A stretch of 60,157 nucleotides of DNA, the filler included, from Sluysia triapertura (lineage: Eukaryota): NCBI GenBank assembly GCA_046118255.1. It is 5 parts of 5 records of this genome, joined end to end, with 100 filler letters (N's around TTAATTAATTAA, not from the genome) between each part and the next. Parts side by side here need not be neighbours in the genome. Positions count along the whole stretch, not along the records: positions 22,704 to 36,206 come from JBJNIA010036371.1; 4 more parts are not named here. One strand, 5' to 3'. The notes below the pieces were generated by a model, which was given only the letters and a program-made list of their open reading frames with translations, made no database searches and had not been told where the DNA came from. Below are positions 1 through 60,157 of the stretch, piece after piece (position 1 is the stretch's first letter; the number at the start of each line of letters is the position of its first letter). The position numbers and the translations under genes are program-made.

Positions 1-2173
1 TATATATATATTCCAAGTATCACGTAATAAAAATATCATTGATTTAATGATTACATATCATATTAATGTTGTTCTACATTCAAGACAAACATTAAAATAA
101 TTATTACTAAATTCTATCTCTAATTTTAAGTATAAGATGACTTATGGGAAAACAAAACAGATAAGACTTCAAAAATTTTACAAAAATACCAGTGTAAGAC
201 AAAATATTAAGCACCGAAATCGGCAAACTTTATACAATGATAATATTCTGATTAAAATTATTTGTAAATTAATTACTTTTAAACTATTATAAATTTAAAT
301 ATATATATTAAAATGAAATAAAAAACGACCGTACAGTTGTTAAAACGAAAGACATAAGTCAGATTTTAATATTAAGTACAAAATAAAGCCATCTTATATT
401 TTTGTACATATAATTTAATAATTTATATTTTCCAACGATTTTGTACTTGAATTAAATCAAATAAGGAAATTAACTACGAATATTGTTTGGTTTATTCAAT
501 GTTGTTATCAACACTCTAAAGAAATAAAACAAAAAAAGAATTGAGTAAATATGTATATTGTTTTCAAACTAACGAATAACTCCAAATAGTATCTGTTATT
601 AAAGATAAGTAAATATGTTTTATTTTCCCTTATATAAAAAAACATTATTTATGATTATTTTAAGGAATATCATTTTCGGAGTTGTCCGTTAAAAAAGTAT
701 TTGTTGAAAAACTTATTATATTAATTTGTGTTTAAATGTCCTTTTAAAATTAGAATAAAACGCAACGGTGAATAATAAACAATATTAATATCTTATGTTA
801 TATTCTAAAAATGTTATTCAATAAACGATTATACGCTTTTTCATTATTCAAAGTTACTTAGAACTGCAAATAATTTTAATGTATTGCTTCCGTCAAAACT
901 AGAATTATTTATTTAAAATTAGTTTTAACACCTATGTTTTATGTTGTGCTAAAAATGTTATCCAATTTTACGCCTTATTTTCTGATTAGCATATAAAATG
1001 TTTATATTGTTACTTTTTACTCTTCTTATACATTATATTATTGATTACTATTTCTACTAAACTGTTTTTATTAACACTGTTTAATTACTTTCTTAATTAA
1101 TCCTATATTTGTGATATCTGCTGTGTTCAAAATATTTATTTAAAACATTGTTTTTAGTCACACTAACAGATTCTAATTTTTAAAAGTACACCAAATCTAA
1201 CGAGATACTTAATTGATATCATAGCTAATGCTGACAGTCTTGCTTATGACATAACTTTTAATTTTGAAAAACTTTAACCAATTATAAACTTGAAATATAA
1301 CTATTATGTTTGATATGTTTAAATTTATAGTTAAAATCAATATAAATTTAGCCACCTTTATGCTTCGATACGTTGATCAACAGGTCAGAGCAGATAAGCC
1401 TTGATAACCAAGTAATAGGAAATGTCATATTCGGCATTATAAGATTAATATTGGATATTTCTTGAAATAATTTATTACAATAATCCAATTTCGTAAATAA
1501 AAACTTTCACAAATTATTATTAATAATTTTTTGACTCATTACAAAATTCTGTACAATTATTAAGTTGAATATAAAAGGTATTAATTTTTTCTTACAAACA
1601 TAATATTTTAAAAACTTTTAAACCAAAATTTGCTTAAAAATATATTACACCTGTAAATATATTGCAGTTTCTTCTGGTTTTACTAAGATTGAAGTATTGT
1701 ATCAAGTTGTTACTGGTAATAATATACTATATGGTCATTATGCAGTTTTTTTTAAATTATTTTGAATAACTGCTACATCTAGTTTTAACGGAAGTTAATT
1801 GAAGCTGATAGACTCTGGTTCTAGGACTCACACCTTATATAGTGAAGTCTTATTAATGATTAAATACTTCAAATTATTATTATTATTATTATCATTATTA
1901 AATAAAATGTTAAATCAAATCGACTACTAAACTTAGTATAGTACAGTTGAATAAATTTAGACAAAATTGTTCCAAAAACTATAGAAAAATGAATTATAAA
2001 ATCTTATGTAATTTAAAAATATTAAAATTTTGATTAAAAAATACAATCTATTGTGGCAACAATATTAATATTCGTTTCTTAAAAAAGGGTGAAACTTTTT
2101 TACTTTAATGAACTTTAAATACGTTGAAGAAATAAAACAATGTAACAAACAAAATGAATGTGAAAAATGAAAA

Positions 2174-2468
2174 TCAGAGAATACGCGGACCGCGATATTC
2201 AGCCAAATCACACCAATAATCTTTCGGTTGATGTGTTTCTGCTAAATATATATATTGTTGTGGTACATTATTAGTAGTCGCCGAATCATTGTTATTTGTA
2301 TGTGGAAAATTGTCAGATGATTGATTGTTTGTGTGTTGAGGTTGATGATCTGGTGATGTATTAGCATTTAAATCACTACTTTCTAAATACGTATCACCAG
2401 AACCAGTTCTAGGACTACGAGAAGATCCGTTTTGATTAGACTGGATACTAGGTGGTTGCTTTGTTATA
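2174..2468 (-). CDS. Terminal coding exon of an unidentified gene (S/N/Q-rich, ends ...PKDYWCDLAEYRGPRIL*)
   Basis: Acceptor tttactacttag at 2469-2480 (- strand), then 1 nt plus 97 open codons to TGA at 2174-2176; GC-richer than the flanks. Missed by the ORF track because it has no start codon. Confidence 0.7.
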
Positions 2469-3265
2469 CTAAGTAGTAAATTTTAAAAATTAAGATTAAT
2501 TTTATTTGTAAATAAATTTAATTTGAAATATACAGAAATAACAGTCAGATCAAAAATAGAATGCGAGACACAGGTTCCGACTAAATACATTTAATTATAA
2601 GGTAGAGCGAAAAGCGATTTTGTAAAATAAAAATACACATACTAATACAAATCAGTATATAACTATAAAATAAATGCATATTAATGTATAAATAGATTGT
2701 AATGTGGTCAAACGAATGTTACATGTTATGGACAATTTAATTTGTTAAAAGAGTAAACAATTAATTTAGCCACTTAAAAAATAAACAAGTTAAGTAGAAA
2801 CGTTATGTAAATAAATTATTTGGAATTAATTAAATAAATAAATTGTTTCAATGAAATTAATTAGTTAAAGTAAATAACCTGCTTCCGCACCAAAATAATA
2901 TTATAAAATTGCAAAAAAATTTAAGTAATAAATAATACGCTGACAAAAGTCTACGATTGAAAAACAATTTATGGTTATTTTGATACAATATTCTACATCA
3001 AAATATACCCATTATTCCAATGATTATTCGAAGAACGACACATCCTTTTTTGTATTCCAAAATATTCCAAATCTATTTCGAACGATGAAATATATTAAAC
3101 GATCCACACTAAATTCTCGTGAAAAAAAATTATACACTAAGCTTTATATGATTAGGTTTTGTCGTCTTCCTTAAGATAAGACTTAAAATCCACTATATTT
3201 GTAAAGGTTTTTCCTTCCTAATTTAAGTTTAGCATTAATCTCTGTTTAAAATTCTTTAATCTAAT

Positions 3266-3589
3266 CAGTGGCGAACTAAGGCTAAAGCGGGCTCTAGGCA
3301 ACATTGTAATTCTAGGCCTATTTTTCAGTCATATGCATAATAAAGGCTCGATACACGCGAGGCTAGATCGTATTTACACACATCGACACTCGCGGGAGTG
3401 GATGCATAAGCGCGAGACATTCGACCACACTTGTCGACTTCTTCAATCAACGATATGGCATAATTTGGATACGTTTCAGCAGTACGTTTTTCTGTTAAAT
3501 AAAAATAAAAATTAAAACCTAATTTTCGGGCCACAAAAATTACGGGCCCTAGGCACAGCCTAGATTGCCTAGGCCTTAATCCGTCCCTG
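3266..3589. mobile_element. Non-autonomous hAT-type MITE
   Basis: Perfect 8-bp TSD AATCTAAT (3258-3265 and 3590-3597); imperfect TIRs CAGTGGCGAACTAAGGC / CAGGGACGGATTAAGGC; subterminal GGGCCC/TAGGC repeats. Confidence 0.85.
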
Positions 3590-3861
3590 AATCTAATGTT
3601 AAGTAATATTCTTAATATTTGAAGTATTATTTATTAGTATCTGTACTATCTTAAATTGTTATTTTAATTAAAAACCTTGAATTATTTAATTTTTACTGTA
3701 CCTTAATTGAATAACCAAGAAGATTAAAAAATAATTAATGATGTTAAAATAAAGAAAAGTTTAGTTATGATAATTGAGATTAAAAGTTACTAGTTTAAAT
3801 AAAAACTTGCGGCTCGAATTTATGATTCATAACAGATAGAAGACTCATTACTAAAATAATA

Positions 3862-4960
3862 ATGTAAAGGTGTAATTTATTTATATTTATTTGTGTTTAT
3901 TTTATTTGTGTATTTTATAATAGTTTTTATAATAGTTTTTATTTTATAAATATTATTATTATAGCCAAAATAAAAATATAAAATTAAATAAATAAAAAAT
4001 TAAGATAAAAAATATAAAGAAAATAAATTTTGATTAAATAAAAATTAGGTAAATTTTATTGTTTATTTAAATTTATTTTTAGGAATACAAAAAATTATTT
4101 TAGTTTATTTTTAGAAAAATTTTAATAAAGAAAAATTATCTTTAGAAAAAATTTAATTATTCAGAAAGAAAAAAATAATAATAAAATTTTGTCCAAGTAA
4201 GTATAAATAGGATAACTTAAAACAATTTAGGCACAAGTTATCAACGCAAGTTAGCAGCGCAAGTTATTAACTCAAGAAATCAACACAACGGCAACAAGAA
4301 AAGATTAAGAACTAAATCTTCAATATTTGTTTCACCCTAAGTGGGAATATCTAAAATCTTAGGTAAATTACTGCATATTTTTCAACACCTTAAAACAGGG
4401 TTGAGTAATTTTCAAGTTAAAATATATATAATCAATCGAGAGATTGAATTATTTTAAATTCATATTGTTACTATTGTTTGTCTTGTATATTAGTTTTTGT
4501 TCGTATATGACAAGTAAAAAATAAATTATTAGAGAGTTTAATAGTTATTATTAAGTTTCTATTTGAATTTGAATTAAATAAAGAATATAACCAAATAAAT
4601 CACTAAGTTAAAATCCTTATTTTGCAACAACACCTTAATCAAAGGGTTGTGTAATACAAATAAAATATTATTTTCGATACATGTCAGTAAGAGAGTTGTG
4701 TAACTTATTTTTCTCAACAACACCTTAATAAAAGGGTTGTGTAACCTAATTAAAATCAAAAGATCCAAGAGGTTGAGTTGAGCTTATTTGGTTATACTGA
4801 TTAGTGATTTAAGTTAAGTTACTTGATTTAAAACCCTAATAGTACGTCTCCAGAATTAGTATAAAACGTATATATTAGGTGGACTGAACCCTCAGATAAT
4901 TTGATATTAAGTGTAAGTTAAATTATATAAAAACACCAGCAGTATTTTGAATTCTATACA
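3862..4960. mobile_element. Probable solo LTR or LTR-like repeat (ends approximate)
   Basis: Starts TGTAA; internal 13-bp and hairpin repeats; 3' part loosely resembles the LTR end at 37590-37675. No TSD found. Confidence 0.35.
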
Positions 4961-5809
4961 CTAACTAGACAATCCCAACAGAAGGGGCCTTAAGCCCATG
5001 TTTCGTAATATTATTTATAATAATGTTGTTTTTAAAGATAAGGTGATTTTATATTTCAAGCGCCCAAACGTAAGCCAACCGTTTCAGACATAAACTATTG
5101 TTTAATTAACCTTGCGAATCAAATGAACATTTATTTATGATAGTTTAATATTTATTTTTGAGAACTAACATTTATTTAGGATAATTAACTTTATTTTGTA
5201 TAAATTAGTATTTTTTCTTGATAATTAATAATGTGTAATATAATTTCGGTTAAGTCGTATTTTAATTTTCTGAATTTTGATTTTAAAAGATATTTAATTA
5301 TACGAGATTTAGATCTGGCGAATGATTTAATACGTAACAACTTCATATGAGAAACCCATGTTAATAATAATGAATAAATAACTATAATTATTAAAAATAG
5401 GTATTTTATTTTTAATTTAATATTAATAACATTATTATGTTAGTTTTGTTTTAATATTCAATATTCATTTTAATATTCATTTTTTAAATTCACCGCATTT
5501 ATTATACATTTAATTTTATTATAAATTTAGTTTTTATAAAAAACTGTTACGAAATTTTTAAGTCTAATCAAAGTCAAACAATAGAAATAATAACATTAAT
5601 GAATCAATAATTATAATTAATAAAAATAAGTTTTTTATTTTTGTTAATGACATGTTAATTTTTAATTCGTTAACATTTTAATATTAATAACATGTTATGT
5701 GGTTTCTGTTACTTTTGTTTTAATATTCATATAAAATTAATTATATTTTTTAAATACAATGTATTTGTTATAAATTTACATCCAATCGGTTTTTTTTAAT
5801 TTAATTTTA

Positions 5810-6229
5810 ATGAAAAACTTTTACGAAATTTTAGAATCCAATCAAAATGATACAATAGAAATTATTAAAAAAAATTACAAAAGATTGTGCATAAAATATC
5901 ACCCGGACAAATGTGGAATATCTAGTCCAGAAGTAAATTTAAATTTTGATTTAATTATCAAAGCATGGAATACATTAAGTGATTCTGCAAGTCGTATGAA
6001 GTATGATGCAATTTTGTATCTTCAAGAACATTCTCGTGGTTTTATTGTCGATGATGTAGTCACATTAGATAAATTTGAGAAAATTGAGAATGTTTTAGTT
6101 TATCCTTGTAGGTGTGGTGGTTTTTTCAAGCTCGAGATTGAAAATATTGGTGAAACTGAATTAATACTTTGTGATGGTTGCTCTTTAAGTATTCAAATTG
6201 ATTATAAAAACATCAATAGACATTGCTAA
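5810..6229 (+). CDS. DPH4: DPH4/DNAJC24, diphthamide biosynthesis J-domain protein with CSL zinc finger; single exon, 139 aa
   Basis: N-terminal J domain (NFYEILE...KYHPDK...AWNTLSD...YD) followed by YPCRCGG...CDGCSL, the diagnostic J + CSL architecture. Confidence 0.93.
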   Translation: MKNFYEILESNQNDTIEIIKKNYKRLCIKYHPDKCGISSPEVNLNFDLIIKAWNTLSDSASRMKYDAILYLQEHSRGFIVDDVVTLDKFEKIENVLVYPCRCGGFFKLEIENIGETELILCDGCSLSIQIDYKNINRHC

Positions 6230-6949
6230 TGTAAAAGTGGATAATTAATATATATGTTTTTTAAATATTGAAAACGATGATATTTTGTGTAGAAAATAAA
6301 CTAAATTAATTAAGCAAAGTATGTTTACTGAAATTAAAAATAATGCATAAAATGCCTCGATGTTCATTTTTTATTTAATATATGTGTGGCTATCAAATAA
6401 ATCATTGCATATTTCATGAGAGTACGATGCTTAGGCCATTGTAATGTTCACATATACATAAGAATAATGGAGGAAACTATGCAAATGTTAAGTCTAGGCA
6501 CAGAACATCTAATGATTTGTATGATACGTGCATGAATCACTTTAAATACTTAGCACTGAATTTGCTATATCTATCATTATCACTGAACTATTTTTCATAA
6601 ATAATTTGTTAACCATAGTAAGAATCTATGTTTATTTTACATTCGGAAGCTAAGAATCTTGAAAATAAAATTTTGCATTTTAACTATGAAATGAGCAATT
6701 TGTATGGTTTATATTTATAATATTTGTGTTATAGCATCCCAAAATCTTAATATACAAGCAATGTGTAAAGTGAAACGATATTAAAATAAAATACACTAAA
6801 TTTCGGATGTTTAACTAATTTTTAACAATGGTATTGTACCTTCCGCATTTATAATTAATAATTTACTACATAAATTGCAATAATTGGTTCATAAATTAAT
6901 AAATAAAACATGCATTACATCAATTAATCAAATTCATTTGAATTGAACA

Positions 6950-7381
6950 TTATTGTTTTGTAATCATTTTTGCAATTGACTTAATTGCCAAATGTATACA
7001 AAAGCTTTGACCTAAAACAACCAAAACCCAAGATGATATATTTTTATGAATTTTAACCAACACGAAAATACCACTAATACTGGCAATAATTGCAATCATA
7101 CTGATTATAACTCTAAGTACTATGAGCCATTTTGACCAACGATACTTTTCACTAATACAAGCCGCAATTTCCAAAAGAAATACAATGGCTGTTACAGATG
7201 CACCAAGTAATAGTAAAATTTTTGAAATCATATATAAATGATGATCGTCACGCTGTGGGCAATTTTCCAATACTATGTTACCACATTCGCCCCATTTATT
7301 TGTACACAAACCTAAAACCATAGCAGATAAACCAAAAAGAACGTGAAAAAATGGCGTAGATAAATAAAGTTCACTTGGCAT
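6950..7381 (-). CDS. Small four-transmembrane protein, claudin/PMP22-like, 143 aa
   Basis: Clean ORF with four hydrophobic segments; short loop after TM1 with W-G-E-C-G...C; acceptor 9 nt upstream of the ATG. Confidence 0.75.
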   Translation of the reverse strand: MPSELYLSTPFFHVLFGLSAMVLGLCTNKWGECGNIVLENCPQRDDHHLYMISKILLLLGASVTAIVFLLEIAACISEKYRWSKWLIVLRVIISMIAIIASISGIFVLVKIHKNISSWVLVVLGQSFCIHLAIKSIAKMITKQ

Positions 7382-7390
7382 TCGTATTCT

Positions 7391-7610
7391 CTGAATGTTA
7401 AAATTTAGTTGAAATTAAACAATAGTTTATTATATTGTCCTTTTATTTACATAGTATGGCAAGTTAGATTATATATAATTTTGAGAAAATCAATTGCTTC
7501 TAAATAAACAAATGTACACAAGGTTAGGTGATATTTTAAAATTATTTAATTTAAGTATTTATACTACATAAATTTATTTTTGGTGACTTTAATTATCTTC
7601 GGATACTTAC
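7391..7610 (-). other. Probable 5'-UTR intron of the four-TM gene
   Basis: Donor GTAAGT at 7610-7605 and acceptor ttttaacattcAG ending at 7391 on the - strand. Confidence 0.55.
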
Positions 7611-7835
7611 AGGTAAAAAATAGTTTTGTTTAATTAATTAGTTGTTAGGTAAAAACTATATAAATATTGTATTTTTTTATGTAAGATGTATATATCTAAT
7701 GTTTTATTTGAAATAATTTCATGTTTTACAGTGTTATTAAATTATTTTATAAAAGGTTTTAAATTTTTAAATATCCATATAATTCATAATAAAATTATAA
7801 AAATTAATAACTTTCCTTATTCAATATCAATAATT
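7611..7835. promoter_or_regulatory. Putative compact bidirectional promoter between the four-TM gene and TBCB
   Basis: Only 225 bp between the - strand 5'-UTR donor and the TBCB ATG. Confidence 0.45.
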
Positions 7836-9449
7836 ATGAGTTACATTAAATTTTTCATAACTAACAATGCCACTAAGGTTCAGTGTGAAAAGCGATACCC
7901 TTTAAATTTAACTATTGGTGAATTTAAAGTAAATATTAAGAAAAAGTTATTTTAATGTTTAGGCTAAACTAGAATTAGTAACTGGATGTGATCATCGTGC
8001 TGTAAAATTGGAAGCATTCAATAATGATGATGAATTAATTTGTGTTTTAGATGATAATATGAAATCAATTGGTGATTATCCTGTTAAAGATGGATTTCGT
8101 ATTCATGCTACTGATCCGAACTTAAAAGGAGGTGAATTTGATGTACCTGATGATGATTCACAGCAGTTATATGAAATTTCTTATGAAGAATATGCAAAGA
8201 GGGAAGATACTGTTTTAGCTTTTAAGCGAAGAAACAAATTAGGTCAATTTCGAGAAATAGATCCTGAAGAAGAAAGGCGGAAGAAAGAAATTGAAGAAAA
8301 AAAACTTAACGAAGAAAAAGAAGCAGCAGAAAGTATGAAAATTGGTGATCGGTTAGTACAATGAACAGTATAAAATAAATAATATTAATAAAATATTTTA
8401 GATTAATATTAATATAATTCATTGATCATGTTTGTAGAATGAATTTAAATGTAAAAAATTTATTGGATATTTAATTTAAATTCATAGAGAAATAAAATTA
8501 GTTGTTTTTCTTCAGTTGTGAAGTAACAGTGCCAAAACAATCAGCAAAACGTGGAACAGTTAAGTATATCGGTTTGTTTAATTTAATTTATTATTTGATA
8601 AGGTTAATGAGTTTTGTGATTCTTGTATATGCATTTGTTTGTGGCATTTTTATTATTTTCAACAATGTGGAATGGAATAAATGTATTACTAGTGACATAT
8701 TTACACCAAATTTTTTTAATTGCCCTTGTCAGACCTACAGCTCCACATATGTTTCATAAATCTCAAATTGATGTGATCATGCGCCACTTGCAGTGACTTT
8801 TGTGAGATTTTACTAAATTATTATCTCTAAGAAATTAAAAATGAATTACTTCTAGTCATTTTTATTACATATTAATGCTGTTTGTTTGTTATGATTTTAT
8901 TATTATAAAGTTATTTCTGAAGTGACAAAGTTTAATTCTGTTCAGGTAAAGTACATTTCAAAAATGGATATTGGGTTGGAATACAGTACGATGAACCATC
9001 GGGTCTCAATAATGGATCGTTAGTGTTTTAGTTCATTTTTACAAACTTTTATACGATTCAAAACGTCTAAAGTGAAGAGCAACTTAATAATTTATTGAAT
9101 TCGTTCAAATTTTGTCGACAGTGTTGACACAGATGGCTTTAAAAATAGCAGTAAAGGAGATAAAATTCACATAAATTAGTAACATGTAGATAACACGTAC
9201 TAAGTCATCTAAGTGTGATGCTGATAAGGGTAGACCAGATGGAGTTAGTAAGAAAAGGTGATGTTTTAAGAATTACTATCTGAAGAAATCTTTACATTTG
9301 TATTATTTGTGGTTTGATTTATTTATTTTAGTGTCGATGGCAAGTTCTATTTCAGTTGCCCTGATAAGTATGGTGCGTTTGTGAAGCCACAGTTCGTTGC
9401 TGTTGGAGATTATCCTGAATTAGGATTGGATGATTTAGATGAAATATAA
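7836..9449 (+). CDS. TBCB: Tubulin-folding cofactor B; exons 7836-7928, 7963-8351, 8516-8571, 8946-9018, 9332-9449
   Basis: All four introns GT-AG with matching phases. Ubiquitin-like domain ([22 protein letters not shown]), coiled coil ([20 protein letters not shown]), CAP-Gly ([37 protein letters not shown]), typical end [14 protein letters not shown]. Confidence 0.95.
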
Positions 9450-9769
9450 TTAATTTTGTTTTGATATTTTCAACCGCTGTCTGGTTGTCAGAAAAGAATG
9501 TGAAACTATTTAAATTTAATTTTCCTATAAAAATTGAATCAACAAAGGATTCAGTTACTGTTTTATTTCGATACTGCAATTTATGGCCCCGTTTGAGGAT
9601 TGTAAATACATAATTGTATCTGGTAGTTCTGGTTTTATGGCAAGTTTTATTTACATTCAGTAGGACATGTGGCACATAGCATATGAGTGGTTACGATTAA
9701 CTGTTGTGCTTGTACAGGCACTTGCGTTTTTATACAATTGTGACAGTGTAATCATAATCTACAATTATG

Positions 9770-10271
9770 CAGGATGTCTCAAAAGTAACTGAACTGCAAA
9801 CTTATATAAGAATTAGATGCCAAAAACGACAAATTTAATATCTTTTATGTCATCTTCGCTACTATTCATTTCATTCTGCGAATAGTAGTCTTTGGAATGA
9901 CTTATTGCATGATCTTATTGATTTTCTTCTGACATAATTGCTTGATTTTTCTTAAACCCTCATTCTTAAAAATGCAGTGAAGGAATTTAGATTTAAACGA
10001 ACATACTTTCGTTATTAAGAATTACTATGCAAGGATAAGCTACAAGTATGTTGAAGAAAGATGGGGTGCAAACTGCAGAACACCTATACTGAGTAAGCCG
10101 ACAATGTTCAATCTTGCATCCAAGTTTAAAATGGAGGTGTGTCAAATGCTCCGATGTCGTGCTTGTATTGAAGTTCAAGGTGGAGATTTTGAACATTTGT
10201 AAATACTAAATATAACTTTTAAATTTGTCGATTTGATATCTAATTTTCATTTAAGTTTGCGGTTCGGTTAC
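9770..10271 (+). mobile_element. Internally deleted Tc1/mariner-superfamily element, same family as 32748-33459
   Basis: Left TIR CAGGATGTCTCAAAAGTAACTGAACTGCAAACTT; transposase C-terminus CIEVQGGDFEHL*; right TIR truncated at ...GCGGTTCGGTTAC. Confidence 0.85.
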
Positions 10272-11195
10272 AATATAAATATCTTTAAATAAAAAGATAT
10301 AGTGCACTTAATTTGAGATGCAAACAGATAGAGTTAGATATTAGATAGAAACAGTAAAAGCGAGGAAACATGCCATTAAAGTAAAATATAATTACCCATT
10401 TTAATAAAATTTTTAATGTAATTGCCTTCGGCATCCAATTTATCATATTCAAGCAATTAAAAGAAGATAATGTGATTTGTGATGAACAATTCTTTTATTA
10501 ACTTAAAATCAAAATTTAACATGATTCTCATAATAATGTTTACTGTTTGAATAACGTATCAACTTAAACATAAAATCAATTTTTGCAAAATTTATTTTCC
10601 ACAATAATTTTTAATACAATACTTTTCACATTAACTATACGTTACACGTCGATTTCAATGACATGCATTAATTGGTATTGTTGTGTCTTTAAAATTATTA
10701 GCTATTAATACGACTCAATATTAACTTGATTAGCTGAAAGGAACCTTAATAATTTAAATAGTCGGTATATCGAATATATTTCTGCCGTAATCTTTTATAA
10801 TATTAATAACTATTATACCAAATTTATGTTCTTGAAAATCAAATCAAAACTAAGACAATGATGCACTATTAAACAAACAAAAACTAATATAATTTATTAT
10901 CAACAAGAATCTTTACTAAGTACCGAAAACAACAAAAATAACAATAGCGTTTATAATAAAATCAAGGATATTACAATCTAATTAAGACAATACAACCAGA
11001 AGTGACGCAACAGACACTAACAATATCAATATCTAGAAAATTAATAGCAATTATGTTATTTAAATGTTTCTGGTCAACGTAACTAAGAATGATTGTGACT
11101 ACGGTAAAATTCTTTGGTAATAATAACTTTAAAGAAAAACTTAGCAGTAATTTCCAGAGATAAAATACTTAATATTTTGATAGAATAAGTTGCTG

Positions 11196-11425
11196 AGGGA
11201 GTTTCTATTCAATTCACCTTAAAAATAACTAAAAATCAAATATAGTCTTAACAAAAATTGCGTAGGGAGTTTCTATTCAATTCACCTTAACAATAGCTGA
11301 AAATCAAATACAATCTAAATATAAAATTCAACAAAAATTACGTGAAATGTTTCTCAATTAATTATCTTAAAAATAGTTTTTTAACAAAAATTGCATAAGG
11401 AGTTTCTTATCAACTTACCTTTAAA
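11196..11425. repeat. Degenerate tandem repeat, unit about 68 bp
   Basis: AGGGAGTTTCTATTCAATTCACCTTAA at 11196 and 11264, with diverged copies near 11345 and 11398. Confidence 0.7.
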
Positions 11426-11475
11426 ATAGCTTAAAAAATTAACTAAAAATGACACAATATTAAAATTATTCAAAT

Positions 11476-11575
11476 NNNNNNNNNNNNNNNNNNNNNNNNN
11501 NNNNNNNNNNNNNNNNNNNTTAATTAATTAANNNNNNNNNNNNNNNNNNNNNNNNNNNNNNNNNNNNNNNNNNNN
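11476..11575. other. Assembly spacer N44-TTAATTAATTAA-N44
   Basis: Identical 100-bp construct occurs four times; the core gives stops in all six frames. Confidence 0.97.
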
Positions 11576-14500
11576 CATAATTTTAGCTTCCTCCAGATAT
11601 AAAGATTACCTTGAACGTAATTACGTAACAAAAAATATTACTTAATCACAGGTATAAGTATATAATAATGATAAAAAATTAAATTAAAATTCATTTCAAT
11701 CACACAAAGTCGATTTTAGCTAGCTTAATATTAGTACAGAAAGAGATGCTTTTATTTTTATTTTACCACTTAAATTTCTATCGCATTACAATTTTCATTA
11801 GTCATCTAATTCGTGCCTGACGCGGTCATCTTAAAAATTTTATTTAAAAGAAATTAATAAGTATTAATTATCGTAAGGGCGTTTTACTCTTCAAATTTAA
11901 AACAAAATCTTTCGATTATTCCTTTCCACATGATTTAATGAGGGTTAAAATCTATTTAAGAACCACTTTAATTAATTAAATGCCTAAAAGGCTTTAATTA
12001 CACCATACTTTTTATTATTTTATATCTTATAATTGTACTTTATAATAATGAACTTGCATTTGGCTACATAATTTTCCCTTAATGTATAATAAAGTTAATA
12101 AAAGTTAAAAACTAAGGTTAGAACTTTGTTTAATGTTAACGCAAGTATTTAAGATTTGAAGCATGAATACACGATTTTCAGTCATGAGAAGTAAATCCTC
12201 CAGTGAGAGTAAATACAGGAACCAGCTAGTTAAATTCAATTACAAGTGAACGCACAAAGAAATAATAATTTTATACGTGAATTTACTGCCAATTTAGTTA
12301 CAGGCGCCCCTACTGTACGTATTAAATCATGTACTGTAACCTAACCTTGCTAAAGTTTATTTTACCACAGATTAACAGTAAGAAACACCTACAGCAGATA
12401 TCGCACCTTTTGGAACATAGTTTGATTACCATATATTTTGAATACTTTAGAGGTACAGATATATTGAATATTCGTAAGTTTGAATATTACATTTTTTAAT
12501 AAAATCGTTTTTACATTTGTATTACAATGAAATAGTGCATTATTAGCGTTTTCAAAACGCTTGAATAGTGATTTCTACTAAAATGGGCATCGCGCCCTTA
12601 TTATATTGAATTGTTATAATAATTATTATTAATTATTATAATTTATTTTATATGTATTTATTATTATTTATTATTATTATTGTTATTTATTTATTATTAT
12701 TGTTATTATACTGGTCATTATTGTTAATATTATAAGAATAGAACCTGACAATACATTATAAACTGTGTAGTTTGTTTATTGATTTTATTAGATAAAATAA
12801 GTATAAGGTGATATAATGTTTCATTATTTATTTAAAGTACCGCATAATTTCAAATTAATTTGTAATTTTAACTCAAATATAAACCATTGTTTCAAAAATG
12901 ATTAAAATGCTTATTTTTTAGAAGAACCTCCCTCCAACTGTTCAGTTATATGTTGCATTTTTTTCAGCATTAAAGAATTTCAATCAAATTACTTTTACGT
13001 AAGTTGAAATTTAAAAATAATCAATGTTTTTATAATAAACAATTCGAATGAAACTGTTTAACAATAATCTTGCTGTTAGGATCTAAAGTACACTACGGCA
13101 CATATGAGTGATACAGAAACAGTAAAGAAACAGTAATTATTCAACATATCTCAAAATAAAAAATATGCATATTGTTGAATTTATTCTTACTTTCGATCTA
13201 AATAAAACAAATTTAACGATTGTTTTGTTAGATATTATGGTTGGTTTCATAAGTTATATTAGTAGAACTGACTTATAACTTGCCTCGATGATGTGGTCTA
13301 TAAAGTGGAAGTTTGAGATGGGAATGTGCTTTTAAGACACAATTGAAATTTCAAGTCTCTATATCCAAAAAAATGAAATGATTATAAAAACTGTTACAAC
13401 TAAACAAACAGCATAAAAAGGACATACTTAATTGTGTGCAAATGTCTCGACAAATACTTAATATAAAATATATTTAGTTAAAAACATTGGTGATCCAACT
13501 CTTTACGCAAGATTTTATTACAATCATTACATAAAAAACATACATCATCTGAACAAAATTAATTTTCACCATAAACCTTCAAATATTCTAATTTTTACAC
13601 AAATGAACTAAACTATGATAATGAAATTTCAAACAAAATGAGTTGATAATTCAATTACTTTAACTGGTCTTATTCTTTTATGTACGTATTCTAGTGATTT
13701 ACAGCAATCGTTCCTATAGAAAGAACCAAGAAGAAAGAATTTAAATACGACAAAAGAACACTATTTTTGAACAATATGCAGAAAGAAATAGTTCAAAACG
13801 ATCAGATTAGGAGTTATGAAAGCATGGTACCGTGATTGTAATAATTCACTGAAGAAGACTGTAACTCCAGAAATTAGTAAAAATTACTTATATCAGAAAT
13901 TATCAAATACTTATATCAAATATATCAGAAATTAAAAAAGATGCATAAATTACACCTAAATTAAAAATAATGTATAAGAACAATAATGAAGAAATCGAAA
14001 CATCCATGAAGAAAAACAAGATAAAATTGTCCAGATTTACCAATAATTCTACTCGGCAAAAATAAAGGTTAATTGAAGTGGATAATTGCAACTGAATTTA
14101 ACAAAATACAAACTTTAAAGAAAAGCATTTTCACGAGAATTAATTAAGTCAAAAGTTCTTTTTAAACAAAGCAAGATATTCATGGATTACCTAAAAACCA
14201 GACATTATTAAAAACAAAAATTAAACTTCAAATAAACTAATACAAAAATGAGTTACGGGTTGATGAATGTTCTTTTCAAAGCGATTTTTATCAAGATTTT
14301 CAACCAGAAGATTTTTAACATTATTTTTTAGGATTGTATTATTTGATAATTCACCATTAAAAGAATAAGAATTTATGTATTTCATGCGTTTATTTGTAAA
14401 AAAATAATAATAATGATAATAATAATAATAATAATAATAAAAAAATGACTCGTTTAAAATGAAATGCCAATATGGCTGCCAAAATTAAAAAGACGCACTA

Positions 14501-17500
14501 TTAAAATATACAATCAAATGTGAATTGGCTACATTATTGGCTACATTCACATTTCATTTATGTAAAATATTGCCAATGGATTTGTCTAGATATGTGTGTG
14601 CTATTCAATGTAGTAAAATAGAAATTCACGAAAACACGAGGGATAGGAGAAAATCTAGAATAAGCAAATAATTGGCTGAAAAGTTGTAAAAACAAAAAAC
14701 ATTTCACAATTAAAAAGTTAATTACAATTTGAGCTTCCCAGACAAAATTAAGAGGTCAATTAAAATTAGTAAGAATTTGAGAGAAAATGTAAGACAATAA
14801 AATTGCTTAAAATCTTGATGTTGAAAAATAAAGTTAATCATGTTTATGCAATCATTTTCGAATAAAATGAAAACGCTCCCTGTTAAAATCAAATCAGACA
14901 TACTATAAGGCATGGCTTTTGAAGCTTAACTCAAACATGAATCATTAAGAGTTATCTTGAGCGGTAGAGACGAGACGCTTTAAGTTAAAAGTAATAACTG
15001 CAATTCAGATATTAATGCAAACATTAAATATGACGAGTTCTATGTTTACGTGATTGTAAAGTACGATGAGTTCGATGTAGATTTTGTTATTAAATGCTAT
15101 AAATTTAACGTCCACTTAACTATAAAATGTTATGAATATGTTATTCTTAAAATAGAATATAAGGCGTTTAATGTCATACTTCTTACTATACACTTAAAGT
15201 CAAGAAAAAATAAATGCAAAATATAATAAATTTAATTTCTAACAATCAAACATGAAGAAATTCTTAATCTACACATAAACATTGATAAATCAATTATAAA
15301 ATTAAATATAAAGCACAAAGAATTGATTGATAATCTGAAAATATTGTATGATGATTTAAATAATGAATATATAGTAATTTATGATCAATAAACAAAGTAT
15401 TTAAAGAATTAAATCGTGTATGAATGTTGATGAGTTAGCGAACATTAATTAGTGAATAATAGGTAGAATATTCTGGACAGCTGAATACTGACTGATACAT
15501 AAGTTACACAGTATTGCATGTTCGAAAATAGTAAATAAGAAATAATAACTATCAATCAGTAAATTATTAACCAGTAATTAGTCATTATTATTGATAGTAA
15601 ATATCAAATGATCTAATTAAAAAATAGATTATGAAATATATAATGATTCAAATAGTAATATTAATAAGCAAATTATGTAATACAGTATGTTTCAAACTCG
15701 GAAATTTTAATCAGTAAATTATAATATGCAGTGATCCAGATAAATGAATATTGATAAATAAGTTAACCATATCAAATGATATATGACAGTAAATAGTGAT
15801 AGATAATTAGTGTCACAAGAAATAATTTTTGATCAATACTTACAAAATACCAAATGTTCCAATTAATAAATAAATTATAAAATATTTATCCAAATAGTGT
15901 ATATTAATAGGTAAATAATAAACTATATTTTCTTTACCTTATAATTCTAACTTTAATTTTGTTCTTTCTAATTACTTTTAATTTTTTAATTATTTGTCCT
16001 TTTACAGCAGTTCCTACTATATTTATATCATATTTATAAAACAAATCGGTAATCATGACTCATTATGCTACTATATGTCCAATTTCAATTTATAGCTGTA
16101 AAATTTAAAACTTTAGTGTTTAGCTTATAATTTAGCTCATAATTTAATAAGAGTGATTGAGGTCTCTTGTATATTAATTTAGTTGATTATAGATATTATA
16201 CTTTAATCAGTATAACGTATCAATTAAATGTTATACTCCTTTTAATCTTCACTTTTGCCAAATATCAAACTTATTATTTCAATAGGGCTTATACTTCGGT
16301 TTATCAGTTTTAATCTATCAGATAATTTTTATTTCAGAAACTGAGTTCGGTACTCGTCTCTTGTGCTCGAGATAGAAAGTACTTCATCAATAGAAAGTTA
16401 CAAACTTTACTTATTAAAACACTAATCAAATAACTTATTTATTCAACGGATAACAAAATCAAACAAAAATCTTTTTCTTTTTCAGTTATGAAACGAATAA
16501 AATTTTATTAAATTGTATTACAAAATTAAATTAGTTTAAATCTTAGTTTACCTAGGCCGAAATTAGGTTAACTGATTCTCGATTGAAAGTCGTATCAAGG
16601 AACTTCGATAGAGTAATATTCTAATTGATATATTCGTTGTCTGAATCGTTATAATTTCCTGCGACAATTGAACCTTCATCAATCAATAGTTAGCATCAAT
16701 TATTTATAATAGAATAATTATATTCGAATTTAACGTGGTTTATTGTATTTATATTACAGCCAGTGATTATTAATTTCAGTCAACAGTAATGAATACACTT
16801 AATTTCAGCCGATTACTCGAATTTATTAATATAATCAGTAATGAATGAAATAAATATAAAAATTTCAGTAATTGTATAACAAATTTATACACTAGAATTT
16901 ATTGATAGATTTAAATCACTTTATTTCAGTTCGCTTTTTGAAATAGAATTCTCAGCCTGTTATTTTACATACATTCACTAATTCATTTTATTTTTTAATA
17001 TGGCTCGCCATCAATTTTAGTATTCAATTTTAGCCTGATTCAATAAGGTCATTAAATTTATAGAACATTTAATACATGAACATTCAATATATTACTTATA
17101 ATTCAATGTTAACGATAATTTTTTCTAGTGCAAAACACTATCAATCATTATTATATTCAGTACATTTCGTACAATCACTATCATTCAATACATTCAACCA
17201 ATTACACTATTAAATTGTAGCTCACCATTAGATATATGTGCCTTTATTAATTACGATATTAACATTTAATACTTAATACTAATATTTTCGGTGTAACATT
17301 CGAGGATAAACATTCAGTTAAAGAGATTCCATTATATTTACATTGCATTTACTTGAGTATTACACAAACATTCAATACTATGGTACTATTAGATACTATT
17401 ACATTAGAGTAACATAACCCTCTTAAGGTTTAAAAGGCATTGAATGAATATTAACATGTGTTGCTAAATGGACAAAAATTCCCATTCATAGAACCAATTT

Positions 17501-17927
17501 AAATCTATGATTTAAACATTCGATTACGACATTGAGTATTATGTTGCTAACATAGCTAACTAATTTCAGTCTCTACATTAATGTAGATAATGTGGCCACT
17601 TTTTTCAATACATTATTTAATATTATAATTCATATGTGTATTCATATATTCTATATTTTCTAATTATTAGTTCGTTTATATTTTTATTCATTTATTTCTA
17701 TTTTAATAAAATCACAGATTTTTTGATCTTCCAACGCCATCGTCTGATCTCTAATTTTTTGATTTGCTAATTGAGGGCCAATTTCAAACAAGTCCCATTT
17801 TTAATTTTACCATTTACTTTGAATTTTAGACCATATTGTACTTAGTTTTAGTTATGTTTTTAAGATTACTTAGATGTTCTTAGATTTAAACGTTTATTTT
17901 GATTTTATTTTTACTTTATACTCTCAC

Positions 17928-17965
<38 letters not shown>
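17928..17965. repeat. (AAT)n microsatellite at the PIGA exon donor
   Basis: 38 nt of perfect repeat. Confidence 0.95.
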
Positions 17966-17966
<1 letters not shown>

Positions 17967-18049
17967 CCGCAACAAGCTGCTTCAATAATGGCAATACAAA
18001 ATGCTTCTGTTAAAGAAGCACTGATAAAAATTTGACCTTTATTAATAAT
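17967..18049 (-). CDS. PIGA: PIGA internal exon (IINKGQIFISASLTEAFCIAIIEAACCG); may extend to 17928
   Basis: Matches the PIGA/GPI3 motif G-x-IF-x-x-SLTEAFC-x-AI-x-EAA-x-CG; acceptor ttaattcAG; phase 0 join to the 20760 exon. Confidence 0.9.
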
Positions 18050-20138
18050 CTGAATTAACGAAAACAATTTATATTAAAGTATAATACTTGATGTCCCAAA
18101 AGTCATCGTCGAAAAAGAGTAAACTATTGTATGAAACTGTTTTATTCTAAAAGTGGTAAATATAGATATATAATATTTAAACAATTAATAAATTAAAGAA
18201 TTTTTAAAAAGTGATAAATTTGCATACTTACTTTTTCATTGATAACTTTTAGGACAAGATATTTATCACGTATATTTTTATGTAAATCATATATAATTTT
18301 GTTTATGCGAATAGGATTAGATTTTATTTATTAATTTATTATTATTATTATTAAACTATTGAAAAATTATAGTAAAGTAATTAAATGAACTCAGCCTCAG
18401 TTAAATTATTTTGCTTGGTGTTTAAAACTAAAAGAAATAACGAATAAAGGCTAAAAGATAAAACCGAGTCTAAATTTGAAATTCATAAATTTATTCTTTA
18501 AAAAACACTTCCGATGCCTCATATATTAAATAATGAATCATCCTAATTTGTACCAATTAGCAATATTTTTTATAATGATTCGTTTGATTGGTCGCATTAA
18601 TTCAGCAATAATTCTTTCCCTAATATCGAGTACACGTTTATTGATTTCAAATATTTGACCAACATCTCTTATAAAAGTTTTATATGTTATACAATTAGTT
18701 TTTCGTGCACTGCATAAAATTTTCCATTTCTTTCTGTTTCTTAAAATCAGCAAACTGAACGAAGAAAAATGCGAGTTGTGCATGCATTTTTAGGACAATA
18801 AAATAATTGTATTAAAATAAATATGAAAATGTTTCATTTTTGAATATTTAAATTTCAGTTTAAATTATCATTATACAATTTTACTTTTAATTTAACATTT
18901 ACTAAATAAATTCTTTTGTTAAATATATTTTATTTTATATATAATTTAGCTTTTTAAAAATATAAAGACACGTGCAATATTAGTAAAAAAATGTTAACTT
19001 TTTTGAAATTAAAAGGAACTGCAGTTTATATAATATATCAAAACTTTTATTAATACCGCAAAAATATATGGATTAGCTGTATGTATAGCTTTACTAAAAC
19101 AGTATTTATTCTGCTCATTGAAGTTTTAGTTTAGAGTTTATTTTCAAAATCAAATTATTAGTATTATACTGTATTACTTTTGATTTTCTCGATATCAATC
19201 TCAAAGAACTTTACTTGATGATAATATATGCCTATCAAATATTTATATGTGGTAACGGGAATCCTATACTCGTCTCAGCTGTTCGAGCTTGAAAAAATCA
19301 AAATTTTGGAGTTAAAGGTTTTGAACATGTATTTGTAAAGTAGTTAATTAATATTACATTACAATATGTTAAATTATGGAAGTTTATTAATTTATTAAAA
19401 ATAGCACTAGTTACATTTATTTTTAAATTTCTTTAACTACTTTGTTATTATAATTACCACACAAGCAAAAACGTAAAATTTTATTATTAGATGTAAAACA
19501 ACTAAATTTTATAACGCTTATTATAAAAATTTCGAGTTAAACGTTAAACTATATATATTTTGATCCGTGCTATATCTGTTCAGTTCTGAAATATAAATGA
19601 TAAGGATAAAAGTCATTATCATAGATAAAAAATTACAATTACTTTAAGAGAAAGTTTACTAACTAAAAAAGAGTTAGTGCTTTGTGCTGGAAACGATTTT
19701 GAAAACCACTGTGCTTGGGCTTGTTGTAAAATTGACTTGAATGTATCGACGCCAAGAGATTGTCCACTCTTTGCCTATGTTCACCTACTTCTTGTTCATT
19801 TCCATTCATTTGAGAGACATTGTGGTAAAAACTTCAGAATTTGCCGAACCTGATACATACTTCAAGAGCATCTGATTGATATGGGCATTGTGCTATGCGT
19901 TTTTGACTAGGTAAGGTAACATTAGCAAAAATCATTGAATGGTCATAATCTAACTTTATAACATCAGACTTTCTCGATTCTTTGTTTTAATAGAAGAATT
20001 AATTATTTATAATTAATTGTTTATAATAACAATAATAATAATTTTAATATTTAAATTTGATACATTAATAATTTAAAATATCCAAAACACAATAAAATAC
20101 ACACAATATACATAATTATAATAATATATAATAAGTTA

Positions 20139-20139
<1 letters not shown>

Positions 20140-20196
<57 letters not shown>
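20140..20196. repeat. (TTA)n microsatellite
   Basis: Long perfect trinucleotide run. Confidence 0.95.
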
Positions 20197-20199
<3 letters not shown>

Positions 20200-20759
20200 C
20201 GATTATTTTAATTTTAAATTAATTATATGATTTTATTTACAATAGTGAAATTTAATGTTTATACAATACGGTTTTATATAATCCCAATTTAAATTAATTT
20301 TTTTATTTATCTTATCAATCATAATATTGGAGTTGAATGTTTCTAAACTTTAATTTCCTATCATTTCTGTGCAATCTAAATTTAAGATGATTTAATTATC
20401 CAGTCAATTAAAGTTTAGTGTTGATAAAATTTTAATTTCATGTTATTTCTATACAATCTCAACTTAAGATGATTTAACTATTTTTTATTAAAACATGAGC
20501 ATTCTTAAAGCACGCAGAATTCTCAGATATTCCATTTTAATCAAACATTACACAATTTTATTTACGATATTTTGTAGAAAATTTTAATATTTTATGAATA
20601 TTAATTTACAGAAATTCCTTGTTGTACATTTATGTAATTTTCAAATAAATAAAAATTAATAAGATAAAATTAGTAAGGTAAAATTGCTAAGATAAAAATT
20701 AATAAAAGCGAAAAGAATTATATTAATATATGTTATACTTGTATTTTAATATTCCGAAC

Positions 20760-20974
20760 CTGAGGTACTTCATGATTTTTAACAGCACCAATAAATTCAA
20801 TTCTTGAGAACAATTGATAATCTTCTTTTACCTGTTCTAGATCAACTCGTTTGGGACCATGCCCAGCAATAATAAATCTTAATTTAGGATATTTTTGACA
20901 TAATTTTGGAATCACACCGCACAATAAATCAACTCCTTTTCTATAAACCAAGCGACTGATGACGATAGCAGTAA
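20760..20974 (-). CDS. PIGA: PIGA internal exon (GPI GlcNAc-transferase subunit A)
   Basis: TAIVISRLVYRKGVDLLCGVIPKLCQKYPKLRFIIAGHGPKR matches the PIGA SRLVYRKG motif; acceptor ttctattttAG, donor CAG|GTTCGG; 215 nt. Confidence 0.93.
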
Positions 20975-21209
20975 CTAAAATAGAAACAAAAAATAGTTAA
21001 AACATTTATTTATGTTTAATTGTAAAAAATATGTAGTGCAACAAATAATATTAAACTTAATAGAAAGAAATTCCAAAATGTATAAAATTTACTTTGTATG
21101 ACAAAGAAATGTAAATATGGTAAAATTATTGTATTATTTAAAAATTACAAGAATAAACATGAATGACAGAGTTGTAATAAAAATAATCATTTAATTTATT
21201 TATTGATAA

Positions 21210-21520
21210 ACTAACTGTACTCGTTCACACGTTGCTAAGTTTATACATAATTTATTAATGATCAAATGTATACAATACATCAAAATAAAAATTAACAATA
21301 AAATTATCCATACATATATAACGTTTGAATATAACATATGTACAAAACATAGATATTCGTGGTTACCATGGTTGCACCTAGAACTCCAACTCTGATTTAA
21401 AAAATTTTCAAAAACCTTCCCGGGGATATACCTAATAATTTCCCAAATTTTCACGGCCATTGGATGTATGGTTTTTGAATCTGTCGAGTACAGACAGACA
21501 GACAGACAACAAAACTCTTT
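21210..21520 (+). mobile_element. Possible non-autonomous Helitron/Helentron-type (DINE-like) element
   Basis: ACTAACTGTACTCG...CACGTTGC start, CCAAATTTTCACGGCCATTGG core and (CAGA)n tract at 21490-21508, a layout known from such elements. Confidence 0.4.
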
Positions 21521-22603
21521 ACAAATATTTATTTACGTTTACTAAAAATAACTTTAAAAAATATTTTATTCTTTATATTGGGGTTAGTCTTACGAATATT
21601 AATATTTATAAATTAAATCGACCAAACATTTTTATACTCCCTTCGTCGGATTTACATTTTTCTCAAAAATTAAGAAAAAGTGGCTTTTAAAAGTTAACTT
21701 ACACTTGTATAGGTGAAGTTTTTGACAGCAACTAAAAATTTTGTAATTTTTCGTAGAATATAAGCTGAATTGAACTCAAATATTCTGAATAAAATTTTTC
21801 TTGCGCATCATTATAAATATTTTGTAAGCTTCCAATTTCCATAAATTTTGATTTTGGGCTTTATGAACGTGTACAAGACATCATCAATTAAGTTTAAATG
21901 ACTCAAGTGACTCCTAAACGTTTATAAGAAACGATATTTGTAGTTAATTTGCAACAAAATATATAACTTTATGTTTTTGGATCTGATTTATTTTGATAAT
22001 TTTTCAAAAATATTAATCTTTAAAGAAATCTGACACTCAGTTTTGACGAAGTAAGTACTTATTTTTATGAAACTTACATTTTAATAAATAATTTTAATTT
22101 AATTTTCTTTAATTAACATTTTTAAATTTATACGCAGAAAATCAACTCAATACATGAAAATTTATTGTGAAATAAAATTTACCAAGAGTTAACAAAAACT
22201 TAGCAATAAAATAGAAATAATTTTGAAGTGAATGTCAAATAACATAATTCGTACGATTATTAAAATAATATGGCTAAACAAACAAAGAATATCTGCATGC
22301 ATCTATGCAGCCAAACACCAACTAAAAATTATAAAATATAGCACAAGTCAATATACAATTCACTGGAATATAAAAGTATAATTCTTCGGAATCTAAAGAT
22401 ATGTCGGCATTTTGAACTTTTCTTATAAAGACAAAGTAAAGTATGTCTACATTTAATTTGATTGAAAAATAATTCGCTGAACCAAATTTGTAAATATAAA
22501 AAATTATAAACAAAAAGTATTTTATATAATTTAACCTTTATCGTACGAATGGTTAATATATTAACCACTGTTTGTACTCGTTGTTTGCCGAATGGTCTAT
22601 ATA

Positions 22604-22703
22604 NNNNNNNNNNNNNNNNNNNNNNNNNNNNNNNNNNNNNNNNNNNNTTAATTAATTAANNNNNNNNNNNNNNNNNNNNNNNNNNNNNNNNNNNNNNNNN
22701 NNN
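22604..22703. other. Assembly spacer
   Basis: N44-TTAATTAATTAA-N44. Confidence 0.97.
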
Positions 22704-22849
22704 AAAAGGAACTTTAAAGAAGATTGAGAATTTATAATATAACTTCTTAAAGACATAAGATAATGCGTAGAGCGTTTCAGTGTAATATTAACTGTTATTT
22801 TTTGCACTTCAAATGAATTAATTTTTGATGTTAGCATACACCTTAATGT

Positions 22850-23316
22850 TTTAAATTAAATAATGTTTCTGGCTGAAGATGTATTAAGGTGTAAATGTTT
22901 ACGATTCTTTGTGAATGCCGATTAATGTTTTTAAGTGAAGGTAATGTTAGAATATTAGGATTTAATGGTATAAGATCGTGAATTTATGGTGTTTGATTTT
23001 CTTTGGTGATGTATACTGATTAGTTTTGAATGTGATTGTGATTGAATTGTTTTGAGATCAAAGGCAAAATACTTTAGATGAATACTTTAGATGGTTTAAG
23101 ACGTTATTGTGGTTTGGATGTTATGAGGTTATGTGTTTAATTGATTTTGACGGATGAAGATGTTTTAAATGGATGTAAAAGAGAGTTATGAAAGTGTTCA
23201 AATGTTTATAAGTATAGTTTTTTGTAGAATGTGTTGATTTAATTTAGTGTTATTTTATGTTTATTTTGGGTATATTTAAAGGGAATGTTTATTAAGGAAA
23301 TAGGTTGGCCATCACA
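22850..23316 (-). mobile_element. LTR-like sequence abutting and interrupting pol
   Basis: Begins TGTGATGGCCAACCTATTTC on -, nearly identical to the terminus at 29094; A/C-rich and G-poor on -; no polypurine tract precedes it. Confidence 0.65.
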
Positions 23317-23800
23317 ATAGGTTCGGGTGAATTTGTTGTAAGTATTGAGCTGCATTATTATTATCGTTGAGATCCTCGAGTTTGATTTTAATATTGTTTA
23401 GCTGTTCGAAGGACTTTTTTAAAGTTTTGTTGTGGCAATCAACTAGAAGTTTGTAATGGATAAGAAAGTCGGCTCCTATTATTGGTTGCTGGACTGCGGA
23501 AGTTAGAAAAGTCCATTCGAAGATTTTATTAAAGTGTGGCAATTTAAATTGTAGTTTTCTGGAGCCATAGCAGGTAACAGTTGTTCTGTTACCTGCTGTA
23601 AGAAAGGAACGTGTCTCTGGTGTGTTTCTGATGAAACGTTGGGGGTATTACAGACACGGCAGCTTCAGTATCTATTAAAAAATCCAATTTGTTGTACTTA
23701 AAATCGGTAAAGGTTAGCGTCACTGTGAAGATACCATTAATTGCCAAATGTTTCGGTCTAGCCGCTTTGATCATTGGCAAATTTATTTTTTTGATGTTGG
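23317..23800 (-). pseudogene. Ty3/gypsy aspartic protease remnant
   Basis: FLIDTEAAVSVIPP (DTG mutated to DTE) and QQPIIGADFLIHYKLLVD in different frames. Confidence 0.88.
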
Positions 23801-23821
23801 GTTAAGATTTCTAATATGAAT

Positions 23822-24700
23822 TCAGCCATCCATGCATCTTTTAGAGTTTTTCTGAAAGTGTACATGATACACACATAAGTTTTTTATCGTTAAATTAGTT
23901 GATTTATTTGGGAATTTACATCCCAATAAGCAAGACTTGGCTTGTTGTTGGAATCTGTTGCGGTAGTAACAGATTCCGTTGAAAGGTTTTTTGTTTCTAT
24001 AAGAGGAACTTGTTGAGAAGGTGGGAGAATTGGTTCTTCTTATTGGTGAATTCTCTCTTGATTTTGACAATAATATTTTTGTGAGGTCTGAAACTTGTTT
24101 TGTAAGGTTTTGAACCTGTAAGAAAAGATTTTGAGTTTCCGTATTAGTTGTTGTTGCAGTGTATTTTTGGTTATTTGGAGAAGAATCATTCATTATGTAA
24201 AGAGGTTGTTGATGATTCTTATTCCAAACTACAATGATGTTATCGGCGATCTTAGTTAGTTCGTCGATTTTAGTATTTTGTGTTCCTGCGAGTATGCCTG
24301 AACTGTTAGGGATATAGCATCGAGGAACAATCGTAGTTTCCATTGAGGTCACATCCGAAGGGTGCTAAGTCTGTTTTGATTTTTTCTAAGAATTCGGAAG
24401 GTGAAAGGGTACCAAGTGTTTGTACCTTAAAGTAGTCTTGGAAGACTTTTTCCGAATTTGGGCGATATTCTTGTATGACGATTTGTTTGAGTTCGTCATA
24501 AGGAGATTTTGAAACGATGCACGTTTGAATTTTTGGACTGATTTTACTTAGAAGTGCTTGTGGTAACATCGCTAGGGTGTGATTAAACTTCATAGTTTGG
24601 TGTTTAATCGCACTGGTTTTAAACATGGCTTCAACAACCAAATACCATGTGCTTGGAGAACCTGTGTCATCCAAGAAAAATTGAGACGACGAAGGATCTT
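23822..24700 (-). pseudogene. Ty3/gypsy gag remnant, CsRn1-like (CHCC knuckles), frameshifted
   Basis: PSTWYLVVEAMF...KFNHTLAMLP...PYDELKQIVI...LGTLSPSEFL N-terminus; CYYRNRFQQQAKSCLLGC and CVYHVHFQKNSKRC motifs. Confidence 0.88.
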
Positions 24701-26692
24701 GATCAGTACGTGATGGGAGTTCAGGTTCGTCGTCAGTACCGCAAGGTAATTGGTGATTAATTGATATAATTGCCCCATCTGAAATGTCATAATCACTAAA
24801 CCTTAGATGAGGACGTAATGGTTGCCCTTGGTACGTAAACCATGCCTTATGGTGTTTTGTTGACTTATGAAGTATATTAACGGGATCGGAGTTTTGATTT
24901 TAAGGCGCGAATTTAGATTACACGCCATACATTTTACTTTTATATGTATTGTTTGATTGTTGCGGGTTCTCGAATTGGTGGCTATGTTAACCTCAGTATA
25001 TACGTGTCGCTCGAATGCCGTAGTAGAGTCAATTATTGTCCCGGTATGATTTGTTTTTGTTTTAAAATTGGACGAAGTATTGTTGAGTTTTTAGAACAAC
25101 TGTTGTGAATTTGAGTTTCTTTCGAAATTGTAGGTTCCGTTTTATTTAGTTCCTTATTTTGGATTTGATAGGTAGATTGTCTATTACGAGTATTCTGTTG
25201 TTTTTGATTTTGAATATTGGCTTTATTATTTATATTCTTAGTCAGTTGTTTCGATATGTTGTTAGGCATACTAGCCTGTTTGAATTTTAATTTGTTAGTC
25301 TGTTGATTTGAAGTGGCCCTAGTGGCACATTGAAATGGGGGACCTTATTTACAAACTTGTGCAAAGGATTTTTTACCATTTATTTTAGATTCATTTGAAG
25401 CCCACCTGAATTGTGATTTACGATCTGGAGTGGCCCTATGGTTAACTAAACCTTTTTGTTATATTATTTTTGTCAAAAACTGCGTTTGTGGCATGATTCA
25501 AAGGTGTGACCGGGGTGGTGGAAAACCCATAACATAAATTTTATTAATTTTATGTATCGGTGTTGTCCAATTTAAAAGGTATGGTGTTTATTTGTCTAGA
25601 CGATTTTTGTGTAAAAGGTTTTTGTATGTTGTTGTGAAAAGATTTTTTATTTATTTTAAAAGATGAAACTGGCATTGTATCATTTGTTGGCTGTTTGATG
25701 ACGTCGTTGTATAAATGTGTAGAGTTGTTTTTGTCTTTTGTCAGGTTTTGTGCAGATTTAACATTATTACATGAGTTGGTGACATAGTTAAAATGTCCTT
25801 TGATTGTTTAAAATTATTGCTTTCTACATGTGTATTGTTGTTCTTGTTTCCAAGATTTAGTGAAGGTTTAATACTATTGTATGAAATGTACTGTATTGGA
25901 TGTTTGTTGTATGATTCGAATAGTAAGGGTTGTAATAGTTTATTTATTGGTTGTATGATAGTATTGTTATGTGGACTGATGTTACTATTTTTACTAGTGG
26001 TTGTACTTATAGATGGCTTGATGGTATTACTTGAGTTTATAGAGTTTTTCTCTGTTTTCTTTGATTTGTGTTTAGTTCATGTTGGATTACGTGGGAGTAT
26101 AACGTGAAAATGGTTATTCTGTAGTTGAAAGGTAACATGTTTAGTCTTTTGATTTTCATAATAGTCTGAATTTGTATTAAAAGATGTATGATTATTTTGA
26201 AATTCGATGAGCCTAGTGGTTGTATTTTGTTGGTGATCATTAGAATTGTTATTATTTGTAGAATTACTAAGTGTAAATGTTGATATTATAATGTTATTGT
26301 TTTCAAAGGATTTTTTATATACAAAATAGTTTTTAAATATAATTTTAATGGCTTTTTGACATATTTATATTAGTATATATGAATTTATTCACATTTATAT
26401 TCTTATCGAAAAAATATGCATATTACTATTATAAAAATTGTTATAAAGGAAGTTAAGACTGTTTGCATATTTTTCTACGATATGATTGAGTTTATTATGT
26501 AAAAGATGTCCTTAAATATAAAAATTGTGAAGCATGGTCTGATGGCATATGCGGGAAATAACAGGATTTCTTTAAACTTCTGACACATTTTTTGTAATGT
26601 GCTTTTGAATATTAACTTATTAAATTTATTAAAATTCTTTAAAGTTATAAAAAACAAAGTTTCCTGAATCAGATTTATTTGAGACTTTACTT

Positions 26693-27172
26693 TTAATTTA
26701 AAAAAATGAATAAAAGATCATTAAAATTCCTAAATTTATTAACAAATACCACAATTATATTAAATGTTTTTATATTTTCCAAAATATACCATGTTGTCCT
26801 GTCACATGTTCTTAAATCTAAATCAAAATGCATAAATAATATCAGTTCGTTATAGAATTTATAAACTATTACTTTATTTGATTCAGCATCGTTAATTTCT
26901 CGAATTGACTTTGTATTCGGGTAATCTTCGGTTTTGATAAATTGAGTAGGTATACTGGACAATACTTGCTTCAATCTATTACGATGTGACGCTTGGAAGG
27001 TGTTGAAGAATGCTGGTTCTTGAAGTTGATTGATAGTATGCGCAAATCTACATCTATTTCCCAACTGTAAACATTGTCCATTCTGATGAGATCTGTAAGG
27101 ACAGAGTACTAATTCACAATATGTATTGACGTCAAATGAATTGTTATTTCTATATATATGTTGACAGCGCAT
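26693..27172 (-). CDS. CCCH zinc-finger ORF, probably a fragment of a retroelement accessory frame
   Basis: CPYRSHQNGQCLQLGNRCRFAHTINQL (C-x9-C-x6-C-x3-H) with the FAH-x3-QL tail typical of Unkempt/TZF-type fingers; 159 open codons in very AT-rich DNA. Confidence 0.6.
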   Translation of the reverse strand: MRCQHIYRNNNSFDVNTYCELVLCPYRSHQNGQCLQLGNRCRFAHTINQLQEPAFFNTFQASHRNRLKQVLSSIPTQFIKTEDYPNTKSIREINDAESNKVIVYKFYNELILFMHFDLDLRTCDRTTWYILENIKTFNIIVVFVNKFRNFNDLLFIFLN

Positions 27173-27273
27173 CTAATTTTTGTTGATTTTGGAATTAAAT
27201 TACAAATGAATTGTTATTTCTATATATATGTTGACAGCGCATCTAATTTTTGTTGATTTTGGAATTAAATTAC
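27133..27273. repeat. Perfect 70-bp tandem duplication
   Basis: CAAATGAATTGTTATTTC...GGAATTAAATTA starts at 27133 and again at 27203. Confidence 0.95.
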
Positions 27274-30200
27274 TAATTTGCGGATTCCCTGAAATTTTTT
27301 CCCTTATTTTGATCATCACTAGTTGATTTGTAAATAGAATTTAGTACTATATCCTGTCCTGCATTACTTTTTGTTTTAGATTTATAGATATAAATTCTTT
27401 TGAAACATTAACATCGAGCTTAAGATGGAGGACATGTAAATAAATATTATAAATGGGTATTTCATCAAATTTTTCTAGAATACGTTTCCGTGGTTCCTCA
27501 TCATAATCATTGATTGTTTTGTCAATTTTAAACCATTTGAATTGAAAATAATCTCGGACGTACAAAAACGAATTAGGCAAATTATCGCTAAAACTGGATA
27601 AACAGTATCTTTAGATTTATTATTCATTTTCGATATAAAACTGCATTGCTTACGACGACTTTTAAGGTCTACTAAACTGGTTGAGATTTGATAACTTGAC
27701 CGCATCATCAGAAACCCAGCAATGAATAACTCCTCTTACTGTAGATACACACAAAATATTTTTGGAACAAATGTCTACAGTTAGAATATACTGCAATATC
27801 TTTATTTCTGCGGTAATCAGAGTCCAACAATTTTTATGCGCATATGGTTTTGAAGAAAACTTTCGATTATAATCATGCTTTGTTATGTCGATATAGTGCA
27901 CTAAATCTTTAGAACCCGCTTATGTTTCCATATAATTAGAATCATTTTATAATTTATTCAAATTTTGTGACAAGGTACAACAGGTGAAACAAACCAAGAT
28001 TTATCGTATCTCAAATTATTGACGAATTTAAAATTATCAATCCAATAATGAAGAGACATTACTATTTTTGACAAAGTTGTTAACGTCTGGTTATAAAATG
28101 CAAAAGTTAATTTGTAGTTATTTATCAAAATTGCTTACGCTGTTTTTTTGTAACTAATAATTGTAATGTGTTAATTATAGTATCACTATTTTTAGTTATT
28201 CATAAAATTGACCACTCTGATACTGCAACCAATAATTGTACTTGTAATTAAAGTCAGTAAATTGTTTTCTAGTAATCTCCACACTGCAATTGGTTGCCCA
28301 ATCAAAGCGAGAGAAACAAATGAAATTAATAATAACTTGATTGGGCAGTCAACAAAAATGTTTAACAATTGATTAATGGTGTGTAATAAAATGTGAAACC
28401 AAACTACTATGAATAGTAACAAGAATTTATGAGTGAAATGAATAAGTTTGTAGAGAACTTATAACCATAATGAGTAGTGACATTAAACTATGCATGTGAA
28501 TTAAATTTGTCACCACTCATGTTGGTAGTTACTGATTTGATTTTAAATAAAATGAATATGGACAATCTGGAATAAAAATGATGATAATAATAATAACACT
28601 AATGTTATCATTATTTTAATAAAAATACATAAATTCTTTGAAAACTATAACAAGAACTTTCTTAAATAAAATTCTTTTTCTAAACATATTTAAATCTTTA
28701 TAATTTAATATTTTTAAATATCTGCAAGGTTGAATGTTGAGAAATTATGACTTAAGATGTTTTGAATTAGTTTTAAATGTATGCTTGATGTTTTAAGATG
28801 CAATTGTAGTTCTAATGTTGTACGATAATGTGTAGAATGTTTTAAATGGATTTTTAAATGTTATTTAATGGTTTTAACTGGAGATAAGTTATAGTTTAGA
28901 TTTTTGGTACGTTCTAAAAGGTAATTGTGCGATGTTGAAAAATATGATTTTCGTTATGTTGGCATTGAACTATGTATGAAAATGTTTGTGATGAATTTTT
29001 AAAATATGAATTGTAGATTTTGAAGGTGAATGCGATTTTGATTAAAGAAAAATTTTTAACACAATTTGTTAAAAGAAATAGGTTGGCCACCACATCCGAC
29101 AGAATGTTCTTTTCTATTTTTAGTAGGAAATTTTCTTAAGTTTTCTTTTTTAGGAATTAAGTTTCTCTTTGAAAATTAGTGCAGTAAAATAACAAATAAC
29201 TCTTATAATTTAACAAATAGATAAAATGTAGAAATAAAATATTGAGATAAAAGTACTTGAACTTTCAAAATTTGCATATTTTCTTATATAGTTTTAATTC
29301 TTTGAGAGGTGAGTAATGCTGTGAAAGATAAATTTGATAGGATATTTATATGATAATTTGTGAGTTATGTTTTGGTCTACCATAATTTATTTTCCCAAAT
29401 TTTAATGTGAAAGTTTAATATTTTTTTACTACTGCCGACCTTAAAAGAACTATTTAACTTTCAATATGTACGAATTGTCCTGAATCTTCCTCAGTAATTT
29501 ACTTTCTAAATGATACTTTCGCGATTTTTTAAGATAGCCTGAAGTGAATCAAATCTATGTATTCAACAGTTAAGACATCAAATGGACAATCACAGTTATA
29601 TAAAAGCTATTACACCTTTCTAAATTCTTCACTTATAAAATCTTTTAGGTTCCAGGATCAGGAGAAATATGAGTTATCGAAAAATTTAGATATTTAGAAC
29701 TCATCTTAGGAGTAAGTTTTGGGGGCAGTTACAGTGTCATTTAGTAACTTTCAGGATTTGTTAAATGATTATTATTTAGAGTTACACACAGACTTGTTTT
29801 TATTGTTTTTTGTAATTAATTTTAAACCAAATATTTTTCGGACTAGTTTGTTCAGTTTTGTTTCACATATTGATCGTCCTTTCTACAACCTCATACAATT
29901 AGGCGTCGTATTTTCAATTTTAATTTTAATCAAATGAATAACAATAACATAGAATTCGTATTTAAATTATGAGATTTGAAAATGTTAGATTTATAATAAA
30001 AATAAATACTTGCTAGAATGATTCGAAACTAAACAGTAAATTTTGGTCACACATCGAACTTCCCATAATTTTTCTCCCGTCTTCGGATTTCAGCAGAACT
30101 GAAGTGAAGCTTGGTTTCAAACCATTTCGAAACTTAGTCTCGAATTTTAAAATTTTGTAACAACAGTTCGATATTATCGAAATTATAGTTTAACAATAGT

Positions 30201-31488
30201 TCCTTTCTTTTGACTTTAGACTTAAAAATTTGGTGGCATAAATATTATGAAAATATGTTTAAAAAAATAAAATTGATTAAAATTTTAAGGTTGCTTAGTC
30301 ACCAAACCAAACCCCTTAAGACGAAGAGTGTAAGGGTAACTATGTTGACGCATTAATTGTTTGGTTAAATATTTTAATTTACAAAATCCTACTCTTCACA
30401 CCGTGGTGTAATTTTATTTTATTAATGTTATTTTTAAACTTATTACTTTGTAGTAATTCACATACATAATAAGTGGGCCTACAATTTTTATTATTATTAT
30501 TATTTGAATTCATAAAAAATAATTAAAAAACTATAAAATACATATAATACATTTATTTAATTATTAACGGTTTTTCTTATTTAAAAATCCTTTTTATTTA
30601 CGTGAACATTGTTTGATGATATTCTATACATTATTTATATTAATTGATAAATTCCTGTTTTCATTATTTTAACATCAATAAAGCATGATATATTTTCCTA
30701 ATTGTCATTACTAATGTATTCAATGAAACATCTTCGATAATGTGTGATGGCTCAATTCATAACGTCTAATTTTACTACAGTAACATCGCATAATAAATAT
30801 ATCTAACAAAATTTTTAATCTTAATCACACATTCTTAGATTATCAAATAGTTCTTCGTACAACTATTCGTATTTTACAACTTCACTATTATTTTTATGAT
30901 ATTATTATTATATTATAGCAATTCTAAATGAAAATGGTCGAATCTGGGCCCTAAATTTATTATTGGTATTTTAATTAAAAATTGTGTATGTCTTGCCAAA
31001 TCAAGGAAATGCTAATTGGCTACATCGGTGTCAATTCACATTTCAATGGAGCAAAGATTGTATTTTATTATTAAATAAATTTAAGACAAAAAAAGAAAAA
31101 TTAGTTAAAATAAAGCAATATTGAATTCTAAGTAAGATAAATGTTCAAATTTTATTTATTCAATATTTGAATCGGCACGACATTTCGTATAATTTCTATT
31201 TTTATTTACTATATTAAGAATGGATATTAAAATTAAAAATTTTGTAACAAAAAAGGTTTTTATATTTTTTGCTTTTTTTAATCTTTGGGTCATGAGTTAC
31301 TTAATTCCTTCTTTTAATAATTGATACTGCTATAAGATATAGTTTAATTGGGATAAATTTTCTTATTCTAATAACAATAAAATAAAATTCTTGGTGGAAC
31401 TGCATTCTCATTCGAACAATAAATATGAGAAGTGTGATTGTAAGCAAACCTTCCTTTCATCAACTGACGTTTTTAAATTTACGTTTAG

Positions 31489-31685
31489 ACAGTTGGTTAT
31501 TTACGTCGAATGGATTGTTTACCTGAATCATTATTGAGGTTGAAATTTCTTCAATGTCGTGATTTATTTTTGACCAATCAGCTACGTACAATAACGTCCA
31601 ATCCACAATCGGAACCATTTTATCGTGCTACTAAGTACATGGAGATAACTCGAGTTCATCTATTTGATATTGCAACTCAATATAG
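31489..31685 (+). CDS. COG8: COG8 internal exon
   Basis: TVGYLRRMDCLPESLLRLKFLQCRD...RVHLFDIATQYR matches the COG8/Dor1 domain; tttAG acceptor, AG|GTTAGA donor. Confidence 0.92.
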
Positions 31686-32059
31686 GTTAGAAATTTGTTA
31701 TTATTATTTTTTATTAGGGGAAATCTTTAGTATTTATTTGATAAAGAAAATCTTTGAGGAATATTTGTCTTGCCCATAATTAGCGTAAAATAATTGGTCA
31801 AATAAAAAACTGTAATACTCCGATTAACAGGTTTGGCTTTTATCCCAAAACCCCAATTGAATATCCCAGTAAATTTTACGAAGAATGGAAAACAAAGAAC
31901 AGTAAAAATTAAACCATTCAAAATAATGTTCTAATATTGCGACACTTTAAAACTATCCAAGAGGAAATTGCTGAGATACGATTTCCTCTTCATTGGTGGT
32001 AGGATTTAAATGTAAATGTAAGAATCTAGCGTACATTTTTGTAATTTTTCATAATTTAG

Positions 32060-32684
32060 GGCGGTTTTTAGCGATGATGATGTCCATATGCCATGGTCTT
32101 CAAATTCAATACCAGGCGATGATTCTAACATACAAGCTACATGTTCAGCTGCTTCTATTTTCTGCTCATGGTTGCTACGTCGTCTTGATTTATTGCGTTC
32201 AGAACTGGCGCGTGATCTTGATCTTCTCATCAACCCTATTCACCAGAACAAGCTGTCCGGATCGGAACATCAAGACTATCTGTATCCGTCACCGTCTTCG
32301 CTCGGTTCTCGTCTACACAGTCTGCTAGGTCAAGCCATGTATTTTGGACTAAGTCTTGCTCGTTTGGGTTCTGATTTTCGACCCTTGTTGGTACCTGTGT
32401 TTGAAAGATGCATTCTTTCGATGTGCATCACACGTATTAACAACATAACACACTTATTTATCAATCAGCTTACATCTGCTACTCAGTTTTGTATCAACCC
32501 ATCTGTGTCATGTAAAGTGCCTCAAGTAATCCCCGATAAATCGGAATTAGAATCTGAGATCTCTCCACCAACTTCTCTTATGAACTGGCCAATCCTAGCA
32601 ATTTTACTGAATCAATATTTAATTCTATTGGAAGATTTGCGTCATTGTACTCCAGTGACCCTTACAAAACAGTTAGTATTAAAA
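32060..32684 (+). CDS. COG8: COG8 internal exon (3' end either 32671 or 32684)
   Basis: Phase-2 join gives QYRAVFSDDD; SLLGQAMYFGLSLARLGSDFRPLL and PPTSLMNWPILA...LRHC are COG8 motifs. Confidence 0.9.
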
Positions 32685-32747
32685 GTACTTCTTTGTATAG
32701 TTTGTTTCGCGAGTACCACGTTATTTGATTATACATTTTTCTCTATA

Positions 32748-33459
32748 AAGGGTAGTGTTCCAAAAGTAACCGAACCGTAAACTTAAATAAAAATTAGATA
32801 TCAAAAGCGACAAATGTAATTTCTTTTGTCATTTTATGTTATCTTCACTACTATTCATTTCCTTCTGCGAAATGACTTTTGCTGCGTGATATTGATTTTG
32901 CTTGATTTTTGTTCTGCCTAAGCTTCTGGACTCATTCTTAAAAATGCATCGAAGGACTGAACAAAATTTGGGATAATGATAATCCTGATCGTATTATTGA
33001 AGCAGAAGTCAATGTTTTTGGAGTCACAGTCTAGGCTCCAATCGACAACAATAGTTAATGGTGAACGTTACCTTCGTTTTCATTTTCAAAAAGATGTAGT
33101 ACCAACGGCTTGGATTAGACGTTGGATTGGACGCCGAGGACCAGTTGAATGGTCTGCCAGATACCCGGATCTGACACCGCCTGATTTTTTTCTATAGGAA
33201 GTTCTAAAGAACTCAGTTTATGCTAAAAAGCATAGAACAATTGATCAACTAAAACAATGTATTTAGCACGAATGTCACGAAATTTCAGACGAAACTTGCC
33301 AGAATGAATGTCGCAGTGTTATCAAAAGATGTCGTGTTTGTATTGAAGTTCAAGGTGGACATTTTGAACATTTGTAAATACTAAATGTACCTATTAAATT
33401 TGTTTTTTATATCTAATTTTTATTTAAGTTTGCGGTTCGGTTACTTTTGGGACACCCTG
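32748..33459 (+). mobile_element. Internally deleted Tc1/mariner-superfamily transposon in a COG8 intron
   Basis: About 70-bp TIRs (CAGGGTGTCCCAAAAGTAACCGAACCGCAAACTT), TA flanks; RWIGRRGPVEWSARYPDLTPPDFFL*...CIEVQGGHFEHL* with in-frame stops. Confidence 0.92.
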
Positions 33460-34154
33460 TATATAGTCAATTTTGCTATAATATATTATACATTTTAATA
33501 TTATTTCGGTATGGAAAATTCTCTCCACATAATAGTTAATTACATTCTATAATATAGTTCTAGTTATATTTTCATCCTCTTTATGTTTTTGGTGTTTTCT
33601 ACGGTAAATTTACATCCGCATTAATTTTTTTCTATACTATATCTCCACCCTAGTACTGTTTCAGGTTTCCAAGGATGAATTTTGTAGAAAAAACAAAGTC
33701 GGTTGATAACTTACAAAATAAGTAGCCATATTGCCATTTAAGCGACAGATTGTTGAGGTATTATCTATTTTTCTTCTTATTATCTTTTCGATTTTCAAAA
33801 TTTCACGTTTTTTGAGTTTGTTGATGTTCTTGAGTTTTTTTATTAAGAATTTGTTTATCTCTTTGTTAAAATTATTTTAGTGCCACTGTTTTACGTTTCC
33901 GGCCCGTGCGTATATGTATTTATTTTAAACATTTGTATTGTGTAGTTTCATTTTCTGAATAATTTGATTTGTTATTTTTAAGATTTATTTATGCTTGTCA
34001 GTAGTCAATGATTATTACTCATTTGAAAATTATTCTTAAATTCTGAACTTTACATTGGTTGCCAATAAAAGCAAGAATAGAATTCAAAATCATGACAATA
34101 AGTTACAAATGCGCCTACATTATCAATTAGAAATAATAATAATCTATATAGAAT

Positions 34155-34280
34155 CCACAGTGATAATAAGAGCTAGGTGATAGGTTGTATACCGTTGTTT
34201 ATGTTTCAAAAATATACAACCAATTCCAGATACGTCCAAACATTCTCTCATTCGACATTTATAAACGATTAAAATTTTCT
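34155..34280 (+). mobile_element. 3' remnant of a LINE (CR1/L2-like); second copy at 57069-57150
   Basis: Shared CAGTGATAATAAG...GTGATAGG...TATACCGTT...CAAAAAT.TACAACCA; translation KIYNQLPENVI resembles the N-x-LP ORF2 tail. Confidence 0.45.
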
Positions 34281-35259
34281 GTGGTTACAGTAAAACTGAC
34301 CTTTTCGTTGACATCACATCATCGACAAAAATCCTACACTAATTCCTTCATAATCATATTCGTCGTTTAGTCAGTTTTACTCTTTAATAAAATTTAAATC
34401 TTATTCGTATCTTTTTACATTTATATGGCCAAATTTCTTAATATAATTCTGGCTGCATTTTCATCTGATTTATTTATTTGTTATTTTCTACCTTCTACAT
34501 TATAACTATATGTGTATATGTCTTATTATTAATTCATGTCTTTACATTTCTATTGGCTAATTAACTGTGATAAACTCCATCTTTTATTTTTCTTGTCTAT
34601 TTTCAAATTTCTAATTTTATTAAAGCTCTTGAATTCTTATGAAGTATTTATTTTAAAAATTATAATTATGAGTTATCGTGAATACTTTGGATTCATCCGT
34701 TCTTCGAAGTGCTTAACCATTTTCGTGTGAGTATATTTCACAATGTGGCACAAAATTTATTCGCTGTAAAATTGTTAACATTTCGCCAAGTAAAATAGCC
34801 GATCACTACTCTTTCTATTTCACTCAAGTATTCTATTCAAAATCGCAAGAAGTTGATGACTCGCTTCGAAAAATATAGAAATCCGAATGAAAGTAATGAA
34901 CTGACGACACTAGTAAATTATTTATCCATAATCACAATCATATACTTCCATAATTCTAAGTACGGAGTAGACGTGTGATACAAACAAATCTAAAATATCG
35001 TATCATATATTGTATACAAGTGATATAGCCAAGCGCTAACATAAATAAACAACGCATACTCAATTAAACCAAGTAAATTCATCAGGACGCGGAAGTTTTG
35101 CAAATAAAATTACGAAATTCAAATTAAATTGTATTTCATTGAAAAGATTATTACGAGAAATACAAACTAATTTTATTTGAGTTTTACCTCGTAATTTAAT
35201 AATGTATTAATTAATTAATTGATTATTAATTCCAATTATAAACTTAACTGATCGACTCT

Positions 35260-35950
35260 GACATTGTGAATAATAATAATAATAATAAAAATGAAGGTAA
35301 TAGTAATAATGATAATAAAAAATGAAAATAAAACACAATCACACATTAGTTCTTTTGACTTCTTTCTAAAAAAGGAAAGTGTAACAGAATGATTCTTTCT
35401 TAACGTGGCATTTCTCTTTCGTTTAAAATTCTTTACTTTTCATTTGTCCTTATTGTCTTTTAAAAAGAATTTATTCAATAATAACGAAAAAAGGTACAAT
35501 GCAGTTAAATATGTTAAGAGAAATTGATAAGAGAATGTCTAAAGAAGAAGATAATACGTAACTAAAGGTGTTAAAGAAATTCCATTTTGATTATAATGAT
35601 GTTTTGGAAATAATTTTGAAGTGTAAATTTAATGTTTTTCAATGATATTAATGATTTGAATATTGAAGAATTGTGAACTTAAAATGTTTTGAATAAATTT
35701 TGAAATGTATGTTTGATAATTTTCGATGTTATGAAATTGTGAATTTAAAATGTTTTAGAGTATCTAAAATTTTGATGAGTCTGGAAAAGTAAAATATAAA
35801 ATGTTATGAAATGAGATATTTCGTGTGTAATGTTGAATTAAAATTGCGAATGAAAATGTTGGACACAATTACTTAGATAATTAATTACAATTTTGAGTAG
35901 AACTTCATGTGGGTTTTCCAACTTGCATTTAAGATGCGATTGGTTAATGT
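35260..35950 (-). mobile_element. Strand-skewed LTR-like repeat, close relative of 44990-45477
   Basis: AAAGAAATTCCATTTTGATT and ...AAAAGTAAAAT.T.AAATGTTAT.AAATG.GAT... shared with the 45 kb copy. Confidence 0.6.
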
Positions 35951-36206
35951 CATCATTAGCTGATTATGGGCGTAGGGTTTTCATTTTTGTTATAGTATTT
36001 AAGTTTTAAAATTTTAATAAATAATTCATCTACGTTTAATGCAACTTTTTGTTTAATACATGATGATTTATTATTACGACATACGTGCTTAAGGCACTTG
36101 AAATATTTTGGATTAGAAGTTTGGAGATAACAATTAATATAAAAAGACACGAAGATTTTATTAATGTAACATTTAAGTAAATCTACAATCAGTTTATTGG
36201 AATATA

Positions 36207-36306
36207 NNNNNNNNNNNNNNNNNNNNNNNNNNNNNNNNNNNNNNNNNNNNTTAATTAATTAANNNNNNNNNNNNNNNNNNNNNNNNNNNNNNNNNNNNNN
36301 NNNNNN
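36207..36306. other. Assembly spacer
   Basis: N44-TTAATTAATTAA-N44. Confidence 0.97.
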
Positions 36307-36499
36307 TATACCATAAGCGCTTTTGAGTACTTTCGCGGTAGATATGAGCGCCATATAAATTAATATATTATTATTATTATTAAACTCACTTACAAAATTC
36401 GTAAACAGACAAAAATTATACCTAAAATCCAAATACAACAAGATTCAATAATGAAACAAAGTCATCCTGCAATTCAGAAAACACTAAGCAAATCTTTAA

Positions 36500-38105
36500 T
36501 TATATTACATATTCAGAGATCATCAAATAGTTCTTTATACACCTATATCTTAAAAAATATATAATTTTTAATATAATTTTTTTTAATATGTAAATATTTT
36601 AATTTTATAAATTGCAATTTCTTTTAATTTTTGAATATAATTTTTAATATTATTTTAATTCAATTTAATTTTAAAAAATGCAAATAATAATTTTCAAAAT
36701 ATTATATTAAGAAAAAAGTTAATTACAAGAAAAGGTTAATTAATTAATTAATTTTATCTAGATTTACATAAATCATAAAAAAGAATTATTATCAGAAAAA
36801 CAGTACGGTAAAAAATAAAAGAATTTATTTATTTATCAAAAAATATTTAATTATTTATCAAAAATAGGCAAAAAATCAAAGAAATATTTAAATATATAAA
36901 AGCAGAATTAGTTTACAAAAAACACACAATTATCTCGAGAAGTACAAGTCCTATTCACTAGCTTTTCGTGGAAACGTCATTACAGAAGAAATTTTTCAGT
37001 CAATTTAGTCGAAACGTTACTGATTGCAGAAGAAATCTTAAACACTATCTTTCACTGAGGAAATTTTATCATTGGAAACTTTACAATTTTGTTTAGCAGT
37101 CCATGTCATATAAGTATATTGTGTTAATATTTCGCATCAAAATCTACTTAAAATCATTTCAATAATCCATCCAAGCATTCGCCCAGATTAAAATCTTCGT
37201 TAAATTTGTTTTATTTTTATCCACGGAGAAATTCCAGAGTTTATTCTTATTATTATTATATATTGCCTTGCTATTTTGTTCCACTAATTGTTATTTTGTA
37301 CGAATATAATTTTTGTAGAAACTTTATAATTAATCGTTGTTTTTCAAGTAATTTTTCATTTATTAAATTAAGAATTTTTTTAAATTGAGAGTTAAGCCCT
37401 AGAATAAAGAGTTTTTTGAATAATAAAATTTGATTCAAAGAATTTAAAGTTAGTTAATATAATTAAAAATAAAACTAAATTAAGAAGACTCAGATTAAAC
37501 TAAATCTACATTTACGTGATTGCATTAAGTTATAAGGATTGTTAACGTAGTTTTTTGACTTTTGACATCTTGTGAATACGTCTTCCTTGAGATATCGTAT
37601 ATCGATATATCACAGGTGAACCCGAAGAGAATTAATAATATTATAATTGTTTCAGCATTAATAAGAAGCCGAACAATTATTTGGCGCCCGAATTGGGACA
37701 TCATAAGTAAAAATATGAGTTTTTAATTAAAGTAAAATTATTTACAGTTAAATTAAAAATTAACTTTGTTAAGCATATATTGTGAATTTTATTGTTAGAT
37801 TTTGTGATATAAGTTTTAAAGAAAATTTATAAGGAAAATAGAAGCGGGCTACGCATAATTAATTGATTAGAGAATATTAAAAGTAAAACGAAGAAAAATA
37901 TGGAAGAAACCATAGAAGATTTAAGAAATTGTATAAGGCATCTTTCTGTAAGTATGAAACCCGCAGTTATTTTCCCAGAAATGCGTAAATTTAATGGAAA
38001 TGAAGAATAATTGTGTGATTTCCTTTTCGAATATGACAGCGTTGCAGAAGTCACAGCTGGTCAGAAATAGATAAGATTATGAGAATTCAGAATTACACAA
38101 GTAAA
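36500..38105 (+). mobile_element. 5' part of an LTR retrotransposon: LTR (start uncertain), PBS, truncated gag
   Basis: PBS above; from 37900 MEETIEDLRNCIRHLSV...PEMRKFNGNEE*LCDFLFEYDSVAEV/SWSEIDKIMRI, a typical gag N-terminal pattern. Confidence 0.65.
37682..37699 (+). promoter_or_regulatory. Retroelement primer-binding site, tRNA-Lys(UUU) type
   Basis: TGGCGCCCGAATTGGGAC matches the known Lys3 PBS TGGCGCCCGAACAGGGAC at 16/18; lies 6 nt after an ...AACA LTR-like end. Confidence 0.85.
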
Positions 38106-38523
38106 TAAATCACAACATTATTCATTAAACTATTTCATTCCTAACACTAAACGTACCACGACCAGTCAAATGACTGCTTTTAGTTTTTACTTTAAAAAAA
38201 TAATGTGAAATTGTATTGCTTTTGACTATTTTGTAATGACTTTTAATTTATGTATAATTTTATATTTAATTTTACATATGGGTGTAGTGTTCAGTTTATC
38301 CATAAATCTCTAACACATACAACACAAACATCCACTACACTTTACATCAATATATTACAACCTAAATAAATTATAACCTTTTGATTCCGATAATATATAA
38401 TGTAATAAATTACAATAAATTGTTACTTTCAATCCGCCAATATCGCTCTACTCAAATATACCATCATAGTGTAATTTTTACATTCTCCTTTTATTTGTAT
38501 TTTTTCAACACAAAATTAAAAAT

Positions 38524-38570
38524 AGCTCGAAATCCGATGTTTGGCCTGTTGGTATTCTTTTATATCAAAC
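38524..38570 (+). pseudogene. Protein kinase subdomain IX fragment (SSKSDVWPVGILLYQ)
   Basis: Matches the KSDVWSxGILLYE consensus. Confidence 0.55.
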
Positions 38571-38743
38571 TGCGGTCATGTTTCAATATCGTGCTACTAT
38601 AATATCTGAACGAGTTCATGGAATTCATTCTAGTAATGTTATTCAAGAATATTGCTATTTGGGTCTTTATCCATTTACATGTAGTCAAGTTAATGTAGTT
38701 CTTAATCGTATGTATTGTGCACGGCTTATTGCTTTATTGTGTC

Positions 38744-39404
38744 ATGGAGATGTTCATTCAGAAATGCCAAATGGCCTTACGAAGGACTTCCACCAGAAGC
38801 AGTTATACACAGAGTTGGAAACGGTTTCAAAGAAACTTTAAGATCGCAACATTCTCGTGAATATAAAGATCTTTGACATATGTGTTGGGCATCAATGCCT
38901 GAATCAAGACCACCTTCCACAACAATTAAGTCATACTTCTCATATTTTGATTCCTCAAACTCAGAAACACAACAACCTCATTCACAAGGTATGGCGCCCA
39001 ATGTTATGGTAGCACAACAATCGCAGCATCAACAAACTACCCCATCTCAAATACAGATGCATCAACATATGCAACGGATTATTCAACAGCAATTACTGCA
39101 GCAACAAATTTCTGGAGGTTCTGTAAACCCTGGAAGTTTACAAGTTCCACATCTCTATCCAAACAACACAACTGTACAGCGAAAACCTACAGAAACCGTT
39201 ATCAGTAATAATTTTTCTCTTACTAACACATCTAATACTACTCCCGTGACAAATGCAGTTTCTGATGCACCAAATAATTCTGGTGATTCTACAAATGCTG
39301 CCAATAGCGCAGTTATCGGAAATAGTGCACAGACCAATTTAGCTGTAACTGCTAGTGTTTCCATTGAAAATACTAGTACAAATAATACTTCTACCCCATC
39401 GTAA
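38744..39404 (+). pseudogene. KSR/Raf-like kinase subdomain X-XI fragment fused to a Q/N/S/T-rich tail
   Basis: MEMFIQK/WPYEGLPPEAVIHRVGNGFKETLRSQHSREYKDL*HMCWASMPESRPP aligns with the KSR pattern E-x5-WPF-x3-P-x-EA-x-I-x3-G-x-G-x-K...CWA...RP; 7-nt duplication at 38762-38768 and TGA at 38874. Confidence 0.65.
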
Positions 39405-39789
39405 TTTAGTTTTAAAATGTATAATTTTATTATTTTTGTAAATTCAATTTATAGTGTATCATTTTTATGGTTCCGATGTGTAGAATGTAATTAATTTATT
39501 TTTATTGTTTCTTGTAGATGTAATTTTATATTGTTTACAAGTTTATTGATATATAAGATTATGAATTATATTAATTTGTGCAATTATTTTATAAAGCTTG
39601 TTTAAATATACAGAAATTCGGATAAGGTATCTGTTTGCGAATTTGTCGGTTAAGAAAACTATATACTGCACAAGGTCAGGAGTAAAATTTTAAAAATTAT
39701 TTTTAAATTCTTTTCAAAAATTTTACAGAATTACAAACAGTCAAGACTAAACGAACAGTAAAGATAGTACTATTTGAAATTTTTGTTAG

Positions 39790-40540
39790 AAAATTTTAAT
39801 TCGATCGCTTTATGCAGAAACCTAAGTGTGATTTCTCTAAAGAAGCGGGATCAGTAGAACTAACTGAAGATTCATTTACAGTTGATTTTAAGAATCCTAA
39901 ATTTTTAGCAGATGTTAGTAAAGCGTTATTAATGGAAGATCTCAATATAAATGCAAGCACACCATTGAACCGTTTAATCCCAACAATACCATTAAGATTA
40001 GATTATATTTTATGGATTGATGATTTACTCAATGTTCTAAACAAGAAAGAGAATGTTGTTATTTTTGATATTGTTTGTAGAACTAGTTGCATTTATCCAT
40101 TACTTGGTGTTAAATATGATTCAAATTGGAACCTCATTACTTCCGAGGCTGATGATTTTAATTGTCAAGTTACTTTAGAAAACGTAAAAAATAATTACCA
40201 AGATCGTGTTAAAATCATGAAAACAAGTACAAATATATCTTTTTTAGATTGTTCATGTAATTTTCCAGAAATTAACGTAGATGTTGTAGTTCGCCATCCA
40301 TCATTTTTTTGTAGACAGTAAAGACAAATCAGGAGTATCAGTTACAAGAAAGATTGATAGAAGAAATTCATCTAAGACATTAAATGATGTTAGTCGCATG
40401 TATAGCTATCATGAGGAACGTGGATAGATAAGTTTTGTAAAGAAATTAGATGTTGAAAGTATTATAAAGATAGCATTCGAAATTTCAAAATGTATTTTAA
40501 ATTTATTAGGAAAACAAAATGAATTCAAACAATTGTTTGG
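39790..40540 (+). pseudogene. METTL16: METTL16 (RlmF-family m6A methyltransferase) pseudogene
   Basis: VDFKNP, RLIPTIPLRLDYILWIDDLL, SCIYPLLG are diagnostic. SAM motif DIGTGA decayed to DIVCRT and catalytic NPPFF to HPSFF; frameshift near 40315 and TAG at 40425, then ISFVKKL..ES...LLGK. Confidence 0.88.
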
Positions 40541-40899
40541 CCAGTACGTGCGTACGAAGTGTTGTCAAGTGATTTTTAATCATATTCAAATAGCGCGGAT
40601 GCCAGTTCATACAGATCGTGGAACCGAGCGGGTTAAATTTTGCTCAGAGGGTCTTGTTTTCGAGCTACCCGGCGAAGAATTCTGTGGAACCCAGTTGTAT
40701 GAAACGGTACGACATGTGGTAAAAATTTTTGTTTTTGACTCATATTCATCATCATCCATTTATTGTTTAGACCTTTTTAATCTTACTGAAATTGTGATCT
40801 TCTATGTTTTAAAATCTTTTTTAGAATATGTTAATAAAAATTGTTGTTTTTATTTTCAATTATTTATTAAAGAAATTAACACTAATTATTTTAATGTTT

Positions 40900-42020
40900 A
40901 TACAGACCTTAAGTCTGAGTTTTCTGGTAACAATATCATAACCTCTAATTTTAAATTAAATGCTATTATACCCCGGCCATCACATATTGGTCTATGTGTT
41001 GTTTTAAAATTAGTTTACCCAGTCAGAGCAGTTTTTTAATGAAGTAGGAAATACACGCTCTGATTGTGTTGTTATTTGTGTATGCAACCAGTATATGTGT
41101 AAAGCTGAGAACCATCATCAATAGTGATGTGTAAATGACAAGAATGAATGAAGTGTCACTACTGATGATGGTGACGATAAAATTTAATTCATTAAAAATC
41201 AATTATTTAAGAAATAATTTAAAAGTGCAAAAAAATAATAATAATGCTAACAATGTATATAAATTGGTAATAACAATAATAATAACGACAATAACGTTGA
41301 TATTATTATTGTTATTAATAAAGAAAATACATAAAATCTTTGACACTATGAACACAATCTTTTCTGTATATCTAAAACATTTCTTACATATAAAGTGAGA
41401 TAAAAGAAAAAGAAACAAATGTTAGAATAATTCATTGAAACTTATTAAAATTTTATACTTTGAAAACAAAATTTGTGCATTAGTATTAATGGTTTTGGAT
41501 GCTTGTTGAAAGGTTGAAGTTATTTTAATTTTGAATGATGATTACAAAATAAGTCTCAGTATATTATAATGCTATTACTGGTAAGCATCAACGATGAACA
41601 TGTGCATGTGAAGTGTATTTTGGTTGGTGTAGTTGATTGAAGGTTTTGATGTAAGTGATCTATGTTTCAAAGGTATTTGTTAGGGTTATTTGATAAAGTT
41701 ATTATATTTAGGGTTTGTGAAGTTTCTCTTATGATTGTGATTCGTTAGTTGAAATATTTAGTGAATGAATGTTATGAATTATTTGAGGTAAAATGTCGAA
41801 GTTTATCGTGCTATAAATGGTTGAGATATTAGTTGAATTGTTGATGTATGTAAGTTAATGAGATGTTGTAATTATCGAATATTTTTTATGATGTTTGGGA
41901 TGATGTAATTCGAAAGTAGAAAATATGGTTGTTTTAAAATCTGCATTTTAATGAAATTTGGTTTGTGAATATTAGCTGTAGTATATTAATGGATTTTGAT
42001 TATGAGTGTTGACCACTACA
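40900..42020 (-). mobile_element. Strand-skewed LTR-like repeat
   Basis: Begins TGTAGTGGTCAAC on -; shares AAAATACATAAA.TCTTTGA.A.CTAT and the (AAT)n block with 28570-28650. Confidence 0.6.
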
Positions 42021-43892
42021 CCATCATTCTTTCAAGATCTTAAAGCACTACAATGGTCTTTGGAATTTCCATGGTATTCTTCAGTACCTAAAATGACTAG
42101 AAATGTTTTCATCTTCATTAAAATCTCTTCAATAATGCTTTATTATGCCAATTATTTCATATCAACTCTCCACGTATTTAGCTAATCCCACGTCTTCTCT
42201 ATTCATTTCGCACTCACTAGTAGGGTAATCCCAACAATAATATTGAAAAAGGTTGTAGAAAATTTAAAAGTTCTTTGTGGTTGGAAGACAAGCTAAAATT
42301 TTTTTAAGTGGAATTATTATTAAATTTTATTTTATTAAAATTAAAATTATCCAAAACTACTTTTAAATAGAAAAATTACCCGTCTTACGACCTAGAGAAA
42401 CTGTGGCATAGTTTTGGGAAGAATTGATCCTAAAAATGAACAACGAACAAATAAATCAATTTTTTCATAAACGCAATAAAACACTGACTGTAAATTAGCC
42501 AATTAGAATTGTTTATTAATATAATCAGTTTTTAGGTGATTTGACTTAGTAATGTTACTGAATACAAATGGATTTCGAAATTATCTGCTTGAGTAATTAG
42601 CTCTATCTTAAAACAATGATCTGCTTAATTGTTCTATACGGGTTTTTAAAAATTTATCCTCATGAGTTAATCTCTTTGTCACAAATTCCAAATCATTGGT
42701 GTCTTACTTATTAATTTCGTCACTTTCATAATATACTAACTTAAATTAAAGATATAATGAATAAATAAACTAATAAACTCGCGTTAATATTTCGATTTTA
42801 TTCCTAATGGATTGAGTAAATTTATCTACATTAATTTTATTGTGACCAATTTTTAATACAATAAGCAAGTTACTATCAATTATTATTCTTTTACTAATTT
42901 ATAAATAATATAAATTTTAATAAGAAAAATCACAATTCGGAAAAAATAACTGAATGCACCATTAAATTTTACATCATACACGCCATTGAAAACATGAAAT
43001 TAAAGAATATTTATAGCTATGTTCTGGTATTTTCATTATTCGTTAGTTAAATTATAAATTTCTTTGTTTAATTTCACTTTTTTTTGTCTTTTTATTTTCA
43101 GTGAAGTATAAGATGCAGTTTATAAAATTTAAGTCAATTAGTTTGAAAAGTGTGATTTAGTAATCATTCCTACTGATCGATGAAGCAAATTTCATTAGCT
43201 ACGTTAAATTTAATCGTAGCATTTTGTGAATTATTTTTGAATTTATGATGAAAAATGAAACCATTAGTAAATGGCAAAAATGCATTTAATTAATTAATTA
43301 ATATACTTATAAATGTTTTGTAAAACCTTACAAAATATTGATCTCTTTACCTTCAAACTGCAATATCTTTACAGTCACTTTATTTTCTGACAACCCCAAC
43401 AGTGCTGCAGCTTGTAGTATAAGAATAAAAGAATAAAACAAACTTCTATCGTGGATCATATTTGTTAATTAGATGTGTTTGTAAAATATTGAAATTAAAA
43501 TAAAAAGAAAGTCACGATGAGAAAACCCTCTATAAAATCTTACTCGTGAAAATATAAAAGTATATTCATTAATTGATTTTGCTTTTTAATACTTTTATGA
43601 AAGATGTCTGTATATGAGAAAACGGCATATGTACTAAAGTATAATGCTGAAATTTATCAGTACTATTATTACTGAAATGTTACTAAACATGCCGATGCAG
43701 ATAACGTAAAAATTATTTATTTTAATTAATCAACGTGTAGCACATTGGTAACACATGACGTATTGCAGTAAAAAATTTTGTGGAAAAGAAATTTTGCATT
43801 TACTTGATTTTATCTTTAATTTAAGTTGATATTATTTAAACAGTAAACATTAATATGTTTAATTATGCTAAATTTCGATTTTGTTACATTTC

Positions 43893-43935
43893 CATTGGCT
43901 GATGACTAGTATATAAACTAGCATCAGTTCAATGA
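43893..43935 (+). promoter_or_regulatory. Repeat-borne CCAAT/TATA cassette; inverted copy at 53503-53535
   Basis: ATTGGCTGATGACTAGTATATAAACTAGCATCAG versus the reverse complement TTGGCTGATGATTAGTATATAAACCAGCATCAG. Confidence 0.5.
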
Positions 43936-44989
43936 GAGTCGCCATTATAAAATTTTAATTTAGTTCTAGATTTTGAATTTTCTAACATATTTCAATCGGC
44001 TTAGTCGCCATTTTATTTTTGGCATTGCATGATTTCTTTTTGGTAATTCGTCTTATCAGAGTTCGATTTACATTCAAAATTTGGCAATGTCATTCGTACA
44101 AAACCGGTTTTCCATTCGCTGAGTATCGTAAGTTATTGTTTTAAGGTAATACTAATTGTAGAAGATTAGTATAAACTTAATATTACATACTTTAAACATT
44201 TATTAAGTTTCTCCGATACATTGAGGAACAAAATCTACTCAGATTTATTTTATAAAAGAAAAATTTATTTTATAAAAGAAACGTATAATAATTATAAAAT
44301 TTTGTTAAAACTTTTAAATTCAAGGAAATTATATTTAAGACTTTATAAAATCTATTACTATTGAAAGAAAAAAAATTAATAAGTGAACATTTATTGAAAA
44401 CATCTATTAAATACGTAAAAGTTTTCTTTTAAAGTTTCTTGAACATACTAAACTTTTTTCAGTAAAATCTATAATTAAAATAATCAAGTCATAAAAATAA
44501 AAATGTGAATCATGAAAATCTTTAAAAAAATTTAAAATTTACTTTATTAATGTCTTGATCTATATAATGAGAAGTCCAATTGAATTATAACGAAACGAGT
44601 TCATTCAAACTATATGAGCATAAGAACAGTGATTTGCATGATGATATTACTTGATATTGGCAGATTGCACATTTTTAAAAATTAATTTGTTCCATTCCAT
44701 TTGCTGTTTGAGTATAAAAATCATGCAATTTATTATGATTCGAATTAATTACATTTGTAAAATGTTTATGATGGTCGATATTATTGTTTATAAGATTAGG
44801 AAACAGTTCAGATTGATCACTTTTATTATAACTAAATAATGATTGTCGAATTATCGATTAAAATTATAATCAATTTTCTTTTTAATCAAAACAAATGTAA
44901 TGTCATTTGCCGGCCAATCATAATTCAGAACACTTTATTCATGATTTGATGAAGAGTAACTATGATTGGATGGCCAATAGTTTAGATTT

Positions 44990-45477
44990 AGTTTAATAGT
45001 GACTGTCAGCAATGACAGCAAATAATCCAAAATAATTACAAACTGTCACTGTTGACAGCATGAACAGCACAATTGCAATGGTGGTAACTAATAGTAATTA
45101 ATAATCATAAAAGTACAAAATAATAATAAAATAAAATTATAATGAAAAGTAATAATACTAATAATTTCCTTAAAAATAAAAATACATATGAAAATTATCT
45201 CTTCTTCCTTAAAACATATCTTAGAAATAAAATTATAAAAAGAAATTTGTAAAAATTGGAGATGTTGAAAGAAATTCCATTTTGATTTATTGTTTTCAAA
45301 TAATTTGGAAATGTGAATTTAATGATCTTTTTTGATGTTATTAATTTGTGAACTTGTAATGTTTTAAAGTATCAAAAATTTTAATGAATCTGAAAAAGTA
45401 AAATGTGAAATGTTATAAAATGTGATTTTTAGTGTGTAGTGTTGAATTGAAATTTTAAGTGATAAGGTTAACCACTG
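44990..45477 (-). mobile_element. Strand-skewed LTR-like repeat
   Basis: AGTGGTTAACC terminus on -, homology to 35570-35850, AAAATACATA motif next to an (AAT)-rich block. Confidence 0.55.
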
Positions 45478-47331
45478 AGAGGTTTTAAGTATAATATTCC
45501 ATTTTGATATAATTCTTGCAATCGGTCTTTCTTAGTGTTATTTAATTATTTTAATTTCTTTGTGAATTTAATCGTAATTAATTTTTAGTAAAGATTGTAT
45601 AAAGCAGAATAATTTATATAAGACCCTTATTAAAAATCATTAATTTTTTAATAAAATATTAACTTATGCCCTCTCACGATATAAGACGTTTACTATGACC
45701 GGGACCCTGCTCAAAAACATTATGCGTAAGTTAAGTGTTAAAAAACTACAGTAATAAACAGTCTCCTTGAAATATCTGATAATGATTCGAAATGTTGCAT
45801 CTTGTATTGCATATCTTACAATTAAAATAGGAAAGATTTCATTTAATGTAAACCTTTTTAGAAAAGCCATCTTACTAGTTTAAATTTCAACACCTTTAAT
45901 CAATAGATCCACATAATATCCATAATTTTATCAATAATTTTATTTTTGATCTGAAGATTCGATTTCATAATCAATTTCAACTTAATTGTATCAAAATAAA
46001 AAAAGCTTTATAAATGTCTAAATATTATGACAAAATTAAATGTTAAATTATTAATTTAAAATAAATTAAAATTCATAAATTTAATTTATTTATAAATAAT
46101 GTAATATATACCTATCTTTTATCATAAATAAGAAAAATGAAACTTGAAAAAAATTGAATCCAAACAAAAAAACCAATTATTTTATTATAAATATTATTAC
46201 CAATGCAATTTATTTTAAAATAAATTATTTTTCTTATTTTTCAAAATAAATTTATTTTTTAATGTGTTTATTTGTTTTAATAACATTTTTTTCAATTCTT
46301 ATTTATTCGAGCAGTCTAAAATATTGAACAAATATTAATATATACAAAATACAATATGGAACACGTATGAATGAGTCATTCGTGACACCGTTAAAATATA
46401 AAGATGCTTCTTCAAGTCTGGTAACTATGATTTAGGAAACTGCCAAATTATGATCTAATTGCAAGATCTTCAGATATTACGTAATTAGTAAACAATTCAA
46501 TCGAATATTTTTGAAAATATTTATAAATAAATATGTTAGCCTTTATGAAATTGATTAGAACCTCCTCTCAGCGTAAATCTAACATGTAAATCATGCACAT
46601 TTTCCATAATTATATACCATAGATTTTAGTTTATGATTAATTAAAGGTCACTATTTAAATATATTATTTGATATTTCATATCCAAAATGAAACCATCAGT
46701 AAAACTAGGTTTAATTATTTTAAATATTTTTAGCACAGCTTAAAAAATTTCAATTAAAAAACTTATAGATTAAAAGTAGAAAAAATTCAAAAAAATAATT
46801 CAATACAACAAATGTTTACTGTAAAAGTTAATTTTATTGTTTTAATGGTACTGTAAGAATAATTTAATTATTTTAAAACATTTAATTCTAAAGCAAAATA
46901 AATCACTCTTAATTAGCCAAAAAAGAACTCCAGGATAAGCATGAACACCTTAGAAGTGCAATGGATTGACATAAATACAGCTATAATGTGGAATAAAATT
47001 AAGGCGGATGTAAATATAACGATAATATAGAAAATAATAAATAAATAAAGTAGAAGAAAATATAGCTAGAAATGTATTATAGAATGTGATACTGTCCGTA
47101 TATGGAGAAAGATTAAAATAAATATTTTATTATAGAGTAAAATTGGCTATATGATTATATCATTTATAGAGAAAAATTGATTATGAAGAAATTATTATAG
47201 AATGAATGGGAAAATATTGGTTATTCGTGATGAGGATCTTCAATGTAAAGATACAAAAGAAAATTATATATATATATATATATAAATTATAATTCGACAA
47301 TTAATTATAATTAAATGGCTTTTGGAGAATT

Positions 47332-47431
47332 NNNNNNNNNNNNNNNNNNNNNNNNNNNNNNNNNNNNNNNNNNNNTTAATTAATTAANNNNNNNNNNNNN
47401 NNNNNNNNNNNNNNNNNNNNNNNNNNNNNNN
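47332..47431. other. Assembly spacer
   Basis: N44-TTAATTAATTAA-N44. Confidence 0.97.
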
Positions 47432-48985
47432 TCTGTAAATTGCTACTAAAAATAGATTGAAAATTAAGTAGTGGAGAAATAATTTGTCATTTTCCTAATA
47501 ATCAACAAGGAGTTATAGAGATATATTATATTTCAGTGACGCAAACAGAAAAATGAAGCTCTGATGGTAAGCAAAGAACAATTTATTCACAATTTCCAAA
47601 GATTAATAAACATACAATATCAATTTTAATTTTACAAACATAATACTGAATTTGTATTATTAAGTAATTTTATGGAAGAAAAATGAACTTTTATTGTGTA
47701 CTTTAATGACCTGATACCTGATACCTGATACCTTACAAAGAAACCGAGATAATTAATCTGAAAAAAAACCGTGATTTGTAAAAATACATCAGGTTTTTCG
47801 CTTATGCTGTCAGCTTATATTATTTTTGCATCGTTCTTAAGTTAAGTACATTTGTTAAATATTTTTTTCTAGCACATTCTAGTACATCCATCTATTATCG
47901 GTTCCTACTTATCGTAAACGTTTTAACTTCAAAATTTTATTTCACTCTCAGTTTTCTGAAGTTTAAAATATTTTCTGCAATATTAAAGTCAATAATAGTT
48001 GTGTATGGGTGTTTAAAATAAAGTTCCCATTTTGTATTATAACGGAAACACGTTATTCAAAACAAGAATACGTGTGATTTAATGAAGAAATAACTGTCAG
48101 GAAGAAATTTATAAAATGTAAAATTATAAACTATAAAATATTTTATGAGGACTCTATGAAAACAAAACAGTAATAATAAATATTACTAATTCTCCTAACA
48201 GTTTACAATAATAATGACTCATTGTCGATTGAGTCACGGACATAGTAAATGTCAAAATAACAAGCAAATTTCAAATTATAAATGCAAGGTTATCGTCGTT
48301 ATCCGGGCTAAACTACAATATTTGAATATTGTATTATTTTGTTATTGCATACTCTGATACTGCTGTTATTTTTATTTATAATAATACGGTGACTAATTAA
48401 AATCCAATTGTGAAATCATACGAATATGATATATCGCGTTCTACGAAACATATCGTATACGATAAATATATGCGTAATTGAAAAAAAGCAAAAAATATAT
48501 TTGAAACATTGTAATATATCAATGACGTCGTTTTAATGTATATTAATTGTGGCACATATGTACCATTTTTATTTTTATTTCTGTGTGAAGAACTGAAACT
48601 AATTTTAATTTTGTATTTACGAGTCAGATTTTTAATACTACTACGAATTGGTCTCCAAATTTCGATATAAGGCCGATCACTATTACATGTTATATTGTGG
48701 CATCGTCTTTATATTATACTCAATGATATTATACTTTGTATTTTCATTAAATAAGTTTTGATCACGTACCTCAGGTATATTTCATATTATTAGAAGCACA
48801 TACTTTGCGCATGTTCGATATACAGTTTATATTATTTAATAATGAACTGGAATGAGCACACTTTACTAAACCTACTTTCAAGCAACATATCAAATTGAAT
48901 GTGTTTAAAATATTTCTAAATTTAGTGAAATCATAGCTAAATTGCTTAAAATCTTATCTTTTTCCGAGTTTAGATCGTTGAGATA

Positions 48986-49471
48986 CCATGTTTCCACGAA
49001 AATAAGACCTAGCATGATGTTTCAGGATGATTTTAATTTAAGACCTACCCCTGAAATAAGCCGATTATTATGCTTAGAAAAAGTTAATGAATGGCTATAA
49101 AGTACAATGTATTCTGAGATACTTTCATTTTCAGAGCATTCTGATTGTGATTGACTTTCGAAAATCCTCCAAGCATTTCTTCTTTGCCACACAATATCCA
49201 CGAGAATGACTTAAAATAACAAAATTCAGCTAAATAAAAACTCTACAGAAACTTTGGGATCCAGTGACTTGCAAAACATTCCAGTGGACTTAAAACGTGT
49301 TATTCATTAGTAAAACTGTAGATCGATTTTCATGTTTTTTGTATATTTAAAAATTTCACAATTCTCTACTTGGTACCTTTGTTTTTCGATAGCTGAAAAT
49401 AGGACATCCTAAAAAAGCCCTAGTGTCATATTTTGTAGTGAAAATTAATATATGACCGGTCTTATATATGG
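48986..49471. mobile_element. Tc2/pogo-type non-autonomous element
   Basis: TA|CCATGTTTCCACGAAAATAAGACC left end, repeated AATAAG(A)CC motifs, right end GGTCTTAT...ATGG|TA. Confidence 0.6.
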
Positions 49472-49977
49472 TACTAAATCGGGACCACAATGTAAAAGTG
49501 ATTCACGTCATTCATGTATTTCTCATTTACCAAGCTTTAGCAATTGTCTGACCAATTAGATATTATCATATTTTTTAATTGGCTCATACATCAAAACATC
49601 CCAATTATACAGAATACCCATTTTATTATCTGATAAAAATTAATTTACACAAGAAATGTACGAAAAATGAAATATTGTTTTAAAAAATTATATTATTATT
49701 GCAATATAATAATAATAATAATAATATATGAATTTATTTATTAAAATTTTTAAACTCCGAATTTGAAAAACAAATGAAAATTAAAAAATAAGTAAACCAA
49801 ATTTACATAAAACAGTAGGAAAATTGAAATCGACGTTTTTGTAGCGTAATTATTTCAATTTAAATAAAAATAATAATAATAATAATGATAATAAAATAAA
49901 ATAATATTGACAATAATAATTATCATTATTTGACTTTACATTAATGTCTAGAACAAGCGATCGTTATAAAATTTCAG

Positions 49978-50040
<63 letters not shown>

Positions 50041-50048
50041 TACTATTA
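49978..50048. repeat. (ATT)n/(ATC) microsatellite
   Basis: Long trinucleotide run. Confidence 0.95.
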
Positions 50049-50407
50049 TTTTAATCTATTTGTACCATTAGTAATTAACTTGCAAAACAGTTCAGTTTCA
50101 TTATTTTTCCTCCATTAATAAAATTACAACATTCATCTAAATGAAAACATCATAACACATCAAAAATTGTACTTTCTTATTAAAAGTAAGCTCTTTTTTA
50201 GGGTAAGACGTAATTCCTCGTGACAATTAATTTTTAAAAAATCGATATATTTCCTACATTTTGCTTTACTAATAACTGCTTATTTGGCTTGAATAAGATA
50301 TCCAAGTTATCTTCTAGAAACACAACCTACTTGTATGTTTCTTGGAGAATTTTTTAAAATAAAATTTAGTCATAGAAGCGCATAATAAAATATAATACAA
50401 AACTTAC

Positions 50408-50980
50408 TTTGTTGTAATATGTGATCTTGATCTATTATTCCTCGTATACTACTATTATTATTGCTGTTACTACTAAAATTACTGGTTATATGATGACCAT
50501 AACTGTGACCGTGACCACTGTTTATTGCACTGGTTCCACTACTGGCAATCAACGGACAGGTAGAAGGATATATGATTGACTCTTGGAACGAATCACGAGG
50601 AGTTGATGGTGGTGGTTCAGAAGGTGGTGGTGGTATACTACTCAATAATGCTCCAGTACCAGATGCATGATCACGTAATGGTACCATTTCTGCAGAACAA
50701 CTGTCATCAAACATTATGTCATCATCATCATCAATTGTATTGCTGTTATTATTAGTATTATTATTAGTATTGTTGTTACTGTTACTATTACTGTTACTAT
50801 TAGGTGCTGCAGTTGCCAATACAACTTTACCCATTTTATTATTACGCAACTGTTCATCTAATGTGTTCATATTACTCTGATTACCAAGTGGACTTAAAAT
50901 AGAATTTGTTTGATTGCTAAGACCAGTTTCTAATGGTAGTCGTCTTCTAGGACAGGTTGTGTCATCGTCTGTAGATAAAT
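50408..50980 (-). CDS. Internal 573-nt phase 1-1 exon, disordered, with IPPPPSEPPP motif (gene unidentified; Robo-like cytoplasmic tail possible)
   Basis: Acceptor gataatttAG at 50981-50982, donor A|GTAAGT at 50407, fully open frame. Confidence 0.8.
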
Positions 50981-51853
50981 CTAAATTATCAAGAAAATAT
51001 TTTTTCAAATGACACAAATTCGCGATAATGTGATCGATTTTAAATAAAAATTCTTTTAATTAATGGAAAATCGGTGTTTATTGTCAAGCTTATCTATTTA
51101 AGTTGAAAGCAAGTAATGTGATTAGTCCACGTGCTTCGAAAATTCCAAATTTTAAATTGTTCAATTAGCCAAAACAAAATTAGAAAAATATATAAAGTTC
51201 TCGCTAATAAATGAAACGTGTCATACTAACATAACTACACTAATAATCGCTTTATACAAACAATAAATGTGATTATATTAAACTTTAAAATTTTAGATTT
51301 ATACTTTTTGATTTGAAAACATTTATAACCATCAACAACCAATCATATGTCAAATATACAATGATTTACCATCCTCTTTTATGAGGACAATCCTCTTTGT
51401 CATTTTAAAATTTAAAATGAAACATAATCAATTAAAATATTTAGGAAAAACCATGAGTCACCGATTATTTGTAAACACAATTTTATTTGGTGAATGTACT
51501 GTTCTCTTTGAAAATGAGTAATTTTATTTGCGTGATATATATAATTAACTCTTTGTGCGACTAATAAAATAGAAAAAAATGTCTCATTTTTTTTACGTAT
51601 TTGAATTTATTAACTTAAATTAACTTCATTTATTAACTATCCCGGTGAGCCTAGTGGCACAGTCATTGTAATTGAATGTATCGGGCTAGTCAATATGCTA
51701 GCCCATTAACATGTCAGGATAGTCTCGACATGGTTTAACAGTTTGCCTATTAAGCCTTTATGGTCCACAGATTTTATTAGTCTTGGTAGCTAGATCCAAG
51801 TTGTTTCATAACTCATTCATGGAAAACAAACATAATTGTAATGAATTCATTTA

Positions 51854-52330
51854 CAGTGGTACCTCTACTTACGAAATTAATTCGTTCTGGAAATCGTTTC
51901 GTAAGTAGAGCCTCTTTTTTCCCTGTAAATGCCCTAATGAGTTCAAACAATTCTTTTATAAATTATAAATATGCGTCGAATTTCCCTCTTCTGTAGTTGT
52001 CTTTTCACAGTGACTCCAGCTAACTCTTTCTCCTTTAACCTCTCAATCTCATCTCCTCTTCGAAATGACAGAGACTTTTGGAAGGAATCGTAGCTTTTAG
52101 GGCTTCTATTTGTTTTAATGTCGTACCTATTGTTGATGGATTACAGCTAGATCAATCAAGCGCATCCTTTTTTTCGTACTTTTCTATTATCTCTTGATTT
52201 GTTTGTATGGGCAAAACATCTCTCTTCTTCTTACCACATTTTCCATCACTTTCTTTATTAAAATCTGAAAACTCAAACATTTAAACAAAATTAAGTATTA
52301 CGTATTTTGAAGTTTTCACCTTTCGTACAG
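51854..52330 (-). mobile_element. pogo/Tigger transposon remnant
   Basis: TA|CAGTGGTACCTCTACTTACGAA terminus; - strand KKKRDVLPIQTNQEIIEKYEK...NPSTIGTTLKQIEALKA...KEKELAG, a CENP-B-type HTH. Confidence 0.8.
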
Positions 52331-53687
52331 TAATTAATTAACGTATGCTATCTTTTAAAAAAGCTTCCTAAGTCAATTGTAAAAAACAGCTTCGTCGTTC
52401 AAGGTCTTACAAAAATCTTCTTCATTTATTGTTGTTTTAATAAAATCATCCAGTTTCGGTAAACTAAACAATAACTAAAAAGAATCGCAAAAAACTAAAC
52501 AAATGAGTTTGAAAATTCTCCCAAAATTATAAATTAGAAAGAACCTTTAAAAGCTTATTTTATTTAGTGAATTAAGGGAGATTTTAAACCTGAATTTTTC
52601 TTACAATTGCACTTCCATCTGTGTCAATCAAGCGATTAACATCGGAACAAACTCGAAGCTATTAAATTTATGAAATATTGATATAAACGAATTTCATAAA
52701 AATCAAAATGAAGATTTTCAAAATTTAAACAGTTAAATATTCAAAATTAAAAATTTTGCCAATAGAAACAATATTTAAACTCGAATCAATCTAATTATTG
52801 CTCACACTTCGCAACTATTATATATTGTGAAACATTGCCTAAAAATATATTTTTTCAAAGCAAAAATTACAACCAATAAGAATTCATAAAAGAAATACAG
52901 GGAAATAATTGTAACGTGTCAACTTATCAAACTATAACACCATCTACAATTGCAACAATTGCATACAGTATTAAAAGTTGATTCGAATTTTAATAATCTT
53001 TAAAAAAACACAAATACTCCAATATTAATTGGCATTTTACTACATATATTCGAAATAAGGGACGGACTACAATTATGCATCGAATTAGATTTCTCTTTCG
53101 TAGATAGTTCTTGACAGTGGAACTGCGATATGTAGCTGGTTTCCATTAGCGAGAATGAGTTTAATATTGAATTTGTGGATTCTTATGCTTATTGTAATTT
53201 TAACATGAAAAGATGGACATTGTTTATTTTCAGATCGCATTACTTCAAATTGTATGAAAAAATTAAAAATAATTTCACAATATTATTAATAATTATGATT
53301 ATGAATATCAGTTGTCATGATGATGGGAACAAAATTCTTATTTTCCAAATTTAATAATATATTTGTTATTCTAAATTGATTTTAATGAAAAAATAATTCT
53401 TACTTTTTATTTGTTGCTTTTTTGTAGTGGCAAAATGACAATTAAACGTTGCATATGAAATTAACAAAATTGAGTAGAAAAACAAAATGGCTTCTAAATT
53501 ATACTGATGCTGGTTTATATACTAATCATCAGCCAAGAGGAATGGATGGAATATTCTAGAACATTCTAGAAGCTTCTTTTAGAAGCGAATTTTCTTTTGT
53601 TGAAAAATAAATATTTTTTAATTGATTTAAAAGTTTTCAAAGATTTTTAAATGATTTTAGAGTGTTGTAATGATCGTAGTACCATTT

Positions 53688-53858
53688 CCACAAACTTAAT
53701 AAATAGATGTCGCATTATTCGGCTATCGAATTTATCAAATTTCCTGGGAAAAAGTGGTCCACAAACTTAATAAATAGACGTTGCATTATTCGGCTATCAA
53801 ATGTATCAAATTTCCTGGAAATAAATGGACCACAAACTTAATAAATAGAGGTCGCATT
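53688..53858. repeat. 71-bp tandem repeat, about 2.4 copies
   Basis: CCACAAACTTAATAAATAGA at 53688, 53759 and 53830. Confidence 0.9.
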
Positions 53859-54689
53859 AATTACGTGAAAAACAAAAAATGCAACTATTAGAAATTTATC
53901 ATTCTCTTCGAAGAATAAACAAATCGATGTAGGTTAAATGTGAATAAGAAGCTTAAACATATGTCAAAACATGTTATCAACTACATCTTCGTCGACCTAA
54001 AGTGGAAACCAGACGAAACAATTGCATAAGAAATATTGAATTGCATGACAATTGTATAAAAGCAATCTCAATGAAATAGGATATAAAATTGTATCTCATA
54101 AATCATATTCATCTAATATTTCTTATGCGAATTATATTATTTCAAGATAATTTTGAAAAAGAATTTTATCCAATCTAAAGATGTCAAATTTTTGTCGAGT
54201 TTATTATGATTAATAAATGTTCAGTATGAAATGTTTTATTAAAATTGAAATTTAATCTTCAAAATTGTAAATAATAATCAACTAATAAAAGTTAATAAAA
54301 TGATAAAATTAAAATTAGTCGTTAATTATGTTAATAAATCCTCCCATACCAACACCACACTAATCAATTCTAATGAATAATACTGGAAAGTGACAACAAA
54401 TTAAAAACGCTTAATTCAAAATATAACAATGTTTCATTAATTAACTCATTGAGAAGCCTGTCAATTGATGATGAGTTATCATTGAAATGAAAAAATCCCA
54501 GCCTTAAATTAATTGCAATCACACTTACCAAAACATTATCAATATAAAAGCCACAATATTTATTAAATGTCTAAGATAATATAATTATGCCTATTGAAAA
54601 AATATGAATATGCGTACAAAAATAATCATACTTAATTGTGGAAAGCAAACATTAAATACGAAATGGTCCTATTTTATTTCCATTGAATA

Positions 54690-54844
54690 ATTCTCTACAG
54701 ATCCTACTTAATTCCAGCGAAAACACAAAATTTTCACAATTAAAATCATACTCAAATCGAATTTAAATTATTTATTTATTTATTTAATTATGTTTGCTAT
54801 ATTTATCTATTTATGTAGTGTCGTGGCTGCCCGCAAAGGGTTAA
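54690..54844. repeat. Dispersed repeat; second copy at 59385-59500
   Basis: CTCTACAG.TCCTA.TTAATTCCAGCGAAAACACAA...CATACTCAAATCGAATTTAAATTATTTATT shared; this copy ends AAAGGG|TTAA (piggyBac-like end). Confidence 0.7.
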
Positions 54845-54943
54845 TGAATGGAATTGATAGTAGTGTACCTACACCAACAATAAAATATGTTTTAAACATA
54901 AATCACAATCGAAATGAGAACAAAGCCGTATAATAGCAATAAA

Positions 54944-54946
<3 letters not shown>

Positions 54947-54998
<52 letters not shown>
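54947..54998. repeat. (AAT)n microsatellite
   Basis: Perfect run. Confidence 0.95.
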
Positions 54999-55490
54999 TA
55001 TAATAAAAACTCAAAATTCAAGAAAAAAAAATAGACTTGGCACATTTGAACGAAATTCTAATTATATGAAAAAGTTGTACAAAACTAAATCAATAGTATA
55101 ATTGATTGAAATATAATTGATTCAGCAATTTTAATAATTTTAAGAAATGTTAATAATCTCGATGAACAATAAAATAAAATCACAACAACAAAGAAGCATG
55201 ACACAATGATGATGAATACATACATTTCTAATTGTACTAAAAAATTAAATAAATTACACAAATTTCTCTCTAACCACAAAGTTTTATTAAATTTATATTA
55301 GTATTCATTTTATTTATCCCTTTAAACGAAATATTTCACGTTTAAATAGTATTTTTAAACCAATATTTTCTTTTTTTCTGATCTTAAAAACAATAACAAA
55401 AGATGTTAATAAAAATTTCACACATATTTCATCAAAAATTAATAAAATAAATTTAGTATTTTTGAATTACACATAAATTTAATATTTAAA

Positions 55491-55960
55491 TGCTGGTGGC
55501 CAAATTATTAGACTAAAACAGGAAAAATATGTTTTTTTGGTTTTCTTATTATTTGCTACCCTGACCTGAAAACTCTCCAGACATAAGAAATCTGTCAAAA
55601 AGAAAATTTCTTCCCACAAACCAATCACCAGGACAGTACTTATAAAAGTATGACGAGATCAAAGACTTGTGCCCAAAGCTCTCTGTGGCATGTCCTTAAG
55701 GATCAGGAAATTATTGGATAACAAAGGAGTGCAAACAGAGTACTGATACAACAGTTTGTACATATTTGATTTGTAGTAAATTGTGTTATCATTCTACATG
55801 AATAAAATTTCTGTATGTTTTGGATGTCAGTACTTTTATCCATTATTTTCCAACATTTTACATTTTTCGTGACAACTGTCATTAAATAGTTCCACAGTAT
55901 CCTTGAAAAATGAATTTTATCATAAAAATGGTCTTTAGTCTAAAAATTTCGCCACCACTG
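55491..55960 (+). mobile_element. Internally deleted Tc1-like element
   Basis: TIRs TGGTGGCCAAATTATTAGACTAAA / CAGTGGTGGCGAAATTTTTAGACTAAA, TA at 55961; *PENSPD remnant of WPxNSPDL. Confidence 0.75.
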
Positions 55961-56099
55961 TATTTTATGACCAAGAAACAACTAACTCCACGTAAAATTG
56001 ATTAAGAAAATGTTTCTATACAAATATGAATAAGAATTATTTACATCTTTACGATCGTAACACTATAATGATGCAACCTTATCTGATATAATTCATCTA

Positions 56100-56840
56100 A
56101 AAAGTATTTTACAAATATATCTTAAAATCATTAAAAGGTATTTTTATCCATATAAATATCTAAAGAAATTGGTATGAAGGTGTGCGATGAATGAGAAACA
56201 ATTATCGGCACATATTGAATTTCATTCTATATTAAAACAATCAAATATTGGTTATGAAGATTATAATTGATCCAATGAAATCTGGAAAAAATTAAAATGT
56301 CAAAATATGTTTGCTTATACCTTAAAATATCTTACAAATGATATTTTCAAATTGGCAGATTCATTCGAGAATATTGAAATTCTGGAGTAACATGGATGTA
56401 TAGATTAAAATGTACGACTACAATATTATAGTTATATTATTTTTGAAAAAGGTTGAAGGTTTATGAACCATGTGTTAAAATACCACCAGAATAAATTCAT
56501 TAAATTGATCGCTGAATTTAATCGATTTAATCGATCTTCTAACGCTAATTCATATTGCAATTATTCAGAAAAAATTGTAATGAAATGCGGTATTAATTAT
56601 AGTGAAGAAAAATCATAATTAAATAATTATGGTGGAATTTCTGAAGTCGATTTAGAATGTGCAAAATAAATGTAAAAGAATTAAATGTTTTCTTTTTGCA
56701 CAAAATAATGTAAAACCTAATTTCAATGAATTATAATAGACAAATTATAAACCATCTGAGAAAGTTAATATAAATTTGATTACTTATAAATGTTTTTCGA
56801 TCGCGGTATGGAAACATTAAAAATTAAAATATAAAAGATA
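56100..56840 (+). pseudogene. Protein-primed DNA polymerase B fossil (Polinton/Maverick or adintovirus type)
   Basis: KGIF/PYKY...NEKQLSAHIEFHSILKQSNIGYEDYN*SNEIWKKLKCQNMFAYTLKYLTNDIFKLADSFEN, then FEKG*R, EVDLE and GMETLKI in the expected order. Confidence 0.8.
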
Positions 56841-58109
56841 CAATTGGTTAAAATTATAAATTAGTAACTGAGTAAAAACTAAAAAGTTAATTTCGTTAAA
56901 CATTGGAAAATAATAAAATAGCTAATAGATTTAAATAGTTGGCAATAAAATCATAGTTTAATAGAATAAAAGCAAAATCATGACAATAATGCACACAAAT
57001 GCATACAATACGGAAATCCTGAATATCTTTTAGAAATAATAAAAAATTGGAAAATAAAATGAATAATCCAGTGATAATAAGCAGCGTGATAGGGTATATA
57101 CCGTTTATGTTACAAAAATTTACAACCAGTTACCAGAGAATGTCATTACTGGAAGATTATGAAATATTATTATTATAATTATAATTATAATAATAATATT
57201 ATTATTATTGAACAATGTTAAATAAAAGTTTAATTTCACTGGTTTTAGTATCTGAAAAATAATTAAATTATTGATGTATAAATTTGTTTATGATTTGTTT
57301 ACAATTTGAAAATATAGTTTTAAAAATCAAAATCCCATTCGATTATATATTCGAAAAAGAATTAAATTCATCATCCAACAGATTTATGTAAATTTAAAGA
57401 TGCATAAGTAATAAGAATTTCATTAAGGAAGTTGTGGTTGTGAAAAGTAAATTGTATGAATATACATACACAACTACTGTTAATGAATGAGAATTAAAAT
57501 TTTAAGTAATACCAAAACATGCTCAGAAACTGAATTTTAACACTAGAAGTGCCACGTGTGTCAAATGATGCAAATGCTTGCAATTGGCTGATAATTTCAG
57601 AAGGGTTTTGGAATTAAGGTTATGACATCATCGATTTTGTTCATAACTTCCCTATGTAAACTCCGGTGATGGCATTACTCAAATTTGTCATTTGCGACAA
57701 TTGATGGACGCACTCTTTCGTTGAATGTAACTATTGGGTAAGAATTGTATGCATAAATATCGTTTTACCTGAATTACATGAATGAAATATTTTAACTCGA
57801 AAATTCGTATTCTCGATATATAACACTTAAAGATTACGTGTATCTATTATTGAATAATAATTCTATTATTATTATTATTAAAGCAAGAATTACTATCAGA
57901 CTGTAATTTAATCCTTCATTTGTTTTTTGTTGCTTTTTAATTTCAATAGAAAAATAAACGAAAGAGAAAAGTGAATAAGAAAAATAAATGATGCTGAATT
58001 CGGTTAACAGAAGAGATAGTATAATAAGAAAAATAAGATATATAAAAAAGAAGATAAAAATGAAAGTACCTCATTTAAATATTTTACTCTAAATTTACTT
58101 TAGGCTAAT

Positions 58110-58272
58110 NNNNNNNNNNNNNNNNNNNNNNNNNNNNNNNNNNNNNNNNNNNNNNNNNNNNNNNNNNNNNNNNNNNNNNNNNNNNNNNNNNNNNNNNNNN
58201 NNNNNNNNNNNNNNNNNNNNNNNNNNNNNNNNNNNNNNNNNNNNNNNNNNNNNNNNNNNNNNNNNNNNNNNN
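58110..58272. other. Plain scaffold gap (163 N)
   Basis: N run without the spacer core. Confidence 0.97.
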
Positions 58273-58527
58273 TTATTTAAAATTATTCGAAATAAATTTT
58301 AAGCGTCAACTAGTTTATAAACATTTTCTGTGTCGGAAGGTCCTGAACTTGTCTCTGATAGTAGATATGGAACTCATTGTAGTTAAATCGAGAATATATA
58401 TTTAAGATTTATTTCACAATGTATTTTAAATTATTTTAAGTTTATTTATGGTACTAAAAGTTGGACGAGCTTTTTATTTCATTTCTAATTGCATTGTTAC
58501 TTAATAACATCCAATATTTGCATTCAA

Positions 58528-58905
58528 CCCTTTCGAAATGCACAATCCATCGTTACATTCACTACATTGAAATTTTGTATCTTTTCTTTTTTTCTGCACA
58601 CAATACATTATCTTCTAGATTGAAGCTTTGATGGAAAATGTCGCGCAATGAGTCTATGCGGAGAATCAAGTGATGAACAGCCAATTTTTTCGCTTTGTTT
58701 GTATGAATACTCCTCATATATATATTTCTCGTATCTACCGGAGACCAAAGTCAATAAATTATACATTTTCGTTGCTCATTATTGTTCATATCGAAAACGC
58801 GGATGTAAAATGTAATTGGAAGTGTTGAATTGATTACAAACAACATTTTATTGATAAAATAACTCGTTTTTAAAGACGCGTATACACAGCTCCGTCTCGA
58901 AAGGG
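58528..58905. mobile_element. piggyBac-type MITE
   Basis: TIRs CCCTTTCGAAATG / CCCTTTCGAGACG; TTAA on the right, TCAA on the left. Confidence 0.75.
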
Positions 58906-60094
58906 TTAATTAACAAATTAAAGCCTTTAAATTATTAAAATATTGAATTAATAATTATTAATTATCGCAAAATGTCGATGACTGTAAGATCAACAAGTCA
59001 TTAAAAACTTAAAATCAATAAATTAGCTAACTCTTTTCATCAAATACACTAAATACAACAATTTTGTGCATTTTATTTCAAATTTTGAAAAATAATTTGG
59101 ATTAAACATCTATGAAAAAGACGAATATGGTGGAATACTAAATTTCGAAATTAATTTAGAAAAGCAAACTTAGGAAGGAAATAATTAAAAAGGTAGATAT
59201 GAAATGTGCAGAATATTTACAACATGTCCTCAAGCATTACAAAAATAAATATTTTATATGGATAAAAATAAAATAAAAACGTGTTAGGTATTACTAATTC
59301 CAAAATTGCATCAAAATAACAATAATTTTATCCAAAATTGTTATTGCTAGATTTTGCAGTCCTATTTTATTTACATTGAATAATCCTCTACAGGTCCTAT
59401 TTAATTCCAGCGAAAACACAATATTTTCAAAATTAAAAGCCTGACTCAAAAAACATACTCAAATCGAATTTAAATTATTTATTTTATTTATTTAATTACG
59501 CATATGTTTTATTTATGTATTTATGTACAAGTCCGATAAAAACAATCTGCATTCTTCGCATATAGTACAGTGGTAGTATAGTGGACCGATAATGACCGGT
59601 CTGTGCAAATAAAAATACGAAATGTAAACATTTTCTTATCGGACCATCTTTGACATATAACAGATTACATAAATGTTTCAATGTTTGTGTAAAATTAGCG
59701 TCGACAGACGCCCAGAAAGTAAACATTGCAATGACACGGCTGCCTCGACAGTGGACCACAAAACACATTGTTATAACTGACGCAGTGACACCTTAAAGTA
59801 AAACAATTGAAAAATATTTATTAAATAAAGTGTGACATCATAAAATTCATAAAATCGAATTTAAACATAGGATTGTATCAACTCTGAGATGGCTTATTAA
59901 ATAATATTCAAAATATCAAATACATTTTGCGGAACCAAATAAAAATAAATACGATTTTTTAACTCGAATATAATTTATTAATACAGGTACCACAAAACTA
60001 ATATAATGTATTCTCATTGATAACTAATAATATAAATTATAATAATTCATATATAATTAATGTAATTATTCATGAAGTCTTGAATATCTTCCCG

Positions 60095-60147
<53 letters not shown>

Positions 60148-60157
60148 TATTATTATT
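60095..60157. repeat. (ATC)n followed by (ATT)n microsatellite
   Basis: Perfect compound run at the window end. Confidence 0.95.

Follow-up and report, generated by a model that had tools for sequence, protein, structure and literature searches.

The locus described here is, somewhat probably, a decayed fragment of a CsRn1-type Ty3/gypsy element in which capsid and protease are preceded by cargo (primase piece, CCCH finger, low-complexity stretch, ubiquitin-like unit) acquired via mRNA capture. It lies on contig JBJNIA010036371.1 of the Sluysia triapertura assembly GCA_046118255.1, which takes up positions 22,704 to 36,206 of the window (the whole stretch of 60,157 nucleotides that was analysed). 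Read on the minus strand, it runs from an LTR-type TG start at 29094 through hairpins and CCAAT palindromes to the primase piece and the CCCH finger, then through the low-complexity stretch and the ubiquitin-like unit to a CsRn1-type Gag, a protease remnant and the TG arm T2 (Table 1). What is new here is the hairpin-cargo-CCCH cassette directly upstream of Gag; among open-licence PMC and bioRxiv main texts we found no CsRn1 Gag described with a primase, an Unkempt finger or a ubiquitin-like unit ahead of it. The element in view measures 5.8 kb and is cut off at 23317 by the second TG arm. None of the reading frames of the contig (22705-36200) gave a profile match to RT, RNase H or integrase, and no matched LTR pair, PPT or TSD was found at this locus, the far end of which lies beyond the contig. 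As the locus is truncated, the missing pair, PPT and TSD bar the description "intact member", not CsRn1 descent. No tRNA genes were found, Rfam gave no match in 22705-30000 at E 1, and the 60-kb window holds no second copy of finger, primase or Gag.

Table 1. Features of the locus, in minus-strand order, with the basis of each call.
Feature	Position	Strand	Basis
LTR-type arm T1; TGTGGTG start, A/C-rich, G-poor	28520..29094	-	motif, composition, related arms in window
(AAT)n/(ATT)n palindrome	28572..28620	.	folding z -3.6 to -4.4, 25 shuffles per folding window
Hairpin with 19-nt arms	28464..28526	-	fold scan; first arm carries TGGTGAC (28515)
Double palindrome with CCAAT/ATTGG boxes, putatively promoter-like	28215..28352	-	fold scan
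Decayed partial eukaryotic primase small subunit (PRIM1-like)	27350..27919	-	Pfam PF01896, PDB hits
Perfect 70-bp tandem duplication, primase piece to finger	27133..27272	.	repeat scan
159-aa open frame, one Unkempt-type CCCH finger and predicted helical tail	26693..27172	-	ORF, Pfam, motif
AT-rich join, finger cassette to Gag leader; weakest link	26372..26630	-	contig depth and spanning
Low-complexity N/T/S/K/Q-rich coding remnant, runs into ubiquitin-like unit	24900..26371	-	coding excess, multicopy
Ubiquitin-like unit, C-terminal part, ends Leu-Pro-Cys-Gly, in frame with Gag	24738..24899	-	Pfam, sub-cut-off
Gag: DUF7041 and two decayed CX2HX9CX3C motifs, one frame break	23822..24737	-	Pfam, motifs
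Aspartic-protease remnant, two frames (DTEA for DT/SG; IIGADFL)	23317..23801	-	motifs and position only
Second TG arm T2 (TGTGATGGCCAACCTATTTC)	22705..23316	-	directly behind protease, reaches contig end

The earlier note had called the element CsRn1-like, and this is borne out by two separate features, the TGTGGYG terminus and the two decayed CX2HX9CX3C motifs of Gag. The TGT terminus that it placed at 29094 is present, and TGTGGTGG begins there on the minus strand. The start of T1 is an exact match to the CsRn1 LTR 5' motif TGTGGYG (PMC3601003 Table 3), that of T2 at 23316 has one mismatch, and 7-mers of this type occur three times in the window, both strands counted. As described in PMC2582038, the CsRn1 signature combines a CX2HX9CX3C Gag with gag-protease order, and PMC8220671 includes Kabuki and Boudicca in the clade. 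Terminus, CHCC Gag and gag-protease order are common to the locus and the described members CsRn1, PwRn1 and AgCR1-14; however, PwRn1 is given as 5.4 kb and the AgCR rows as 4.2-5.9 kb with LTRs of 146-381 bp, whereas the locus has a cargo-bearing stretch of 4.4 kb before Gag and two CHCC motifs.

The inner boundary of T1 is undefined and possibly extends to about 28150, and the summed depth in contigs of one sequencing run is 4094 across 28555-29004. Arm, palindrome and hairpin recur as a unit at 42020-41100 (score 154.7 vs 135.2 for the best of 200 shuffles), where the (AAT)n/(ATT)n palindrome lies near 41362-41262 and none of 1000 shuffles gave as good a hairpin; this joint recurrence ties the promoter-like part to the TG arm. 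Behind the head copy at 42020 there is neither cargo nor Gag, and TG arms are common, with five in the window, so that a chance neighbourhood is possible at the main locus. The TGGTGAC at 28515 equals 7 of the 12 nt of a tRNA-Trp primer site, 4 nt past a CA (85 of 3000 shuffles). It is a weakened candidate that we did not accept as a primer site, because 261 of 3000 shuffles also produce TGGTGA[CG] and TAGTGAC stands at this place in the second head copy; no 12-mer tRNA-Trp primer match with up to three mismatches was found in the element. T1 and T2 were rejected as an LTR pair, since their global identity is 62% vs 61% for shuffles, and no purine tract precedes T2. In metagenomes, the terminus pattern was found at three loci, with similarity ending at 20-23 nt.

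The distance of about 4.4 kb from terminus to gag, proposed previously, agrees with a terminus at 29094 and a DUF7041 match at about 24659-24438. This stretch had been thought to be filled by same-strand ORFs, and coding remnants beyond chance are indeed present, but not in the first ~1.2 kb (29094-27920), where the coding signal is within chance (79 and 57 of 300 shuffles had as few breaks). Crossing 24900-27920 on the minus strand takes 17 stops or frameshifts, whereas local dinucleotide shuffles need 36.9 +/- 3.2 and none of 300 needed so few; on the plus strand there are 36 breaks (42 of 300 as low). The excess is strong over 25500-26300 (0 of 300 shuffles) and weaker over 24900-25500 (17 of 300), and minus-strand coding excess continues from 27920 down to 23317 with no clear non-coding gap.

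The first coding piece had been noted as an ORF at 27901-27347, and it is a single frame, yet it is interrupted by stops and is a partial primase rather than something unknown. PF01896 matched at E 6.9e-8 (33.5 bits, cut-off 26.8; profile positions 8-140 of 163), and 16 of 18 PDB matches were primases (best E 7.9e-10). The piece spans about residues 105-316 of about 420, and a search of the two remaining frames and of the upstream sequence did not recover the rest (about residues 1-104 and 317-420). A working enzyme is ruled out, with both ends absent, a Tyr where the PDB chains carry the first Asp of FDID, and five in-frame stops. No intron-sized gap is present over the 78-86 aligned residues.

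Behind the primase piece, the reported ORF at 27172-26693 with an Unkempt-style CCCH is an open frame of 159 aa with C-x9-C-x6-C-x3-H at 27103-27038. This spacing is shared with the Unkempt CCCH finger (PF25427; PDB 5ELH), and the finger aligns to residues 95-132 of 5elh_A (E 0.13). In contrast to Unkempt, the locus has one finger only, which falls below the Pfam cut-off (zf-CCCH_UNK, E 7.2e-5, 23.1 bits vs 31.1), and the remaining frame is without a match. The structure model of this ORF is of low confidence (pLDDT 43.8), and a fold search returned nothing at E 0.001. A representative protein library gave one match, a generic tandem-CCCH protein (E 3.2e-4). Weak searches, limited by word or length, yielded no relatives of the finger ORF (0 of 128 candidates) or Gag (0 of 341) among longer proteins, nor of the primase region (0 of 68). 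Loci related to finger or primase piece were absent from the viral contigs scanned, and Gag-related loci from the viral contigs and metagenomes scanned.

Downstream of the finger, the supposed ORF at 26240-24700 does hold coding pieces, but these are several, overlapping and in three frames. The low-complexity leader has no Pfam match at E 0.01, and a decayed LTR was rejected for it, as its alignments to T1, T2 and T3 score no better than shuffles and that to T4 is borderline (52 vs best shuffle 51). The ubiquitin-like unit was matched by Pfam ubiquitin and Rad60-SLD, both at E 3.4e-4 and 20.8 bits (cut-offs 25.4 and 23.8), and by ISG15 at E 0.17; judged by eye from the sequence, its first strand is probably in a different frame and reaches to about 24952. 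It ends in Cys-Gly rather than Gly-Gly, and its weak Pfam score is accompanied by a low-confidence model (pLDDT 37). In cytopathogenic pestiviruses, ubiquitin insertions place a host-protease cleavage signal directly before a viral protein. The likeness is a ubiquitin-type unit directly ahead of a viral protein, here Gag; however, pestiviruses are an unrelated virus group, and the unit at the locus, which ends Cys-Gly, is a putative cleavage signal. Gag matched DUF7041 (E 8.1e-11, 42.6 bits, cut-off 28), which we take to be a Gag domain and which fits the position and motifs here. In the first CHCC motif (23971-23918) Arg replaces His, and in the second (23875-23822) a stop replaces the last Cys; 58 contigs depart from the window in the Arg codon, so the loss of His looks private to this copy. 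The protease remnant, for which there was no Pfam or PDB match, ends in the linker preceding RT.

The earlier claim of captured cargo upstream of gag is supported at this locus, and extends to the primase piece and ubiquitin-like unit. Whether cargo and Gag moved together turns on the join between them. The rather unlikely alternative is two independent repeats, a Gag-less cassette family (TG arm, hairpin, CCAAT boxes, cargo and finger) and a 5'-truncated fragment of an abundant ubiquitin-like-Gag-protease family, joined as DNA through an insertion or deletion and never co-transposed. Across 26372-26502 the mean summed depth is near single copy (25.7 vs 14.2 for the window's own contig), and the join is crossed by a single contig (26252-26738), which has the same sequence as the window; among those listed, 15 of the 41 joints and 8 of the 1028 pieces, no contig of another locus crosses 26372-26502. 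Strand composition also shifts near 26300 (C/G skew 0.12-0.22 above, 0.57-0.61 below), and the five TG arms and the Gag-less head at 42020 would suit such an origin. However, the dip falls in a stretch of 18% GC, in which contigs from other loci can easily go unnoticed, and head terminus and Gag are both of CsRn1 type. Two repeats would also have to come together on one strand, with the LTR of the Gag family lost and no non-coding gap between them. At the join, 26300-26700 has 3 breaks (as few in 7 of 300 shuffles), the narrower 26370-26640 having no coding excess by itself (51 of 300). Between finger and Gag there is no TG arm, so no other 5' LTR for Gag is in view; nor does 25000-26300 align with T1 or T2 better than shuffles do.

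Both halves, the cassette and the leader-Gag, are multicopy in one sequencing run. Primase is joined to finger at other loci (joints 27105-27357, 27061-27249 and 27158-27231), and the ubiquitin-like unit is chained to the leader elsewhere, with 17 contigs differing at 24926 and other-locus leader joints at 24961-25197, 25071-25579, 25667-25745, 26037-26122 and 25654-26331. Summed depth is 99-287 over the non-coding head (27944-28700) and 50-304, bar one spike, over the Gag leader (24931-26371), which is, as a rough guide only, what one subfamily would give. Within the captured-cargo reading, a subfamily sharing the whole layout is the somewhat likelier form, and a recombinant confined to this or a few loci the less likely one.

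A duplicated host chimeric gene (head, primase, finger) with its own CCAAT promoter, a lone LTR before it and a gypsy fragment behind, is very improbable. The CCAAT double palindrome does stand directly ahead of the first coding piece, and the primase stretch is without the strand skew seen in the retroelement parts, but arm, palindrome and hairpin recur together at 42020-41100, and as many as 34-35 contigs differ at individual positions in the finger and the primase piece. The giant Burro-like lineage of the earlier note, in a strong form with a long functional polyprotein and the finger in silencing control, is the least credible, for although there are ~3 kb of coding remnants upstream of Gag and Burro/GYPSM1, as described in PMC6431247, has upstream accessory ORFs and host-like extras including a PF11976 ubiquitin/SUMO-like domain, those elements exceed 30 kb and have an N-terminal Gag with CCHC knuckles followed by extras and an in-frame env, whereas the Gag here is CHCC-type and behind the cargo, the Burro domains given there include neither primase nor CCCH, env, BIR, MATH and BCL2 have no match in any frame of the contig, and a normal pol and 3' LTR would bring the element to ~10 kb.

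Returning to the captured-cargo element, the cargo was likely put together when reverse transcription switched templates to host mRNAs, and the element was likely once read as one RNA from the LTR-type head. LTR elements capture pieces of multiple genes, and the chimeras can re-amplify as non-autonomous elements (PMC5131818, Tan et al. 2016). Like the chimeric retrocopies of that source, the locus has partial host gene pieces inside LTR-element sequence, the partial primase being flanked by it on both sides; in those retrocopies, however, cargo replaces the internal ORF, copies are young and joints show microsimilarity, whereas here the cargo lies upstream of a retained Gag-protease and copies are old. 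In the proposed course, the head (29094-28150) would have given promoter and integrase end, and reverse transcriptase would have switched to co-packaged mRNAs, fixing primase piece and finger behind it. The leader may have been translated through to Gag by way of the ubiquitin-like unit; a cut behind that unit would free Gag whatever lay upstream, which would make cargo there tolerable. The primase piece would be a passenger, because both enzyme ends are absent, and the finger may bind the element's own RNA. A further TG arm would then have been inserted or recombined behind the protease, after which the copy decayed.

On one hand, if other copies have the layout in common, this would show an LTR element carrying changing host genes before Gag with the capsid kept, and a likely mobiliser of the cassette would be named. 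On the other hand, if the join is local, the locus is an ordinary heap of decayed repeats. A bolder and unlikely reading is a CsRn1 lineage with an exchangeable cargo slot at the polyprotein front, comprising head, variable host piece, fixed finger, spacer and a ubiquitin-like cut site that would release Gag; were it true, the locus would be the missing engine of the hairpin-cargo-CCCH cassette, a built-in vehicle of gene capture and exon shuffling.

Among the listed differences to other contigs, which are a small selection from more than 400 and 1400 rows and are silent on selection in the family, 3 of 12 are synonymous in the primase piece, 1 of 7 in the finger and 11 of 31 in Gag and protease, shares that would fit neutral decay of the window copy. 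Other loci carry only one unit of the 70-bp duplication (joint 27158-27231, two contigs). A further joint, 27554-26429, runs backwards and was set aside, as it may stem either from copies in tandem or from a fortuitous match in AT-rich sequence.

The element lies in the contig at 22705-36206 of the window, in DNA of about 25% GC in which spliced eukaryotic genes also occur, among them a Dor1/COG8 gene (31489-32780). Two multicopy halves, a cassette of head, primase piece and CCCH finger and a half built around Gag, adjoin on one strand, with coding signal throughout and no LTR between them. We lean, by a little, towards a single transposed unit, in which both halves would be one RNA started from the head, assembled via the kind of template switching known from LTR elements (PMC5131818, in part). 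The more exciting reading, a CsRn1-type lineage with a cargo slot, hinges on one candidate link of ~250 bases. Since the window strings separate contigs together, adjacency across the N spacers is meaningless.

Features of the element, in minus-strand order, and spacers of the window
Feature	Position	Strand	Remarks
A/C-rich arm, then (AAT)/(ATT) palindrome	inward of 29094	minus	
19-bp hairpin	28526-28464	minus	after the (AAT)/(ATT) palindrome
CCAAT double palindrome	28352-28215	minus	after the hairpin, ahead of coding remnants
Partial primase small subunit	27919-27350	minus	Pfam PF01896, above cut-off
Perfect 70-bp duplication	between primase piece and finger frame		
Open 159-aa frame with single C-x9-C-x6-C-x3-H finger, Unkempt type	27172-26693	minus	below Pfam cut-off
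Low-complexity stretch	between finger frame and ubiquitin-like unit	minus	
Ubiquitin-like unit ending Leu-Pro-Cys-Gly		minus	E 3.4e-4, below cut-off
N spacers	11476-11575, 22604-22703, 36207-36306, 47332-47431, 58110-58272		four with six-frame stop linker

Coding signal was measured as the stops or frameshifts needed to cross a stretch, with local dinucleotide shuffles (n=300) and 146 control stretches as controls. The same-strand ORF fragments that the earlier note described ahead of gag show a minus-strand excess: 24900-27920 has 17 breaks vs 36.9 +/- 3.2 in shuffles (0/300 as low), and the control stretches averaged 39, with only two as low, both over gene-rich 38000-41500. Shuffles as low numbered 2/300 for the primase piece, 0/300 for the finger, 7/300 at the wider join (26300-26700), 0/300 and 17/300 for the leader segments, 0/300 for Gag and 9/300 for the protease. 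The excess was not significant over the narrow join, 26370-26640 (51/300), or in the head (79/300 and 57/300). Some excess was also found on the plus strand of the low-complexity part (6/300), so composition contributes to the signal there.

The foremost alternative, two repeats joined in place, we hold to be rather unlikely, and a duplicated host chimera improbable. Other copies were assessed via the contigs from a single sequencing run, possibly the assembly's source; over 24800-28700, 968 contigs aligned, 473 of them less than 90% alike. The window's own contigs had a depth of 14-21 with no differences, and a single one covers 26252-26738, so the sequenced DNA does contain the join (26372-26630, between cassette and Gag leader). 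Summed depth is not a copy number; it was 10,600-39,600 in Gag and protease, 230-1,690 in the finger and the primase piece, and 99-287 in the inner head. In the Gag leader it stayed at 50-304 outside a single spike of 3,258, and at the join it was 144 in 26503-26633 and 25.7 in 26372-26502. Contigs differing at one site numbered up to 35 (primase), 34 (finger) and 17 (24926 and 25511). At other loci, primase-finger joints were found at 27105-27357 (short side 96 letters), 27061-27249 and 27158-27231, and joints chain the ubiquitin-like unit upstream as far as 26331. Among the matches listed, which comprise 15 of the 41 joints, 12 of the 13 replaced joints and 8 of the 1028 pieces, no other-locus contig spans 26372-26502; this stretch is 18% GC, and a coverage hole proves nothing. 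Length differences in other copies coincide with places where the window copy's frames break, and several breaks therefore look private to it. Within the Gag leader, 25338-25380 (around KKSFAQV) has a summed depth of ~12,000, similar to that at 24862 in the ubiquitin-like unit, suggesting a long N-terminal extension in the abundant Gag family too.

Within the cargo, 16 of the primase piece's 18 PDB matches are primases, and it aligns strongly to residues 105-188 and weakly on to LDVNVSK near residue 314. Neither end of the enzyme was found in any frame, and the piece has five stops and a Tyr in place of the first Asp of FDID. It could not have worked as an enzyme, and a passenger is the best reading of it. 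The Unkempt-type CCCH finger claimed upstream of gag is present as one C-x9-C-x6-C-x3-H, sub-cut-off in Pfam; as a putative role, it may have bound the element's RNA. The ubiquitin-like unit shares its frame with a DUF7041 domain (E 8.1e-11), behind which follow two decayed CX2HX9CX3C motifs and a protease remnant recognised by motifs and position alone. By analogy, the unit would allow a host protease to release Gag from any leader, as with the ubiquitin insertions of cytopathogenic pestiviruses. The Cys-Gly end of the window copy either counts against such release or reflects decay. Stable folds lie within the protease/CHCC regions at 23510-23659 and 23910-24009 (z of roughly -4 to -5 for either strand, against 25 shuffles), possibly a packaging or frameshift signal. 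No match to RT, RNase H or integrase was found in the 27 frame pieces scanned.

The CsRn1 likeness of the earlier note holds, as far as the available parts of the sources go: the terminus equals TGTGGYG, the CsRn1 5' motif (PMC3601003, Table 3), and CX2HX9CX3C is the signature of Gag in CsRn1 (PMC2582038). TGTGGTGGCCAACCTATTTC begins T1, the LTR-type TG arm, at 29094 (minus), and a near copy begins T2, the second such arm, at 23316 (minus), directly adjoining the end of the protease remnant. The two share a ~26 nt terminus and composition, with an identity of 62% vs 61% for shuffles; on sequence they are relatives, not both LTRs of a single insertion. Given these unpaired arms and the lack of a purine tract ahead of T2, the locus reads as a truncated CsRn1-type derivative rather than an intact member, and the element is dead there. 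A giant of Burro type, as the earlier note proposed, is the least probable reading of all, since Burro, a planarian giant gypsy, has another type of Gag, another order of domains and another size (PMC6431247 and PMC11410931, in part). A literature search over listings of open-licence PMC and bioRxiv papers returned none in which a primase, Unkempt finger or ubiquitin-like unit precedes the Gag of a CsRn1 element; 'ubiquitin' and 'zinc finger' are both absent from the available part of PMC8220671.

In the head, TGGTGAC (28515) stands 4 nt after a CA, was equalled in 85/3000 shuffles and falls inside the 19-bp hairpin. A second head copy (42020-41100) retains the hairpin (0/1000 shuffles), with TAGTGAC replacing TGGTGAC; a tRNA-Trp primer site at 28515 is thus not established from sequence. 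That copy, on another contig (42020-41050, minus), has a TGTAGTGG start, the A/C-rich arm, the (AAT)/(ATT) palindrome and, last, the same hairpin, in which, by eye, a single G-C to C-G change affects both arms. Downstream on its strand, neither cargo nor finger nor Gag was found. A 203-aa frame without match (40428-41039, plus) ends against it on the opposite strand, and at 39800-40321 (plus) lies a METTL16-type methyltransferase frame that is uninterrupted but looks decayed (Pfam Methyltransf_10, E 4.6e-24). Two more TG-type A/C-rich arms (minus, 35870-35500 and 45475-45200), 79% alike to each other and related to T1, are probably lone LTRs.

Elsewhere, ordinary host gene pieces encode DnaJ with a CSL finger (5774-6229), a ubiquitin-like protein (Ubiquitin_2, 7963-8364) and a group 1 glycosyltransferase (20733-20996). 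Several very high-depth short repeats occupy 32600-34900, with a summed depth that reaches 266,000 within 33955-34404, and are related to 9766-10271 and 46979-47154.
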